From Amphiscolops sp. MND2022 (lineage: Eukaryota), in assembly GCA_964187785.1 (NCBI GenBank), contig OZ076409.1:34784001-34844000 (forward strand): a stretch of DNA of 60,000 bases. Reading direction: 5' to 3'. Positions 1 to 60,000 of the stretch are shown here, one piece after another. Under the pieces are notes generated by a model. That model did not search any database and was not told the origin of the DNA. It saw only the letters and a program-made list of their open reading frames with translations. The position numbers were made by a program, and so were the translations under genes. Numbering within the stretch: position 1 is the first letter of the stretch; the number at the start of each line of letters is the position of its first letter.

Positions 1-1367
1 GCAGGAATGCTGATGTCTCCTCGTCTCCTGGAGTGCGGGAGAATGTGGCGAACCTGTATTGAATGAAGCCTCGATTGAAGCACTTTCAAATTTTGACCCC
101 TTGCAATAGCTTGGCTATGCGATTTTAACTGTACCCGCTGTCCGTGTCAAACAATCTTCTGAAGATCCCACCAATTATGCATGGCGGTTGTTCACCTTTC
201 GATGTTTTAATGGAACTTGTAATTCGTCTGCATTAATGAGAATTTTATTCAACTGTGTCAAACGTGAAATCTGTATATATAATTCCTGCCAATTTTTCTA
301 CGCCATGAAAGCTATTTAGGAGAAATTCATCGAGTTCGTCAAATTTAGCGAGACAATTTTTTCGAATAGAAAAAAAACATTATTGGGCGATCAATTATTT
401 TTTGGTCTAAAAATTCAGGAAACAGAGGGCTCACACCTACTCATTATTCAGAAAAATCTGATGTGTATGTTGAATTTGTAATCAATACTGAAAAGAGTAA
501 AGTACTTCAACGTTCAATGGTGCCATTTTCTATTGGTCCTAATTCTTTTCGTCAAAATTGATGCCATTTGGTCAATTTTCAATCAAAATATAGTGATTGA
601 GAAAGTTGATTGAATTTTCATTGTATAACAATGTTTTTGATGATTTATTCTTTGAATCCCCATGAAAGCCTTTATTGCTGCTGTCGTATTCTCAATTACC
701 CTGCATCCACATTTTTTTAGTCGAGGCTTTTTTCACAAAATGAAAATAATGCTCAGCAAGTTGTTAACGTGCTCTGTAATTTGACTTGTAATTGACGATC
801 GATTTTCATCTTCAAAATGGGAAATAATTTTGACAATCAACTCCATTGCTCTTGGCCAAATTGATGCCAATTTACAGAGAGTGCTTGAATTGCTTGGTTT
901 TTAATTTTGTTTCTGCTATTGTAACGTTTTTGCCGTTAGTGTGTGTGCATGTCAACCTTTTTGTATCCACATTTCTCCGTATCTCAATGCTCAAGCTTGA
1001 GTTTGAAGCTCTAATTAACCGATTTTGTATGAAGAACCGCCACGGAAAAGTATTCGCATAATTTTGTTTCTGGTAGAATTAACTATCATGCAAGGTCACG
1101 CATGATGGCAGAGTTCCAACTGATTACGGAAAACGAACAGCCCAAGTCGGCGCCCCGATTGATGCACAAAAAGCAATAAGTAGTTCAAGTCGCCTTTCGG
1201 CACAAGAAAGGCTATTTCCTTACAAAATATCCAACAATTGAGTTGGGCTTCATGTGTTGCATGCCCTGAAAAACCAGAAACGGCATAATTCAGCGCCCTG
1301 TTTAATGCTCAAAATTACTGCGAAGATTTAAGGAACTTTCCGAATAATTCTCGATATCACAGAGTAA

Positions 1368-1845
1368 AACAAGCCGGGACCTGCCCAAGTCGGCGTCATA
1401 TCTAAGGCTCAAAATAGCAGAAGGACTTCAAAGTGTCAAAGTATTCTCTTCTACAGCACCCGAAAAAGTTTTTTGAAGAAGTTTCACAATGCCGAAAAAC
1501 TGAAGGGGACCATTTGGGATTTTTCAACATTCATTCTGTCGCAAAACTCTAAAAAAAGAAGGGACCCTTTGGGGATAATTTTTTTTCAAAAAAATGTTCC
1601 ACAACGCCGAAAAAACTCAAAGGTGGGACGCTTTTGTCTCGCCCGGTATTGTATGTTACGCGGAAAAAAAAAAGAAAAAACCCTTTTGGTTTAGTTCCCT
1701 GGGCCAACAGGTACATTTTGGGGGCACCTTAAATTTTTGTAGAACTTTTGGTAGAACTATTTTGGTCACTTCAGGTGTATCGAAAAAAACACTGACGAAA
1801 AGCCATGACTATAGTCGACACTTTTCTCAAGAAAGCGCCGTCTAA
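1368..1845 (+). mobile_element. Non-autonomous DINE-1/Helentron-like (HINE) interspersed repeat, apparently full copy
   Basis: Begins AACAAGCCGGGACCTGCCCAAGTCGGCGTCATATCTAAGGCTCAAAA, a terminus that recurs at about 3186(-), 3743(-), 32348, 33026 and 59648. Ends in an imperfect hairpin AGTCGACACTTTTCTC-AA-GAAAGCGCCGTCT that repeats the 5' AGTCGGCG motif. This subterminal repeat plus palindrome layout is typical of Helentron-associated elements. Confidence 0.55.
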
Positions 1846-2624
1846 AAAAAACCAAGGAGAGACTCTTGGGGCTGAAGACTTTTTTACCGTCGACAGTACA
1901 CCAAGAAATCGAAAATTGACACAATTTTTTCAAAGCTTCATTTCCCTACGAATAGTAGCTGCAGCTCAAATCGGTTTTCTGTTCATGAAAGCCTTCTACT
2001 TAAGCTTTCAAATGCACACTAATTACGCTGAGAATTGGCGCCACTTGTTTGGGTGAGAGCCACCCTGGCGGCGAGGGAACGCTTTGCAGGGCCTTTCAAA
2101 TGTCGATCGAACTCATAACTGAAGCTTCAGTGATGAAACTTCCATATGCGTTTCCAATGGTGGCCTACTGTCTCCTAATGACAAGGACAGTAATTTAGTA
2201 AACAGTTGCCCAGTAGTTGAGAAATGGCCAATTTTGTGGAATGTTTTTTTGCAAATTTTTTCCAGTTATTTTGCCGGCGCCCGGGAAAGAAAATATATGA
2301 CACAAATAACAACTCACATCAGTTAGTCCAGTAGGTTGTCGATAAGAAAAACAAATTATCTTTTTCCTACGTTTTTGTGTTTCGTAATTTTTTATTGATT
2401 GCGAAAAAACGCTGTCCTCATGTGAGGACGAAATCACTGTCGAGGTTAAACTGAGAACGTCAGAAAACTAAAAAGGGGAATCTTGTGAAATCTAAAATTT
2501 TTCAACTACCAAAACTGAACCTACAGCTAAAACTGCTAAAATGGGAGAGGGACCCAAATTTAACGAGAGGACCTTTTGTATTTTTTTGGCATGCGGCATG
2601 TTAATGGTCACTTCGAACGGGGCG

Positions 2625-3743
2625 TTTTTAGTCGGCTCTTTATCCTTTTAAGGAAAAATGCCCGACTATAGGAGTGACCTTTTTAGTCGGCGCTTTTCTG
2701 GGGAAAAGTGCCCGACTCTTACAGTGGCTAGTTTTTTTCGTCAGACTACAATCTCACTCTGATTGGGCCACTTTTCTTACAATCGAAACTACTAAAACTA
2801 CTAGCATAAGAGGCCAAGTCCGGTCAGCTGAAATTAGTGCAAAAGCGTCCCCCCTTTCATTTTTTTACTTTTTTACCGTAACCTACAAAACCGGACGAGA
2901 CTAAAGAGTCCCCCTTTCGAATTTTTTTCGTTTTTTTTCCGGCACTGTGCGACTTTTTTCGAAAATTTTTTAATGTCTCAAAAGAGTCCCTCTTTCGAGT
3001 TTTTTGATATTTTGCAACAGAATATGTGTTAATAAATACCAAAGGGTCCCCCTTTAACATTTTTCGGCACTATGCGACATTTTCTGAAAGAAAAAAATCA
3101 AAAATTTCAAGTTTTTTTTTAAAAAAAGCTTTTTGCGCATTTTGAGCCTTAGATATAGCGCCGACTTTAGACGTTCCCGTCTTGTTTTCTTCAGACTACA
3201 ATCCTCACACTGATCGGTCCACTTTTTAGAAACAATCCTGAAACCACCTAAGGCGCCAAGTCCGGCCAAGGCAAACTTAGTGCAAAGGGTCCCCCTTTCG
3301 TTTTTTACTTTTTCAAGGTAACCTACAAAACCGGACGGGACTAAAGAGTCCCCCCTTTCGATTTTTTTCGGCACTGTGCGACTTTTTATCGAAATTTTTT
3401 CTGTCTCCAAAGGGTCCCTCCTTTCATTTTTTACTTTTTTAAGGTAACCTACAAAACCGGCCGAGACTAAAGCCCCCCCCCCCCCCTTTTGATTTTTTTC
3501 GGCACTGCGACTTTTTTCCGAAAATTTTTTAATGTCCCAAAGGGTCCCCTTTGAGTTTTTTGTTATTTTGCAACAGAATGCATGATTATAAATCAAAAAG
3601 GGTCCTCCCTTTTACATTTTTCGGCAATGTGCGACATTTTCCGAAAGAGAACAATTTTCGAAAATTTCAAGTTTTCCAAAAAAAATGTTTTGCGCTTTTT
3701 GAGCCTTAGATATAGCGCCGACTTTAGACGTTCTCGTCTTGTT
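2625..3743 (-). mobile_element. Tandem/nested copies of the same DINE-1/Helentron-like repeat family
   Basis: Hairpin AGTCGGCGCTTTTC...GAAAAGTGCCCGACT at about 2685-2717. Two reverse-oriented termini TTTTGAGCCTTAGATATAGCGCCGACTTTAGACGTTCyCGTCTTGTT end at 3186 and 3743. Internal AACCTACAAAACCGG subrepeats. Confidence 0.6.
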
Positions 3744-3923
3744 TCACAAAGGGCGAACAAAAAATTCAGAACCAAGGGGACTAACTCCCAACAAGAAATT
3801 GTTCAAATGAGTGAAGTATTCAGTTGTTTCAAACAAAAGTCTGCTGACATTTCTAGTATGTATAAAATGGGTAAATGAGAAACTTAAACAGGCAAAAAAC
3901 AGCTCGAAGTCGGTGCAGAAAAT

Positions 3924-3995
3924 TGGACACTAAGATTCGAACTCCGTTCTCATGTTTCTGAAGCCAGTGCTCTAACCACTAGGCCAACTGGAATA
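3924..3995 (-). pseudogene. tRNA-derived sequence (SINE head or tRNA pseudogene)
   Basis: Minus strand has A-box TGGCCTAGTGG and B-box GAGTTCGAATC at tRNA-like spacing, but the anticodon stem does not pair. Confidence 0.5.
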
Positions 3996-4968
3996 TCGGG
4001 ACCAACCTTAACATCGAGGCCACCCTATTCGTTTCGTTGTATTCGTGTTTCTCTTAGAAGAAGTGACTAATAATCTAGTGATTTTAGTTAACTAAAAGGG
4101 CCTTATAAAAGTTTCGAAAAACATCGAAAGGGAGCTTCCAGCTTGCCAGAAAGCCTTGACATTTATTTGACTTTATCTTTGATTCTTCAAAACGAGTAAA
4201 GAAAATTTGTGGGGAAAAGGAAATTAATGAAGAGATATTTACATGAAATGAAAAGGGCAAACTTCACTCAAATAGCGAAAATCCTTGAATTCACAATGAT
4301 GATATTTTTGGCCTCTGCTCGTCTGGTATTATCATTTTATCACCAATCTATTTTAGCACATTCTTTTCAGGCGTTCAAACTGCCTTTTTGACGAGTTTTT
4401 CGATATTGTTATTGGATTAATACACAGTTTACTGTGTATGTGGCGACTGGGCCATTTTGTTCTTGGCATCTAAGTCCAAAAAACGAAAATTCAAGTATTT
4501 TAGGCCCAAAATGACGAAGTATTCTTTGATTCTTTCGACTTGTTAATCAATTTATAATGAAAATTTCTTTGACACGTTACTTGCCATTTTTTTTCAATTA
4601 GCGCTTCGTAGAATGATTAAACAGTAGAATGATGATTAAACAGTTTAAACCTTGAAGTTTTGTATTGAAGGTAAAAGGTCATATGTAAAATAGAAATTTG
4701 GGACTGAGATGATTGTTTTACGGGACTCCGGGTTATGATTTTCTGCCCGAAGCCCGGCCCGAGCCCGTTTCAAAACTCCTAACACGACCCGATATTTTTG
4801 AACATTTTTAATACCCGACGAAACTGACCGAAAACGAATTTGATACGCGAAAGTAAATTGTAAATGGTAATCAGGTATGAATAAGCATCATGAGAAATCA
4901 AAAATCCCATTTTTTATTTCTACGATAGCAGGAACTTCTGAAGTTTTGAAAATTCTTCTGAACTTCTG

Positions 4969-5123
4969 AAAATATCTGAATTTTTCACTATCACGACGAG
5001 AATTTTACTGAAAAATGTAGACATCTTGAGGTTTCAATAATATTGAATATTATTGAAATCTCAAGATGTCTACTTTTTTGTTCAGTAAAATTCTCGTCGC
5101 GATAGTGAAAAATTCAGATATTT
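4969..5123. repeat. ~155-bp near-perfect palindrome
   Basis: Arm AAAATATCTGAATTTTTCACTATC...TTTCAATAATATT and its reverse complement, centred on 5045 with essentially no loop; a few substitutions and one small indel. Confidence 0.9.
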
Positions 5124-5495
5124 TGTTCGGCAGTGACTAAGCTTGAGAATAAATTTCTCAAGCTGCCGACAATTCAATTCTCGTGCGATGGAACGAGCGA
5201 GGGGTAATTGTGCATTCGTACGCTGACGTCATTGAGATGAAGCGAGCGAATGTTCGTAATTATGCTTTCGTACGCCGAGTTATTGAGATGAAGCGAATGA
5301 GTGTTAATTATTCGTTCGCCGAGAGCTTCGCCTGCATTCAAATGCGAATGCGAAACTTCGTCTACGCTTAGTAGTTATATTTGCTTTAGTCCGACATTTA
5401 AAGGCGGTATAAACTGGTACAGTGATTAATTGTGCGCTAAATAATGAATAAACAGGAGTGTATTGGTAATCCAGATATGATTCGATTAATGAAAG
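5113..5495. repeat. Interspersed repeat, copy 1 (unclassified)
   Basis: Closely similar to 10008-10395 (TTCAGATATTTTGTTCGGCAGTGA...TGCGATGGAACGAGCGA...GCTGACGTCATTGAGATGAAGCGAGCG...). Confidence 0.8.
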
Positions 5496-5511
5496 ATTAA
5501 AGCAGAAATAA

Positions 5512-6332
5512 TACATTACAGTGCACAGGCAAGCTATTTTGCTGCTTGTCGTGGAATCCGGGACACGAAAATTGAGCAATGTCGTGGAATCCAGGACAAA
5601 ATTTACCTTTGATGTTGAGCGTGTCTTGGATTCCACGACAGTGCTTGTCCTGGATTCCACGCCAACACTGCTGCTGTAATGACACTTTTGCCGCTGCTCT
5701 CTCATTGGTCCGCTGATTTTGAGTATGTAATCATTTTTGGAAAGGCAAAAGAACTTGAATTAAATCAATTTTATATCAAAGGAAATTGTTTTGATTGACA
5801 CGAAAAATCCCAAAGTACGAATAGAGATACTCAAGAGACAATAATGGCAACAGTCAAATAATGGCAGATTGTGATGATCTGGTAGTTTCTCCAAAACTGG
5901 TACTAAACTGAAAAATACAAAAATTTTGTGTGATATTGGTGTGATTGTCTGATTCATTTTGAATTAATATACGAAAAGTAGTGCATAATATCATGTTTGT
6001 TCAGTCATCCACTTGAATTTAATTCAAACAAGAAATGCCGCGTATCGCGTCAAGCATAAAGTCGTGGAATCCAGGAAATTTACGATTTCTGCAATCTGAT
6101 TGGTTCATTTCGGAAAACTTAGTTTTTGTGGAATCCGGGACACCGCTGCATGCCGACAGTTTGTACAGCTAAGCATATGTTACTGGAATCCACGACAAAA
6201 TCCGTGGAATCCACGACAAATGACGTAATTTGCCAATTTTGCACGGTTAAAGGTATGGTCGTGGAATCCGAGGTATTGAAAGCACAAAATTGTGCTTTGA
6301 GCAAATTTAGCTTGCCTGTGCACTGTAATGTA
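5512..6332. mobile_element. Non-autonomous TIR DNA transposon (MITE-like) with subterminal repeats
   Basis: 25-bp terminal inverted repeat TACATTACAGTGCACAGGCAAGCTA / TAGCTTGCCTGTGCACTGTAATGTA; about 9 internal copies of a GTCGTGGAATCC motif in both orientations; no transposase. Superfamily not determined. Confidence 0.8.
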
Positions 6333-7789
6333 GTGTGCCCGGGGGGGCTATTTGTACAACAGAATTCATAAATTCAACATCAGACAGTTTTTTGGCAGAC
6401 ATCGGGGCTCTACGAGCTGTGCGAATAAGACCCTCTTGACTAAAATCTCGTTCACTTTGAGCTTGCGTCTAAATCTACAGTGAGCAAATAAAAGGAATTT
6501 TTTGTCGAAATTATATGACCCAGTTTAATGTATAAATTTTCGATTCATTTTCCGAATTGTTTTACCCGGCCCGAAAAAAATTGGGCTTCAAAAAGCCGGC
6601 CCGGCAACATTTTATCATGTGCTTGGTTCTAACTCTGGCGGACTGAGTTGTCCGGATACTGTGTATGTGAAGCATGAAGCCTTGTTTATCGCGTGAATTG
6701 TTACCATAGCATGTGTAACGTATCGGATCTCATTGTATCGGATCTCATCGGATAGCATTGTGTGTAACGTATCGTGATTTTCGAGTCTCTCGCCATTAAA
6801 ATATTACATCTCCATTAGTAAAGTTTTGGTTTTGTTTGATGTGTTTTTTGTTTAACGGCATGTTAATTTACCCAGGTTAGTTTTGAACTAATGGAACAAG
6901 AAATGAACCTCAAGCTAATGATTTGCCATTTAATATTTTAATAGTAGCCTTTTCAAGAGAACATTTACCTTCCCATACTCGCGAAAAATTGTGAGAAAGT
7001 TGTAAAATTAGCATAAATTGGTAGCTGATTATATGAATTTATGTGGAATCATCAAAATAGAGTAAAATAGTGGTTTAGGAATCGTTAAAAAGTAATTGTT
7101 GTAGAATTCATCAAGTAAAAATTAGGCTTTTCAACGTGTGGGCGGTGGGCAATGAAAAGGAGCCCTTTCGAGTTTTTATCAATTTTGACTGGGTTATGAA
7201 AGTTTAATTTGGCTCTTTTCTGTTTTCCCCCCCCACCACCAAAATTTTTGGGAGCAAATTTCCTTAAAAACTTTCGGCTAGCCTTATTAAAAGTAAACCT
7301 TCTTTCATAATGGGTAGTTAACGTCTATTGGAATAGTGTTTTGCTTTAACAAAAAATTGTTCACGCTTTTTGACTATAATTGTGTTCGTATTAAGTCTTT
7401 ATTGATGACTCAAAACAGTAAGCTGTTGATTTCTTCATCAAAAATGCGTGACTACATATTGAAAAAGGGTGAACAAAATTTGGATCTGAATCCTAAACTG
7501 TCACATTAAGAATAAATGTAAATTTGAAGCTTTCTGGTTTGCATTCAAGCCTTTTTGTTATACGATTTTCACTAATTTTCCAAAAAAAATTGGTGGTGGG
7601 GGGGGGGGGGAAACAGAAAAGAGCCTTTAATTTTATTGGTGCCAATTTTACGCGAGGGCTTTCTCTGATCTGATCAAGATGACAGAGGAACATCAAGTTC
7701 AGCATGTGCTGTAATGTATTGTGCACGTGCGCAGTTTTATACTGTTTGTGTTGAGCGTCTTTTGATGTGAGCCACTGTTGTTTTTGCAG

Positions 7790-7922
7790 AGGCCTCGGAA
7801 GCCACTGAGAAGCAGGACGAAGTTGTCGACACCGCCGCCTCCCTGAAAGAAGAGACACCCAAAGATGACGGTAAAGCCAGCACTGACGCCCATATACTTG
7901 AAGCTATTATTGCTGATGAAGT
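7790..7922 (+). CDS. Internal coding exon of a host gene (acidic, low-complexity protein)
   Basis: Acceptor TTTTTGCAG before 7790, donor GTGAGT at 7923; open frame ASEATEKQDEVVDTAASLKEETPKDDGKASTDAHILEAIIADE. Ends in phase 2 (GT), matching the next exon. Upstream exons not resolved. Confidence 0.65.
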
Positions 7923-8135
7923 GTGAGTAATATTGATGTTTTTGAGGGTCAGGTTTCCCTAATTTGGTAATGAAGTGGTCGTGTTTAAAAAAGAGAAGTT
8001 AATCCTCAGTTGGATGATAGCGGCGTAATTTTTAATTGAATGCAGCATCCATCAGCTCATTCGTATTCGTTTCTTGGGTACTAAAACTTTAGTAGTCAAT
8101 AAAAATCACTTTGGTCTAAATCTTTTCTATGTGTA

Positions 8136-8505
8136 CCACACTGGACCAGTTAAATTTTAGCTTAATCGATTAATCGTTTAAAATAACCTGTTAATAGGCT
8201 AACCGCATCGTATTCGTTCACCAAAGAAAAAAAATGCGAACTGAAAATCAATCGAATTTTTCTTTAAAAAGTAGCTTCAGCGAACTTTAACTTGACAAAA
8301 AATATGACTTGAGAGTTTTCAAAATTCTGTCTGAACCAGCTGTGGTAGCCTTTATTTGTTCTTCCGTTTGATAGAGAGCACTATTGTAGAGAGCATCCGT
8401 GCATCAATCGGGCTTTTCTAACTATACTGTCAACTATATATTGCTTTAACCGTTGGAAATTTTTTGATCGATTAAGAATTAACTGGTTAACTGGTCCAGT
8501 CTCTA
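8136..8505. mobile_element. Intronic MITE-like element
   Basis: Inverted termini ACTGGACCAGTTAA (8140-8153) and TTAACTGGTCCAGT (8487-8500), with TAATCGAT subterminal motifs. Confidence 0.5.
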
Positions 8506-8946
8506 AATGAAGGAAATGAATGTCGAAATGAAGGAAAGGGTCTATGGAAATTTTGCTTCAGAAATGTTTACAAAATGGAAGTGTTTCGAGCCCCCACTCT
8601 GTGAAATCATTGTCGAAATAAACAGAAATTATTTTTCTGTTTATTAGAAATGTTTTCAGGAAAAATTTCAAAATTAACGACAAGCTTTCAAAATTTCATC
8701 TAAATTTGAAGCATTTCGTAAGAAATCTGGACAATCCTAAAATTGAAAGTTTTATAGCGTTTTTAATTCGGCCAAAATTGAGACCCATTTGCTGTTTCGT
8801 CTTGGGCTTTTTGGCGCCGTTGGGCAATGTTTTTCGTTTTCACGAGAAAAAATCTCACGGGAGTAATTAAAGCTTTGAGATATGGCCTATCGCCTCAAAA
8901 AGTACTTTAAAATAAGAAGATAGTTTTATGAATTGTTTCATTTCAG

Positions 8947-9388
8947 CATATCCACTGCCAGCCTTCTTGATGACGAAGCACTGAAGAAGGCGAGCGGTGA
9001 AGTTGTAGAATGTTCTTTGACAGAAGATTTCCTCGCGTCCCCTCGTCACCCTGCTGCGGCTGAAAATAATTCGGAGGAGAGCGGCTGCAAGCTTGACGAC
9101 TCGGGAGAAGTCTTTGAAGTTTCTGTTTCTGCTTGCGAAGATGAGGCTCCAAACCCAACTGCTAGTTCTCTTCCAGCCACTTCTTCGGACTCGCCTTCCT
9201 CCTCCGCCTCCGCCTCCTCTTCTCCCTGCAAGGGCAGCCAGCCTCCCCCCGTGTCAGCACCGGTCCCCTCGGAGGGCGAGTCAGCACCGGGAGTGGATGA
9301 GCTGGACACGGGGCTGGTCGAGGACAAGGGGAAGGATGCTCAGTCTGTAGACAGTGCACAAAAGCAAAAGCCTTGTTCAGATGTTTGA
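8947..9388 (+). CDS. Terminal coding exon of the same host gene (Ser/Pro/Glu-rich, probably disordered)
   Basis: Acceptor TTTCATTTCAG; GT+C gives Val in frame with ISTASLLDDEALKK...QKPCSDV-stop; GC-rich compared with its flanks; AATAAA at 9582. Confidence 0.7.
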
Positions 9389-10007
9389 AATATAATTCAC
9401 GCTAAAGCATTTCCTATCATATCTCTTCTCAGTTTGATCTGATCTCTTCTCATTTAGATCTCTCCCTATTAGTGTTTTTATTCAATAGTCAAATAGTATT
9501 GTTATTGATTGATATTTATCCTTGTTCCCACTTTGAATTGTAAATAATACGAGACAAATTCTTGCAAATTTTGTCGGCTTTAATAAATCTTTATTATGTA
9601 TCTTTTCGATAAGCACAGCCTTGATCAAGTTACTGATGTTGACTTCTGACTAAAATATCGCGAAATACTTTTGGTGGAAAAAGTTGGACCTGAAATGGTC
9701 ATTTTATTTCATCTACAGAGCTCAAGGTTGCTGTTCAAAGCTTGAGATGATGATACTAATAAATCTAATATTAGGAAATTACGTTCTGGATGTAACGTTT
9801 TGGATCAGTTATAGGCACAGGACATCGTTTTAGGGATTGACGTGCTGTACAACAACGTATTGTTTAACGTTTTTGGGCTTCTGCAACTACGAAAGAACTT
9901 TCTTTTTGGTTTCGTTATTTTTAATATTTCTGCTTTAGCAGGAATATTATTGTAACCTCAAACTTTCTTTTTTTTTCAGTACAAATTTTTCGGACGATCT
10001 GAATAAT

Positions 10008-10395
10008 TCAGATATTTTGTTCGGCAGTGAGTGTAAGCGTGGGAAAGCTGCCGACAACAATTCAATTCTAGTGCGATGGAACGAGCGAGTGGTAATTATC
10101 CATTCGTATGCTGACGTCATTGAGATGAAGCGAGCGTTTGTTCGTAATTGTGCTTTCGTTGCCCCGAGTTATTGAGATGAAGCGAATGAGTGTTAATTTT
10201 TCGTTCGTTGAGAGCTTCGCCTGCATTCAAATGCGAATGCGGAACTTCGTCTACGCTTAGTAGTTATATTTTCTTTAGTCCGAGAAGAATTAAAGGCGGT
10301 GTAAACTTGTACAGTGATTACATGTAATTGTGCGCTAAATAATGATTGAACAGGAGTTTATTGATATTCCAGAAATGACTTTATTATTGAAAATA
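10008..10395. repeat. Interspersed repeat, copy 2 (same family as 5113-5495)
   Basis: Direct sequence similarity to 5113-5495. Confidence 0.8.
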
Positions 10396-10468
10396 AAAAA
10401 GGAGTGTAGCGAACATTCTACGTCTGATTGGAAAATTGTTTTGAATAACCGGCTTTTTACCATTGTTA

Positions 10469-13400
10469 ACTTCCATAGGGGATAAGTTCTCTCAGTTTGA
10501 AAAATTGTTGATTATTTCCTGCATTTTAGCTTTTCAAATGTCTTTAACTCTCAAAATGGCTTACTTCAGTATACTTCCATAGGGGATAAGTTCTTTCGGT
10601 TTGAAAAATTGTTGATTATGTCCAGCATTTTAGTTTTTTATTTGCCTTAGTCTCAAAATGGCTTACTTTAAGTGTACTTCCATAGGGAATAAGTTCTGTC
10701 GGTTTGAAAAATTGTTGATTATGTCCAACATTTTAGTTTTTTATTTGTCTTTAACTCTCAAAATGGTTTACTTTAGTGTACTTCTATATGGAATAAGTTC
10801 TCTCGGTTTGATAAATTGTTGATTATTTCCAGCATTTTAACTTTTCAATTGTCTTTAACTCTCAAAATGGCTTACTTTAGTGTACTTCCATAGGGGATAA
10901 GTTCTGTTGGTTTGAAAAATTGTTGATTATGTCCAGCATTTTGGTTTTTTATTTTTCTTTAACTCTCAAAATGGCTTACTTCAGTATACTTCCATAGGGG
11001 ATAAGTTCTTTCGGTTTGAAAAATTGTTGATTATGTCCAGCATTTTAGTTTTTTATTTGCCTTAGTCTCAAAATGGCTTACTTTAAGTGTACTTCCATAG
11101 GGAATAAGTTCTGTCGGTTTGAAAAATTGTTGATTGTGTCCAACATTTTAGTTTTTTATTTGTCTTTAACTCTCAAAATGGTTTACTTTAGTGTACTTCT
11201 ATATGGAATAAGTTCTCTCGGTTTGATAAATTGTTGATTATTTCCAGCATTTTAACTTTTCAATTGTCTTTAACTCTCAAAATGGCTTACTTTAGTGTAC
11301 TTCCATAGGGGATAAGTTCTGTTGGTTTGAAAAATTGTTGATTATGTCCAGCATTTTGGTTTTTTATTTTTCTTTAACTCTCAAAATGGCTTACTTCAGT
11401 ATACTTCCATAGGGGATAAGTTCTTTCGGTTTGAAAAATTGTTGATTATGTCCAGCATTTTAGTTTTTTATTTGCCTTAGTCTCAAAATGGCTTACTTTA
11501 AGTGTACTTCCATAGGGAATAAGTTCTGTCGGTTTGAAAAATTGTTGATTGTGTCCAACATTTTAGTTTTTTATTTGTCTTTAACTCTCAAAATGGTTTA
11601 CTTTAGTGTACTTCTATATGGAATAAGTTCTCTCGGTTTGAAAAATTGTTGATTATTTCCAGCATTTTAACTTTTCAATTGTCTTTAACTCTCAAAATGA
11701 CTTACTTTAGTGTACTTCCATAGGGGATAAGTTCTGTTGGTTTGAAAAATTGTTGATTATGTCCAGCATTTTGGTTTTTTATTTTTCTTTAACTCTCAAA
11801 ATGACTCACTTTAGTGTAATTCCAAAGGTGATAAGTTCTGTCGTTTCTAAAAATTGTTGAATATTTCCAGCATTTTGACTTTTCAATTGTCTTTAACTCT
11901 CAAAATGGCTTACTTTAGTGTACTTCCATAGGGGATAAGTTCTGTCGGTTTGAAAAATTGGTGATTATGTCCAGCATTTTGCTTTTTTATTTTTCTTTAA
12001 CTCTCAAAATGACTCATTTAGTGTAATTCCATAGGTGATAAGTTCTGTCGTTTCTAAAAATTGTTGAATATTTCCAGCATTTTAACTTTTCAATTGTCTT
12101 TAACTCTCAAAATGGCTTACTTTAGCGTACTTCCATAGGGGATAAATTCTCTCGGTTTGAAAAATTGTTGATTGTGTCCAACATTTTAGTTTTTTATTTG
12201 TCTTTAACTCTCAAAATGGTTTACTTTAGTGTACTTCTATATGGAATAAGTTCTCTCGGTTTGAAAAATTGTTGATTATTTCCAGCATTTTAACTTTTCA
12301 ATTGTCTTTAACTCTCAAAATGACTTACTTTAGTGTACTTCCATAGGGGATAAGTTCTGTTGGTTTGAAAAATTGTTGATTATGTCCAGCATTTTGGTTT
12401 TTTATTTTTCTTTAACTCTCAAAATGACTCACTTTAGTGTAATTCCAAAGGTGATAAGTTCTGTCGTTTCTAAAAATTGTTGAATATTTCCAGCATTTTG
12501 ACTTTTCAATTGTCTTTAACTCTCAAAATGGCTTACTTTAGTGTACTTCCATAGGGGATAAGTTCTGTCGGTTTGAAAAATTGGTGATTATGTCCAGCAT
12601 TTTGCTTTTTTATTTTTCTTTAACTCTCAAAATGACTCATTTAGTGTAATTCCATAGGTGATAAGTTCTGTCGTTTCTAAAAATTGTTGAATATTTCCAG
12701 CATTTTAACTTTTCAATTGTCTTTAACTCTCAAAATGGCTTACTTTAGCGTACTTCCATAGGGGATAAATTCTCTCGGTTTGAAAAATTGTTGATTATAT
12801 CTAGCATTTTAACTTTTCAAAAGTCTTTAACTCAAAATGGCTTACTTCAGTAAACTTCCATAGGGGATAAGTTCTGTCGGTTTGAAAAATTGTTGATTAG
12901 GTCCAGCATTTTAGTTTTTTATTTGTCTTTAACTCAAAATGGCTTACTTCAGTGTACTTCTATATGGAATAAGTTCTGTCGGTTAAAAAATTGTTGATTA
13001 TGTCAAGCATTTTAGGTTTTTATTTGTCTTAACTCAAAATGGCTTACTTTAGTGTACTTCCACGGGAGATAAGTTCTCTCGGTTTGAAAAATTGTTGATT
13101 ATTTTCAGCATTTTAACTTTTCAAATGTCTTTAACTCTCAAAATGGCTCATTTTAGTGTACTTCCATAGGGGATGAGTTCTCTCGGTTTGAAAAATTGTT
13201 GAATGTCAAGCATTTTAGGTTTTTATTTGTCTTTAACTCTCAAAATGGTTTACTTCAGTATACTTCCATAGGGGATAAGTTCTGTCGGTTTGAAAAATTG
13301 GTGATTATTTTCAGCATTTTAACTTTTCAAATGTCTTTAACTCTCAAAATGGCTCATTTTAGTGTACTTCTATATGGAATAAGTTCTCTCGGTTTGAAAA

Positions 13401-16400
13401 ATTGTTGATTATTTCCAGCATTTTAACTTTTCAATTGTCTTTAACTCTCAAAATGACTCACTTTAGTGTACTTCCATAGGGGATAAGTTCTGTTGGTTTG
13501 AAAAATTGTTGATTATGTCCAGCATTTTGGTTTTTTATTTTTCTTTAACTCTCAAAATGACTCACTTTAGTGTAATTCCAAAGGTGATAAGTTCTGTCGT
13601 TTCTAAAAATTGTTGAATATTTCCAGCATTTTGACTTTTCAATTGTCTTTAACTCTCAAAATGGCTTACTTTAGTGTACTTCCATAGGGGATAAGTTCTG
13701 TCGGTTTGAAAAATTGGTGATTATGTCCAGCATTTTGCTTTTTTATTTTTCTTTAACTCTCAAAATGACTCATTTAGTGTAATTCCATAGGTGATAAGTT
13801 CTGTCGTTTCTAAAAATTGTTGAATATTTCCAGCATTTTAACTTTTCAATTGTCTTTAACTCTCAAAATGGCTTACTTTAGCGTACTTCCATAGGGGATA
13901 AATTCTCTCGGTTTGAAAAATTGTTGATTATGTCTAGCATTTTAACTTTTCAAAAGTCTTTAACTCAAAATGGCTTACTTCAGTAAACTTCCATAGGGGA
14001 TAAGTTCTGTCGGTTTGAAAAATTGTTGATTAGGTCCAGCATTTTAGTTTTTTATTTGTCTTTAACTCAAAATGGCTTACTTTAGTGTACTTCTATATGG
14101 AATAAGTTCTGTCGGTTAAAAAATTTTTGATTATGTCAAGCATTTTAGGTTTTTATTTGTCTTAACTCAAAATGGCTTACTTTAGTGTACTTCCACGGGA
14201 GATAAGTTCTCTCGGTTTGAAAAATTGTTGATTATTTTCAGCATTTTAACTTTTCAAATGTCTTTAACTCTCAAAATGGCTCATTTTAGTGTACTTCCAT
14301 AGGGGATGAGTTCTCTCGGTTTGAAAAATTGTTGAGTGTCAAGCATTTTAGGTTTTTATTTGTCTTTAACTCTCAAAATAGTTTACTTCAGTATACTTCC
14401 ATAGGGGATAAGTTCTGTCGGTTTGAAAAATTGGTGATTATGTCCAGCATTTTGGTTTTTTATTTTTCTTCAACTCTCAAAATGACTCACTTTAGTGTAA
14501 TTCCATAGGTGATAAGTTCTGTCGTTTCTAAAAATTGTTGAATATTTCCAGCATTTTAACTTTTCAATTGTCTTTAACTCTCAAAATGGCTTACTTTAGC
14601 GTACTTCCATAGGGGATAAATTCTCTCGGTTTGAAAAATTGTTGATTATATCTAGCATTTTAACTTTTCAAAAGTCTTTAACTCAAAATGGCTTACTTCA
14701 GTAAACTTCCATAGGAGATAAGTTCTGTCGGTTTGAAAAATTGTTGATTAGGTCCAGCATTTTAGTTTTTTATTTGTCTTTAACTCAAAATGGCTTACTT
14801 TAGTGTACTTCTATATGGAATAAGTTCTGTCGGTTAAAAAATTGTTGATTATGTCAAGCATTTTAGGTTTTGATTTGTCTTAACTCAAAATGGCTTACTT
14901 TAGTGTACTTCCACGGGAGATAAGTTCTCTCGGTTTGAAAAATTGTTGATTATTTTCAGCATTTTAACTTTTCAAATGTCTTTAACTCTCAAAATGGCTC
15001 ATTTTAGTGTACTTCCATAGGGGATGAGTTCTGTCGGTTTGAAAAATTGTTGATGATGTCCAGCAATTTAACTTTTCAAATGTCTTTTACTCTCAAAATG
15101 GTTTACTTCAGTATTCTTCCATAGGGGATAAGTCCTCTCGGCTTGAAAATTTGTTGATTATTTCCAGCATTTTAACTTTTCAAATGTCTTTAACTCTCAA
15201 AATGGCTTATTTTAGTGTATTTACATAGGGGATAAGTTCTGTTGGTTTGAAAAATTGTTGATTATGTCCAACATTTTAGTTTTTTATTTGTCTTTAACTC
15301 TCAAAATCGTTTACTTTAGTGTACTTCTATATGGAATAAGTTCTCTCGGTTTGAAAAATTGTTGATTATTTCCAGCATTTTAACTTTTCAATTGTCTTTA
15401 ACTCTCAAAATGGCTTACTTCAGTATTCTTCCATAGGGGATCAGTCCTCTCGGTTTGAAAAATTGTTGATTATGTCCAGCAATTTAACTTTTCAAATGTC
15501 TACTCTCAAAATGGCTTACTTTAGTGTACTTCCATAGGGGATAAGTTCTCTCGGTTTGAAAAATTGTTGATTATTTCCAGCATTTTAACTTTTCAAATGT
15601 CTTTAACTCTCAAAATGGCCTATTTTAGTGTACTTCCATGGGGGATAAGTTCTGTCGGTTTGAAAAATTGTTGAATATGTCCAGCAATTTAACTTTTCAA
15701 ATGTCTAACTCTCAAAATGGCTTACTTCAGTATTCTTCCATAGGGGATAAGTCCTCTCGGTTTGAAAATTTGTTGATTATTTCCAGCATTTTAACTTTTC
15801 AAATGTCTTTAACTCTCAAAATGGCTTATTTTAGTGTATTTACATAGGGGATAAGTTCTGTCGGTTCGAAAAATTGTTGATTATGTCCAGCAATTTAACT
15901 TTTCAAATGTCTTCTCTCAAATTGGCTTACTTTAGTGTACTTCCATAGGGAATAAGTTCTCTCGGTTTGAAAAATTGTTGATTATTTCCAGCATTTTAAC
16001 TTTTCAAATGTCTTTAACTCTCAAAATGGCTTACTTCAGTATACTTCCATAGGGGATAAGTTCTGTCGGTTTCAAAATTTGTTGATTAGGTCCAGCATTT
16101 TAGTTTTTTGGTTTAAACTCTCAAAATGGCTTACTTTAGTGTACTTCCATAGGGGATAAGTTCTCTCGGTTTGAAAAATTGATTATTTCCAGCATTTTAA
16201 CTTTTCAAATGTCTTTAACTCTCAAAATCGCCTACTTTAGTGTACTTCCATAGGGGATAAGTTCTCTCGGTTTGAAAAATTGTTGAATATGTCAAGCATT
16301 TTAGCTTTTCAAATGTCTTTAACTCAAAATGGCTGACTTCAGTATACTTCCATAGGGGATAAGCTCTGTCGGTTTGAAAAATTGTTGAATATGTCCAGCA

Positions 16401-16710
16401 TTTTGGTTTTTTGTTTTTAACTCTCAAAATGACTCACTTTAGTGTACTTCCATAGGTGATAAGTTCTGTCGTTTCTAAAAGTTGTTGATTATTTCCAGCA
16501 TTTCAACTTGTCAATTGTCTTTAACTCTCAAAATGGCTTACTTTAGTGTACTTCCATAGGGGATAAGTTCTGTCGGTTTGAAAAATAATTGATTATGTCC
16601 AGCATTTTAGTTTTTATTTGTTTTTAACTCAAAATGGCTTTCCATGGGGGATAAGTTCTGAAAAATTGATTATATCCAGCATTTTAGTTTTTTTAAATGT
16701 CTAACTCTCC
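10469..16710. repeat. Satellite array, ~104-bp monomer, about 60 copies, with higher-order repeats
   Basis: Monomer about CTTCCATAGGGGATAAGTTCTCTCGGTTTGAAAAATTGTTGATTATTTCCAGCATTTTAACTTTTCAAATGTCTTTAACTCTCAAAATGGCTTACTTTAGTGTA; diagnostic variants recur at about 415, 623, 718 and 1133 bp. Confidence 0.95.
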
Positions 16711-16748
16711 AAAGGTATTCGTTTCGAGTAATTTTTTAAGGGACCTGC

Positions 16749-17194
16749 TGTAATATTCTTTGAATATTAGAAGGTATTAAATTTTGTGATTTTGTGAAGC
16801 TAATTAATAAACCCTCACTGATTAATTTGACCCCAAGTTGGAGCTATGAATATTTAATCTTAATAAAACAACCCACCCCGGAATGCAAATAGTAATTTCA
16901 AGAACAATGAAAAAGCAATAAAAATATATTACGACCCACCCTCTAAATACATACATGGGCAGTTTTTAATAAAAAATATATTGGTTAATTTCCGCATGAC
17001 AGGAAACAATAAAGTGAAGAAAATAAAACATTGATGACAATAATTTGAAGACAAGAAATTTTGGGCTTCTATTGAATAGTTGACTGTAAAGCATCGACAA
17101 TAAAATCTTTTCTGTAAAGCCTTCCTCACGCCCCGCTCTGAAGAAACCTAAAGCAAAAGAGATCTCAAAATTGGAAAACCCCAAGAATTTTACA
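16749..17194 (+). repeat. 5' LTR
   Basis: TGTAATATTC...TTTTACA; matches 27110-27555 apart from about 5 substitutions; AATAAA motifs inside. Confidence 0.97.
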
Positions 17195-17208
17195 TGGTGA
17201 CAAGGAGG
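17195..17208 (+). promoter_or_regulatory. Primer-binding site
   Basis: TGGTGACAAGGAGG directly after the LTR CA; TGG is complementary to the tRNA 3' CCA. The primer tRNA is uncertain (resembles Ser(GCT)-type PBSs). Confidence 0.75.
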
Positions 17209-17224
17209 AAGTGAGGAAAAGACA

Positions 17225-18394
17225 ATGGCAGCTGCAAACCCTCAACCACACATCACACTCAACCCATTCCGCGGAAAACCAGATGAAAATTGGCCAGATT
17301 TCGAGAGTCTACTCAGAAGCTTGATCAATGTTGGAAACATCCCAGCGGCAAACCGACCACAATTCCTGCAACTACACCTACTAGACCAAGCCCTACAATT
17401 CTTTAGAACATTACCACAAGCTACAAGAGATAACTTCGATGCAGCTATTACAGCTCTGCGCAACCACTATTGTAACCCAAATCTTCGAGAATTACACAAA
17501 CTACAACTACATAACTTGAAATTTGATCACAAAACTGGTAGCCCAGAAGACTTCCTCGTACAAGTGCAAATCAAAGCAACACAAGCCTATCCTGACCCAG
17601 TGTTTGCACCTATTCCACCAGCTAACCCACCAAATGACCAAGCTGAAATTGACAGAGTTGCAGCAACAGAAGCAGCGAATCAGACTGTTTTGGACAATGC
17701 GACAAATGAAAGAAACAGAAGGATAAAAGAAATCTTCACAAACTCAATGCCAAACTTCATTAAAAGAAAACTTTTGGATCAAAATGAAGCAGCAACAGTT
17801 CAAGACTTGTGCACTGTGGCTCGAAGGCAAATGGTGTTCTTTGAGCTGTGCCCGAGTGACGATTGGTCCAGAGACGCATTCAACGAAGTGAGTACAACGC
17901 TCTCAGAAAACTTGGTTAGTGCGTTAACTAAATTAACTCAACAACAGGATGAAATCAAACAACACCAAACTGAAATGTCAAACAGAATCAACACATTCAG
18001 CTCTCAAGACATGGGTAACCAGAATTACAACAACGACAATAATCAGAACAGAAACTCTAACTACAGAGGTAACAACAGATACAATAACTCGAGAGGATAT
18101 AGAGGAAGAGGAAACTTCAATCGAGGAAACAACAGAGGAAGAGGTAGATATAACAACAACAGAGGGTACTATGGCAACTACAACAATAACAGAGGTTACC
18201 AAAACAACTATGGTAACAACAACCCACAGCTACAACAGTCATCTAATGATGGACATATTGAAGAGACCAGTTACTCGAAAAATGTATGTTACAACTGTGG
18301 ATACCCAAACCACTACGCCAAAGATTGTATTCAACGTCAACCAGCACAGAGAAACCAGCAAATTCCATATCAAACAGCACCAAAAAACGAGTAG
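17225..18394 (+). CDS. gag: Gag polyprotein (389 aa)
   Basis: ATG ORF after the PBS; N-terminal PFRGKPDENWPDF retrotransposon-gag motif; Asn/Arg/Gly-rich region; CCHC knuckle CYNCGYPNHYAKDC. Confidence 0.93.
   Translation: MAAANPQPHITLNPFRGKPDENWPDFESLLRSLINVGNIPAANRPQFLQLHLLDQALQFFRTLPQATRDNFDAAITALRNHYCNPNLRELHKLQLHNLKFDHKTGSPEDFLVQVQIKATQAYPDPVFAPIPPANPPNDQAEIDRVAATEAANQTVLDNATNERNRRIKEIFTNSMPNFIKRKLLDQNEAATVQDLCTVARRQMVFFELCPSDDWSRDAFNEVSTTLSENLVSALTKLTQQQDEIKQHQTEMSNRINTFSSQDMGNQNYNNDNNQNRNSNYRGNNRYNNSRGYRGRGNFNRGNNRGRGRYNNNRGYYGNYNNNRGYQNNYGNNNPQLQQSSNDGHIEETSYSKNVCYNCGYPNHYAKDCIQRQPAQRNQQIPYQTAPKNE
18382..18388 (+). promoter_or_regulatory. Probable -1 programmed ribosomal frameshift site (gag-pol)
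   Basis: A AAA AAC heptamer in the X XXY YYZ register of the gag frame, one codon before the gag stop; the protease ORF is in the -1 frame. No stimulatory structure identified by eye. Confidence 0.8.
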
Positions 18395-19627
18395 AGCCAC
18401 GCCAGTATGAAGACAAAACGGAAGAAACGACACAAAGAGAGGACCACCAAATTACTGCATGCATATCCCTTGAGGGTGATATTCTATCCTATGTACCACT
18501 AAAATTTTCCTCTAAAGAAACAAGAAAAGCTCTGATTGACACTGGAGCCTGTGCAAATGCCATCAGTGAACATGACTTTGAAGACTTGAAATCTTCTTGT
18601 GGAAATATCTCGCAACTCACTACACCAAAACAGGTCAGTAAAGTGAAATTAGCTTCCGGACAACTTATACCTGTGCGTGGCCAAATAGAACTCCAATTTT
18701 CCATTGCAAATCATTCCTTTAGGGAAACATTTCTTGTCCTGCCCAATACAAACAGTATTATTTTGGGAAACCCTTTTTTCAAAAAAAAACTCTGTAGAAC
18801 TATACCCAAAAGAAAACTTGATGAAACTTCCAGACCTGACATTACAATTGAATGAAATGGACAAACTTGAGAAAACTACAAAAGCCCAGTACTCAATCAG
18901 AACGGTCGAGAAAACAACGATTGCCCCGAACCAACAAACAATTTTAAAATGCGTGTTACTCTCCAAAAATTAATTATCGGAACTTTGCGGGATAGTCGAA
19001 CCGAAAACTAGTTTCGAGGAAAAAACGGGTTTGTGCATAACCTCATCCCTTTCGAAAGTTGACTCCTCAGGTCACCTATTCATTTCTGCATTGAACCTTC
19101 AAGAAAATGAAGTCACGATACCTCGAAATTCAGACATAGCTCTTTAAATTTCTCTCACCCCAACAAGCTGAAACCTTAACACCAATTGACCCTCAATTAC
19201 TGACTTTAGCAAAATTCAAAAACCCAGATGATTTCGTCACTGAAATAAACCAATTGGTAATAGATCAAACTTTTAACTCAGAATCGCAACCTCCCAGACC
19301 TCAACCAGACTACAAAAGTTTTTGGTTCCAGACCCCTGAAACTTGTCGAAATACGGAAAAACTCCGAGGAGTGGAAAAAAGGATTTATGAGGAACTATTG
19401 AAGCTCCAAGAGTTAGATAAAATAGACCCACAAATGGACGCTAGCTACCGTGAAACATTCCTCCAAAGATTCCAATGGAAAGACTCAGTACTGAATCGAC
19501 ATCAAAAACAACAACTAGAAGAGCTACTGATTGAATTCTCGGATATATTTGCCAAACATAGATTTGACGTCGGTTATAATTCGGAAATAACAATGAAATT
19601 GACTCCTGAACATGATAAACCTGTCCA
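18388..19627 (+). pseudogene. pol: 5' part of pol: aspartic protease and linker, disrupted
   Basis: ALIDTGA and ILGNPF protease motifs. Frameshifts at the A9 run (18781-18789), at about 19143 and at about 19627, plus an in-frame TAA at 18971-18973. The segments join into one plausible polyprotein. Confidence 0.85.
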
Positions 19628-22600
19628 CGCAAAGCCCACCGACACCAATACACTTACGAGAGGAACTACAGGTTGAACTTGCACTTTTACAATATTTTGG
19701 AATTATCACCAGCCTCAACCATTCAAAATATAGCAGTCCAATTTTCGCACACCGTAAAACTAATGGAGAACTTCGAATCCTAGTAGACCTACGCCGTATC
19801 AACCATTTACTTCTTCATGATTATCACAACAATAACTTTCCAATCTCAACAATGGCAGACACAACTGCTCATTTTGCCGGAAAGAAACTGTTTTGCAAAC
19901 TTGATTGCTCTCAGGCCTACCATTGTGTACAAATGGCAGACCCACTCTCGGTACAAGTATTGGCATTCAACTTTGCTTCACGAACCCTAGCCTATCAGCG
20001 ATTAGCGAGAGGATTGAACCGATCTGTAACTGGATTCAGTGCTTTTGTGAGAAACTATTTGGAACCATGCCTCTCAGCAAATGTGTGTACACAATTCATG
20101 GACGACATCGGATGTGGAGTCGAATCACCGGAACAACTCCTACCATACCTCAGACAAATATTCCAATGTCTCAGACGCTCAGGACTCAAATTATCCCCAG
20201 AAAAGTGTGTATTTGGTTCTGAACAAGTGAGTTTTCTTGGAAATGTGATTACCAAAGAAGGCCTAAAACCAGAAAAAGAAAAAATAGAGAAATTCTTGAA
20301 AACACTGGAGATTCCAAAATCTGTTAAACAAGTAAAAAGACTGATAGGTTTCCTTCAGTTTTTCAGAAACTTCATCCCAAATTTGAATGAGCATCTCATA
20401 CCATTCTATAAACTACTGCGGAAAAATGTGGCTTTTGAAGTGACAGAAGAAATACTGGATTCGTTTGAAACCTTGAAGGAGAAACTCAAAACAACTGCAA
20501 CGCAAACACTACGATTGGCAAAACCAGGACTACAATATGTAATTTTGTGTGACGCAAGTTACCACTCGAGCGGATTCGTACTCATGATCGAAGACTATGT
20601 CAAAAATGGGAAAGGTGAAGATGTAAAGTCATACGCACCAGTCTCATTTGGATCGAAAGTCTTCAACACAGCTCAGTTGAAAATGTCAATCTACTGCAAA
20701 GAATTCCTGTCACTATATTTTGCCCTGGAAACCTTCTCACACTTCATATGGGGTAGCGAAAAACCTGTACTGATACTGACAGATAACAAGAGCCTCACAC
20801 GCTTCTTTCAAGCAAAGACAATTCCTCCAGCACTTTGGAACTATGTCGACAGAGTAACCACATTCAACATAGTAGTCGCTCATATTCCCGGAAAAACAAA
20901 CGCAGCAGCGGATTTTTTATCTCGCCTGCAAACAAACCCAAACGAAACAGTAGAATTAAAACTTACAGACCGTATTCCGGTACGCGAAATAGAGATTGAT
21001 ATTCGAGCTAAATTACCAGACAATACAATAAATGAACTGTTCTCTGAAGAATTCCCCGATAACCTACTTCAAGTGGTTGATATGAACACATTAATAACAT
21101 TGAAACAATCTGGAAACTTTGAGAATGCCTCACAACACCTAAAAGCCCTGGCAACCCAAAATGAAGAAATCCAATTGACCAGATACAAACCAGCACTCCC
21201 GATCAACGCACTACAACTACAAAACCCGATGGACAATTATCCAGAACTTGAGACATCGGTGGCAATTCTAGAAAGGGAACAACAAAATGACGCCTTACTC
21301 TCGAAGGTGACAACCTGGCTTACAAAAGGTACAGAACCACCACATAATATTTATTCATCAGGAGAAGAACAGAAATATCGGAAACAACTCCCGCGATTAA
21401 CTATAAACAATGGAATCCTTAAACGGAACTATTACGATCATGACGGTACTATCCTTTATAAACAAGTATGTGTACCCAAACACATGCTAAAAGAAATCCT
21501 CTATAGAATACATAACTCACCCACAGGAGGACATTTGGGAATAACGAGAACAATTGCCGAGTTTCGTAGACGCTTTTACTGCCCGAATTACATAGAACAA
21601 ATTGCAAGCTACATCAGAAACTGCTCAACCTGTTTACAACTCAAACTTGTCCAACCATCTCGACTCAAACCTCCGCTAAGCGAACTATCTTCAAAAACAT
21701 CCTTCCCCGGCGACATAATGCAGATCGATATTCAAGGAGCATTTCCCTCATCTCCGTATAAATATGTGCTCACAGCAATTGATGTCTTTTCCAAATACCT
21801 TTTTGCGGTACCCTTGACCACAATAAGTGCGTCATCAGTAGCTGCAGCATTGGCCTCAATTATGTTCAATCACAGCTTTATACCAAAAGAAATAATATCG
21901 GACCTTGGAACACAATTTGTCTCAGAACTTTTTAGTGAACTGACAAAGCTCCTGGAAATCAAAATTACACATGCCTCTCTTAAGCACCCACAGACAATTG
22001 GAGTAGTTGAACGATCACACGCAGCACTCACAAGAATACTCAAACTAAACAGTAATGATACGTTCACAAACTGGCATCGGTATGTACCTTTGGCGACTTT
22101 CATCCACAATACATCATACCATACTTCTATTGGATGCGCACCAACAGTACTCTTCCACGGCAGAGAACCAATGAAACCGCTGGATCTCAGATTCTACAGC
22201 ACATGTATCCAAAAGGCAGCTTTCAATTACGACTTTGTGGAATCTTTACGAGATGAAATGTTAAAGAAATTCTCCAAAACAAAAGAGAGTCTCGAAAAGT
22301 CTTTCGCACGATACCGCAGGTATTATGATCAGAAAGCACGTGCAAACCCATTACAACAACACCAGTTTTGCCTCCTACTAAACCCTAAACTGACGGAACA
22401 ATCTACCTTCAGCTCCAAATTAATACAAAAATGGCATGCACTTTATAGAGTGGAAAAAGTATTGACAGACTCTAATTATCTTATTCGCAAAACTGGAACA
22501 AACTACACACAGATTGTGCATAGAATCAGGATCAGACCTATTACACCACAATACCAAGTTGAAGACATTCCCGAAATAGACCCTGCAAATTTTAGAACGG

Positions 22601-23640
22601 ACCCATCACTGGGACATAACAGAGGAGACACAGATTACTTCGACAGAGGCTACCCATCATTACTACAAGATGACACACCTGTTGAGTCTGTTCAACCGAC
22701 AACATTTGATAGCCCAGTAAGAGTTTCAATTTCATTCGGACAGAGCAATCAGGCCCAACAACACCTACCACCACCTATACCACCAGCGATAAACCCCAAT
22801 ACCGCGAATGAGAACCACACCATAGTAGAACCGGACCATACGAGGATACGACTAACACCCCCAGTCAACCTGACTGCAGACATACCGGAAACTTCCGACA
22901 GTTCGGATGAAAACCCTGAAACAATACAACCCGTGCGCAGATCAGAAAGAATAGCCACACAACCTCAACCAAACTTTAAACTGATTGAAGCTGCGGGAAG
23001 ACAATTGAAAACCCCAAACCCCATAAAACGGACATCACAAGAAACTAAAGAAGCACGTAACTTTATTGATCTACTCAAAAACCGCAGATTAGAACGCCAG
23101 CAAATGCAATTTGTCCAAAGACCTGGATCTCAACAAGAAGGACCGAATGAAAAAAGATCACGCCCAGACATCAATGAAATATGTCAGACAAGAAACAATG
23201 TCAACATAGTCTATGACAACATCTTCTGTTCGTCCTCTAGTATGGCACACTGCGTGTCTTCGGACTTTGCAATGGGGGTAGGTATAGCCAACCAGTTTGA
23301 CAGGCTATACCCCCGAATAAAAACACAATCATCGAAGAACCTTGCTCCTGGTTCAGTTTTTGCATACTATGACAAGTATTCCCGACGATGGATATACAAC
23401 TTGGTGACGAAACGAAAATTTTTCGACAAGCCTTCAATTGCATCACTGCGTTCAAGCCTTCTACTGATGCGTGACCATGCTCAACGGTATGGAGTAGATA
23501 ATATCCGATTACCCAAACTTGGATGTGGAAGAGACAAACTCCTATGGCAACAAGTACGCAACCTCTTGATAGAAGTCTTCCAACACACGAATTTGACGAT
23601 AACCGTTTGTGTACTTCCTCACAGAGCACCCTACGCCTAA
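19612..23640 (+). CDS. pol: Pol: reverse transcriptase, RNase H, integrase and C-terminal macrodomain (uninterrupted)
   Basis: RT: LVDLRRIN, KLDCSQAY, FMDD (20095-20106). RNase H: ILCDAS, KEFL, TDNKSL, ADFLSR. Integrase: HNSPTGGH...CSTC zinc finger and D (QIDIQG), D (ISDLG), E (VERSH). The listed ATG is not the true start; Pol would be made as a Gag-Pol fusion. Confidence 0.95.
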   Translation: MINLSTQSPPTPIHLREELQVELALLQYFGIITSLNHSKYSSPIFAHRKTNGELRILVDLRRINHLLLHDYHNNNFPISTMADTTAHFAGKKLFCKLDCSQAYHCVQMADPLSVQVLAFNFASRTLAYQRLARGLNRSVTGFSAFVRNYLEPCLSANVCTQFMDDIGCGVESPEQLLPYLRQIFQCLRRSGLKLSPEKCVFGSEQVSFLGNVITKEGLKPEKEKIEKFLKTLEIPKSVKQVKRLIGFLQFFRNFIPNLNEHLIPFYKLLRKNVAFEVTEEILDSFETLKEKLKTTATQTLRLAKPGLQYVILCDASYHSSGFVLMIEDYVKNGKGEDVKSYAPVSFGSKVFNTAQLKMSIYCKEFLSLYFALETFSHFIWGSEKPVLILTDNKSLTRFFQAKTIPPALWNYVDRVTTFNIVVAHIPGKTNAAADFLSRLQTNPNETVELKLTDRIPVREIEIDIRAKLPDNTINELFSEEFPDNLLQVVDMNTLITLKQSGNFENASQHLKALATQNEEIQLTRYKPALPINALQLQNPMDNYPELETSVAILEREQQNDALLSKVTTWLTKGTEPPHNIYSSGEEQKYRKQLPRLTINNGILKRNYYDHDGTILYKQVCVPKHMLKEILYRIHNSPTGGHLGITRTIAEFRRRFYCPNYIEQIASYIRNCSTCLQLKLVQPSRLKPPLSELSSKTSFPGDIMQIDIQGAFPSSPYKYVLTAIDVFSKYLFAVPLTTISASSVAAALASIMFNHSFIPKEIISDLGTQFVSELFSELTKLLEIKITHASLKHPQTIGVVERSHAALTRILKLNSNDTFTNWHRYVPLATFIHNTSYHTSIGCAPTVLFHGREPMKPLDLRFYSTCIQKAAFNYDFVESLRDEMLKKFSKTKESLEKSFARYRRYYDQKARANPLQQHQFCLLLNPKLTEQSTFSSKLIQKWHALYRVEKVLTDSNYLIRKTGTNYTQIVHRIRIRPITPQYQVEDIPEIDPANFRTDPSLGHNRGDTDYFDRGYPSLLQDDTPVESVQPTTFDSPVRVSISFGQSNQAQQHLPPPIPPAINPNTANENHTIVEPDHTRIRLTPPVNLTADIPETSDSSDENPETIQPVRRSERIATQPQPNFKLIEAAGRQLKTPNPIKRTSQETKEARNFIDLLKNRRLERQQMQFVQRPGSQQEGPNEKRSRPDINEICQTRNNVNIVYDNIFCSSSSMAHCVSSDFAMGVGIANQFDRLYPRIKTQSSKNLAPGSVFAYYDKYSRRWIYNLVTKRKFFDKPSIASLRSSLLLMRDHAQRYGVDNIRLPKLGCGRDKLLWQQVRNLLIEVFQHTNLTITVCVLPHRAPYA
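23194..23637 (+). other. TARG1/OARD1-like (Poa1p-type) macrodomain at the Pol C-terminus
   Basis: MAHCVSSDFAMGVGIANQF...WIYNLVTK...KPS...LPKLGCGRDKLLWQQVRNLLIEVF...ITV matches the TARG1 motifs AHCIS-D--MGAGIA, IYYLITK, KPT and MPRIGCGLDRLQW. Catalytic-position Lys at 23410 and Asp at 23533. Confidence 0.9.
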
Positions 23641-23899
23641 TGACGGACCACCAACCTTCCCATACCAGACACCCGTAAGTTAACATTAACCAACACTACC
23701 AACCAACCGAATTTACCCTTGAAAACCGTGAAAAATCTATGTTCCTTCACTTTCGCAACCTGCAAAAAACCCCGGAAAACCCATGGATTGAAAAATTTCT
23801 GCAGAAAAACTTCAAGGACAGGTCCTTAGACAAGCCACTATTCGAAAAATGAGCAGAGAATAGACTATTTCGACATACGACATTCAGCATTGACCACAT

Positions 23900-24535
23900 T
23901 TTGACACTGCGAGCATAGAAAAATGACATGTTAACCATACAAAAAACACACCGATGGACACCTTAGAAGTTCATCTACAAGATTGGGTATCTATTGTCCC
24001 TTCAAAAAGCATTGCTGACCTATAAATACCCTATTTGACAAGAAAATCCTATCTGACCCTATGATAAAAATTGACAGTTTGCCACTGCGACTGAGAAAAC
24101 GAGGCAAGATGCCTACACGGAAAATACCTTGACAGACACCCCTAAATGGGTACTACACGATAGGGTGATAGAAAAAGCGCGCAAAAGCAAAATTATATAA
24201 GAAAAACTCCATACTCCCATTTACAATTTTTTTTTCGACCTCAGTAAGTTTCCACGAAAACGACAATTTTGCCACTGCGACTGGCTAAGTGGAAGCAAAC
24301 ATCAGTGCATATTGGGCTTCCCCGGATTGTCCTCCATGAGAACTACACTACAGGGTGATAGCGGATGCGCTCATCCACCAGAGAAAAAAATAAGTGTTTA
24401 AAAAAGGAAAAAAAAATCCTACATTAGCAGAAAATTCCGATTTTGCCACTGCGAACTTATGCACGGACATCATCATCAACACCAAATTTACGTCAGATAA
24501 CTAGCATGACCTAACCCCTAGCCGATAGGGCATAC
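23900..24535. repeat. Four-unit array of two conserved boxes flanking fixed-length unique spacers
   Basis: Box 1 TTTG(C/A)CACTGCGA at 23900, 24078, 24268, 24442. Box 2 CTACAAGATTGGG / CTACACGATAGGG / CTACACTACAGGG / CTAGCCGATAGGG at 23975, 24153, 24343, 24518. Spacers of 62, 62, 62 and 63 nt look unrelated. Confidence 0.8.
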
Positions 24536-24576
24536 GACAAAACACTACTAAAGTATGAAAAGGACATCACTAACCA

Positions 24577-25443
24577 TTATCTTGGCTGCACTCTTCTGCG
24601 TGCTGAAAATCGCTTCTTCGTGACCCCGGACCTCTTGTTCCTTTTACCTTGTACGACTCGGGAACGTTGGTCAGAATACCTGTTGAAAAACTTCGTCTCC
24701 ATCTTAGCGGCTTCCTCCTCTTCGTGTAAAATAGTGTGACTCAGAAGACAGTTCCAATCATTACTAGGAGTTACAGAGAGAACTAAATGCACAGTCCTTG
24801 CAGGGAAACAAACTGTATCACCGGGTTCCTGAACACAGTACGACAGATCTTTAAAACGTCCGTAGACCATATCTTCAATAAACTGTTGGAAATGACTGTC
24901 CTCGGGCCTTTTAACCAAAACTGCAGCGGACTTAGACCCGGGACTAGCGAAAACCCATAGTTTCCGCCCGCGGAGTAATGAAGCCACAATTTCTGTTGGC
25001 GGACTGTCTGCGTGAAACCCTGTCAGACAATTTCCGGTACTTAATAACAGAACAGGCTCATGAACAACTTGTAGGTCAACAATGGCACTATTGAACCAAC
25101 TGGCGATATCATTGACATTCTCTTTTGGCATGAGGGCAGTTAAAAGCCTTGTGTCAGGGAACTGCACATTCTTCTTCTCCTCACCCCAGTTCTTGAATGA
25201 ACGCAAAATTTCGCCTACCTCAGTGGAATTCAGAATAAGCGACTGTAACTCAGGCTGTTTGTATGAGCAGGCAACACCTCTAACGATGCAAGCAGTTTTG
25301 AACCTACATGCTTCGCTGAGTGATACTGCCTCCACTTCTTTACAGTGACTTTGACACAATTCTAACAACAAATTAAAATTGTCCATGTTATCTGAAAAAA
25401 GTCCATGACCATTAACGTTAAACCCATGGGCCTTCAACAACAT
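24577..25443 (-). CDS. JmjC-domain Fe(II)/2-oxoglutarate oxygenase (histone demethylase/hydroxylase-like), antisense cargo gene, 288 aa
   Basis: Intact ATG ORF. LTGFHAD gives T141, H144 and D146; LLRGRKLWVF gives K161; QEPGDTVCFPARTVHLV gives H219. The T(-3)/H/D(+2)/K(+17) spacing is the same as in KDM2/KDM7/JMJD6-type JmjC domains. Basic C-terminus KRNKRSGVTKKRFSARRR. Confidence 0.88.
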   Translation of the reverse strand: MLLKAHGFNVNGHGLFSDNMDNFNLLLELCQSHCKEVEAVSLSEACRFKTACIVRGVACSYKQPELQSLILNSTEVGEILRSFKNWGEEKKNVQFPDTRLLTALMPKENVNDIASWFNSAIVDLQVVHEPVLLLSTGNCLTGFHADSPPTEIVASLLRGRKLWVFASPGSKSAAVLVKRPEDSHFQQFIEDMVYGRFKDLSYCVQEPGDTVCFPARTVHLVLSVTPSNDWNCLLSHTILHEEEEAAKMETKFFNRYSDQRSRVVQGKRNKRSGVTKKRFSARRRVQPR

Positions 25444-25556
25444 TGTACAAAATAAAAAGGTGTCACGGGATGGATAAAGCTAACTAAACAATTAATACCA
25501 GTACAGAGGAAAGACTAGAAATAACTCTAAGTGAGCTGAGTTGCGAATCGCTGAGT

Positions 25557-25961
25557 TTACGATTGATTTACTCTGTTGCGCACAAATTTGAACAGCACCC
25601 TCCCGATTACGAAGAGAATTGAACTAGCTATGCCAATGCCGACAACGAATATTGGCCATCCACCCTGTTCTCTCATGACTTCTCTGGACTGAACTGCAGA
25701 TGAAGTAATGACACCACATTTCGGATCAACCACAGGAGAGAAACTGACTTTTTTGGAATCCACTAGGACAGTTGTTCCGTCGTTGCAACACTCCAACTCA
25801 ATATTTGAAGTCAAGGAAATCTTGTAACAATCCATGCTCTGAAAGAACTCGAACAACATTTTGGCAAAGTTCAGATTTTGGCAGAGTTCAACATTTTGGC
25901 AGATAGCCTGGCAATAAAACAACAGTAAACAAAGAGACGCCACCCACGCTTGGGTCAACAA
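25557..25961 (-). CDS. Small putative single-pass membrane protein, antisense cargo
   Basis: Cys-containing N-terminal region, hydrophobic segment WPIFVVGIGIASSILFVIG, short basic tail RVLFKFVRNRVNQS. The ORF opens on TTG just after a stop; the true start (internal ATG or a spliced exon) is unknown. Confidence 0.5.
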   Translation of the reverse strand: MLTQAWVASLCLLLFYCQAICQNVELCQNLNFAKMLFEFFQSMDCYKISLTSNIELECCNDGTTVLVDSKKVSFSPVVDPKCGVITSSAVQSREVMREQGGWPIFVVGIGIASSILFVIGRVLFKFVRNRVNQS

Positions 25962-26322
25962 AACAATTCAATTAAAATGGAAATTGAAAATTTCCGGACG
26001 AGTACATTCTAATGAGGCCAGATTATTAACCTTCAGGTTGAACAATGACAAATAATAAAACAACGTCTATTTAATAAAAATCTTCCATGGTTGCGGAAAC
26101 TATTTGCTTGAATTTAATAACCAAGACGCTGACAAGACTGCTGAAAATTTATTGATTCTACATTGGGTACCAACGACCCCATTCCTCCTGAAATTTACTT
26201 GAAATTCAGCCGGTAGCAGAAGTCACCCAAAACATTCAACATTCTGAATATTCAACAAATTCCAAAGAGCCCTAACCTACATATATGAAATGACAACTTT
26301 GACTCACAGTAATTAACCCAAA

Positions 26323-26658
26323 ATGTCTACATCACAAGGCCTGACAGTGAGAGTTACACTAGTGCCCATGAAAATCATCTTTCCGACACCTTTTAAATGG
26401 ACTCCGCCGCGACAGCTACAGCCAATCTTTATCCATACCATTCAAACTCAACAATGTGGATGCTGTGCACCCCTTTTTATTAAAGCGACAACAGAAAACA
26501 CGAGCACCTTCAGTATCATGGACATTGACGAAGAAACACCAGAATTTGAGGACCTCTTTCACTCACTCCAAACATTAACAAAGACTATGAAAGGACAACA
26601 GCCTCTGAAAAAGGAACTCCTTGACCTCTTGGACTACATGGAGATTGAGCTATCCTAA
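26323..26658 (+). CDS. Hypothetical 111-aa protein inside the retrotransposon
   Basis: ATG in good context (AAAATGT); CGCC motif; acidic, helical-looking C-terminus; no family recognised. Confidence 0.35.
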   Translation: MSTSQGLTVRVTLVPMKIIFPTPFKWTPPRQLQPIFIHTIQTQQCGCCAPLFIKATTENTSTFSIMDIDEETPEFEDLFHSLQTLTKTMKGQQPLKKELLDLLDYMEIELS

Positions 26659-26708
26659 TACTGTTAGTACAATACTTTAAAATTGTGAGACCTAGACTTC
26701 AGCCCACA

Positions 26709-27032
26709 ATGCTCTCGTTATTTATCTTTATTCACATAGCTCAGGCTACTAGCCGCCAAGGCAGTTTGGACAAGGGCAATTTATTTAAAGAAGAAACCAA
26801 AATCATGCAGATAGAAAAATTTAGTAATGTCCAATTTTTGCTCCCTATCCCACGCTTTATTGTGATGGTGGAAGATCATTATCTGGAAGAATTGGAAAAT
26901 GACGAAAAATTTCCGTGGAGAAACAACAGTTTGCTGATTCCAGAATCTCAACTAAAAGAAACACGAAACCCTGAGCCCGATGCCCCAATCTACTCACAAC
27001 TCAATAGACAACTACGAACAGGTCAAATTTGA
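26709..27032 (+). CDS. Short secreted-type ORF at the env position, possibly a truncated env-like remnant
   Basis: ATG at 26709 starts a signal-peptide-like MLSLFIFIHIAQATS; lies just upstream of the purine tract and 3' LTR; no transmembrane anchor, and too short for a functional Env. Confidence 0.35.
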   Translation: MLSLFIFIHIAQATSRQGSLDKGNLFKEETKIMQIEKFSNVQFLLPIPRFIVMVEDHYLEELENDEKFPWRNNSLLIPESQLKETRNPEPDAPIYSQLNRQLRTGQI

Positions 27033-27084
27033 AAAGAAAAAAAATACTAACTTTATCGACGTTTTGATGAACATTTTAACCGGC

Positions 27085-27109
27085 GAGTGAAAGAATCAAA
27101 GTCGGGTAG
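27085..27109 (+). promoter_or_regulatory. Polypurine-tract region
   Basis: Purine-rich GAGTGAAAGAATCAAAGTCGGGTAG immediately before the 3' LTR (imperfect). Confidence 0.55.
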
Positions 27110-27555
27110 TGTAATATTCTTTGAATATTAGAAGGTATTAAATTTTGTGATTTTGTGAAGCTAATTAATAAACCCTCACTGATTAATTTGACCCCAAGTT
27201 GGAGCTATGAATATTTAATCTTAATAAAACAACCCACCCCGGAATGCAAATAGTAATTTCACGAACAATGAAAAAGCAATAAAAATATATTACGACCCAC
27301 CCTCTAAATACATACATGGGCAGTTTTTAATAAAAAATATATTGGTTAATTTCCGCATGACAGGAAACAATAAAGTGAAGAAAATAAAACATTGATGACA
27401 ATAATTTGAAGACAAGAAATTTTGGGCTTCTATTGAATAGTTGACTGTAAAGCATCGACAATAAAATCTTTTCTGTAAAGCCTTCCTCACGCCCCGCTCT
27501 GAAGAAACCTAAAGCAAAAGAGATCTCAAAATTGGAAAACTCCTAAACTTTTACA
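27110..27555 (+). repeat. 3' LTR
   Basis: 446-bp copy of the 5' LTR, followed by TSD CCTGC. Confidence 0.97.
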
Positions 27556-28245
27556 CCTGCTATGTTCGATTGAAAAAATATCGCTTATTTGCGGCATTTT
27601 GATGAATAGTTTGTCTTTGTCCTATAAAATGGTTTTGTTTAGTATTTTTCAGTTTTTATTGATTATTCTTTCGGTTCCTTGTGCAAATTTTGTCTTCCTC
27701 TGATTTGCTATTTGGTAATTTCACTACTCCCATGATGTAGACACACAATGTACTGGGTAAGACGGGCCTAACCCAGCCTGCACAGTACGAGTGTCTACTG
27801 GGTTCTTAGTATTGGTTGACCTCTCTTGAAGCAGGTAGACCGTTACAGCTCTACTCTTCAAGAATCGGGTTGAGGTTAACCCTAGACTCCAGTAGACACT
27901 CAAAATCTCTTGCACAAGTACTGATTCGATTCGATTCCAATCTTCACTTTTCTTCCCTCTTCGATTTAAATACCTCTACACTGACTATATGGCGGTATCA
28001 CATGTAAATTGTACAATTTCTCTACGTGGTATGGAATTACTGCAATAATGTTTTAATCAATTGTTCTTGAAATTAACTAGCTTGCTCCGTCATTATTTTT
28101 TACTTTTGCTGACTTCTCTTTTGTCTTGGAAATAGTTTTTCTGGCTAATGTTTTTTTGCTTCTGAAAGGGTATAAAAGCAGAAATAGTCGTGTGCCCCGG
28201 AGGGGCCTATTTTCAAATGAGGTAGAAACTGTACAAACTCTGTAC

Positions 28246-30510
28246 TTTTTATTTTTCTTTAACTCTCAAAATGACTCACTTTAGTGTAATTCCATAGGTG
28301 ATAAGTTCTGTCGTTTCTAAAAATTGTTGAATATTTCCAGCATTTTAACTTTTCAATTGTCTTTAACTCTCAAAATGGCTTACTTTAGCGTACTTCCATA
28401 GGGGATAAATTCTCTCGGTTTGAAAAATTGTTGATTATATCTAGCATTTTAACTTTTCAAAAGTCTTTAACTCAAAATGGCTTACTTCAGTAAACTTCCA
28501 TAGGGGATAAGTTCTGTCGGTTTGAAAAATTGTTGATTAGGTCCAGCATTTTAGTTTTTTATTTGTCTTTAACTCAAAATGGCTTACTTTAGTGTACTTC
28601 TATATGGAATAAGTTCTGTCGGTTAAAAAATTGTTGATTATGTCAAGCATTTTAGGTTTTTATTTGTCTTAACTCAAAATGGCTTACTTTAGTGTACTTC
28701 CACGGGAGATAAGTTCTCTCGGTTTGAAAAATTGTTGATTATTTTCAGCATTTTAACTTTTCAAATGTCTTTAACTCTCAAAATGGCTCATTTTAGTGTA
28801 CTTCCATAGGGGATGAGTTCTGTCGGTTTGAAAAATTGTTGATGATGTCCAGCAATTTAACTTTTCAAATGTCTTTTACTCTCAAAATGGTTCACTTCAG
28901 TATTCTTCCATAGGGGATAAGTCCTCTCGGCTTGAAAATTTGTTGATTATTTCCAGCATTTTAACTTTTCAAATGTCTTTAACTCTCAAAATGGCTTATT
29001 TTAGTGTATTTACATAGGGGATAAGTTCTGTTGGTTTGAAAAATTGTTGATTATGTCCAACATTTTAGTTTCTTTGTCTTTAACTCTCAAAATCGTTTAC
29101 TTTAGTGTACTTCTATATGGAATAAGTTCTCTCGGTTTGAAAAATTGTTGATTATTTCCAGCATTTTAACTTTTCAATTGTCTTTAACTCTCAAAATGGC
29201 TTACTTCAGTATTCTTCCATAGGGGATAAGTCCTCTCGGTTTGAAAAATTGTTGATTATGTCCAGCAATTTAACTTTTCAAATGTCTTCTACTCTCAAAA
29301 TGGCTTACTTTAGTGTACTTCCATAGGGGATAAGTTCTCTCGGTTTGAAAAATTGTTGATTATTTCCAGCATTTTAACTTTTCAAATGTCTTTAACTCTC
29401 AAAATGGCCTATTTTAGTGTACTTCCATGGGGGATAAGTTCTGTCGGTTTGAAAAATTGTTGAATATGTCCAGCAATTTAACTTTTCAAATGTCTAACTC
29501 TCAAAATGGCTTACTTCAGTATTCTTCCATAGGGGATAAGTCCTCTCGGTTTGAAAATTTGTTGATTATTTCCAGCATTTTAACTTTTCAAATGTCTTTA
29601 ACTCTCAAAATGGCTTATTTTAGTGTATTTACATAGGGGATAAGTTCTGTCGGTTCGAAAAATTGTTGATTATGTCCAGCAATTTAACTTTTCAAATGTC
29701 TTCTACTCTCAAATTGGCTTACTTTAGTGTACTTCCATAGGGGATAAGTTCTCTCGGTTTGAAAAATTGTTGATTATTTCCAGCATTTTAACTTTTCAAA
29801 TGTCTTTAACTCTCAAAATGACCTATTTTAGTGTACTTCCATGGGGGATAAGTTCTGTCGGTTTGAAAAATTGTTGAATATGTCCAGCAATTTAAGTTTT
29901 CAAATGTCTTTAACTCTCAAAATGGCTTACTTCAGTATACTTCCATAGGGGATAAGTTCTGTCGGTTTCAAAATTTGTTGATTAGGTCCAGCATTTTAGT
30001 TTTTTGGTTTAAACTCAAAATGGCTTACTTTAGTGTACTTCCATAGGGGATAAGTTCTCTCGGTTTGAAAAATTGTTGAATATGTCAAGCATTTTAGCTT
30101 TTCAAATGTCTTTAACTCAAAATGGCTGACTTCAGTATACTTCCATAGGGGATAAGCTCTGTCGGTTTGAAAAATTGTTGAATATGTCCAGCATTTTGGT
30201 TTTTTGTTTTTAACTCTCAAAATGACTCACTTTAGTGTACTTCCATAGGTGATAAGTTCTGTCGTTTCTAAAAGTTGTTGATTATTTCCAGCATTTCAAC
30301 TTTTCAATTGATTTTAACTCTCAAAATGGCTTACTTTAGTGTACTTCCATAGGGGATAAGTTCTGTCGGTTTGAAAAATAATTGATTATGTCCAGCATTT
30401 TAGTTTTTATTTGTTTTTAACTCAAAATGGCTTTCCATGGGGGATAAGTTCTGAAAAATTGATTATATCCAGCATTTTAGTTTTTTTAATGTCTAACTCT
30501 CCAAAGGTAT
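28246..30510. repeat. Second block of the ~104-bp satellite (about 22 monomers)
   Basis: Same monomer as 10469-16710. Confidence 0.95.
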
Positions 30511-31221
30511 TCGTTTCGAGTAATTTTTTAAGGGACCTGCTATGTTCGATTGAAAAAATATCGCTTATTTGCGGCATTTTGATGAATAGTTTGTCCTTGT
30601 CTTATAAAATGGTTTTGTTTAGTATTTTTCAGTTTTTATTGATTATTCTCTCGGTTCCTTGTGCAAATTTTGTCTTCCTCTGATTTGCTATTTGGTAATT
30701 TCACTACTCCCATGATGTAGACACACAATGTACTGGGTAAGACGGGCCTAACCCAGCCTGCACAGTACGAGTGTCTACTGGGTTCTTAGTATTGGTTGAC
30801 CTCTCTTGAAGCAGGTAGACCGTTACAGCTCTACACTTCAAGAATCGGGTTGAGGTTAACCCTAGACTCCAGTAGACACTCAAAATCTCTTGCACAAGTA
30901 CTGATTCGATTCGATTCCAATCTTCACTTTTCTTCCCTCTTCGATTTAAATACCTCTACACTGACTATATGGCGGTATCACATGTAAATTGTACAATTTC
31001 TCTACGTGGTATGGAATTACTGCAATAATGTTTTAATCAATTGTTCTTGAAATTAACTAGCTTGCTCCTTCATTATTTTTTACTTTTGCTGACTTCTCTT
31101 TTGTCTTGGAAATAGTTTTTCTGGCTAATGTTTTTTTGCTTCTGAAAGGGTATAAAAGCAGAAATAATCGTGTGCCCCCGGAGGGGCCTATTTTCAAATG
31201 AGGTAGAATCTGTACAAACTC
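28246..31221 (+). repeat. Segmental duplicate of ~14456-16748 plus 27561-28240, lacking the retrotransposon
   Basis: Largely the same order of satellite variants, then AGGGACCTGCTATGTTCG with a single CCTGC (30536-30540), then the ~680-bp unique tail duplicated almost exactly. Confidence 0.92.
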
Positions 31222-32347
31222 AAAGGGTGTTTTGGCTCGAGATTTCCAAATAAAGTCTTTCCGCTTTTTGAGTCATTACCGGAGCGCTGTATCGGATTTT
31301 CACTGCTCGTTCAGAATTGAAAGTCAGTTACGAGTCCCTTCCTTGGTAAACTCATTCTTACAGTCGCCCCAACAGGGAGCAACACGTCGTGCGCAAAAAT
31401 TCCAAAGCACGTGTATAAGGAGTACTCAATATCCAATAGGATGGATATCCTATAATACTCAATATCCAATAATAAGGAGTACTCAATAAGGACTCAATAT
31501 CTAATAGTCATAAAATTTCACACCCTTATTTTATTTACAAAGAGCAAAAATTTGTCCCTCATTTACAGCAAAAATCGATTGTCATACCATATCTTTATAC
31601 ATGAAAATTTCAATTTTACCAAGATTTGATATTATATATTACCAGGAAGCTGGAAATCCTAAATTGTGATGATCGGGTGAAAAAATTGTTGACTGAATTC
31701 AAAATAAATATAAAAGCAGGTTTGTTTTTAAAAGTGATGACTGTTTTCTGGCCAAAATTGCGGTAATGTATAAAACTGCTAACCTCTCCTGATTTTTTGA
31801 TCCTGGTCATTCCAAAAAACGCAAATGTTGACTTGATAAATACATGGCCAAAAATGGTAATAGAAAAAATGCCTGTTCAGTTAGATCAGTAAGAGAAATT
31901 TACAGTGAAGAGGAAAATCCTTAAAACCACTTTCCAAGCGGTGATTCTGCGTCAACTAAAATCACCACAACAGTTCTGAAGCAGTAGACGCTGCGTTTTC
32001 ATTGACAGCTTCGAAGTCTGGACATTTCAAACTTTTGTCAGATGGTGTTACTCAAATCACCCACTTTACCCATATTGTATCGTTTTCTTTTCCTTAAAAA
32101 AGACAGACATGTGCAATGAGATGAGGGAGGGCCTTGAGCATCAACGTGAAATATCTTGACATGATTACCGCCAAAAGTGTTTTTGCAAAATCTACATCGT
32201 AACATCAATGGCTGGCATCGACAATGAGATGTTCGCGCTCCAACTTTGGAAAACAACAAAATAAAAATTGAGAAAACCTGGAAAAAGTCCAAAAATATTT
32301 TCACCGCTCAAATTGTACCTCGGCATTGATTTTTATCAAAAATTCAA

Positions 32348-33410
32348 AAAGACGGAAACGTGTCAAGTCGGCGCTATACTTAAGGCTCAAAAAGCGCAAA
32401 CTTTAAAATAAAAAGGCTCAATACATTTTCTATAGAAAACTCACAAAGTCCGAAACACCCAAAGGGTGCCTTCAGTGCTCGGAAAACGTTTCAGAAGTTC
32501 CGATGTAGCGTGTTGAGACAAAGGGGAGCGCTTGTTGTTGAACCTCTGCCTCCTCCTTAGAAAAATGCAATATAGTTCGGATATAACCTCAAAAATTCGG
32601 ATATAGCACTTTACTTCGAATGTTACGTCAAACATTTGGATTGTATGGAAACAAAATATTGGTGGATATGTATTGAGAAAACCTGAAATCAGGCAAAAAA
32701 TGAGAATTTTGAACAGGTTCATAGTGCCAAAAAATGTCAAATGATTTTTTTTAAATCCATTCCGTCGAAAAAACAACGAAAAAAGTGAAGATGGCCCTTT
32801 GGAGACATTGAAAAAATTTCGGGAAAAAATCTCACAAAGCGGAAAAATGGGAAGTCTCACAGTGCCGAAAAAAGCGGAAAGGCGGGACTCTTCTACTTTG
32901 GCATAATTTTGTATTAGTAAGAGGATTTGGAGGCATTCAAAATCGAGTACTAAGTTTTAATGGTAAAAGTGCACAGTGCCAGTGCACAAAAAACGGACAA
33001 TTCAGAATGAGACTGACAAAAGAAGCAAGACGGGAACGTTTAAAGTCCACGCTATACCTAAGGCTCAAAAAACGCAGTTTTTAAAAAATGCGTAGGACGT
33101 TTTCATGAAAAACTCTTGTTCTCGAACCTCCGCCTCCTCCTTACTAAAACGCAATATAGTTCGGATATAACGTCAAAGTTCGGATATAGCGCTTCACTTC
33201 GGATATTACGAAAGAGGACATCAGTAAAATCAGACTCATGGTGCTGAAAAATGTAAAAAGAGAGCCAATTTGGGTTTTTAAACATTCTTCTTGTTGCAAA
33301 ATATCAAAAACATTTGAGGGAGGACACTTCTAAGACATTTAAATTTCTAAGACATTTTTCAAAAAAAAAACGAAAAAAGAGAATTTTGAACAAGATCACA
33401 GTGCTCAAAA
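32348..33410 (+). mobile_element. Two degraded copies of the DINE-1/Helentron-like family
   Basis: Termini AAGACGGAAACGTGTCAAGTCGGCGCTATACTTAAGGCTCAAAA (about 32348) and CAAGACGGGAACGTTTAAAGTCCACGCTATACCTAAGGCTCAAAA (about 33026); shared internal GAACCTCyGCCTCCTCCTTA...TTCGGATATA block. Confidence 0.55.
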
Positions 33411-33593
33411 TGTAAATGGTATGTCTTTGGTGGTTACAAGTGAAAGTATTATATGAAATCAGAACTCGATATCTGCAGGTTGAGTAGACATGAATTGAAA
33501 GAAACAATACATTAGTTCGCAATGCCGAATAATACTGGGTGAAACCGCGGAACAACACAACTGTCATGAAAGTTTTATCACTCTTGAAAACCA

Positions 33594-34162
33594 CACCATT
33601 TGCGAGTCAAGTGAAAAAAACTGGCATTCAAATGAAAGATAAAGTTGATTCAAATGAAAACGTGAAAAACTGGCGTTCAATTAGAAGTCAAATCTTCATG
33701 TAAAAAACCCAAACATTCAACTGAAACATTTCAACTTTCTTTTCTTTCTTCTTGTAGAAAAATCTTATGCTGGAAGAGCAAGTTCAAACTCTCACCAAGG
33801 CAAAGCCAATTCATCGAAATAACAAACCGAGAAGGAACAACTCTCATATAATCGTTTCAAATAGCTCTCTGAGATGTCGGAATCAACGATGCGGGCCATA
33901 ACTGCAAAATCATTCTAAGCGTAGGTGCAATACGATATGTACTTTCGCGCTTGGCTGCATGCCTGGCACCAGGAAATATTGATGGCTAATTGACTTTTAT
34001 ATAGTTTATTTGTTGATTTGTGTGTATAGTCAGTTGAACTTCGGTGTTATTTCACATGAGTGTTTGAACTTTCCACTTAATGTTAGTTTTTCACGTTTTC
34101 ATTTGAATCTATTTTATCTTTCTTTTGAATGTCAGTTTTCTTTCACTTGACTACATATGGTG
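33594..34162. mobile_element. MITE-like element with ~90-bp degenerate terminal inverted repeats
   Basis: CACCAT...AGTCAAGTGAAA...ATTCAAATGAAAACGTGAAAAACT mirrored by AGTTTTTCACGTTTTCATTTGAAT...TTTCACTTGACT...ATGGTG. Confidence 0.65.
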
Positions 34163-35899
34163 ATAGTATGATATAAGAAGAGATGATGGTATTCCAACAG
34201 CATTGTACCAATTCATTCCCCAAAGAAAACCTGTACAAACGAATCGTGATCAGAACAACCCGGGAACGGCATAAGTCGGCGTCCCCCTCAAAGCTCAAAG
34301 AACGATAGTCTATTCAAGTCGCCGTTGGCCATAAAAACTATTTCTATTTGAATTCAAAACTAAAATCGTGAAAAATGGATGATTTATTTGTGTAATGAAA
34401 AAAGTATCGGGGAGAAAGTTTCACAATAACGAAAACAAACCACATGGCTTGGTAATTCAAAAAATAAGTGTAAAAATAGAGAAAACACCTTTGAATCTTT
34501 TCTGTGAAATAAATATTTTAAAAGAAAAGTTGTGAAATACTGAAAAACCCGATATAGAGCATTTTCAGTTGAATAAAAAGTCAAACTAGCGAAGGGAGTA
34601 CACCTTGAACCCTATTTTTTAAAAAAAGACAAGAAAAATTTAATACGACAAAAACTTCTATAGTAGTGTTTTATTTCGTGAAGCGCACAAAAAATGCATG
34701 AGAGAAAAAGAGAATCTAATATAATTAGGAATGAGAGAGGATAGTCTAAAACAAGCTTGGAACGGCCCGATGCTATGCCCGGTTTACGGCTTGAAAAGTG
34801 TAGCGTTCTTTGAATATGCTAGAAGTAAAAAAACTCAAACTTTGCTTTTCATGATTCTTATCAGAGAAACAAATACTGCTGAGCCGGGGAAGTTTTGGTT
34901 ACTCAGTTCCGAACAAACATCAAATATGCACTTTTCGTGCACTAAACGATGTTTTTTACACTTTGTGAGCCCGAAAATTGCAACTTGCATCAGTTCTAGT
35001 TCGAAAGCAAATGGAAAAATGAAAAAGGAGTGTAGTTGATTATCAAGAAAAATTGGTGAGTTAAAAAAATGTGTATTATTCAAGGAACACCTAACGACGG
35101 AATTCTTTGCAACTGAACATGTACAACAATGAGCAATACAAGCAACCACGCACAAACAGTATACCTTTTAACCATCAATTCTACTCAAACCTGAATATGC
35201 CAGAACCGACACAAGTTGAAAAAACGCTAGATCGGTTAAAGACAAAGCCCCGCCCTATGCCTGCTAAACATACAAAAATTTTAAAAAATGGTTCTAAATC
35301 CGAGACCGAAGGATACGAAAGTTTTTGAATAGAGGTAGCCTAAGATCTAAAGTCCAGGTGCCAAAGGGTCGCCATTTCAACTGATTTGCAACCTGAACAG
35401 TAGCTTGAAACTGATCCAGACCAAAGATTCACCCTTGGTTCTTACCGGCACTGTGCAATTTTTCAAAAAAATGTATCTGGTGTACTAGAGAGTCACCCCT
35501 CTGTGTTTTTGTAGTTTCAGTTAGGAAAACAATTATCTAGGGGATCACTATGGGATTTTCTTTTGAAACAGAAAACAATTTCACGAAAGGGATTTATGAT
35601 GTTTTTGTTCCGGAAAAGCGTTCCACTTTTGTTTTTTGGCTGAAAACAACTTTTCTTCGAAGTTGTTTCATACATACCACAAAGCCTCCGTCCCATGGTT
35701 GAAATTTGCATCTAACCATAGTCAAACTTCTGAAAATTTTCACCTTGTCGGTTTATGAAATAAAATTTTCGGGTATAACGTATATTTCGGTAAAAAATGC
35801 TATGTATCCGGATTAATGGCATATTTCCACCTACTTACGTCTTTTGTAACCCTATATGTAGTTAGACGTAAAACAATTTTCGGATCTGTATAGGCAAAT

Positions 35900-36700
35900 A
35901 TAGTTGAGAACTCTTTTTTTCTTTTGCAATTGATTCAGGGATGAAACTTTCGATTGTTTGAAAAGTTCTTTTGTAATAGTATAAAAAAGATCGCAGACAC
36001 TGTGCCTCTTTTTTTCTCTATCAGTATCAAAATCCATGTCTTCACTTCTATTCAATCCCGGATGTACTTGGTGCAGTATGCTGATGATACTTTTATTTTT
36101 GTAGCAGCGAAAGACATTGGAACTGGTAGTTGATTACCTGCAGAAAGCACAGAGGAACTTCCTAAGTTTCTCGCAACCAAGTGTCTCGATGTAAAATCTA
36201 AGAAGACAGAGTCCGTTGTTTTCCCTAAACCATCGAAAAATGGTTTAAAAAACGCTACATTAAAAGTAGGAGATAATTTTATGCAACTGAAAAAACTCGT
36301 TAACGTTCCTAGAGTTTATTTGGATAGGAATCTCAACTATCAAACCGGGGGAAAGAAAATCGTACAAAAAATGGCTTGCAGTAATACAATCATCTATTAT
36401 CTTCGCTACTCCTTTCCAAAACAGAATCGGTTACTTCTAATAAAACCCGTTGTAATCACTCATCGCCAATGTTCATCGGTATTATTGAATGGTATCTCTC
36501 AGCGTTTATTCTCGACTTCAGAAAAACAAATGAACTGGGGAATAAAAGCGTGTTTCAACATATATAAAATGGATTCAGCACAAGACCTGAGAATAAAACG
36601 CGGTAAAATTTCAATTCGTCGAAGATCGCAGAGTTGAACGCGGAACGAATTTTTCTGGATAGGGAAGTATAATTTTCTTCCCTCTTTTTCACCAGCTAAA
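35900..36700 (+). pseudogene. Degraded non-LTR retrotransposon (CR1/L2-like) reverse transcriptase fragment
   Basis: LVQYADDTFIF at about 36068-36100, preceded by an SLLFN-like motif and followed by KTESVVF and VYLDRNLNY; several stops and frameshifts. Confidence 0.7.
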
Positions 36701-39085
36701 TATAGAAACCATCCGTATAAAAAGTTGTAACAGCAAGCGCTAAGCGTTTGTTCGGAACAATAGGGTGGAGGAACTGATGCTATGGGTATGCTCCGGGACA
36801 AATCACCATGATACCAGCCCATTTTACCTCCTAAGGGTTGCCGGCCCCGAGGAGGGGTAATTGTCCTAAAGGATGCTCTCCGGCCTGATCCAGTCTCTAA
36901 CTGCTGAGAATAACGGGCATCCGTCTCGGATCTTGGCCTCTGACCACAGTTTAGACAGCCTTTAAAAACAATGCCAAGGATAAACGGAGTAAATTTCCAT
37001 CTTCAGGGTGGTATCAGAATAATATCTAAAATTCGAAATAGTGTCTAAAACTGCACAAACTAGCGTTAGAGCTAGTAAATACAGCTACAGCCGGTGAAAA
37101 TACACCAATGCACACATCATTCTGGCAATCCACACAGGTACAAGCTGGGGCGCAAGGGCTTCAAGCACCAAACAAGGATAACTAAGGCAAAAAACTCCTT
37201 TCACCGATTTCCGTCACTCAGGTTGGATAATACTGAAATCGATAAAATCCGGGGTTAGCACCTCAAAAGGAGTCTTTTCTAGTGTTCTTTCTTTAAGCTC
37301 TCAGGCTGTTTCGTTCTCCGTGTTCCCGCTCGGTCTGCTCTCGTACTGGTTTTGCTTTGAAATGGCGAAAACAGCAAAAAGAGCTCAGTGCCGCTTCACA
37401 CATCGAATTCGAATTTTTGAACCAGATTTCAAATTTTCAAAATTTGCTGATTTTGCCGTACCAGAGGGTTCCGTTACAAGTCGGGAAAGAACAAAAAGAT
37501 CGCACGATCAGGCTCAAACAAAAAATGAACAACTGAGAAACAGACGTTTCAAGAGAGGGGTCCGTTTGTGGAGCGTCTTGGAGGTTGAAATGAAAAGTGG
37601 AAATCAAACAAAGCGGATATGAAACGTCTGAAGAAGAGACTAAAGAATTATTTTACTGGAAAAAAGCCGTGACTATCGGTTTCAAATAGTGATTTCTCTG
37701 CAATAATTGTCCTTATTTAACATTAAATTTAAGTTTATACATGACTGTAGTTCATTAAAACTTTTTGTATTTATCATGATATGAGGAAATTCAGTGTTTT
37801 TTCTTTGGAGCTCACCTAACCAATTAGAGAAGTGTTGTGTCTTTTCGGTTGATTTGGGTGCCATTTTACGATACTGACATTAAAAGTATTTGTAAAGCTT
37901 TTAGTTGCTTCGAAACGCAGTCTTTATTTCTGTCGAAAATCTGTTTCTGTTTCTTTTTAATGAAAACCAGGTTGCATCGAACAGGCAAAACTCAAAAACG
38001 AACAACTTTTGCTCTTTCTTGCATAAAAAAATATTTTAATGATACATTTCTGATTTTATAAAAGAAGCTCTTAAATCAATACACTTTGCAGATGTTTGTA
38101 CTCCTGAAAACATTCAAAATCTGCACAGAATTTTTTTTAAACAGTTGATTTTTTTAAACTTTCAACAATTCGGGAAGAATCATTACCAGGAAACAAATTG
38201 CTTTTCCTAAAAGTATAATGGATACTTCATTGCCAAAGCCTCTGGATTTTCTAGCTTCGAAAAATTTTAAAAACTGATTGAAAACGCAATTTCTGATTGA
38301 AAGATTGAAATTTTTGTTATTTTTTGTTAGAATTCAAGGCTTTTTCTATCCTGAAAACTCAAAAAACTCGTCGTAAAAGCGTACGAGATGACTTATTGCT
38401 TCGTCTTTGACATCTATGTGGGCTTGAATTTCTCGAGAAATTAAAAATCATTATATAATTTGCCTAAAGTAGTCAAATAAAGGACTTCCTCGTTTTTAAC
38501 CAGTTTGCGCGATTTTAATGAAAAACATCAGATTGTTCGTCGTAACAGGGTTGAGTATAGCTAGCTCGTTCGTTATTGAACTCTCTGGGTCTGGATGTTG
38601 TAACTCTTGGAAACGTCTAAAAACCGATTGAACATCGCCTTAAAAAGGTCAAAATCTGGAACAATTTCAAATTTCATTTCATTCCAGTCATTATGACACT
38701 ATTTTACAACAAAACGTCTCGGGTTTTCTCTTTCTCTAAAAAGGCGAACTGTATAGCGGTTGTTTTGCAGTTTTGGAATCTCAAAATCAAGTTGGTATTC
38801 GGGAAAGTAAACAAAATTCCAAAAAACGGTTTGAAACGGAACGTTAAATATTTTTAGTTTTTTAGTTCTTTGGGGTTACTTTGAGACACTTAGTGAAACC
38901 TTTTTCAAACTCTTTTTCAACAAGGCATCCTTGTTAGTTAGTTTTTATCTCGGAACTTCGGGACTTTTCTAACCAGCTTTTCTAAATCATGAGAGTGTTT
39001 AAAAACTGTACAAACATTGAAATAAAAGGTTTAAAAATGGATTAATGGTATAATTTTTTACTGTTTTGAGGTCATTTTGATCAAA

Positions 39086-40306
39086 CACTATGATATAAAA
39101 AAGATAGACAACCCTGGAGAATTATTTAAAAAGGAACATTTTTAACAGAAAACATTCCTTTATTCAATCAAATTAAATGTTTAGTGTCCAATTGGTGCGC
39201 CTTTCACCAGGGACAGTTTTTCGATCCAACTTTCCATAGATTCATATAGTTTTGCTACAAATTCTTGATCACTATTGTTCGGAATTTCCAGTATTTTTTC
39301 TTCAAAATTTTCCGAAGAAACTGTCTGTTTGCGCAATCGTTCTTTAATAATGGCCCATAAATTCAGGTCAGGGCTATATGCGGGCCAATCCAAGATTTTC
39401 CAGCTGTTTTCAGCAAAGTAATCCAGAAGTTTCTGCGCTTTATGGATAGGGGCGTTGTCTTGCTGAGAAACTAAGCATCGAAAAGGAGATTTTCTTGGTA
39501 TTTCTGCAAAACTTTCAGATATTCATCACTGTTCATGTTGTTGGAGCATTTAATAAGCATTTTGCGGTCATCAAAACATATTGCTCCCCAAAACATAAGC
39601 GATCTTTTGTCTCTGCTAACTTTTTTTAAGTTTTCTATATTCTACCTTGTTCTAATTTTCCTTATAACTCCACGATCCCATCACTTGTTAGTCTTACGCG
39701 AGTTTCGTCGGTGAAGACCACATCTGCCAGAAGCTGAAAGGCTTGTTTTTTTAATCAATATACATCATTTTAACTAACCACTATTAATCTTGGTGTTCGC
39801 GCTTTAAAATTTAACCTTTGAGCTGCAATCCGGCATCTAATTCCGTGTTTCCTTGAATGTTTCGAGCTGTCGGCCTCGAAATGGATTTTTTCGTCGAGAA
39901 TGAGTGAAAGTGTACTCTCACTTTCTCCAAACTCACCATGGGATTCTTCAAAACATCGGTCACAAGATCTTTTCGTCTTTTTTGTAGGTTTTTGGCCTGC
40001 CAGTGGGTTTCTTAGGGTTGTAGGAACTTTTTGTACCACAAGTAGGCATTTGAAACTGTAGATTTTGATCTAATTTTGAGCTTCTCTTGTATCTCGTGGT
40101 AAGAAAATCCAACATTTTTTAATGTAACAATTTGGCAAAGAAAATGAGAGTCAAGCCATTTTCGCATTTTCTTGAGAAGAAAAACAACCTTTGAACTGTA
40201 GGCTTTGAACTGTTTGAACAATGTGAACTTCCGTTTTGAAGTTTTGAAACTGAGGCTAAACTGAAAAGCTGTTCAAAACTTCAGGTACCTATCTTTTACC
40301 ATAGTG
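39086..40306 (-). mobile_element. Defective Tc1-family DNA transposon
   Basis: Degenerate TIRs CACTATG...AAAAGATAG with TA on the right flank. Transposase remnants VFTDE, MFWGAI, QQDNAPIHKA and DWPAYSPDLN; the PIE segment with the third catalytic residue is deleted; many frameshifts. Confidence 0.88.
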
Positions 40307-41593
40307 TAACCAGAAACATTCAAAACCTCTGGGAACTCACTTTGACTTTGACACGAAACGAAGTTCCTAGCAAATTAGTAAATGAATAATTCTATGGGGA
40401 AATCTTTTGAATTTGGGTAAGTCATTTGAAATTTCAGGGAAAAAGTGCGGCTCATTTCGTAAGTTTGTCTTCCCATGTGGGCAGAAAATAACAATCAAAC
40501 TATGACCTTTTGGCTTTCTTGGTCAGATACCTTTAGATCTTGAGCGGTAAGTCTGTGAAAAGTGGAACATTCAGAAACATTCTGTGATTCGACAAAAAAA
40601 TTTTAGCATTCCAGACATTTTTACAAACTTTGCTGATGTTCATGTTTGTTGTAGCTGTTTTTAAAACAATGTTTTAGAACTGCCCAACTTCACTGTAGTG
40701 GAAAAAATGGAAATCAATACTTCTCTCACGGAACAAAATTGCAAATAGTTCTAAAATTTTCTATTGGAGCAAGATCACTATTTTGATGGAAGAAACTTTC
40801 TTTTCTGAACAAAACTTAAAACCACTAGAGCTTGCTAAAACAACAGAGGCAATTTTTTCGTATACTGTTACCACAGGACATATATAAGGGGGCTTTTCAA
40901 AAAATACAACAGAACCCCGGAATTATGTTTTTTTTCGATAAAGTTTTGATCAGAAAAGTCGCAAAGTGGCGAATTTATCCAAAGGTCTGACCTTTTAGGC
41001 GCAATATTGCGAACCCGAAGCAGAGAACTGCTAGTGTACAGAACAAAATTTCGTAAAAAGTTGCCATCAGGCGAAGAGAACCGTAGGTTTCTCCACAATT
41101 ATTAAGAAAATCTCATTAGTCCGAGACGATCAAAAATGACCCACGAGGTCACCCTTTAGAATTAAACACTTGAATGTTTTTCGTTAACAGAATCTTCGAA
41201 TTGTTAAGAAAAAATATTTTTTCCAAAAATATGTTTATAATTTCTGTGAGTCGCACAGCGTAGAAAACATAAGGAATCCATCTATGCTCACCAAACGTTC
41301 GATTTCTGCTGACACCAAAGGTGGGCACTTCGGTTGATCAGAAAAAAGAGTGTCGAAATTCCCAAAGACGGCCGTTTAGTCTTTCATCTACCTTTGTCAG
41401 CATAAAAACGTTTTGTTTTAGTTCGTGTCTCAAACCGAGGCCTAAAAACAGGCGTTAACCGCTGGCGAAGTGGAAAGTAGACTAGTTGTAGTATGAATCT
41501 TATCATGAGTTCCATTATTCACACAATTGCAATTCGATTTCACCTCAATGAGCCTGACAGTGCTGTTAGGATAAACCCAGAAAAAACTAAACC

Positions 41594-41845
41594 AAAACAA
41601 GACGCCCACTAAGCACCGGGATATTTTGCGCCTTCTTAAAAAAGTCAGGCGAAGGCGAGATTCGAACCCACTATCTACTGTCGCCCACTATCTGATAGGA
41701 TGCACTACCAACTGAGCCAAAGTAGCTAAAATAGTAAACAACTGAGAATGATGGAGATCGAGGAGTTTTGGCAGAATTTGTAAAAAAAACGCAACACAGA
41801 TTATAATATTCCTCCCCAATAAATTTGCGGAGGCGGAAAGTAAAA
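41594..41845. mobile_element. Short interspersed repeat with an internal tRNA-like segment, copy 1
   Basis: Homologous to 54894-55141. Minus strand carries A-box TGGCTCAGTTGG and B-box GGTTCGAATC. Confidence 0.6.
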
Positions 41846-43139
41846 ATTGCATGAATTAATTGAATGATTCAATGTGTATAGTATCTATCCAGTATACTCG
41901 ATCATATTGAATCATTGAATTAATATAGGGTGTATTCCAAGCCATGTTTCCTATACACTGCTACACAAATTTGGTGGCTTTTTCAAGCACTAACTAGCGG
42001 TGCGGTGTGAAAAATCCTTCGGGTTTTTGAGAGGTTGAAAACTTCTCGGAAATGTGACCTGCTACAATAACTTTCTTCAGTCTTCAGCTCAGTTTTTTAT
42101 GTTGACGTTTTCAATCTAAAAAAGCGATTTGCAAAGTTAAACACTCTTACCATGCCCCCCAAATGAACAAGCCTCTGAAACTTACACACTCTAAAAACAT
42201 GGTGGCTGAAATTAGTTTTTGTTGACCTTGAGTCATCTATGTTTTGAAAACAAGTTGGAAGTAACAAATTTATGGATCATCTTCCGGAGTGTACTGAACT
42301 TTTTTCGTAGCATACAGATTGAAGAGAAAGTATGATGCTGTGCTGAAAGTACGATCTATACCCTCTAAGATAGAGAACTTTTTATGGAGATTAATGTTGC
42401 TAATTTAATGCTGCCGTCTTGAAATGGAAATGAAATTTGGGTTTAGAGCCGGAGCTACATTAGCTTGTGTGGCAAATCACCGAGAGGTCTAAACAAGTTG
42501 TGGTGCCGGCGATTTGTGGCGAGGAGGGCACGGAATTGTGGCAGGATTAGTGCTGCGAATCTAATGAGTGCCATGTCCGCTAGGGGGCGGCACTTGCTGC
42601 ATGACTATCTGATTAATTTCTCGATGACATGCATGCAGCTAGCTGAAAGAAAGTGTGAAAAAAATGCAGACTGTAAATTCTGTTCACGCTCTCAAAGTTG
42701 AGTTGCAGGCTGGCCGGCATCGTCAAAGCATAAGGCGGCAGTTGTGGACACAGAAGGAAATGAGAGAAAAAAATGAGGAAAAAAAAGGATGTAGTGAAAT
42801 GCAGTTACGGCTGTGGCCGGCCGGCGGACGAGGAAGAAGGTTGCATTAATTTTTTGATTGGCTATTTCATTTTTGTCAAATAATCATGAATTTTATCCGC
42901 TGGCTGTTCTTACTGAGCTACTCAACATTGGAAGCTGGGACGGACATAGCCGGCTGGTAGCAGACTGTCTTTTCTCAATTTCGCATCTTTCTCGAACAGG
43001 AGAAGTGAACAGAAAAGAAGAAGCGTTCATCTGCAGAGGTAGAACACAGTACTTTGCATTGGAAAGTATAAAAATAGTTGGAGCCGTACAAAAAGTAGAT
43101 CTAAATTGAGACCAACTGCAAGTGTAAGTGCTGTTCACC

Positions 43140-44457
43140 CAGCCGCCCCACCGGTAAAGGCGGCAGGTAGTACCAGCCAGAAAGGAGCCACTAGACCCAG
43201 CACACCTCTACCAACCAACCAGCCAGTCAGCCGGTAGAAAAAAAACAGAATAAAAGAAAATATAGTAGCTGCGCTGCTCCGGTTGGCCACCAAGCGTTTT
43301 TGCCGCTCGATTAGGACGACAGACTAACTAAGTGAACAGACGAGAACAGTACAGACGCCAATCTTTAACACCAAATAACTACTCTTCTTCTGCGGCTGCT
43401 GCTAGTGCTACTGCTTCTCCTGGTTTTTCTTCTCCTCTCTGCTGTGTTCTTCCTCTGCTGGTAAACCAACTACCGCATCATCTACCATCACAGAACCGAC
43501 CAACACCATCAATTCGTACTACTCAAGTACAAGTACCAGTAGCCGGTGCCACAACAGCCGCCGTCGCTTCTGCCGCTGTACTTGTAGCATACCCCTTACA
43601 GCATACTTACTTTCTGCTCTTTTTTCTTTTCGCTTGTTTGTTTGTTTGTTTGTTTGTTTAAATTTCCTTCTGTTACTTCCTCCGCTTCTCTCACCCGCCT
43701 TGCTTATGGACCTCATCAAAAAAATCAAACGAAAAATAATGCTTTGCCTTCACCTTTGTGGTCTGCAGGCGCCTTAACTGTACTCAAAGCAGGACTTACC
43801 TTTAACGGAATACTGGTTTTATTGCCTAATCTCAATCCCCACACACGATTGCTATCTCTATCTCCCAACCGAAATTTTCATCCATCGCAGTTCTACTACT
43901 TTGTCCAAATTATACCATCGTAAAATTAAAATTTCATCTACTTCTACAAATTTTTTATCTGACCATTTACAGTAAATTAATCCAAAACAGTTTTGTTTGT
44001 TACAAGTTAATATAAAACTTGGTGTTATCACTTTTTCAGGAAAACAGTAATTTAAGTGACATTAGGTCGTGACCTTTTGCACAACATCATTTGAGGTGAA
44101 GCGAATTTCCTTGCGCAGTTGGTTGCCGTGCATAGTTAGATTTTCAAGTTCCCTTTGCCCAGCTCCGAAGACCAATTAGTCCAACATTGCTCAATGTCCG
44201 GCACATTATGTTACGCAATTCACTGTCCCAATCCGGATTATGGCAGATAAAGTCCAGAATAGCGACTTAACAACTATTTCAGTGGGATGAGATTGCAACC
44301 GTTGAACTTCATCGACGAACCATTCAGAAGTAGAAGCTATTTTATCAATAAACGTGACTTTTTTGTTTCAAATTTTATACATTATTTCAGAGGAGGGATG
44401 GCGTATCTACAAAGAAAAGCCCAATTGTGAAAAGAACCTGCAAAATATAAACCACAG
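43140..44457 (+). other. Possible promoter, 5' UTR and small exon(s) of a host gene
   Basis: Non-repetitive, locally GC-richer sequence. Candidate exon 44391-44457 bounded by TTATTTCAG and GTGAGT with an open frame EGWRIYKEKPNCEKNLQNINH. No gene model could be completed. Confidence 0.25.
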
Positions 44458-45910
44458 GTGAGTGATGAACCTTTGAAGTTTAAATTAATTGGCACATATG
44501 ACTGGAATAAAATCTAAAAGCATAGCACCGTAGGGTCCGTTTCATTCTTTTTTAATCGCCGGTTCTTTATGAAGTGAAACGCGTCTGTTTTAGTGGCTTT
44601 TCGTCAATTTTTTTTTCAATTTTTCAATCCGGTCAAAGTGGCCATAAACGTCTACAAAAATTTCTAAAATCCTATGATCTGAAGAGGGCCAAAAGGGTTG
44701 AAAGGGCATGCTTTCATTTGTTAGTATTTTTATGCAAATTACAAAGCTATCTCTAAGTGGATTGCTTCTAAGTGCTATTCTTTTTTTTGAAAATTTTCTT
44801 TTTTTCACAAAAGGTTCTCTCTTTGGTTTTTGACACTTTCAGCATTTTTCTGCTCTGTGAGATTTTGAGAAATATTCTGAAAACTTTACAGTGCAAACTC
44901 TTCAAAATAGAATCGAAAACACTACATTCAGAGTCTTGAAGGACCATGGTCATACCGCTTTCACACAGTAAACATCAGAGAAGCTCACACAGTAAACATC
45001 AGAGAAGCAAAAACAACCAACAGACCATCGCGTGGAAAACATGCCTAATTTTCCGTCAATCAAAACGAACGACTGCTGTAGCAATTTTTGTGTCTGGTCT
45101 GGACGACACTAGCTAGCTGTTTTCAAAGTATGAAATCCCACGGGACTTGGAACTCTTAAAATTTAATTGTGTTCCTGCAGTAGCTTATGCAATTTTAAGG
45201 AAACTTTTTTTCAAATCCGATTAACCACCCCAGAGAATTCTTAGTCTGTGGCCATACATGTCCCAAATCTGACAGAGAAAAAACCATGACAAGATTTTGG
45301 TAAAAAACCTATGGTCTCAGACCTGGCCCTAGAATGAGAAATCACTGACTACAGATATAACCCCAAGCTAAAAAAATGTATGGAAAGTAGATCTTTCAGG
45401 TATCATTGAAAAAAATTGATGTAGAGTGGCATAAGAACATAAGAGTGGCAGAAAAGAAAAGTCAAAGTCCTCGGAACTAGAATGCTCTGTTCCTTTGTAG
45501 TTCTTCCGATTTCCTGTGAATTCCCTGCATGGAGAAAAATTGAAATAATGTATTGAGCAAATCAAATTCAATACTTTCGAGAGTTCAAGTTTTCTTAGTG
45601 ATGACCAACTGTAGATACGATGTTAGAAAGAGACGCATTGAGGTTGCGACATTTTTAGAAGAGAAAAAAATGAAATTGAAACGCAGCTTTTCGAAGTTTT
45701 TTTTTCAAACCCGTACTGGCACTACAGTGGACTTAAGTCCTTGCCACGATAACTAAAGGATTCCAAAGACTGCCAAGGATTTCCCCAGTTTTCGAAAACT
45801 GCAGTCCTTGAGAAATTTCGATAAAAAATTCGAAAATGCAAATGGGCGCAGCCATTTTGAATTTGAGTAGGAAAAACGTAGTTTCAAGTGTATTTTCTAT
45901 CAATTATGCC

Positions 45911-48900
45911 CCACTAAAAAGTCAAAAAGTGAAGGGGAGAGCCCTTGATGAAAACACTTACTAACTTATGAAAAAAACCGGAAGTGCCAAAATTTGCAAA
46001 ATTACGCAAAGGGTATCCTTTTATGCTGGAAATACGGTTTTTCAGGAACTAAAAGCTTTTTTAAAAACCAAAAAGGGGACTCCCAAGAAATTGAAAAATA
46101 ATTGACTGTAAACTTTTACAGTGCAGAAAACATCTCAAATGCCAAAAAACTTTGCAATCAAAAATGAAAAGAATTGCGCCAGAATTAAAATGTTTCGTTT
46201 TACTGTTTCTGGCTCACTGAAAACATCATAATGTTTAAAAAACATAGGCGCGACAGCAGAAACGTTCAATGGTCTGAAGAAGGTGCTACAAAATGAGAAT
46301 ATCCCAAGGCATAAAACCCAGTGAACATATCTAGTTTCAGATCAGGATATTTCGATGAAAAACTAAAAGGAATGAATTTTTTTGAGAAAATGAAAAAAAA
46401 TGTATTTTTGGCAGAAACGCGAAGGCGCCATTCTTCATGATGAAAACTTTGATACTACAAAAAGTAGCCTATATCCTCGCCTAAACTTTGTGAGGAAGAA
46501 TGGTTTTCGTATCTATTTCCAGTTCTGCTATATTTTGGAAAAATCAGCTACATTTTGGAAAACTGGAAAAAATTCAGAAAAAATTGTTCATTACTTTATT
46601 TGCTGAAAAAAAGCAGAGCGAAAAAAGTTTCGACGTCACGTTTAGCCTAGAACGTAGCCTACATAAGCTTCGTAAAATCAACGAAAGCTTGAACCCGATA
46701 TGCTTGAACGAAAGCTTGAGCCCCTGCACCCAGTTTCTAAAGGCTTTTTGAGTGGTGGTCCAGAAGACCAGCGACATGCCAACTATAGGAAGCAATAACA
46801 GACAAGAATAGTTCGGAGAGCATCCTGATAAGACACCCTCCATGAGACATGCTCCCACATGGGATCGTACAAAAAAAATCGAACATTGCGAAAAATTGAA
46901 GTAGGGAAGATTTCATGCCAAAAATTCTTTTTAACCACTAAAAGAGTCAAAAAGTGAAGGGGAGAGCCCTTGATGAAAACACTTACTAACTTATGAAAAA
47001 AACCGGAAGTGCCAAAATTTGCAAAATTACGCAAAGGGTATCCTTTTATGCTGGAAATACGGTTTTTCAGGAACTAAAAGCTTTTTTAAAAACCAAAAAG
47101 GGGACTCCCAAGAAATTGAAAAATAATTGACTGTAAACTTTTACAGTGCAGAAAACATCTCAAATGCCAAAAAACTTTGCAATCAAAAATGAAAAGAATT
47201 GCGCCAGAATTAAAATGTTTCGTTTTACTGTTTCTGGCTCACTGAAAACATCATAATGTTTAAAAAACATAGGCGCGACAGCAGAAACGTTCAATGGTCT
47301 GAAGAAGGTGCTACAAAATGAGAATATCCCAAGGCATAAAACCCAGTGAACATATCTAGTTTCAGATCAGGATATTTCGATGAAAAACTAAAAGGAATGA
47401 ATTTTTTTGAGAAAATGAAAAAAAATGTATTTTTGGCAGTAACGCGAAGGCGCCATTCTTCATGATGAAAACTTTGATACTACAAAAAGTAGCCTATATC
47501 CTCGCCTAAACTTTGTGAGGAAGAATGGTTTTCGTATCTATTTCCAGTTCTGCTATATTTTGGAAAAATCAGCTACATTTTGGAAAACTGGAAAAAATTC
47601 AGAAAAAATTGTTCATTACTTTATTTGCTGAAAAAAAGCAGAGCGAAAAAAGTTTCGACGTCACGTTTAGCCTAGAACGTAGCCTACATAAGCTTCGTAA
47701 AATCAACGAAAGCTTGAACCCGATATGCTTGAACGAAAGCTTGAGCCCCTGCACCCAGTTTCTAAAGGCTTTTTGAGTGGTGGTCCAGAAGACCAGCGAC
47801 ATGCCAACTATAGGAAGCAATAACAGACAAGAATAGTTCGGAGAGCATCCTGATAAGACACCCTCCATGAGACATGCTCCCACATGGGATCGTACAAAAA
47901 AAATCGAACATTGCGAAAAATTGAAGTAGGGAAGATTTCATGCCAAAAATTCTTTTTAACCACTAAAAGAGTCAAAAAGTGAAGGGGAGAGCCCTTGATG
48001 AAAACACTTACTAACTTATGAAAAAAACCGGAAGTGCCAAAATTTGCAAAATTACGCAAAGGGTATCCTTTTATGCTGGAAATACGGTTTTTCAGGAACT
48101 AAAAGCTTTTTTAAAAACCAAAAAGGGGACTCCCAAGAAATTGAAAAATAATTGACTGTAAACTTTTACAGTGCAGAAAACATCTCAAATGCCAAAAAAT
48201 TTGCAATCAAAAATGAACAGAATTGCGCCAGAATTAAAATGTTTCGTTTTACTGTTTCTGGCTCACTGAAAACATCATAATGTTTAAAAAACATAGGCGC
48301 GACAGCAGAAACGTTCAATGGTCTGAAGAAGGTGCTACAAAATGAGTATATCCCAAGGCATAAAACCCAGTGAACATATCTAGTTTCAGATCAGGATATT
48401 TCGATGAAGAACTAAAAGGAATGAATTTTTTTGAGAAGATGAAAAAAAATGTATTTTTGGCAGAAACGCGAAGGCGCCATTCTTCATGATGAAAACTTTG
48501 ATACTACAAAAAGTAGCCTATATCCTCGCCTAAACTTTGTGAGGAAGAATGGTTTTCGTATCTATTTCCAGTTCTGCTATATTTTGGAAAAATCAGCTAC
48601 ATTTTGGAAAAATGGAAAAAATTCAGAAAAAATTGTTCATTACTTTATTTGCTGAAAAAAAGCATAGCGAAAAAAGTTTCGACGTCACGTTTAGCCTAGA
48701 ACGTAGCCTACATAAGCTTCGTAAAATCAACGAAAGCTTGAACCCGATATGCTTGAACGAAAGCTTGAGCCCCTGCACCCAGTTTCTAAAGGCTTTTTGA
48801 GTGGTGGTCCAGAAGACCAGCGACATGCCAACTATAGGAAGCAATAACAGACAAGAATAGTTCGGAGAGCATCCTGATAAGACACCCTCCATGAGACATG

Positions 48901-51900
48901 CTCCCACATGGGATCGTACAAGAAAAATCGAACATTGCGAAAAATTGAAGTAGGGAAGATTTCATGCCAAAAATTCTTTTTAACCACTAAAAGAGTCAAA
49001 AAGTGAAAGGGAGAGCCCTTGATGAAAACACTAACTTATGAAAAAAACCGAAAGTGCCAAAATTTGCAAAATTACGCAAAGGGTAACCTTTTATGCTGGA
49101 AATACGGTTTTTCAGGAACTAAAAGCTTTTTCAAAAACCAAAAAGGGGACTCCCAAGAAATTAAAAAATAATTGACTGTAAACTTTTACAGTGCAGAAAA
49201 CATCTCAATTGCCAAAAAACTTTGCAATCAAAAATGAAAAGAATTGCGCCAGAATTAAAATGTTTCGTTTTACTGTTTCTGGCTCACTGAAAACATCATA
49301 ATGTTTAAAAAACATAGGCGCGACAGCAGAAACGTTCAATGGTCTGAAGAAGGTGCTACAAAATGAGTATATCCCAAGGCATAAAACCCAGTGAACATAT
49401 CTAGTTTCAGATCAGGATATTTCGCTGAAGAACTAAAAGGAATGAATTTTTTTGAGAAAATGAAAAAAAATGTATTTTTGGCAGAAACGCGAAGGCGCCA
49501 TTCTTCATGATGAAAACTTTGATACTACAAAAAGTAGCCTATATCCTCGCCTAAACTTTGTGAGGAAGAATGGTTTTCGTATCTATTTCCAGTTCTGCTA
49601 TATTTTGGAAAAATCAGCTACATTTTGGAAAAATGGAAAAAATTCAAAAAAAATTGTTCATTACTTTATTTGCTGAAAAAAAGCAGAGCGAAAAAAGTTT
49701 CGACGTCACGTTTAGCCTAGAACGTAGCCTACATAAGCTTCGTAAAATCAACGAAAGCTTGAACCCGATATGCTTGAACGAAAGCTTGAGCCCCTGCACC
49801 CAGTTTCTAAAGGCTTTTTGAGTGGTGGTCCAGAAGACCAGCGACATGCCAACTATAGGAAGCAATAACAGACAAGAATAGTTCGGAGAGCATCCTGATA
49901 AGACACCCTCCATGAGACATGCTCCCACATGGGATCGTACAAGAAAAATCGAACATTGCGAAAAATTGAAGTAGGGAAGATTTCATGCCAAAAATTCTTT
50001 TTAACCACTAAAAGAGTCAAAAAGTGAAAGGGAGAGCCCTTGATGAAAACACTAACTTTTGAAAAAAACCGAAAGTGCCAAAATTTGCAAAATTACGCAA
50101 AGGGTAACCTTTTATGCTGGAAATACGGTTTTTCAGGAACTAAAAGTTTTTTTAAAAACCAAAAAGGGGACTACCAAGAAATTAAAAAATAATTGACTGT
50201 AAACTTTTACAGTGCAGAAAACATCTCAATTGCCAAAAAACTTTGCAATCAAAAATGAAAAGAATTGCGCCAGAATTAAAATGTTTCGTTTTACTGTTTC
50301 TGGCTCACTGAAAACATCATAATGTTTAAAAAACATAGGCGCGACAGCAGAAACGTTCAATGGTCTGAAGAAGGTGCTACAAAATGAGTATATCCCAAGG
50401 CATAAAACCCAGTGAACATATCTAGTTTCAGATCAGGATATTTCGATGAAGAACTAAAAGGAATGAATTTTTTTGAGAAAATGAAAAAAAATGTATTTTT
50501 GGCAGAAACGCGAAGGCGCCATTCTTCATGATGAAAACTTTGATACTACAAAAAGTAGCCTATATCCTCGCCTAAACTTTGTGAGGAAGAATGGTTTTCA
50601 TATCTATTTCCAGTTCTGCTATAATTTGGAAAAATCAGCTACATTTTGGAAAAATGGAAAAAATTCAGAAAAAATTGTTCATTACTTTATTTGCTGAAAA
50701 AAAGCAGAGCGAAAAAAGTTTCGACGTCACGTTTAGCCTAGAACGTAGCCTACATAAGCTTCGTAAAATCAACGAAAGCTTGAACCCGATATGCTTGAAC
50801 GAAAGCTTGAGCCCCTGCACCCAGTTTCTAAAGGCTTTTTGAGTGGTGGTCCAGAAGACCAGCGACATGCCAACTATAGGAAGCAATAACAGACAAGAAT
50901 AGTTCGGAGAGCATCCTGATAAGACACCCTCCATGAGACATGCTCCCACATGGGATCGTACAAGAAAAATCGAACATTGCGAAAAATTGAAGTAGGGAAG
51001 ATTTCATGCCAAAAATTCTTTTTAACCACTAAAAGAGTCAAAAAGTGAAGGGGAGAGCCCTTGATGAAAACACTTACTAACTTATGAAAAAAACCGGAAG
51101 TGCCAAAATTTGCAAAATTACGCAAAGGGTATCCTTTTATGCTGGAAATACGGTTTTTCAGGAACTAAAAGCTTTTTTAAAAACCAAAAAGGGGACTCCC
51201 AAGAAATTGAAAAATAATTGACTGTAAACTTTTACAGTGCAGAAAACATCTCAATTGCCAAAAAACTTTGCAATCAAAAATGAAAAGAATTGCGCCAGAA
51301 TTAAAATGTTTCGTTTTACTGTTTCTGGCTCACTGAAAACATCATAATGTTTAAAAAACATAGGCGCGACAGCAGAAACGTTCAATGGTCTGAAGAAGGT
51401 GCTACAAAATGAGTATATCCCAAGGCATAAAACCCAGTGAACATATCTAGTTTCAGATCAGGATATTTCGATGAAGAACTAAAAGGAATGAATTTTTTTG
51501 AGAAAATGAAAAAAAATGTATTTTTGGCAGAAACGCGAAGGCGCCATTCTTCATGATGAAAACTTTGATACTACAAAAAGTAGCCTATATCCTCGCCTAA
51601 ACTTTGTGAGGAAGAATGGTTTTCGTATCTATTTCCAGTTCTGCTATAATTTGGAAAAATCAGCTACATTTTGGAAAAATGGAAAAAATTCAGAAAAAAT
51701 TGTTCATTACTTTATTTGCTGAAAAAAAGCAGAGCGAAAAAAGTTTCGACGTCACGTTTAGCCTAGAACGTAGCCTACATAAGCTTCGTAAAATCAACGA
51801 AAGCTTGAACCCGATATGCTTGAACGAAAGCTTGAGCCCCTGCACCCAGTTTCTAAAGGCTTTTTGAGTGGTGGTCCAGAAGACCAGCGACATGCCAACT

Positions 51901-52842
51901 ATAGGAAGCAATAACAGACAAGAATAGTTCGGAGAGCATCCTGATAAGACACCCTCCATGAGACATGCTCCCACATGGGATCGTACAAGAAAAATCGAAC
52001 ATTGCGAAAAATTGAAGTAGGGAAGATTTCATGCCAAAAATTCTTTTTAACCACTAAAAGAGTCAAAAAGTGAAGGGGAGAGCCCTTGATGAAAACACTT
52101 ACTAACTTATGAAAAAAACCGGAAGTGCCAAAATTTGCAAAATTACGCAAAGGGTATCCTTTTATGCTGGAAATACGGTTTTTCAGGAACTAAAAGCTTT
52201 TTTAAAAACCAAAAAGGGGACTCCCAAGAAATTGAAAAATAATTGACTGTAAACTTTTACAGTGCAGAAAACATCTCAATTGCCAAAAAACTTTGCAATC
52301 AAAAATGAAAAGAATTGCGCCAGAATTAAAATGTTTCGTTTTACTGTTTCTGGCTCACTGAAAACATCATAATGTTTAAAAAACATAGGCGCGACAGCAG
52401 AAACGTTCAATGGTCTGAAGAAGGTGCTACAAAATGAGTATATCCCAAGGCATAAAACCCAGTGAACATATCTAGTTCCAGATCACGATATTTCGATGAA
52501 GAACTAAAAGGAATGAATTTTTTTGAGAAAATGAAAAAAATGTATTTTTGGCAGAAACGCGAAGGCGCCATTCTTCATGACGAAAACTTTGATAGCACAA
52601 AAAGTAGCCTATATGCTCGCCTGAACTTTGTGAGGAAGAATGGTTTTCGTATCTATTTCCAGTTCTGCTATATTTTGGAAAAATCAGCTACATTTTGGAA
52701 AAATGGAAAAAAATTCAGAAAAAATTATTCATTACTTTATTTGCTGAAAAAAAGCAGAGCGAAAAAAGTTTCGACGTCACGTTTAGCCTAGAACGTAGCC
52801 TACATAAGCTTCGTAAAATTAACGAAAGCTTGAATCCGATAT
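45911..52842. repeat. Tandem array of ~1021-1025-bp units (about 6.8 copies, highly identical)
   Basis: Units start at about 45911, 46936, 47960, 48984, 50005, 51026 and 52051; the same short ORFs recur at this period. Confidence 0.97.
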
Positions 52843-53706
52843 TTGGTCTCCGTCATGAGATATAGGAGCTCAGGTTTGAAAAACCCAAGAAAAATTTTTT
52901 GAAAAAATCAAGTATTTTTGGCAGAAAAACGAAGGTGTCCTACTTGATGACGGAAACTTTGTTGATCAAAAAAGTAGCCTCATCCATGCTGTTTTTCTCG
53001 AGAGAAAGCTTTCTGTATCTTCTATCACTTTTGAGAAATGTAGGCTACGAATGAGAAAAAAATTTTGACATTTTTTGATCTTTTTGCCCAAAAAAACCAA
53101 GTATGAATAAAAAACTTTGACGTCATTTCTAAACTAAAATGTAGCCATCGAAACGCTTGTACAATTTACGAAACCGTGGACCATGGATTTAGTTTCAGGT
53201 TTGAGATATAGGGGATCAAAGATGAAAAGCACTCGAAAATTGCGTTTTTTCAAAACTTCTTTGTAAAAAAACTCATGAAGCCGAATTTTCCCGAAAATTT
53301 TCGGCGAAAATTAGCCTAGGATCTTGCGTAACCTTTAGCGAAAACATGGTATCCATATTCATTCACGGTTTTGAGAAATTCGCCTCACAAGTTTGAAAAG
53401 TTGGCAGATGTCACGAAATCTGCGAAAAAAAATGTCACCATATGGACACCTCGCAAAGCTCGAGCACAATAAAATACTAGAAACCCAAAAAAAACGGAGG
53501 AGTGCAGTGCTACTTCCAGTTTTCCAAGGTTGCAATTGAATACCGAGGTTTATGGATTTTTCACTTTCAAAACGCATCTGATTTTTCCTGCTATGCTAAT
53601 TTTTCTTCGAACATTTGAAGCTAGTCGTTGAAAAACCAGATGTCTTGTGGAGAGATTCGCGGACCTGTTTACACGTCATACAGGAAGACCCGACCCGCGC
53701 AGTTGA

Positions 53707-54695
53707 CTAGATAACATTTGAACATCAGAAATGTGGCCAATATGTCCGTAATATTCGTGAGGTAGTCGTAAATCAAGAAAACATATCATTGAAACGTTAA
53801 AAACGGAGGAGCGCTGGACTTGTTTGTTCTACCTTTCCAATGTTTTTTCCCGACACATACATTTGGTATTCTTGACAAAAACGCTTTGGAGAATTTTCAC
53901 GACAAGGACAGAGGTTCTTAACATCGAACATTTGAAGGTATGACTTTGAAAAACCGAGACATCATTTAGAAAGACGCGCGAGGAAATTTACACAACAGAA
54001 AGAAACCCACGAAATTGTCTCGCTTACCAAAATCAAAATTCAACAACTCCAAACTGTCACGTTCGCTAGAAATGGAGTAAAGAGACGTAAATGTTAACTG
54101 GATATTTTGGAAGGCAAAATACTGGCAAAGGTTGAGATCCACGGAAAACGAAAACACCTGGAACTTTTGAGAACAAAAAAACGAACCCAATACAGGGCCT
54201 CGACTGCATGAAATAACTGGGAATACCACTGGATACCAGTGGAGCCGGTCCACAATTTATTGATATAAAAGAAAACCTGGACATGACCATGTTGAAGCCG
54301 AAGTTCAAAAAATGTCCAACAAAAATCACACAGTGAAAGTTCTGGATGTAAAAATACAGCTGAAAGAAGACGCGAATTTAATACAACAAAAAACCCATAA
54401 TGATTCAATTTCGAAAACCGGGAGAAAAAATCGAAAATGTAAAAAACAGAAAGGCCAAATCGAAAAGACCCAACTCGCGTAGTTCACTAGATAACATTTG
54501 AACATCAGAAATGTGGCCAATATGTCCGTAATTTTCGTGAGGTAGTCGTAAATCAAGAAAACATATCATTGAAACGTTAAAAACGGAGGAGCGCTGGACT
54601 TGTTTGTTCTACCTTTCCAATGTTTTTTCCCGACACATACATTTGGTATTCTTGACAAAAAACGCTTTGGAGATTTTTCACGACAAGGACAGAGG
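53707..54695 (+). repeat. ~210-bp direct repeats 780 bp apart, enclosing a degraded Gypsy protease-region fragment
   Basis: ACTAGATAACATTTGAACATCAG...GACAAGGACAGAGG at about 53707 and 54487; 54065-54365 is homologous to 56770-57066. Confidence 0.7.
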
Positions 54696-54893
54696 TGTCA
54701 ATCATCGAACTTCTGAAGGTATGACGTTGAGAAGCCGATACATACACAACAGAATGTAAGCCATGAAATTGTGTTGCTTACAGAGTGAACATCGGAAACG
54801 AAAAAAGTTCTGGTGATTGAGCATTTTGAGAAGTCGCTCTTAAGAAAAGTCCACGAAACCCTAGGGACGTAGCAATGTCACTAAACAAAATGA

Positions 54894-55141
54894 AACAAGA
54901 CTCCCCCAAAACACCGGGATATTTCCCGCTTTGTCGGAAAAACCGACGGAGGCGAGATTCGAACCCTGATTCGAATAATTGATAGGCAGATGCGCTACCA
55001 ACTGAGTCATAGTGCCTCAAATAGCAACCAACAGAAAGCAACTAATGTATGGAGATCATGGGGATTTGGCAGAAGTTGTAAAACAATGCAACACAGATTA
55101 TAATTTTCCTCTCCTACACAATGAACTGTGGGAGCGGAAAA
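54894..55141. mobile_element. Short interspersed repeat with an internal tRNA-like segment, copy 2
   Basis: Homologous to 41594-41845 (CACCGGGATATTT, AGGCGAGATTCGAACC, CTACCAACTGAG, GCAACACAGATTATAAT). Confidence 0.6.
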
Positions 55142-55387
55142 TAACAAACAGTTTGGCATCAAATGCTTAGACGAATTCGTCTCATAACTCAGTTACCGAA
55201 GACTGGGACTTATTTCGCCTGTGCTGATTTCTAGGCCTAAACTGCTATGAAATCTTTGACCTACATAAAGGGGCCTATTCGGGTATTGTATTGAAGATTC
55301 ATGTCGTCGTTGTAGAAAGAATTGAAAGAAGATTTTTTTGATGATAGGTTTGCCATTTATGTCTTGATCGGTAATGTAATGTCTCCC

Positions 55388-58300
55388 TGAAGTATAGCAT
55401 GACAGTCCACAAACTGTAAACTCAGCCTTCTTAAACTACATAGTCTGCTTTTTTCATTATTTTTTGTACCAACGAATCAAGTGCAGAAGAAGCGAGAGCT
55501 TACAGACAAATGTAAAAAGATACATTTCACTTTAAAATAATAAAATGTTTTCCTTTGGATAATGAATAGTAGAACACAACATGGCGCAGTCAGAATAACC
55601 ATTGAAGTTTGTCAGATTACCATACACCTGAAAAAACACAACCTACATTGGAAGGGAACATAAAAACACCCCAAGAAGCGAAGAAACAAAAATGACAACA
55701 GCGGGATCAACTGCTGCCCATTGACACAAGAATGCACCCAGAAACTCACAGATCCAACACAGGAACAAAAAGACCACGCCCCTGGTAGTTTGTGGTGGCG
55801 GAGGTTTGGGCAATTTACAGAGATGTCAAAAGGTATGGGGCTTTCGACAATGACAAACAGGAGAAACACTGCCACAATTACATGAGCAATTGGAAGCAGA
55901 GATAAAAATATATTTCTATGGACGATCACCCAAAACGATACAACCGGAAAGACAAAGACGGTCAGAGAAAACAAAACCAAGAGCACTACCGTTTTATAAG
56001 CTATATGCATTGTTTCGCGAATATTTTACTCCAGAGAGAAACGTGCAGTATAGAAGAGCAGATTATATTCGACCTTAAACGATCAAATGGAGAATCAGAC
56101 GCGGAAGTCTTGAAACGTATTTTGTAAGTGCAAAAGAACAGCGACTTTGAAACCATAACCGCAGCTGAACTACTAGCTTCCAAAAAGCTCTCCATAATCG
56201 TAAAATCGATTGGTGATCATTAGTGAAGAAGGAAAGTTAGAAAAATTGACCATTTTGATCAGGCGATAACCGACTCATACATCAGTACTTGTATGAAAAG
56301 ATAAATGACTGAGCGAGGGCAGAAAAAGAAATTCGCTAAATCAATAAAAAAGAATGCAAAACCCACAAAAGAACTAGTTGATCATTCAGCAAAACTCAGA
56401 GAATTGAACTGCAACATACGCGGAGCACCAAACTGGACAAGAAAGAACGAATACCCGGCAAAACGAAAAAATTGCTCAAAATGCAGAAAACCGGGCCTTT
56501 TCGCAAACTGTTGGCAATCCAGAGAGTGAGAATCATTTCCAGAAGAAACGAGTTGTGCGAGAGAAGACGACTGGTCACCAGATACCTTCCACTCAATAAT
56601 CCAAAAGTTCCGTTCAACGAACACAACGAACATCATTGGTCCGAAATTCTTCATGATAACCGCATTTGTCAACAGCCGACCAGTCAAATCTATCAAAGAC
56701 AGCTGTTCACCGTTAGCGTCAATACCAAATTCGAAATTCGAAAATAAACCACTCCAAACTCTCACGGTCTCTAGAAATGGAGTAAAGAGAATAAATGTTA
56801 ACCGCAAAAGTTTAGAAGGCAAAATACTGGCAAAGGTTTAGATTGACGGTAAACGAAAATTCCTGAAAACTTTGAGAACAAAAAAATCCAATTCCAGGCC
56901 TATACTGAATGAGATAGATAGGGATAACACTGGGTACCAATGGAACGAGTACAAAATTTTTTTATAGAAGAAGAACTGGACAATTCCATGTTGGAACAGA
57001 ATTAAAGAAAGCTGATGAATGGAAACCATACAAAAAGGTCCTGGAAGGAAACTACAGCTGAAAGAGNNNNNNNNNNNNNNNNNNNNNNNNNNNNNNNNNN
57101 NNNNNNNNNNNNNNNNNNNNNNNNNNNNNNNNNNNNNNNNNNNNNNNNNNNNNNNNNNNNNNNNNNNNNNNNNNNNNNNNNNNNNNNNNNNNNNNNNNNN
57201 NNNNNNNNNNNNNNNNNNNNNNNNNNNNNNNNNNNNNNNNNNNNNNNNNNNNNNNNNNNNNNNNNNGACAACAACTGGGATCTCGAGCAAGGCTTTGAGA
57301 GAAACAGGAAAGAGAATCTCGACAGATCTGCATTTGCTGATGACTGAGAGCACAAACGACCCAAACTTATCAAAAACGCTTGTTTGCCTTAAACGACCGC
57401 AGTATGAGATGATATCCGTAGAGGCCCATTTGAGCGAGAAATATCTATCAATCAGGGTCTGTCTGGCCTTCAAGACGATTTCGCTCACAGCACGCCATTT
57501 TTGCGGGCCAGTTGATGGAGTCAATCCAAAAGAAGTACAAAACCTGCATCGCGTTCAAAATGTCGTTTTCAAACCTTTTACGAAATATCGGAAAAAATGA
57601 ACTATCACCCCTAAATGGTGGCTCAACGAAGAAATTCAATTGGACTTCATTCAACAAATCAAGAAAAACAACCACCAAGTCTGTCTACTTTTGTCCTTTT
57701 GTCAGTTAAGCAAGTGGCCAGCGGACAAAGCTATCGAATTCACGGACTATCTTTCAGCGAATATGCTAAAAAAATGCAATACATTAAACACAGTATATAC
57801 ATAATCCCACAGGCCTGATGGAACGAAAAGTTGGAACATTGAATGAAAACCTACAGACTAATCTCAAAGCAGTTGACAGAGTTGGCAAAGCCTTGGACAT
57901 GTCCCGCATGGCAATGCGGAAAAAGTCACATACAAGGCTGGGAAAGGTCGCATTTCAACTTCATTATGCCTAAAACCCAATACGGAAAAAGCAATCTGTT
58001 GAAACTAGATCTTTCGGAAAAAAACTAGCAAAAAATCAATTTCAGCGAAACCTGTTACCTTGCAGGCATGCTCGTTCATGGAGCTGGCGGTGTGTATGAC
58101 CAGCTACCTTTGAAACCGAAGAAAAGCACAAAAGGAGGTAGTGAAAATTTTTTCTCTCCTTAGAAGTGTTTACTCTGGTAAACCACAAATAGGGCAGGAA
58201 ACATGCTATTTCTCTTTCAATCGGCCCGATGAAAGGAAGGAAATGTAGAAGTTAACCGACTTTTGAAAATGAACGAGCGAAACAACAGACGAACCGGACC

Positions 58301-59245
58301 TCGGGGACCCAACACCCGATCACGACATCACCATCAAAACACCGAGAACAAACGTAACGACCACCGAATGAGACATCAATAACGCAAAAAGAGAGCCCGA
58401 GGACGCCAGAGCTGACAGAAGCCGCGACAATACAGTAAGGCGGATTTGGTCCAGCCACACCAAAGCTGATCCGAACACAGCTCATTTCAAATTCCCACTT
58501 AAAATCACGGTGGAACACACCGGTAGTAGAAGACAGCACTGGCCCATTGACGTTCGTTACCGCTCATATGACGGACGCGGAGTTCAACTGTGTCGAACAA
58601 GACGATAAACACGTAGAAACAGTTTCAAATCAGACACGAAAACGGTAAGGTGGTTGAAAAGTTCACGTAATGCCGAGACGGGGAAGAAAAGAGGTCAGAC
58701 AACTCCGATTTTTTATAAAACTGGCAAGTGACTTGAGTTCAACTACCAACTAATAATTGATTTCAAACCTAAAGACGAAAACTGAGAATCCAGTATGTCA
58801 TTGGTGCTGGAAACACCGTCAGGAGGCTGAACTCAGAGGCTGAATGGGAATTCGAAAGCAACAGTCGACAACAAATAAACACTACTCAACGAACAGTTGT
58901 TACGGTCCAGTGAACAACGTGACACAAACAAAATCTGTAAATGGTCATCCGTTTACCAAACAATGCATCAGTGGATTAGCAAGCGTCACCAAAAATCCAC
59001 ATGCAACACCATTGACTGAACATCAGCCAGTAACGGAGAGGGAATGTAGCAGAGCGTGACATCTCACAAACTTTAATTTCAGACTGTTTAAGTTAAATAG
59101 TCTGCTATTCTTGATCAATGAATGTTGCCTGCCAACAAATGCAGAAGGAGCGAGAATTACTTATAATTTCAAAGAAATACAGTTCAGTTTAGTTTGATAG
59201 ATGTTCAAATGTTTTCACTTCTTTATGATACAGTAGCATACAGCA
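55388..59245 (+). mobile_element. Old, degraded Ty3/Gypsy LTR retrotransposon with short LTRs
   Basis: Diverged ~195-200-bp LTRs at 55388-55581 and 59045-59245; PBS TGGCGCAGTCAG at 55582; purine tract GGAGAGGGAA before 59045; knuckle remnant CSKCRKPGLFANC; protease-like SIKDSCSP; many stops; no clear TSD. Confidence 0.75.
57067..57266. other. Assembly gap (200 N)
   Basis: Run of N; adjacency across it is not guaranteed. Confidence 1.
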
Positions 59246-59647
59246 GTATCAGAGATCAAAACGCCGACTGAAATGCTGTTCTTAAACGAAAACAAGCCGG
59301 GAACGGTAAAGTTAGTGCCCCGGTCAAATTTCAAAAGTAAAGTTATTTAAATGTGCCATCAGGACACTATTGTTGAATACTGTTCAATTTGACAGTGCCG
59401 AAAGTTACCCAAAGGTATGCGCATAAGATTCGATAATCACTTTTTCCGCAACTGGAAACCTCGAAAAAACCCATCTTGCTCAACTTGAAACCTTTACAAA
59501 AACAAAAAATTCAGAAATTGATTTTTTTCTGAAACGCGTCTCCGGTGAGTCGCATAGTACCGAAAACCTCAAAGAGTCCTCTAGTCTCGCACCTTAATTA
59601 TAGTACACAAAAATTGGACCGATCGCGTTGAACTGACGAGAAAAAAT

Positions 59648-60000
59648 AACAAGACGAGATCGTCTAACGTCGGCGCTATATCTAAGGCTCAAAAAGCGCA
59701 AAATATTGAAATTTTTGAAAATTTATTTCTTTCGGAAAATGTCGCATATTTCCAAAAAATGTAAAAGGGGGACCTTTTTGGATTGTTTGAGATACATTTT
59801 GTTGCAAAATTTCAAAAACCTCGAGGGGGACCCTCTGGGGACTTTAAAAAAATTTCGAAAAAAAGTCGCACAGTGCCGAAGAAATCGAAAGGGGGGACCC
59901 TTTAGTCTCGTCCGGTTTTGTAGGTTATGTTAAAACAGTAAAACAATGGAAAGAGGGACCCTGAGTAGTTTTAGTAGTTTCTGTAAAAAGTGGACCGATC
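59648..60000 (+). mobile_element. DINE-1/Helentron-like repeat, cut by the window end
   Basis: AACAAGACGAGATCGTCTAACGTCGGCGCTATATCTAAGGCTCAAAAAGCGC; the body is the reverse complement of the copies in 2790-3743. Confidence 0.65.

What the first reader, a model, noticed from the sequence alone, without database searches (positions are those of the whole stretch)
23194..27032. Gypsy retrotransposon carrying a candidate counter-silencing module (macrodomain + JmjC oxygenase + fixed-spacer array)
Seen: between near-identical LTRs with a clean TSD, one element has a TARG1-type macrodomain fused to integrase, an intact antisense JmjC gene, a structured four-unit array between them, and small membrane/secreted ORFs. 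Known: both enzyme families can erase modifications (TARG1 removes ADP-ribose; many JmjC proteins remove methyl-lysine), and LTR elements are normally silenced through histone methylation. Inference: the element encodes its own chromatin or defence-evasion toolkit, possibly aimed at its own sequence by the array. I am not aware of this combination as a described Gypsy architecture, but I could not search.
Basis: partly seen in the sequence, partly recalled or inferred. Interest (0 to 1): 0.88.

Follow-up and report, generated by a model that had tools for sequence, protein, structure and literature searches.

The report
Retroelements carrying antisense JmjC enzyme genes
An envelope-type jumping gene in an animal genome carries, on its opposite strand, its own well-preserved gene for an enzyme built like histone demethylases, and related genes ride in many unrelated jumping-gene families of the same genome, which suggests, but does not prove, that these elements edit the chromatin marks used to silence them.

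Summary
The observation largely holds. A young Gypsy element (16749-27555; LTRs 441/446 identical, 5-bp TSD) has a TARG1-like macrodomain on integrase, an antisense JmjC gene with intact iron and 2OG ligands, and a four-unit array. Corrections: the 'secreted ORF' is an internally deleted env; the array does not fold better than shuffles; and the three parts are not one module (JmjC in 3 of 14 other macro-Gypsy loci; JmjC without macro elsewhere). The finding is larger than one element. JmjC occurs as four old alleles, synonymously saturated and under purifying selection, swapped among 95-98% identical backbones. Homologues sit in about 14 Gypsy and BEL/Pao families of this genome, antisense in 32 of 32 LTR contexts, with the H-D/E-H triad kept in 21 of 21 representatives. 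Closest solved relatives are KDM7/PHF8/KDM2; FIH is nearly tied by fold. Three unrelated families have arrays of different motifs with the same geometry (about 70-74 nt between motifs, 169-197 nt period), which suggests nucleosome-phased binding sites. Best reading: an element-encoded nuclear oxygenase that probably erases repressive lysine methylation (about 45%). Substrate, expression and targeting are untested. Ten literature searches found no JmjC-carrying LTR element.

The parts
16749..17194 (+). 5' LTR (TG...CA), preceded by TSD CCTGC at 16744-16748
   Evidence: 441/446 identical to the 3' LTR
17195..17212 (+). primer-binding site (starts TGG); cognate tRNA not identified
   Evidence: position and TGG start
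17225..18394 (+). gag with CCHC zinc knuckle
   Evidence: PF00098 E 8e-5
18262..19676 (+). aspartic protease and PR-RT linker; reading frame interrupted in this copy
   Evidence: PF13650 E 1.6e-5
19603..23640 (+). pol open frame: RT, RNase H, integrase, low-complexity linker, macrodomain
23197..23637 (+). TARG1/OARD1-like macrodomain fused to the integrase end; residues matching TARG1 K84 (codon at 23410) and D125 (23533) kept
   Evidence: dyad described in PMC7050489
23900..24530 (.). four-unit array: motif 1 at 23900, 24078, 24268, 24442; motif 2 at 23975, 24153, 24343, 24518; 62-nt inner spacers only 16-28 of 62 identical between the four units; period 178, 190, 174
24577..25443 (-). intronless antisense JmjC oxygenase gene (288 aa from the first Met; the Met at residue 20 aligns with the start of the other alleles); T141, H144, D146, K161, H219; Lys/Arg-rich C-terminal tail
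24455..25825 (.). exchangeable cassette (last array unit, JmjC, most of the membrane ORF): about 41-78% identical per 100-nt bin between alleles while flanks are mostly 80-100%
25557..25967 (-). antisense small membrane-protein ORF (hydrophobic N-terminus, Cys-Cys...Cys ectodomain, one TM segment); homologues precede env in most env-Gypsy families here
26323..26658 (+). 111-aa sense ORF of unknown kind, no hydrophobic segment, kept in sister copies, weak purifying signal
26709..27032 (+). env remnant: signal-like start joined in frame to the cytoplasmic tail; about 1.9 kb missing at 26858/26863
27093..27109 (+). purine-rich tract before the 3' LTR
27110..27555 (+). 3' LTR, followed by TSD CCTGC at 27556-27560
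30536..30540 (+). empty target site in the next copy of the host tandem unit, flanked by 104-bp satellite blocks (10469-16640, 28256-30433)

Best explanation
This is a complex, env-type Gypsy element whose pol-env interval is an accessory slot read from the minus strand of the integrated copy. Shown: the slot holds a JmjC Fe(II)/2-oxoglutarate oxygenase gene that is kept by selection, exchanged as a cassette between copies, and shared with BEL/Pao elements. Inferred: the protein is nuclear (basic tail), derives from a KDM2/7-type demethylase stripped of its reader domains, and removes repressive methyl-lysine marks (H3K9me1/2 or H3K27me1/2, as KDM7 enzymes do; recalled) so that copies stay transcribable. 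Lacking a DNA-binding domain it would act in trans or be recruited by another factor. The array is most likely a cis-acting DNA element: pairs of binding sites about seven helical turns apart, repeated at nucleosome spacing. The macrodomain is a separate, more widespread acquisition that travels with integrase and removes ADP-ribose from element proteins or nucleic-acid ends (inferred from TARG1 activity).
For: Catalytic residues: H-D/E-H in 21 of 21 LTR-borne representatives and the 2OG lysine in 20 of 21, at about 20% overall identity. Selection: between alleles pS 0.74-0.86 against pN 0.19-0.29 (dN/dS 0.07-0.08 in the 4 correctable pairs), while the neighbouring macrodomain has pS at most 0.09 in the same copies; codon-model likelihood gain 2dlnL = 390 over the model with the ratio fixed at 1. 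Kinship: a profile of 24 homologues hits only KDM7A/PHF8/PHF2 among solved structures, best E 2e-7; the model (pLDDT 85) aligns best to PHF2, KDM2A, PHF8 and ceKDM7A, Z 14.9-13.9 over 217-239 residues, rmsd 3.9-5.9. Spread: antisense to pol in 29 of 29 LTR contexts and 3 of 3 more; one origin for the Gypsy-borne copies is rejected at p-AU 0.02. Array geometry: spacing 73-74 nt in 37 of 39 units of this family, 69-70 in the L049 family, periods 169-197, inner segment GC 0.43-0.45 against 0.31-0.35 between units in three families. The insertion lies beside satellite blocks. Precedents for TE-borne erasers and anti-silencers: PMC9289625, PMC12730594, PMC5735166.
Against: No activity, substrate or localisation was tested. 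FIH scores Z 13.8, about 1 below the best row, and Foldseek ranks JMJD5 first by E-value, so a non-histone hydroxylase is not excluded. Pfam finds only the JmjC domain, below its curated cut-off (20.6 against 24 bits), with no PHD, CXXC or JHD domain. KDM2 is as close as KDM7 and acts on an active mark (recalled); PHF8 was reported to help silence retrotransposons in mouse cells (abstract of PMC10349869). Eleven of 14 other macro-Gypsy loci have no JmjC, so it is dispensable for the group. The JmjC frame is interrupted in 3 of 11 family copies. Long branches weaken the tree test, and on the integrase tree JmjC-less elements form one clade, so a single loss also fits within Gypsy. Selection on the macrodomain is not demonstrable within the family (2dlnL 2.6).
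Confidence: 0.45

Rival explanations
1. The enzyme is an active accessory oxygenase, but its substrate is not a histone lysine: it hydroxylates or demethylates a host restriction or small-RNA-pathway protein, an element protein, or RNA, as JMJD5, JMJD6 and FIH do.
For: It is JmjC-only and small like JMJD5 and FIH; Foldseek ranks JMJD5 first (E 1e-9); FIH Z 13.8 is close to the KDM rows; Atlas neighbours are unnamed JmjC-only clusters. All selection and catalytic-residue evidence fits equally.
Against: The sequence profile finds only KDM7/PHF8/PHF2 and none of JMJD5, JMJD6 or FIH at E<=0.01; TM-scores by query length are higher for KDM2A and PHF2 (0.55, 0.53) than for JMJD5 (0.40-0.48).
Confidence: 0.3
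2. The antisense gene restrains the element: the enzyme removes an active mark (KDM2-like, H3K36me2) or the antisense RNA dampens sense transcription, giving latency control like antisense genes of complex retroviruses.
For: Strict antisense orientation in 32 of 32 LTR contexts; KDM2A ties with KDM7 structurally; antisense regulatory ORFs between pol and the 3' LTR are described for Retand and HTLV (passages of PMC11963269).
Against: Antisense placement is also what an inserted gene needs to avoid cutting short the genomic RNA (inference). Repeated sharing between superfamilies is easier to explain by a gain in activity.
Confidence: 0.12
3. The array is not a DNA element but a set of about 90-nt small RNA genes or 3'-UTR RNA elements with fixed ends and a variable middle.
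For: Units are GC-richer than the A/T-tract linkers; some units can pair a motif with the adjacent spacer (p<0.05 in 2 of 8 units for each arm); the array lies in the shared 3' region of pol and JmjC.
Against: No unit folds better than shuffles on either strand; no Rfam match; motifs do not match the upstream elements of host U6 or U2 genes or, by eye, the A/B-box consensus (recalled); spacer length is held while its sequence is not.
Confidence: 0.3
4. The JmjC ORF is a transduced host fragment carried passively.
For: Among young copies of one allele the few changes are near neutral (dN/dS 0.19-1.15 on 2-8 changes), and 3 of 11 copies are interrupted.
Against: Synonymous saturation with 62-73% protein identity between alleles, the triad in 21 of 21 families' representatives, and presence in about 14 families.
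Confidence: 0.03

Closest known systems
Env-carrying Ty3/Gypsy errantiviruses with F-type env (PMC13524379; passages read)
   Same: LTR-gag-pol-env layout; sister env frames have a hydrophobic start, an R-x-K/R-R site at 129, a hydrophobic peptide at 132-155 and a TM segment at 629-650.
   Different: A 3-kb accessory region with antisense genes; the paper's main text has 0 occurrences of 'macro', 'demethylase', 'antisense' or 'accessory'. F-type fold not tested here.
KDM7A / PHF8 / PHF2 and KDM2A JmjC lysine demethylases
   Same: Fold, Fe ligands H-x-D...H, 2OG Thr and Lys; best sequence-profile and Z-score matches.
   Different: 13-15% structural identity; no PHD, CXXC or JHD domain; intronless, 270-290 aa, basic tail; activity unknown.
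TARG1/OARD1 (ALC1-like macrodomain); macro-domain ORFs in fish epsilon-like ERVs (PMC4977317, passages)
   Same: E 2e-23 to TARG1 with the Lys/Asp dyad kept; macrodomains as retroelement cargo are on record.
   Different: Here fused to Gypsy integrase, and to gag-protease in non-autonomous elements.
VANDAL/VANC sequence-specific anti-silencing (PMC5735166; abstract and one section read)
   Same: Element-encoded candidate anti-silencer plus family-specific short motifs repeated in non-coding DNA.
   Different: VANC binds its motifs directly; this protein is an enzyme with no detected DNA-binding domain, most JmjC families have no array, and VANC arrays are ordinary tandem repeats, not two motifs at fixed spacing around unrelated sequence.
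Orchid Gypsy AlkB m6A demethylase (PMC9289625) and fungal TET/JBP DNA transposons (PMC12730594); passages read
   Same: A 2OG oxygenase eraser carried as an extra TE gene; TET genes move between transposon lineages.
   Different: Different enzyme families and substrates (RNA m6A, DNA 5mC); not JmjC; not shared between Gypsy and BEL/Pao.
Plant Retand elements (PMC11963269, passages) and bdelloid shared ORF3s (PMC5408684, abstract)
   Same: Antisense extra ORFs and family-specific arrays between pol and the 3' LTR; enzymatic ORFs shared between unrelated retroelements.
   Different: Their cargo is TRP28, GDSL esterase or DEDDy exonuclease; Retand repeat units are 8-100 bp simple tandem repeats.

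Membership tests
Ty3/Gypsy LTR retrotransposon | LTR pair TG...CA with short TSD, PBS and PPT | tested here: met
Ty3/Gypsy LTR retrotransposon | domain order PR-RT-RNase H-IN | tested here: met
Errantivirus (env-carrying Gypsy) | env 3' of pol with signal peptide, furin site, fusion peptide and TM | tested here: met
   met for the family (3 of 10 sister copies with an uninterrupted frame of about 735-750 aa); the window copy holds only a remnant
Errantivirus (env-carrying Gypsy) | F-type or gB-type ectodomain fold; placement in the errantivirus pol tree | tested here: inconclusive
   no informative Pfam hit and no PDB sequence hit; not folded; no reference pol set in the tree
TARG1/ALC1-like macrodomain hydrolase | sequence kinship and Lys84/Asp125-type dyad | tested here: met
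   (9 of 10 copies tested; the tenth frame is interrupted)
TARG1/ALC1-like macrodomain hydrolase | hydrolysis of ADP-ribosyl esters | not testable with these tools
   needs an enzyme assay
JmjC oxygenase | double-stranded beta-helix fold with H-x-D/E...H and 2OG Lys | tested here: met
KDM2/KDM7 lysine demethylases | closer to KDM2/7 than to JmjC hydroxylases | tested here: inconclusive
   sequence profile says yes; Z 14.9 against 13.8 for FIH; Foldseek E-value favours JMJD5; no KDM2/7 reference in the tree
KDM2/KDM7 lysine demethylases | PHD or CXXC reader and C-terminal JHD helical domain | tested here: not met
   only JmjC in the 300-aa open frame; model tail 267-287 is disordered
KDM2/KDM7 lysine demethylases | demethylation of methyl-lysine on histone H3 | not testable with these tools
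   needs an enzyme assay
VANC-type sequence-specific anti-silencing | family-specific motifs repeated in non-coding element DNA | tested here: met
   three families, three motif sets; absent from most JmjC families
VANC-type sequence-specific anti-silencing | motif and encoded factor diverge together | tested here: inconclusive
   motifs differ between families with about 20% identical JmjC, but four alleles at 62-73% identity share one motif set
VANC-type sequence-specific anti-silencing | encoded protein binds the motif and removes silencing in trans | not testable with these tools
   needs ChIP/EMSA and chromatin profiling

The most novel reading that the evidence does not exclude
Animal LTR retroelements of two superfamilies share and trade a pool of minimal JmjC histone demethylases as an anti-heterochromatin accessory gene. 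In some families a nucleosome-phased array of family-specific sites next to the gene recruits or positions that activity on the element's own chromatin: an enzymatic, animal counterpart of VANDAL/VANC.
Probability: 0.15. Interest if true: 0.93.

Novelty: new variant of a known kind. Interest (0 to 1): 0.76.

Why it matters
How transposons resist chromatin silencing in animals is poorly known, and the precedents found are plant or fungal or act on DNA or RNA marks. Here a histone-demethylase-type gene is kept by selection in about 14 LTR families across Gypsy and BEL/Pao, always antisense, and old alleles are reshuffled among young copies. That gives a direct test: a 270-aa single-domain enzyme to assay, natural JmjC-plus and JmjC-minus sister clades to profile, and an array whose geometry predicts nucleosome phasing. 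It also shows that invertebrate env-Gypsy elements can be complex, with accessory genes like those of complex retroviruses. If the substrate is not a histone, it points to an unknown hydroxylation-dependent host defence.

Tried and rejected
Structured-RNA reading of the array: shuffle-controlled folding, Rfam and arm-pairing test (8 of 10 planned units ran) gave no consistent support. snRNA-type promoter: host U6 and U2 upstream sequences do not contain the motifs. Motif 1 as a general host element: 20 of the 23 matches outside the family were fetched and show no second motif or array. Helical-phase argument (periods near 177, 188, 197): too few independent values to test; left as a suggestion. 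Expression: no RNA holder was listed, so no reads were laid; this says nothing either way. Host KDM2/7 gene: only one JHD exon was located and a search for long relatives found none, so the donor is not shown and the trees have no KDM2/7 reference. The fitted dN/dS value could not be read from the codon-model output; only likelihood differences are used, and I take the fixed parameter to be dN/dS. The 111-aa ORF had no usable Atlas or Pfam hit. The env frame had no PDB sequence hit. No complex was predicted and the membrane protein was not folded. An earlier count said 4 LTR substitutions; the correct count is 5.
Full report
1. Observation. The element runs from 16749 to 27555. Its LTRs match at 441 of 446 bases, both ends carry the TSD CCTGC, and the next copy of the host tandem unit holds the empty site at 30536-30540. 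Pfam gives gag knuckle, protease, RT, RNase H and integrase in Gypsy order. This copy's frames are interrupted between about 18790 and 19680. The last 147 residues of pol match human TARG1/OARD1 at E 2e-23, and the residues aligned to Lys84 and Asp125 are kept (the dyad is described in passages of PMC7050489, which writes Glu125 where the PDB chain shows Asp). The minus-strand ORF 24577-25443 is a JmjC protein with T141, H144, D146, K161 and H219 and a basic tail. Between the two stop codons lie four units, each with two short motifs 73-74 nt apart around unrelated 62-nt spacers. This exceeds chance: 0 of 300 Markov controls reached the count, and the pattern has 32 genome matches against 0 for the reversed control.

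2. Corrections. The array is not demonstrably structured. The 'secreted ORF' is an env remnant: 7 of 10 sister copies have about 1.9 kb more at 26858/26863, 3 of these 7 with an uninterrupted frame of about 735-750 aa that has a hydrophobic start, furin-type site, fusion-peptide-like stretch and TM segment; the other 3 of 10 share the deletion. The family is therefore an env-carrying Gypsy of the kind surveyed in PMC13524379 (passages; supplements not read). The small antisense membrane ORF has homologues just upstream of env in most env-Gypsy families sampled, with three invariant cysteines across 13 sequences.

3. The cassette. Ten sister copies were fetched out of 16 DNA matches. Backbones are mostly 95-98% identical to the window, but between about 24455 and 25825 the copies fall into four alleles that are about 41-78% identical per 100-nt bin (the bin table used 6 of the 10 copies). 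Between alleles the JmjC proteins are 60-73% identical, with pS 0.74-0.86 and pN 0.19-0.29; the macrodomain in the same copies has pS at most 0.09. A codon model with a free ratio beats the fixed one by 2dlnL 390 for JmjC, 72 for the membrane ORF, 36 for env, 5.5 for the 111-aa ORF and 2.6 for the macrodomain. So old, selected JmjC alleles are being reshuffled among young backbones, most simply by template switching (inference). The frame is uninterrupted in 8 of 11 copies, and changes within an allele are few and near neutral, as expected after insertion.

4. Spread in the genome. The JmjC protein finds 131 matches among 150 scored of 446 candidates; the macrodomain fills all 150 scored of 971. 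Of 40 stretches fetched around distant JmjC hits, 29 hold JmjC with a Gypsy or BEL/Pao core match, and all 29 are antisense to it; 1 has no JmjC, 3 have no core match, 6 belong to DNA-transposon-like families and 1 to another element. Of 16 macrodomain loci chosen as controls, 14 are Gypsy pol fusions; 3 of the 14 have a JmjC, again antisense. By my grouping this is about 4 Gypsy and 10 BEL/Pao families. The iron triad is intact in 21 of 21 LTR-borne representatives and the 2OG lysine in 20 of 21. Gypsy-borne JmjC genes do not form one clade (p-AU 0.02, 9 rows against 14; host, database and unplaced rows left out; long-branch warning). On an integrase tree of 21 loci (L170 left out as a near-copy), JmjC-less elements form one clade, so within Gypsy an old slot with replacement or one loss is as good as repeated gain. 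Presence in both superfamilies still needs at least one transfer or parallel capture.

5. What the enzyme resembles. The single sequence hits PHF2 and PHF8 weakly (E 6e-4, 0.014). The 24-sequence profile hits only KDM7A, ceKDM7A, PHF8 and PHF2 (9 sequences, best 2e-7). The model has pLDDT 85. Foldseek ranks JMJD5 first by E-value but gives the higher query TM-scores to KDM2A and PHF2. Z-scores put 16 KDM2/7 entries first (14.9-13.9) and FIH next at 13.8. There is no reader domain. I therefore call it a JmjC oxygenase most like KDM2/7, not a member of that family.

6. The array. Of 18 pol-JmjC intervals scanned, five (three families: this one, the L049 Gypsy family, the L040 BEL family) have periodic motifs with 0 of 300 controls as high, one is borderline and 12 have none; none of the 16 macrodomain controls has one at k=7. 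Motif sequences differ between families, but the geometry recurs: usually four units, period 169-197 and mostly 173-179, two motifs 73-74 nt apart here (37 of 39 units), 69-70 in L049 (11 of 11), with a GC-richer inside and A/T-tract linkers (the second motif in the L040 family is weak and was chosen by eye). These lengths match a nucleosome repeat and half a nucleosome wrap (recalled values), so I favour a DNA-level element at about 50%, small-RNA or UTR elements at 30%, and a recombination scaffold for the rest. Nothing links the array physically to JmjC.

7. Mechanism. Shown: architecture, selection, catalytic residues, exchange, strict antisense orientation. Inferred: minus-strand expression from integrated DNA, nuclear entry, removal of repressive lysine methylation, benefit to the element. 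I put an active, selected oxygenase at about 85% and histone anti-silencing at 45%. Against it stand the near tie with FIH and JMJD5, the equal closeness of KDM2, and a report that PHF8 supports retrotransposon silencing (abstract of PMC10349869). The macrodomain is a separate and commoner passenger; its role against ADP-ribosylation is inferred from TARG1 alone.

8. Literature. Ten searches listed no paper describing a JmjC gene in an LTR element or a macrodomain fused to Gypsy integrase; listings were judged by title and abstract start. The library lacks most subscription journals and Repbase, so this is not proof of absence. Precedents for the kind: AlkB in orchid Gypsy (PMC9289625, passages), TET/JBP and SET in DNA transposons (PMC12730594, passages), VANC (PMC5735166, abstract and section 9), shared ORF3s in rotifers (PMC5408684, abstract), Retand antisense ORFs and arrays (PMC11963269, passages), macro ORFs in fish ERVs (PMC4977317, passages). 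A survey of chromatin-domain fusions with transposons (10.1101/2021.11.30.470311, passages and section 10) has no 'JmjC' in its main text; its supplementary tables were not seen and could list such cases. Earlier notes of this scan report a zinc-finger JmjC gene in fungal Gypsy elements; they are unchecked AI notes and were not tested, but would make the capture recurrent.

9. Verdict. A real feature and a new variant of a known kind: TE-borne chromatin or defence enzymes are known, but a selected, traded, always-antisense JmjC gene across two animal LTR superfamilies was not found in print by my searches. Interest 0.76.

Noticed in passing
L031/L032 (G000:C3:25.07-25.08 Mb), L033/L034: A BEL/Pao family carries its JmjC gene inside both long LTRs (repeat of 1614 nt at 98%), so each element has two copies and lone copies occur without pol nearby.
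   Followed up: partly
L164:6067-8574, L165:1518-4025: LTR elements (LTR pairs 99.8% and 99.7%) with one 836-aa gag-protease-macrodomain ORF and no RT or integrase hit in 10 kb; many of the top 150 macrodomain hits have frames of this length.
   Followed up: partly
L152-L157; 52 of the 62 PF02373 matches by frame length and score: Two multi-copy non-LTR-context families carry a JmjC closer to the Pfam model, next to a BRCT ORF and a long ORF that by eye resembles a RAG1/Transib-type transposase (recalled, no Pfam hit); 6 loci were seen in context.
   Followed up: partly
L163:4634-5083: JmjC ORF beside ORFs that look by eye like a tyrosine-recombinase element; Pfam gave no support.
   Followed up: no
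L166-L178, pol-env interval: JmjC-less env-Gypsy families carry other small conserved antisense ORFs in the same slot, one Cys/His-rich (weak PHD-variant hit, E 0.083), plus the same signal-Cys-TM protein.
   Followed up: partly
L043, between pol and JmjC: A possible fourth array: another motif pair 74 nt apart at intervals 357 and 178 (1 of 300 controls as high).
   Followed up: partly
window 24283 and 24454: Blast matches to other alleles end at or just after array motif 1, so the motifs may serve as crossover points for cassette exchange.
   Followed up: partly
window 17180-17187 against 27541-27548: Four of the five LTR differences cluster in 8 bases at the 3' end, which suggests a recombinant LTR pair, not accumulated age.
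   Followed up: no
window 26600-27032; 3 of 10 sister copies: The same env deletion recurs in other copies with differing JmjC alleles, so an env-less sub-lineage has been mobile.
   Followed up: partly
L179:3216-5957: A non-LTR element with RT and a PHD finger is inserted between pol and JmjC of a Gypsy copy.
   Followed up: no
window 10469-16640, 28256-30433 and 45916-52585: 104-bp satellite with about 415-bp higher-order repeat, and a separate 7-copy array of about 1025 bp.
   Followed up: no
L081-L090: Host U6 genes include tail-to-tail inverted pairs and share a short upstream element about 55 nt before the start.
   Followed up: no

What the first reader, a model, noticed from the sequence alone, without database searches (positions are those of the whole stretch)
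23194..23640. TARG1/OARD1-type macrodomain fused to the integrase C-terminus
Seen: in-frame macrodomain after a long Pro/Ser/Gln-rich linker, with the residues equivalent to TARG1 Lys84 and Asp125 retained. Known: TARG1 removes ADP-ribose from acidic protein residues and from thymidine in DNA (as bacterial DarG does); viral macrodomains counter PARP defences; this position in Pol is where chromoviruses carry a targeting chromodomain. Inference: it either targets integration to ADP-ribosylated chromatin or protects cDNA and integration intermediates from ADP-ribosylation. Macrodomains have been noted in some retroelements, so the domain alone may not be new.
Basis: partly seen in the sequence, partly recalled or inferred. 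Interest (0 to 1): 0.7.

Follow-up and report, generated by a model that had tools for sequence, protein, structure and literature searches.

The report
Jumping gene carrying an ADP-ribose eraser
A recently inserted Gypsy-type retrotransposon carries, at the tail of its integrase, a copy of the enzyme domain that cells use to strip ADP-ribose marks from proteins, DNA and RNA, and a whole group of related elements has kept it, which hints that these marks are a host defence against jumping genes.

Summary
Confirmed. Positions 23194-23640 encode a TARG1/OARD1-type macrodomain (E 2e-23 to human TARG1), in frame at the C-terminus of the RT-RNaseH-integrase ORF of a young 10.8-kb Ty3/Gypsy element (LTRs 98.9% identical, 5-bp target duplication, empty paralogous site 3 kb away). 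The Lys84/Asp125 equivalents are kept, and so are basic residues at TARG1's three RNA-binding positions. The fusion is not a one-off: 17 of 33 rows of the surrounding integrase clade carry it, 9 with the catalytic pair, 6 full-length without it, 2 cut short; 16 end before it. Unrelated retroelement proteins carry the same domain at four other Pol positions. That favours a packaged eraser that clears ADP-ribose from the element's RNA, cDNA or proteins (about 0.5) over chromodomain-like targeting (about 0.2). Neither was tested. This copy's protease-RT interval is broken. Macrodomains are on record in fish endogenous retroviruses; I found no paper on this Gypsy fusion in ten searches. New variant of a known kind.

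The parts
16744..16748 (+). 5' copy of the 5-bp target-site duplication (CCTGC)
   Evidence: second copy at 27556-27560; single copy at the empty paralogous site 30536-30540
16749..17194 (+). 5' LTR, 446 bp, TG...CA
   Evidence: 98.9% identical to the 3' LTR, 5 mismatches
17195..17208 (+). primer-binding-site-like TGG tract directly after the LTR; primer tRNA not identified
   Evidence: sequence
17225..18394 (+). gag, 389 aa from the ATG, one CCHC knuckle
18382..18388 (+). A AAA AAC heptamer just before the gag stop; protease frame is -1 to gag (programmed frameshift inferred from general knowledge of LTR elements)
   Evidence: sequence
18262..18855 (+). aspartic protease frame
   Evidence: Pfam Asp_protease_2 E 1.6e-5
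18719..19676 (+). protease-RT interval, split over separate reading frames in this copy (breaks near 18720-18860, 19140 and 19630) where relatives P0002 and P0207 are continuous
   Evidence: tblastn
19603..23640 (+). pol ORF: RT (FMDD at 20095), RNase H, integrase HHCC and DDE core, C-terminal integrase motif, linker, macrodomain
   Evidence: best PDB hit Ty3 Gag-Pol E 1e-55
22630..23193 (+). low-conservation Pro/Arg/Gln-rich linker
   Evidence: 0 of 151 columns invariant among 8 Pol proteins
23194..23640 (+). TARG1/OARD1-type macrodomain, C-terminal in Pol; K1270 at 23410-23412, D1311 at 23533-23535
23900..24454 (+). four copies of a 13-nt motif spaced 178, 190 and 174 nt apart, between the converging pol and JmjC stops; role unexplained
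   Evidence: 4 matches against 0.03 expected; longer shared units
24577..25479 (-). antisense JmjC-type Fe(II)/2-oxoglutarate dioxygenase ORF (300 aa stop to stop; relatives start at the Met near 25386); H156, D158, K173, H231 kept
25557..25967 (-). 136-aa frame that reads like a small type I membrane protein (hydrophobic start, Cys-rich part, one hydrophobic segment, basic tail); no upstream ATG in frame; gene status uncertain
   Evidence: no family
26323..26658 (+). 111-aa ORF of no known family, multicopy (13 cluster members)
26709..27032 (+). 107-aa ORF of no known family, multicopy (6 cluster members)
27110..27555 (+). 3' LTR, preceded by a purine-rich tract
27556..27560 (+). 3' copy of the target-site duplication

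Best explanation
The element makes a TARG1-type ADP-ribosyl hydrolase as the last domain of Pol, so that one copy is packaged with every integrase (packaging inferred). Inside the particle and at the integration site it removes single ADP-ribose units that host PARPs put on the element's single-stranded RNA or cDNA (uracil, thymine or guanine-N1 bases) or on acidic residues of its proteins. Such marks block copying, so removing them raises transposition. It works like a viral macrodomain or bacterial DarG: a counter-defence or sanitising enzyme, not an address label. Shown: fusion, family, catalytic residues, clade-wide retention. Inferred: enzyme activity, substrate, the host mark, the benefit.
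For: Lys84 and Asp125 are TARG1's catalytic pair (PMC9411070, passages) and both are kept. TARG1 needs K50, R86 and R126 for RNA binding and for uracil-ADPr hydrolysis but not for protein substrates (bioRxiv 10.64898/2026.03.31.715305, section 7); the window has R, K, K there and a net charge of +10 over the last 158 aa. TARG1 clears thymidine-ADPr (PMC8501950, passages) and PARP1-made DNA-ADPr on single-stranded DNA (PMC11102865, abstract); the activity extends to fly and bacterial relatives (PMC13036486, passages). Among 8 Pol proteins mean identity is 0.68 in integrase, 0.28 in the linker, 0.43 in the macrodomain, with 19 of 139 against 0 of 151 invariant columns (these 8 were chosen for having the K/D pair, so K/D invariance itself is circular). 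In listed members of two multicopy families every copy that reaches the C-terminus keeps K and D: 5 of 5 and 7 of 7 (14 members listed of 121 and of 61). The same domain type, K and D kept, lies before protease (P0064), after protease (P0051), after RNase H (P0123), after an integrase zinc finger (P0109, P0156) and after integrase (P0127) in other retroelement proteins: it need not ride on integrase.
Against: No activity was measured and no host mark on this element is known. 6 of 15 full-length domains in the clade lack the K/D pair, several in multicopy families (clusters of 41, 20, 25, 9, 12 and 1 members), so catalysis is dispensable in those lineages. The three basic positions are not kept throughout: P0002 has A, L, G and P0001 has C, Q, Q. 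16 of 33 clade rows end before the domain; 13 of the 16 end inside the integrase or linker of a macro-bearing relative, several within 30 aa of the domain start, and 3 have no matching tail; without their DNA I cannot tell decay from true loss. The large outgroup families (clusters of up to 1547 members) have no macrodomain. Expression is not shown.
Confidence: 0.5

Rival explanations
1. Targeting reader: the domain stays on integrase and binds ADP-ribosylated chromatin or DNA ends (repair sites, lagging strands, satellites, telomeres), steering insertion as the chromodomain does in chromoviruses.
For: It sits at the integrase C-terminus after a flexible linker in 17 clade rows. Chromatin readers are often fused to transposon domains (bioRxiv 10.1101/2021.11.30.470311, passages). 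Six full-length domains without the K/D pair, and three more degenerate ones outside the clade (P0247, P0260, P0261), persist in open frames, as a binding-only module would. This copy sits at the edge of a 104-bp satellite array.
Against: An active hydrolase removes the mark it binds, and this copy keeps the catalytic pair. The domain occurs at four Pol positions away from the integrase tail in other elements. The domains without K/D have also lost much of the ligand-pocket motif, so they may not bind ADP-ribose. One insertion shows no bias.
Confidence: 0.2
2. Chromatin or repair tuning after insertion: the hydrolase acts on host proteins (Asp/Glu-ADPr on PARP1, histones, repair factors) at the new junction, easing gap repair or delaying silencing, possibly together with the JmjC protein.
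For: TARG1-type enzymes cleave ADPr from Asp/Glu (PMC8120803, passages). Cellular hits fuse the same domain to DNA ligase, ligase-3 BRCT and polynucleotide kinase-phosphatase domains, a single-strand-break repair setting. The element also encodes a JmjC-type protein with its iron ligands.
Against: No substrate data. The JmjC ORF appears limited to the window's subfamily whereas the macrodomain is clade-wide, so the two are not an obligate pair. This reading and the best one differ only in substrate and are not exclusive.
Confidence: 0.2
3. Passenger: a host OARD1 cDNA was captured once and is decaying slowly without benefit.
For: 16 of 33 clade rows end before the domain and 6 have lost the catalytic pair. 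Related large families do without it.
Against: Open frame and pocket residues are kept among families whose integrases are 58-68% identical and whose linkers are barely alignable. The tail domains group together in their own tree (12 rows, SH-aLRT 94) in line with long co-descent.
Confidence: 0.1

Closest known systems
Human TARG1/OARD1/C6orf130 (PDB 2l8r, 4j5r, 4j5s)
   Same: Best sequence (E 2e-23) and fold match; Lys/Asp pair and three basic RNA-binding positions kept.
   Different: TARG1 is a stand-alone 152-aa cellular enzyme; this domain is the tail of a retrotransposon Pol, and its activity is untested.
DarG antitoxin macrodomain (DarTG)
   Same: Same ALC1/TARG1-like class, catalytic lysine kept; E 1e-5 to 4e-5.
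   Different: DarG lacks the Asp of the pair; no ADP-ribosyltransferase partner was found in this element.
Macrodomain ORFs of teleost epsilon-like endogenous retroviruses (Basta et al. 2009, as cited in PMC4977317)
   Same: A reverse-transcribing element that carries a macrodomain.
   Different: Those are Retroviridae; the review speaks of additional ORFs. I could not read the original, so their class and position are unknown to me. Here the element is Ty3/Gypsy and the domain is fused behind integrase.
Chromoviruses (Ty3/Gypsy with an integrase C-terminal chromodomain, e.g. MAGGY)
   Same: Extra domain at the integrase C-terminus (MAGGY chromodomain targets H3K9me).
   Different: No chromodomain in the window or in 26 scanned relatives; the domain here has an enzyme's active site.
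Coronavirus and alphavirus macrodomains (Mac1, nsP3)
   Same: Virus-borne ADP-ribose erasers that counter PARPs (listing and abstract start).
   Different: They are MacroD-type; they rank far below TARG1 (13-18% identity) and do not use the Lys/Asp pair.
Retroelement dUTPase (recalled, plus Pfam hits in relatives P0231 and P0290)
   Same: A captured housekeeping enzyme placed at varying positions in Pol to keep the cDNA clean (positions recalled, not from a call).
   Different: Different chemistry; the analogy is mine.

Membership tests
TARG1/OARD1-type macrodomain | Closest sequence and fold relative is TARG1, ahead of MacroD, PARG, macroH2A or DarG | tested here: met
   phmmer E 2e-23 against 1e-5 for DarG; Foldseek ranks 1-8 all TARG1, from a weak single-sequence model, pLDDT 49
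TARG1/OARD1-type macrodomain | Catalytic Lys84 and Asp125 | tested here: met
   K1270 and D1311
TARG1/OARD1-type macrodomain | Basic surface K50/R86/R126 for nucleic-acid substrates | tested here: met
   R, K, K in the window; variable in relatives
TARG1/OARD1-type macrodomain | Hydrolyses Asp/Glu-, thymidine- and uracil-linked ADP-ribose | not testable with these tools
   needs an assay
Pfam Macro (PF01661) | Score at or above the gathering cut-off of 22 bits | tested here: not met
   19.7 bits, E 8e-4; many clear TARG1-type relatives also miss it, so this reflects the model's bias
Ty3/Gypsy LTR retrotransposon | LTRs with TG...CA ends, target duplication, gag, and Pol order PR-RT-RH-IN | tested here: met
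   best PDB hit Ty3
Ty3/Gypsy LTR retrotransposon | Named clade within Ty3/Gypsy | not tested
   no named reference elements were among the 120 hits
Chromovirus | Chromodomain at the integrase C-terminus | tested here: not met
   no Chromo hit
Autonomous, intact element (this copy) | Continuous PR-RT-RH-IN frame | tested here: not met
   three breaks in the protease-RT interval; real or assembly error not determined
JmjC dioxygenase (antisense ORF) | HxD...H iron triad and the 2-oxoglutarate lysine in a JmjC profile match | tested here: met
   H156, D158, K173, H231 at 90% or more of 15 rows (role of the lysine recalled); 14 of 15 members match PF02373 at E <= 0.05, best 1.4e-5, window 20.6 bits under the cut-off of 24; Atlas 0.95
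JmjC histone demethylase (antisense ORF) | Assignment to a KDM subfamily or histone substrate | tested here: inconclusive
   no PDB hit with the profile; model unusable, pLDDT 37; no reader domain seen

The most novel reading that the evidence does not exclude
ADP-ribosylation of retrotransposon RNA or cDNA bases is an unrecognised host defence in eukaryotes, the counterpart of DarT anti-phage defence, and this Gypsy clade answers it with a TARG1 eraser bolted to integrase. The window's subfamily has added a second, antisense-encoded eraser (a JmjC dioxygenase, swapped as a cassette between near-identical backbones), giving one mobile element two enzymes that remove host marks, while sister lineages have turned the macrodomain into a non-catalytic module.
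Probability: 0.25. Interest if true: 0.85.

Novelty: new variant of a known kind. Interest (0 to 1): 0.6.

Why it matters
Base-linked ADP-ribosylation of DNA and RNA in animals is newly described and its purpose is open. A successful retrotransposon clade that keeps the one enzyme type known to remove these marks is indirect evidence that the marks are aimed at mobile nucleic acids. The clade supplies a natural series (catalytic pair kept, lost, or domain absent) of small, easily expressed domains, so the eraser-or-reader question can be settled on the bench. A transposon-borne JmjC enzyme in an LTR element would be a second, separate novelty.

Tried and rejected
No whole genome is held for the window, so copy number and insertion bias could not be measured. 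No sequencing run was listed; this says nothing on expression. Scans for DNA context found no JmjC relative in viral or metagenome contigs and no Pol relative in viral contigs; the Pol alignment found 3 loci, of which only L002 was long enough to examine: it is an outgroup element with neither domain. Exact look-ups of the window's Pol, Gag, protease and membrane-like frames found nothing (7 of 10 queries), so the window's own sisters were seen only through fragments (P0027, 58 aa, 98% identical to the end of the macrodomain) and the 3' ORFs. The JmjC structure model was unusable and was not searched. Independent capture of macrodomains by different retroelements looked likely from the free tree but was not established: holding all 19 retroelement domains together was not rejected (p-AU 0.18), and joining P0127 to the tail group gave a better tree. 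Rfam found nothing in the element. The Atlas gave only weak leads for the membrane-like frame (0.80). Earlier findings of the scan: nothing. Chance ORF and opposite-strand artefact were rejected for both the macrodomain and the JmjC ORF: each has many diverged, in-frame relatives and the opposite strand of the JmjC region holds only frames under 100 aa.

Full report
1. Observation. The longest ORF of the window, 19603-23640 (+), encodes RT, RNase H, the integrase zinc finger and core, and ends in a macrodomain. Against solved structures the last 156 aa match human C6orf130/OARD1/TARG1 at E 2e-23 over nearly the whole chain, and DarG at 1e-5 to 4e-5. Pfam Macro matches below its cut-off (19.7 of 22 bits). 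A single-sequence model is weak (pLDDT 49) but Foldseek still ranks TARG1 chains first to eighth. K1270 and D1311 align with Lys84 and Asp125, TARG1's catalytic pair (PMC9411070, passages).

2. The element. It spans 16749-27555 (10,807 bp), with 446-bp LTRs that differ at 5 positions, and a CCTGC target duplication. An empty copy of the same junction with one CCTGC lies at 30536-30540, so this is a true and recent insertion, at the edge of a 104-bp satellite array. Gag (17225-18394) has one CCHC knuckle; the protease lies in the -1 frame behind an A AAA AAC heptamer. Domain order and the best PDB hit (Ty3, E 1e-55) place it in Ty3/Gypsy; the clade was not named. Relative to intact relatives the protease-RT interval of this copy is split over separate frames, with breaks near 18720-18860, 19140 and 19630; whether they are real or assembly errors is open. 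The host was not determined; no genome is held, and a eukaryote, probably an animal, is my inference from the satellites and the relatives.

3. Relatives. A search with the integrase region listed the best 120 of 150 hits. I screened all 120 and the window with a profile of 152 TARG1-type domains and built an integrase tree on 71 rows, leaving out short matches, P0222 and all but 8 of the distant group; the careful search did not finish and the quick tree is used. The window falls in a 33-row clade (SH-aLRT 100). Of these 33, 9 have a full domain with K and D (window, P0001, P0002, P0206, P0207, P0208, P0210, P0212, P0226), 6 a full-length domain without the pair (P0205, P0211, P0215, P0216, P0221, P0225), 2 a domain cut short (P0217, P0320), and 16 end before it. 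Of the 16, 13 end within the integrase or linker of a macro-bearing relative, some just short of the domain, and 3 have no matching tail. Many are probably damaged copies (P0209 is 98% identical to P0002), but loss in some families, such as the 153-member cluster of P0220, is not excluded. Outside the clade P0244 has part of a domain and P0247, P0260, P0261 degenerate ones; the distant group has none. Several macro-bearing families are large (clusters of 47-121 members), and among listed members all copies that reach the C-terminus keep K and D (5 of 5, 7 of 7). Across 8 Pol proteins chosen for having the pair, identity is 0.68 in integrase, 0.28 in the linker and 0.43 in the macrodomain.

4. 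Other retroelements. The library search found 3303 relatives at E <= 0.001 and listed 150. I scanned the 61 longer ones with Pfam: 6 carry retroelement domains, with the macrodomain before protease (P0064, a beetle record), after protease (P0051), after RNase H (P0123), after an integrase zinc finger (P0109, P0156) or after integrase in another lineage (P0127). In a 62-row tree the tail domains of this clade group together (12 rows, SH-aLRT 94) apart from these, but a single origin of all 19 retroelement domains was not rejected (p-AU 0.18). So varied position is shown; repeated capture is not.

5. Second cargo. Between pol and the 3' LTR lie 3.5 kb with an antisense ORF, 24577-25479. It has 15 related clusters at 51-100% identity, 14 of 15 aligned members match Pfam JmjC weakly, the Atlas agrees at 0.95, and H156, D158, K173 and H231 are kept in 90% or more of rows. 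Its own cluster has 8 members on 8 contigs. Equal length is indirect and does not show that both lie in one element. The JmjC cargo thus seems confined to the window's subfamily. Its substrate is unknown.

6. Mechanism. TARG1 removes ADP-ribose from Asp/Glu (PMC8120803, passages), from thymidine (PMC8501950, passages), from PARP1-modified single-stranded telomeric DNA (PMC11102865, abstract) and from uracil and guanine-N1 in RNA (bioRxiv 10.64898/2026.03.31.715305, abstract and section 7; PMC13036486, passages). For RNA it needs K50, R86 and R126; the window has R, K, K. A retrotransposon passes through single-stranded RNA and DNA (established knowledge). I therefore favour a packaged eraser that protects these intermediates or the element's proteins (0.5). 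Rivals: a targeting reader (0.2), action on host proteins at the insertion site (0.2), a passenger (0.1). Against the best reading: 6 of 15 full-length domains have lost the pair, the basic positions vary, large outgroup families lack the domain, and nothing was assayed.

7. What is known. Ten full-text searches were run, seven of them on macrodomain, TARG1 or OARD1 with retroelement terms and one on JmjC with transposon terms. The only precedent found is macrodomain ORFs in fish endogenous retroviruses (PMC4977317, passage, citing Basta et al. 2009, which is not held). Term searches found no macrodomain or JmjC cargo in PMC13524379, PMC6431247 or PMC6338049 (first of four parts read and term search); bioRxiv 10.64898/2026.07.25.740670 (passages) and PMC10499221 (reference line) added nothing on the fusion. 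BioRxiv 10.1101/2021.11.30.470311 (passages) lists 823 chromatin-transposon fusions in a supplement that I could not see and that may hold JmjC or macro cases. The library lacks most subscription papers, and Repbase, Dfam and GyDB were out of reach; one database record already names P0127 as an integrase/O-acetyl-ADP-ribose deacetylase fusion. The fusion is thus visible to automatic annotation but, as far as I could search, undescribed.

8. Verdict. Real, clade-wide and testable: a new variant of a known kind (retroelements with captured accessory enzymes). Interest 0.6; 0.85 if ADP-ribosylation of retrotransposon nucleic acid proves to be a host defence (probability about 0.25).

Noticed in passing
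window 24577-25479 (-): Antisense JmjC-type ORF inside the element; 15 related clusters at 51-100% identity. 4 of the 10 nearest macrodomain or Pol relatives share a contig length with a JmjC relative, against 0 of 119 more distant Pol proteins.
   Followed up: partly
window 26323-26658 (+) and 24577-25479 (-): The 111-aa ORF cluster (90% or more alike) lies on contigs whose lengths match both JmjC types, which are only 65% identical to each other: possible cassette exchange between near-identical backbones.
   Followed up: partly
window 17180-17187 and 27541-27548: 4 of the 5 LTR mismatches fall within 8 bp at the LTR end, more like recombination between variants than age.
   Followed up: no
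window 23900-24454: Four copies of a 13-nt motif about 180 nt apart in the non-coding stretch after pol. A similar word appears in the consensus of a 126-nt tandem repeat at 3283-3561.
   Followed up: partly
window 25557-25967 (-): Frame resembling a small type I membrane protein, upstream of the JmjC ORF on the same strand; no family.
   Followed up: partly
window 10469-16640, 28256-30433, 27556-28240, 30536-31221: 104-bp satellite with a 415-bp higher-order period, alternating with a 685-bp unit present twice at 98.8% identity; the element inserted at the satellite/unit junction and the second junction is empty.
   Followed up: yes
window 46574-52028 (-): Six 112-aa frames about 1.02 kb apart, suggesting a kilobase-period tandem array.
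   Followed up: no
proteins P0102, P0105, P0158, P0044, P0077, P0087: Cellular TARG1-type domains fused to DNA ligase, ligase-3 BRCT, polynucleotide kinase-phosphatase and NADAR domains.
   Followed up: no
proteins P0229, P0231, P0237, P0239, P0255: A neighbouring group of Pol proteins ends in a different shared C-terminal motif with no Pfam match.
   Followed up: no
L002:1-2292: Outgroup Gypsy Pol ending without a macrodomain, followed by about 7 kb of extra sequence and a second gag-like frame at 9535.
   Followed up: no

Follow-up and report, generated by a model that had tools for sequence, protein, structure and literature searches.

A four-unit array with a U4-like box in a Gypsy-type LTR retroelement of Amphiscolops sp.: a candidate cassette of antisense mini-RNA genes

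Between two converging genes of a retroelement of Amphiscolops sp. MND2022 there is an array of four units, each of them with two short conserved boxes held at an almost fixed distance. The question raised by this locus is whether the array consists of genes for short RNAs, of sites bound on the DNA, of signals within longer transcripts or of decaying copies. The window analysed is a stretch of 60,000 nt (assembly GCA_964187785.1, contig OZ076409.1, positions 34,784,001 to 34,844,000 of the forward strand), and all the coordinates given below are positions within it. A preliminary description of the array had proposed either a cassette of small-RNA genes or nucleosome-spaced binding sites. The reading preferred here is that the array would be a cassette of snRNA-type mini-RNA genes whose U4-derived handle acts through U6, to which, taken as a whole, a little less than an even chance is given.

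The host of the array is a young Gypsy-type LTR retroelement in which Pfam recognises gag, protease, RT, RNase H and integrase. It is flanked by a 5-bp target duplication, with identical copies at 16744-16748 and 27556-27560, and its main features are the following:

16749..17194, plus strand: 5' LTR (LTR pair identical at 441/446 positions)
17201..18394, plus strand: gag ORF with a zinc knuckle
19603..23640, plus strand: pol ORF with RT, RNase H, integrase and a C-terminal TARG1/OARD1-type macrodomain (about 23218-23613)
24577..25479, minus strand: antisense JmjC-family ORF with HxD...H metal ligands and a basic C-terminal tail (Pfam JmjC, E 6.5e-4, a weak match with a score below the curated cut-off)
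27110..27555, plus strand: 3' LTR, partner of the 5' LTR

In this copy, the protease-to-RT stretch upstream of the pol ORF is split into separate frames. The macrodomain, which is joined to the integrase, matches human OARD1 chains with E 2e-23, and a macrodomain match is present in 16 of 63 pol relatives. Relatives of the antisense JmjC protein in ENA records form 15 clusters, several of them multicopy, and belong to several subfamilies; among cluster representatives the family comprises 81 relatives, some very distant and multicopy, and its profile gave 0 matches against solved structures. These neighbouring accessory genes (JmjC and macrodomain) have been kept in many subfamilies. A diverged pol (P0086) and a diverged JmjC (P0008) come from contigs of equal length, which hints at a recurrence of this layout. 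No DNA-binding domain beyond the integrase was found by Pfam in either of the proteins flanking the array, and no description of an LTR retrotransposon with both JmjC and macrodomain was found in the literature searched.

Other features of the element and of its surroundings were also observed. The primer-binding-site position (17195-17212) shows TGG first and then a purine-rich stretch. Three short ORFs lie between the JmjC gene and the 3' LTR (25557-27032; 136 aa on the minus strand, 113 and 127 aa on the plus strand), none of them with a convincing Pfam family; the last one, which opens with a hydrophobic stretch, is presumably at the envelope-gene position. The element sits in a non-satellite island of about 750 bp, and a 104-bp satellite with a 415-bp higher-order period flanks it (10469-16640 and 28256-30433), one satellite segment being faintly like one of the two boxes (box B, see below). 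Elsewhere in the window, seven near-identical tandem copies of a 1021-1025 bp unit extend over about 45900-52700 (Rfam, 0 matches in one unit), and a dispersed repeat family is present at 2844-3750, 32346-33343 and 59643-59962, with several inverted or direct copies of 50-110 nt and a 126-bp internal period.

The array is located between the converging stop codons of the pol-macrodomain gene and the antisense JmjC gene, and its units, read on the minus strand, are as follows:

23889..23990, minus strand: unit 1; box B 23975-23990, middle block 23932-23959, predicted +1 23932, variable 20 nt 23913-23932, box A 23900-23912 (one mismatch), no T-run
24066..24168, minus strand: unit 2; box B 24153-24168, middle block 24110-24137, predicted +1 24110, variable 20 nt 24091-24110, box A 24078-24090, T5 24066-24070
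24257..24358, minus strand: unit 3; box B 24343-24358, middle block 24300-24327, predicted +1 24300, variable 20 nt 24281-24300, box A 24268-24280, T4 24257-24260
24431..24533, minus strand: unit 4; box B 24518-24533, middle block 24474-24501, predicted +1 24474, variable 20 nt 24455-24474, box A 24442-24454, T4 24431-24434

On this strand each unit runs from box B (16 nt) through about 15 free nt to a weak 28-nt block that ends on a pyrimidine-purine (YR) step, and then through 20 free nt, box A with two partly kept bases, about 5 free nt and the T-run. Box A (13 nt) starts at 23900, 24078, 24268 and 24442, with periods of 178, 190 and 174 bp, and 51 of its 52 bases agree across the four units, 12 of the 13 columns being invariant. 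When the intergenic region was shuffled 2000 times with its dinucleotides preserved, three exact copies of a 13-mer appeared once. Box B stands 62, 62, 62 and 63 nt from box A; the extra base of unit 4 is on the promoter side of the middle block. The conservation of box B, anchored on box A, was equalled in 1 of 5000 shuffles, and a profile made from any three copies ranks the fourth above essentially all the other minus-strand positions of the element. The unit number, periods, boxes and spacing of the preliminary description are therefore borne out and exceed chance. The same is true of its T-run, which consists of 4-5 T and begins exactly at the 8th base past box A in units 2, 3 and 4 (rough chance 0.003) and is lacking in unit 1. 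Neither a fifth unit nor an extra copy of either box was found within the window. Judging by this conservation, the array is real and under constraint.

Outside the array, the 7-nt core of box A is present in the element at two further places only, 23248 and 23444, both within the sequence that encodes the macrodomain. One of these two copies overlaps conserved His-Cys-Val codons, and neither has a box B at the right distance. Origin of the array from the flanking satellite was considered and rejected: box B resembles it with p 0.01-0.04 in 3/4 units, at differing places, and whole units are not significant.

The spacers between the boxes had been described as unrelated. They are instead diverged homologues, because 129 of 372 pairwise positions are shared in register, shuffles giving 98 +/- 8 (p 0.0002). 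The linkers between units (about 85, 97 and 81 nt) had been described as dissimilar, and in this case no similarity was found in any of the three pairs (p 0.35-0.97). The excess of spacer identity is concentrated at offsets -42 to -21 from box A (57/132 against 36, p 0.0003); no excess is seen in the 20 nt adjoining box A (33/120 against 32.5), and the first 20 spacer nt are only slightly above background (39/120 against 31, p 0.07). Leave-one-out profiles rank the middle block, whose edges were chosen after the columns had been seen, at 0.001, 0.004, 0.064 and 0.004, and the 20-mer at 0.41, 0.09, 0.28 and 0.51. To judge from the spacers, the four units are diverged tandem copies of one unit.

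Diverged homology of the spacers had been taken in the preliminary description as a sign against its proposals. The homology is present, but conservation is distributed too unevenly along the units for a uniform decay, because 12 of 13 box A columns and only 5 of 62 spacer columns are invariant; at the spacer rate, uniform decay would yield the box A result with P about 1e-12. Besides, the four spacers differ by one 1-nt indel, whereas the linkers differ by 4-16 nt in length.

What kind of constraint could hold the inner spacing and leave the linkers free? A YR step lies at -21/-20 from box A in all four units (0.003 per offset); a second one common to all four lies at -26, and 2 of the 109 offsets scanned qualify in total. 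If the step at -21/-20 is taken as +1, box B falls at -58 to -43, so that the predicted start site is 58 nt after the start of this PSE-like box. Related to this, SNAPc is described in bioRxiv 2022.09.21.508861 as contacting -57 to -35 and as determining through distance where transcription starts, with CA as the initiator. The vertebrate PSE is placed about 60 bp before the start (PMC4494074), and in insects the snRNA promoters used by Pol II are reported to carry, downstream of the PSE, a second and weak block (PMC1761439). Setting of the start site by distance, of the SNAPc type, would account for a fixed inner spacing with free linkers.

The preliminary description had called box B snRNA-PSE-like. 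The start-site distance agrees with this, and so does the motif TCACCNT of units 2 and 3, which is the 5' half of the human PSE consensus as given in PMC5493778. On the other hand, the match to that consensus, which may not be the host's, is weak: of the 12 positions that the consensus specifies, the best box B, in unit 2, fits 8, and 1.4% of window positions reach this score; in the other three units the consensus is matched best at a place other than box B. The PSE likeness of box B, as far as its bases go, is weak. No TATA box was found about 25-30 bp upstream of the predicted start in any of the four units, which suggests Pol II, as in humans a TATA-less snRNA-type promoter is a Pol II promoter (PMC1790723, PMC5493778); the T-runs, which form a Pol III-type terminator (at least 4 T) at one offset in 3/4 units, suggest Pol III. 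Considering this geometry, the odds are rated somewhat better than even that the units are minus-strand transcription units.

The same arrangement could be read at the level of DNA, as composite binding sites about one nucleosome apart (enhancer, insulator or anti-silencing sites) with no RNA involved, possibly bound by the JmjC or integrase-macrodomain protein of the element. Two to three motifs at constant spacing, periods of 174-190 bp, the imperfect inverted repeat formed by box A and the JmjC and macrodomain genes at both sides of the array are in agreement with such sites. Nevertheless, the periods vary by 16 bp and the internal spacing by 1, and strand-specific features (the YR step, the T-run and the sense match to U4 described below) are left unexplained. 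Besides, the flanking proteins have no Pfam DNA-binding domain other than the integrase, and the window holds no extra copies of the boxes. DNA-level sites are considered unlikely, and the nucleosome-spaced, VANC-like version that had been proposed finds no support.

The third element of the argument is the identity of box A. Ten of its bases, CGCAGTGGCA, are those of human U4 nt 8-17 in units 2-4 (10/10), and unit 1 has 9/10. U4 pairs with U6 in stem II through nt 3-16 (PMC13253345), and most of the ten matched bases fall in this U6-pairing arm. The letters of box A are given as U4 in primers of PMC2234240 and PMC4338353, and also in PMC13253345. The likeness was noticed after the fact, and human U4 is the sequence compared. 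The chance of a 10-nt anchor of this kind is 0.007 with an assumed snRNA library of 1300 nt and 0.04 with 7000 nt.

Counted by eye, without a computed alignment past nt 20, the match extends to 14/16 in unit 4 (nt 8-23), to 14/17 in unit 3 (nt 8-24, with nt 1-3 also shared) and to 19/25 with one gap in unit 1 (nt 8-32), which is the longest extension; in unit 2 it is not extendable without gaps. None of the four units agrees with U4 at nt 7, 18 or 19, and nt 1-7 are mostly unmatched. Given the anchor, the extensions have probabilities of 0.0015, 0.005 and 0.02, which are not independent and skip nt 18-19; the extended matches are singly modest, with 0.01-0.09 expected by chance at 1300 nt and 0.05-0.5 at 7000 nt. 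Related to pairing, box A gives -13.9 kcal/mol with its human U6 partner, a value equalled by 0.6% of 2814 control 13-mers. The duplex that U4 itself forms with human U6 is much stronger (-18.5 kcal/mol for nt 7-17 and -23.8 kcal/mol for nt 1-20), and the whole 44-mers stand only within the top 1-11% of controls. The U4 register would set +1 at -6, where YR is present in just 2/4 units.

The units themselves are not U4 genes. The Rfam U4 model gave no match on the array with E up to 10; the 5' stem-loop with k-turn, stem I and the 3' stem-loop of U4 were found in none of the units, there is no consensus fold, and in 3/4 units the T-run comes as early as 20 nt past the start of the box. In none of the four is box A followed by an Sm site and a terminal hairpin, and the T-runs have no following G. 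Taking together the anchor and its extensions, it is fairly probable that box A derives from U4. The small-RNA cassette of the preliminary description has been modified more than abandoned: a third conserved block, the YR step in 4/4 units and the U4-matching box speak in its favour, whereas the variable part would be of about 20 nt, not 62, and the constant handle looks U4-derived.

A match to U4 might also act at the level of longer RNAs. Read on the plus strand, box A necessarily pairs without mismatch, over 10 nt, with U4 nt 8-17, and the four boxes could then lie in the genomic RNA, behind the pol stop, as pairing sites for the U4 5' arm or for a small RNA of the host; on the minus strand they could be tandem 3' splice acceptors or 3'-end signals for the JmjC transcript. 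The position of the array between two converging stop codons suits these signals, and minus-strand box A contains CAG, with YTRAY 22-25 nt before the box in 3/4 units. However, the constant 62-63 nt to box B would have no explanation, no conserved plus-strand fold goes beyond a 4-bp invariant stem (z -0.71 for the whole region), and the pyrimidine content of the 20-mer is not clearly raised (50/80, p 0.07). To our knowledge, splice acceptors do not retain 13 invariant bases, which argues against that version. Signals in longer RNAs are regarded as improbable.

Less probable still is that the array is a relic, left by the duplication of a captured U4 gene 5' end, now functionless and in decay, with boxes that template switching or gene conversion keeps alike. 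The homology of the spacers, the fragmentary U4 likeness and, in unit 1, the box mismatch together with the missing T-run are what would be seen in such a case. The invariance of box A under uniform decay, with the P value of about 1e-12 given above, tells against it, and so do the single 1-nt spacer indel compared with the 4-16 nt linker differences, the youth of the element (LTRs 441/446) and the accessory genes kept in many subfamilies.

If the units are mini-RNA genes, their predicted products are of 44-45 nt and would have no shared fold. No pre-miRNA hairpins were found in them: the folds range from -4.1 to -10.8 kcal/mol, with a combined p of 0.28 against leader shuffles, and one unit of four folds better than its leader shuffles (p 0.04). 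Conserved RNA structure was found on neither strand. A search of the 60-kb window for targets of the 20-mers found none, the best matches being 13-15 of 20.

Several known RNA classes were rejected for the units. U7 snRNA is defined by a U7-type Sm site, RUUUNUCYNG, and a 3' hairpin (PMC5054213), and by eye neither a U7-type Sm site nor a 3' hairpin is present in any of the four units, which also have no Rfam match to U7. The motifs of an SL-RNA are also absent by eye. A tRNA or tRNA-derived cassette was discarded, with 0 ARAGORN genes and no cloverleaf; box A presumably fits just the 3' half of the tRNA A-box consensus. Rfam gave nothing credible on the array or on the whole window.

The same transcription units could deliver their product to an Argonaute/Piwi-type pathway with no relation to U6. 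Either the variable 20 nt would serve as guides carried by a handle that binds protein, a situation like that of the SNAPc-driven piRNA loci of nematodes, or the leader would be removed and the constant U-starting piece of 22-24 nt would be the guide. All the evidence on promoter geometry fits such a pathway, nematode piRNA loci being SNAPc-derived short Pol II units (PMC6436959), and box A opens with T in 4/4 units, with 24-25 nt from box A to the end of the T-run. The U4 match and its extensions would be left unexplained, and the products have neither a pre-miRNA hairpin fold nor a 20-mer target in the window. A low probability is assigned to it.

Copies elsewhere were also sought. Scans with pol found none in viral and prokaryote contigs and 24 loci of 1.0-10.1 kb in metagenome contigs; none of these 24 has box A exactly or with one mismatch, and in the close ones the sequence stops at the end of pol or shortly beyond it. 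The JmjC alignment found no relative in metagenome and viral contigs. The box patterns gave 24 matches in viral contigs and 2 in prokaryote contigs, each of them lone and taken as chance, and the U4-like pattern was found in 0 viral contigs. Reading-through of box A as a peptide was not convincing in any of the relatives' proteins P0001-P0106, and in 78 further JmjC relatives box-A peptides gave just 2 unrelated matches. One sibling ORF, about 80% identical, spans 23640-23899 and ends at the edge of box A, which suggests that the absence of the T-run in unit 1 is shared with the sibling copy.

Turning back to U4-handled mini-RNAs, the array would most likely have arisen by capture of a U4-gene promoter and 5' end by the element, followed by duplication, truncation and divergence. 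Box B would bind SNAPc and the start site would be set by distance, hence the constant 62-63 nt while the linkers drift. The promoter geometry and the U6-pairing arm would have been kept, the first 20 nt would have diverged and the T-run would shorten the RNA, which would then consist of 20 variable nt, 13-15 U4-like nt, about 5 nt and a U-tail. Owing to the antisense placement, the upstream promoter would travel in the genomic RNA without truncating it.

Function would be the weakest step of the mini-RNA reading, and that the RNAs act through U6 is a tentative proposal, given roughly one chance in three. In its most speculative part, the handle would pair with the U6 stretch normally held by U4 stem II, as a decoy or as a tether, and the 20-nt leader would be a guide or an unconstrained spacer. 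The RNA would bind U6 or U4/U6 proteins, possibly blunting a splicing-linked silencing of the element. It has been reported that centromeric silencing is lost in a fission yeast U4 mutant with no clear splicing defects, and that stalled spliceosomes trigger siRNA in Cryptococcus (both as described in PMC5322907). The flanking JmjC and macrodomain genes would fit a counter-defence module. A more specific version, in which the RNAs would be snRNA-derived programmable guides, with the variable 20 nt aimed at host transcripts such as silencing-factor pre-mRNAs and the U4 handle docking on U6 or on U4/U6 proteins, next to the JmjC and macrodomain proteins as counter-defence, is considered doubtful.

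If the units are expressed, this would be an LTR retrotransposon with snRNA-type genes of its own, in which U4 has been recycled into a short trans-acting RNA. A U4-arm mimic in parasite genomes was not found in the literature searched, which was judged mostly by title and the start of the abstract and covered few subscription journals. Exact predicted starts and a predicted partner would give a direct handle on how parts of the spliceosome feed transposon silencing. Together with JmjC and a TARG1-type macrodomain, the array points to a possible animal-type retroelement family with a three-part counter-defence kit.

Among the known systems, the plant VANDAL/VANC elements are DNA transposons with short tandem motifs bound by VANC. 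The likeness to the array is that non-coding motifs are repeated within an element whose accessory proteins are chromatin-related; unlike those motifs, the units of the array are strand-asymmetric. With a U4 gene the units would share a PSE-like box upstream, the stem II nt 8-17 and a partial likeness to nt 20-32, but they have about 14 extra 5' nt and lack the 5' stem-loop with k-turn, stem I and the Sm site, and the Rfam model is unmatched.

Four systems are closest in working, the HSURs, the BLV and foamy-virus cassettes, the nematode piRNA loci and SINEU, and for none of them was every defining feature found in the array. In the nematode 21U piRNA loci, a SNAPc-derived motif (the Ruby motif) is at a fixed distance from a short variable transcript (PMC6436959), as the upstream box of the array is from the predicted one; those are host loci with precursors of about 28 nt and no constant transcribed box, whereas the array units have U at +3 in just 2/4. 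The Pol III miRNA cassettes of BLV and foamy virus are independent small-RNA units ended by T-runs (PMC4378190), and like the units of the array they lie inside a reverse-transcribing genome. Their promoters are internal, of type II, and their transcripts form pre-miRNA hairpins, whereas in the array the PSE-like box lies upstream, a U4-like box is common to the units and no hairpin was found.

Herpesvirus saimiri carries several genes with snRNA promoters, the HSURs, which act on host RNA pathways (PMC4378190), and it is in the carriage of snRNA-type genes by a parasite genome that the array would resemble them. HSURs are Sm-class RNAs, with an Sm site and a 3' box, from a DNA virus, whereas the products predicted here are of about 44 nt, have no Sm site and would come from antisense units in an LTR retroelement. 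Finally, SINEU is described as a retroelement with pieces of the spliceosomal snRNAs U1/U2 and no promoter (PMC4494074); in contrast to it, the array pairs a promoter-like region with a short U4-like piece, and does so four times within an LTR element.
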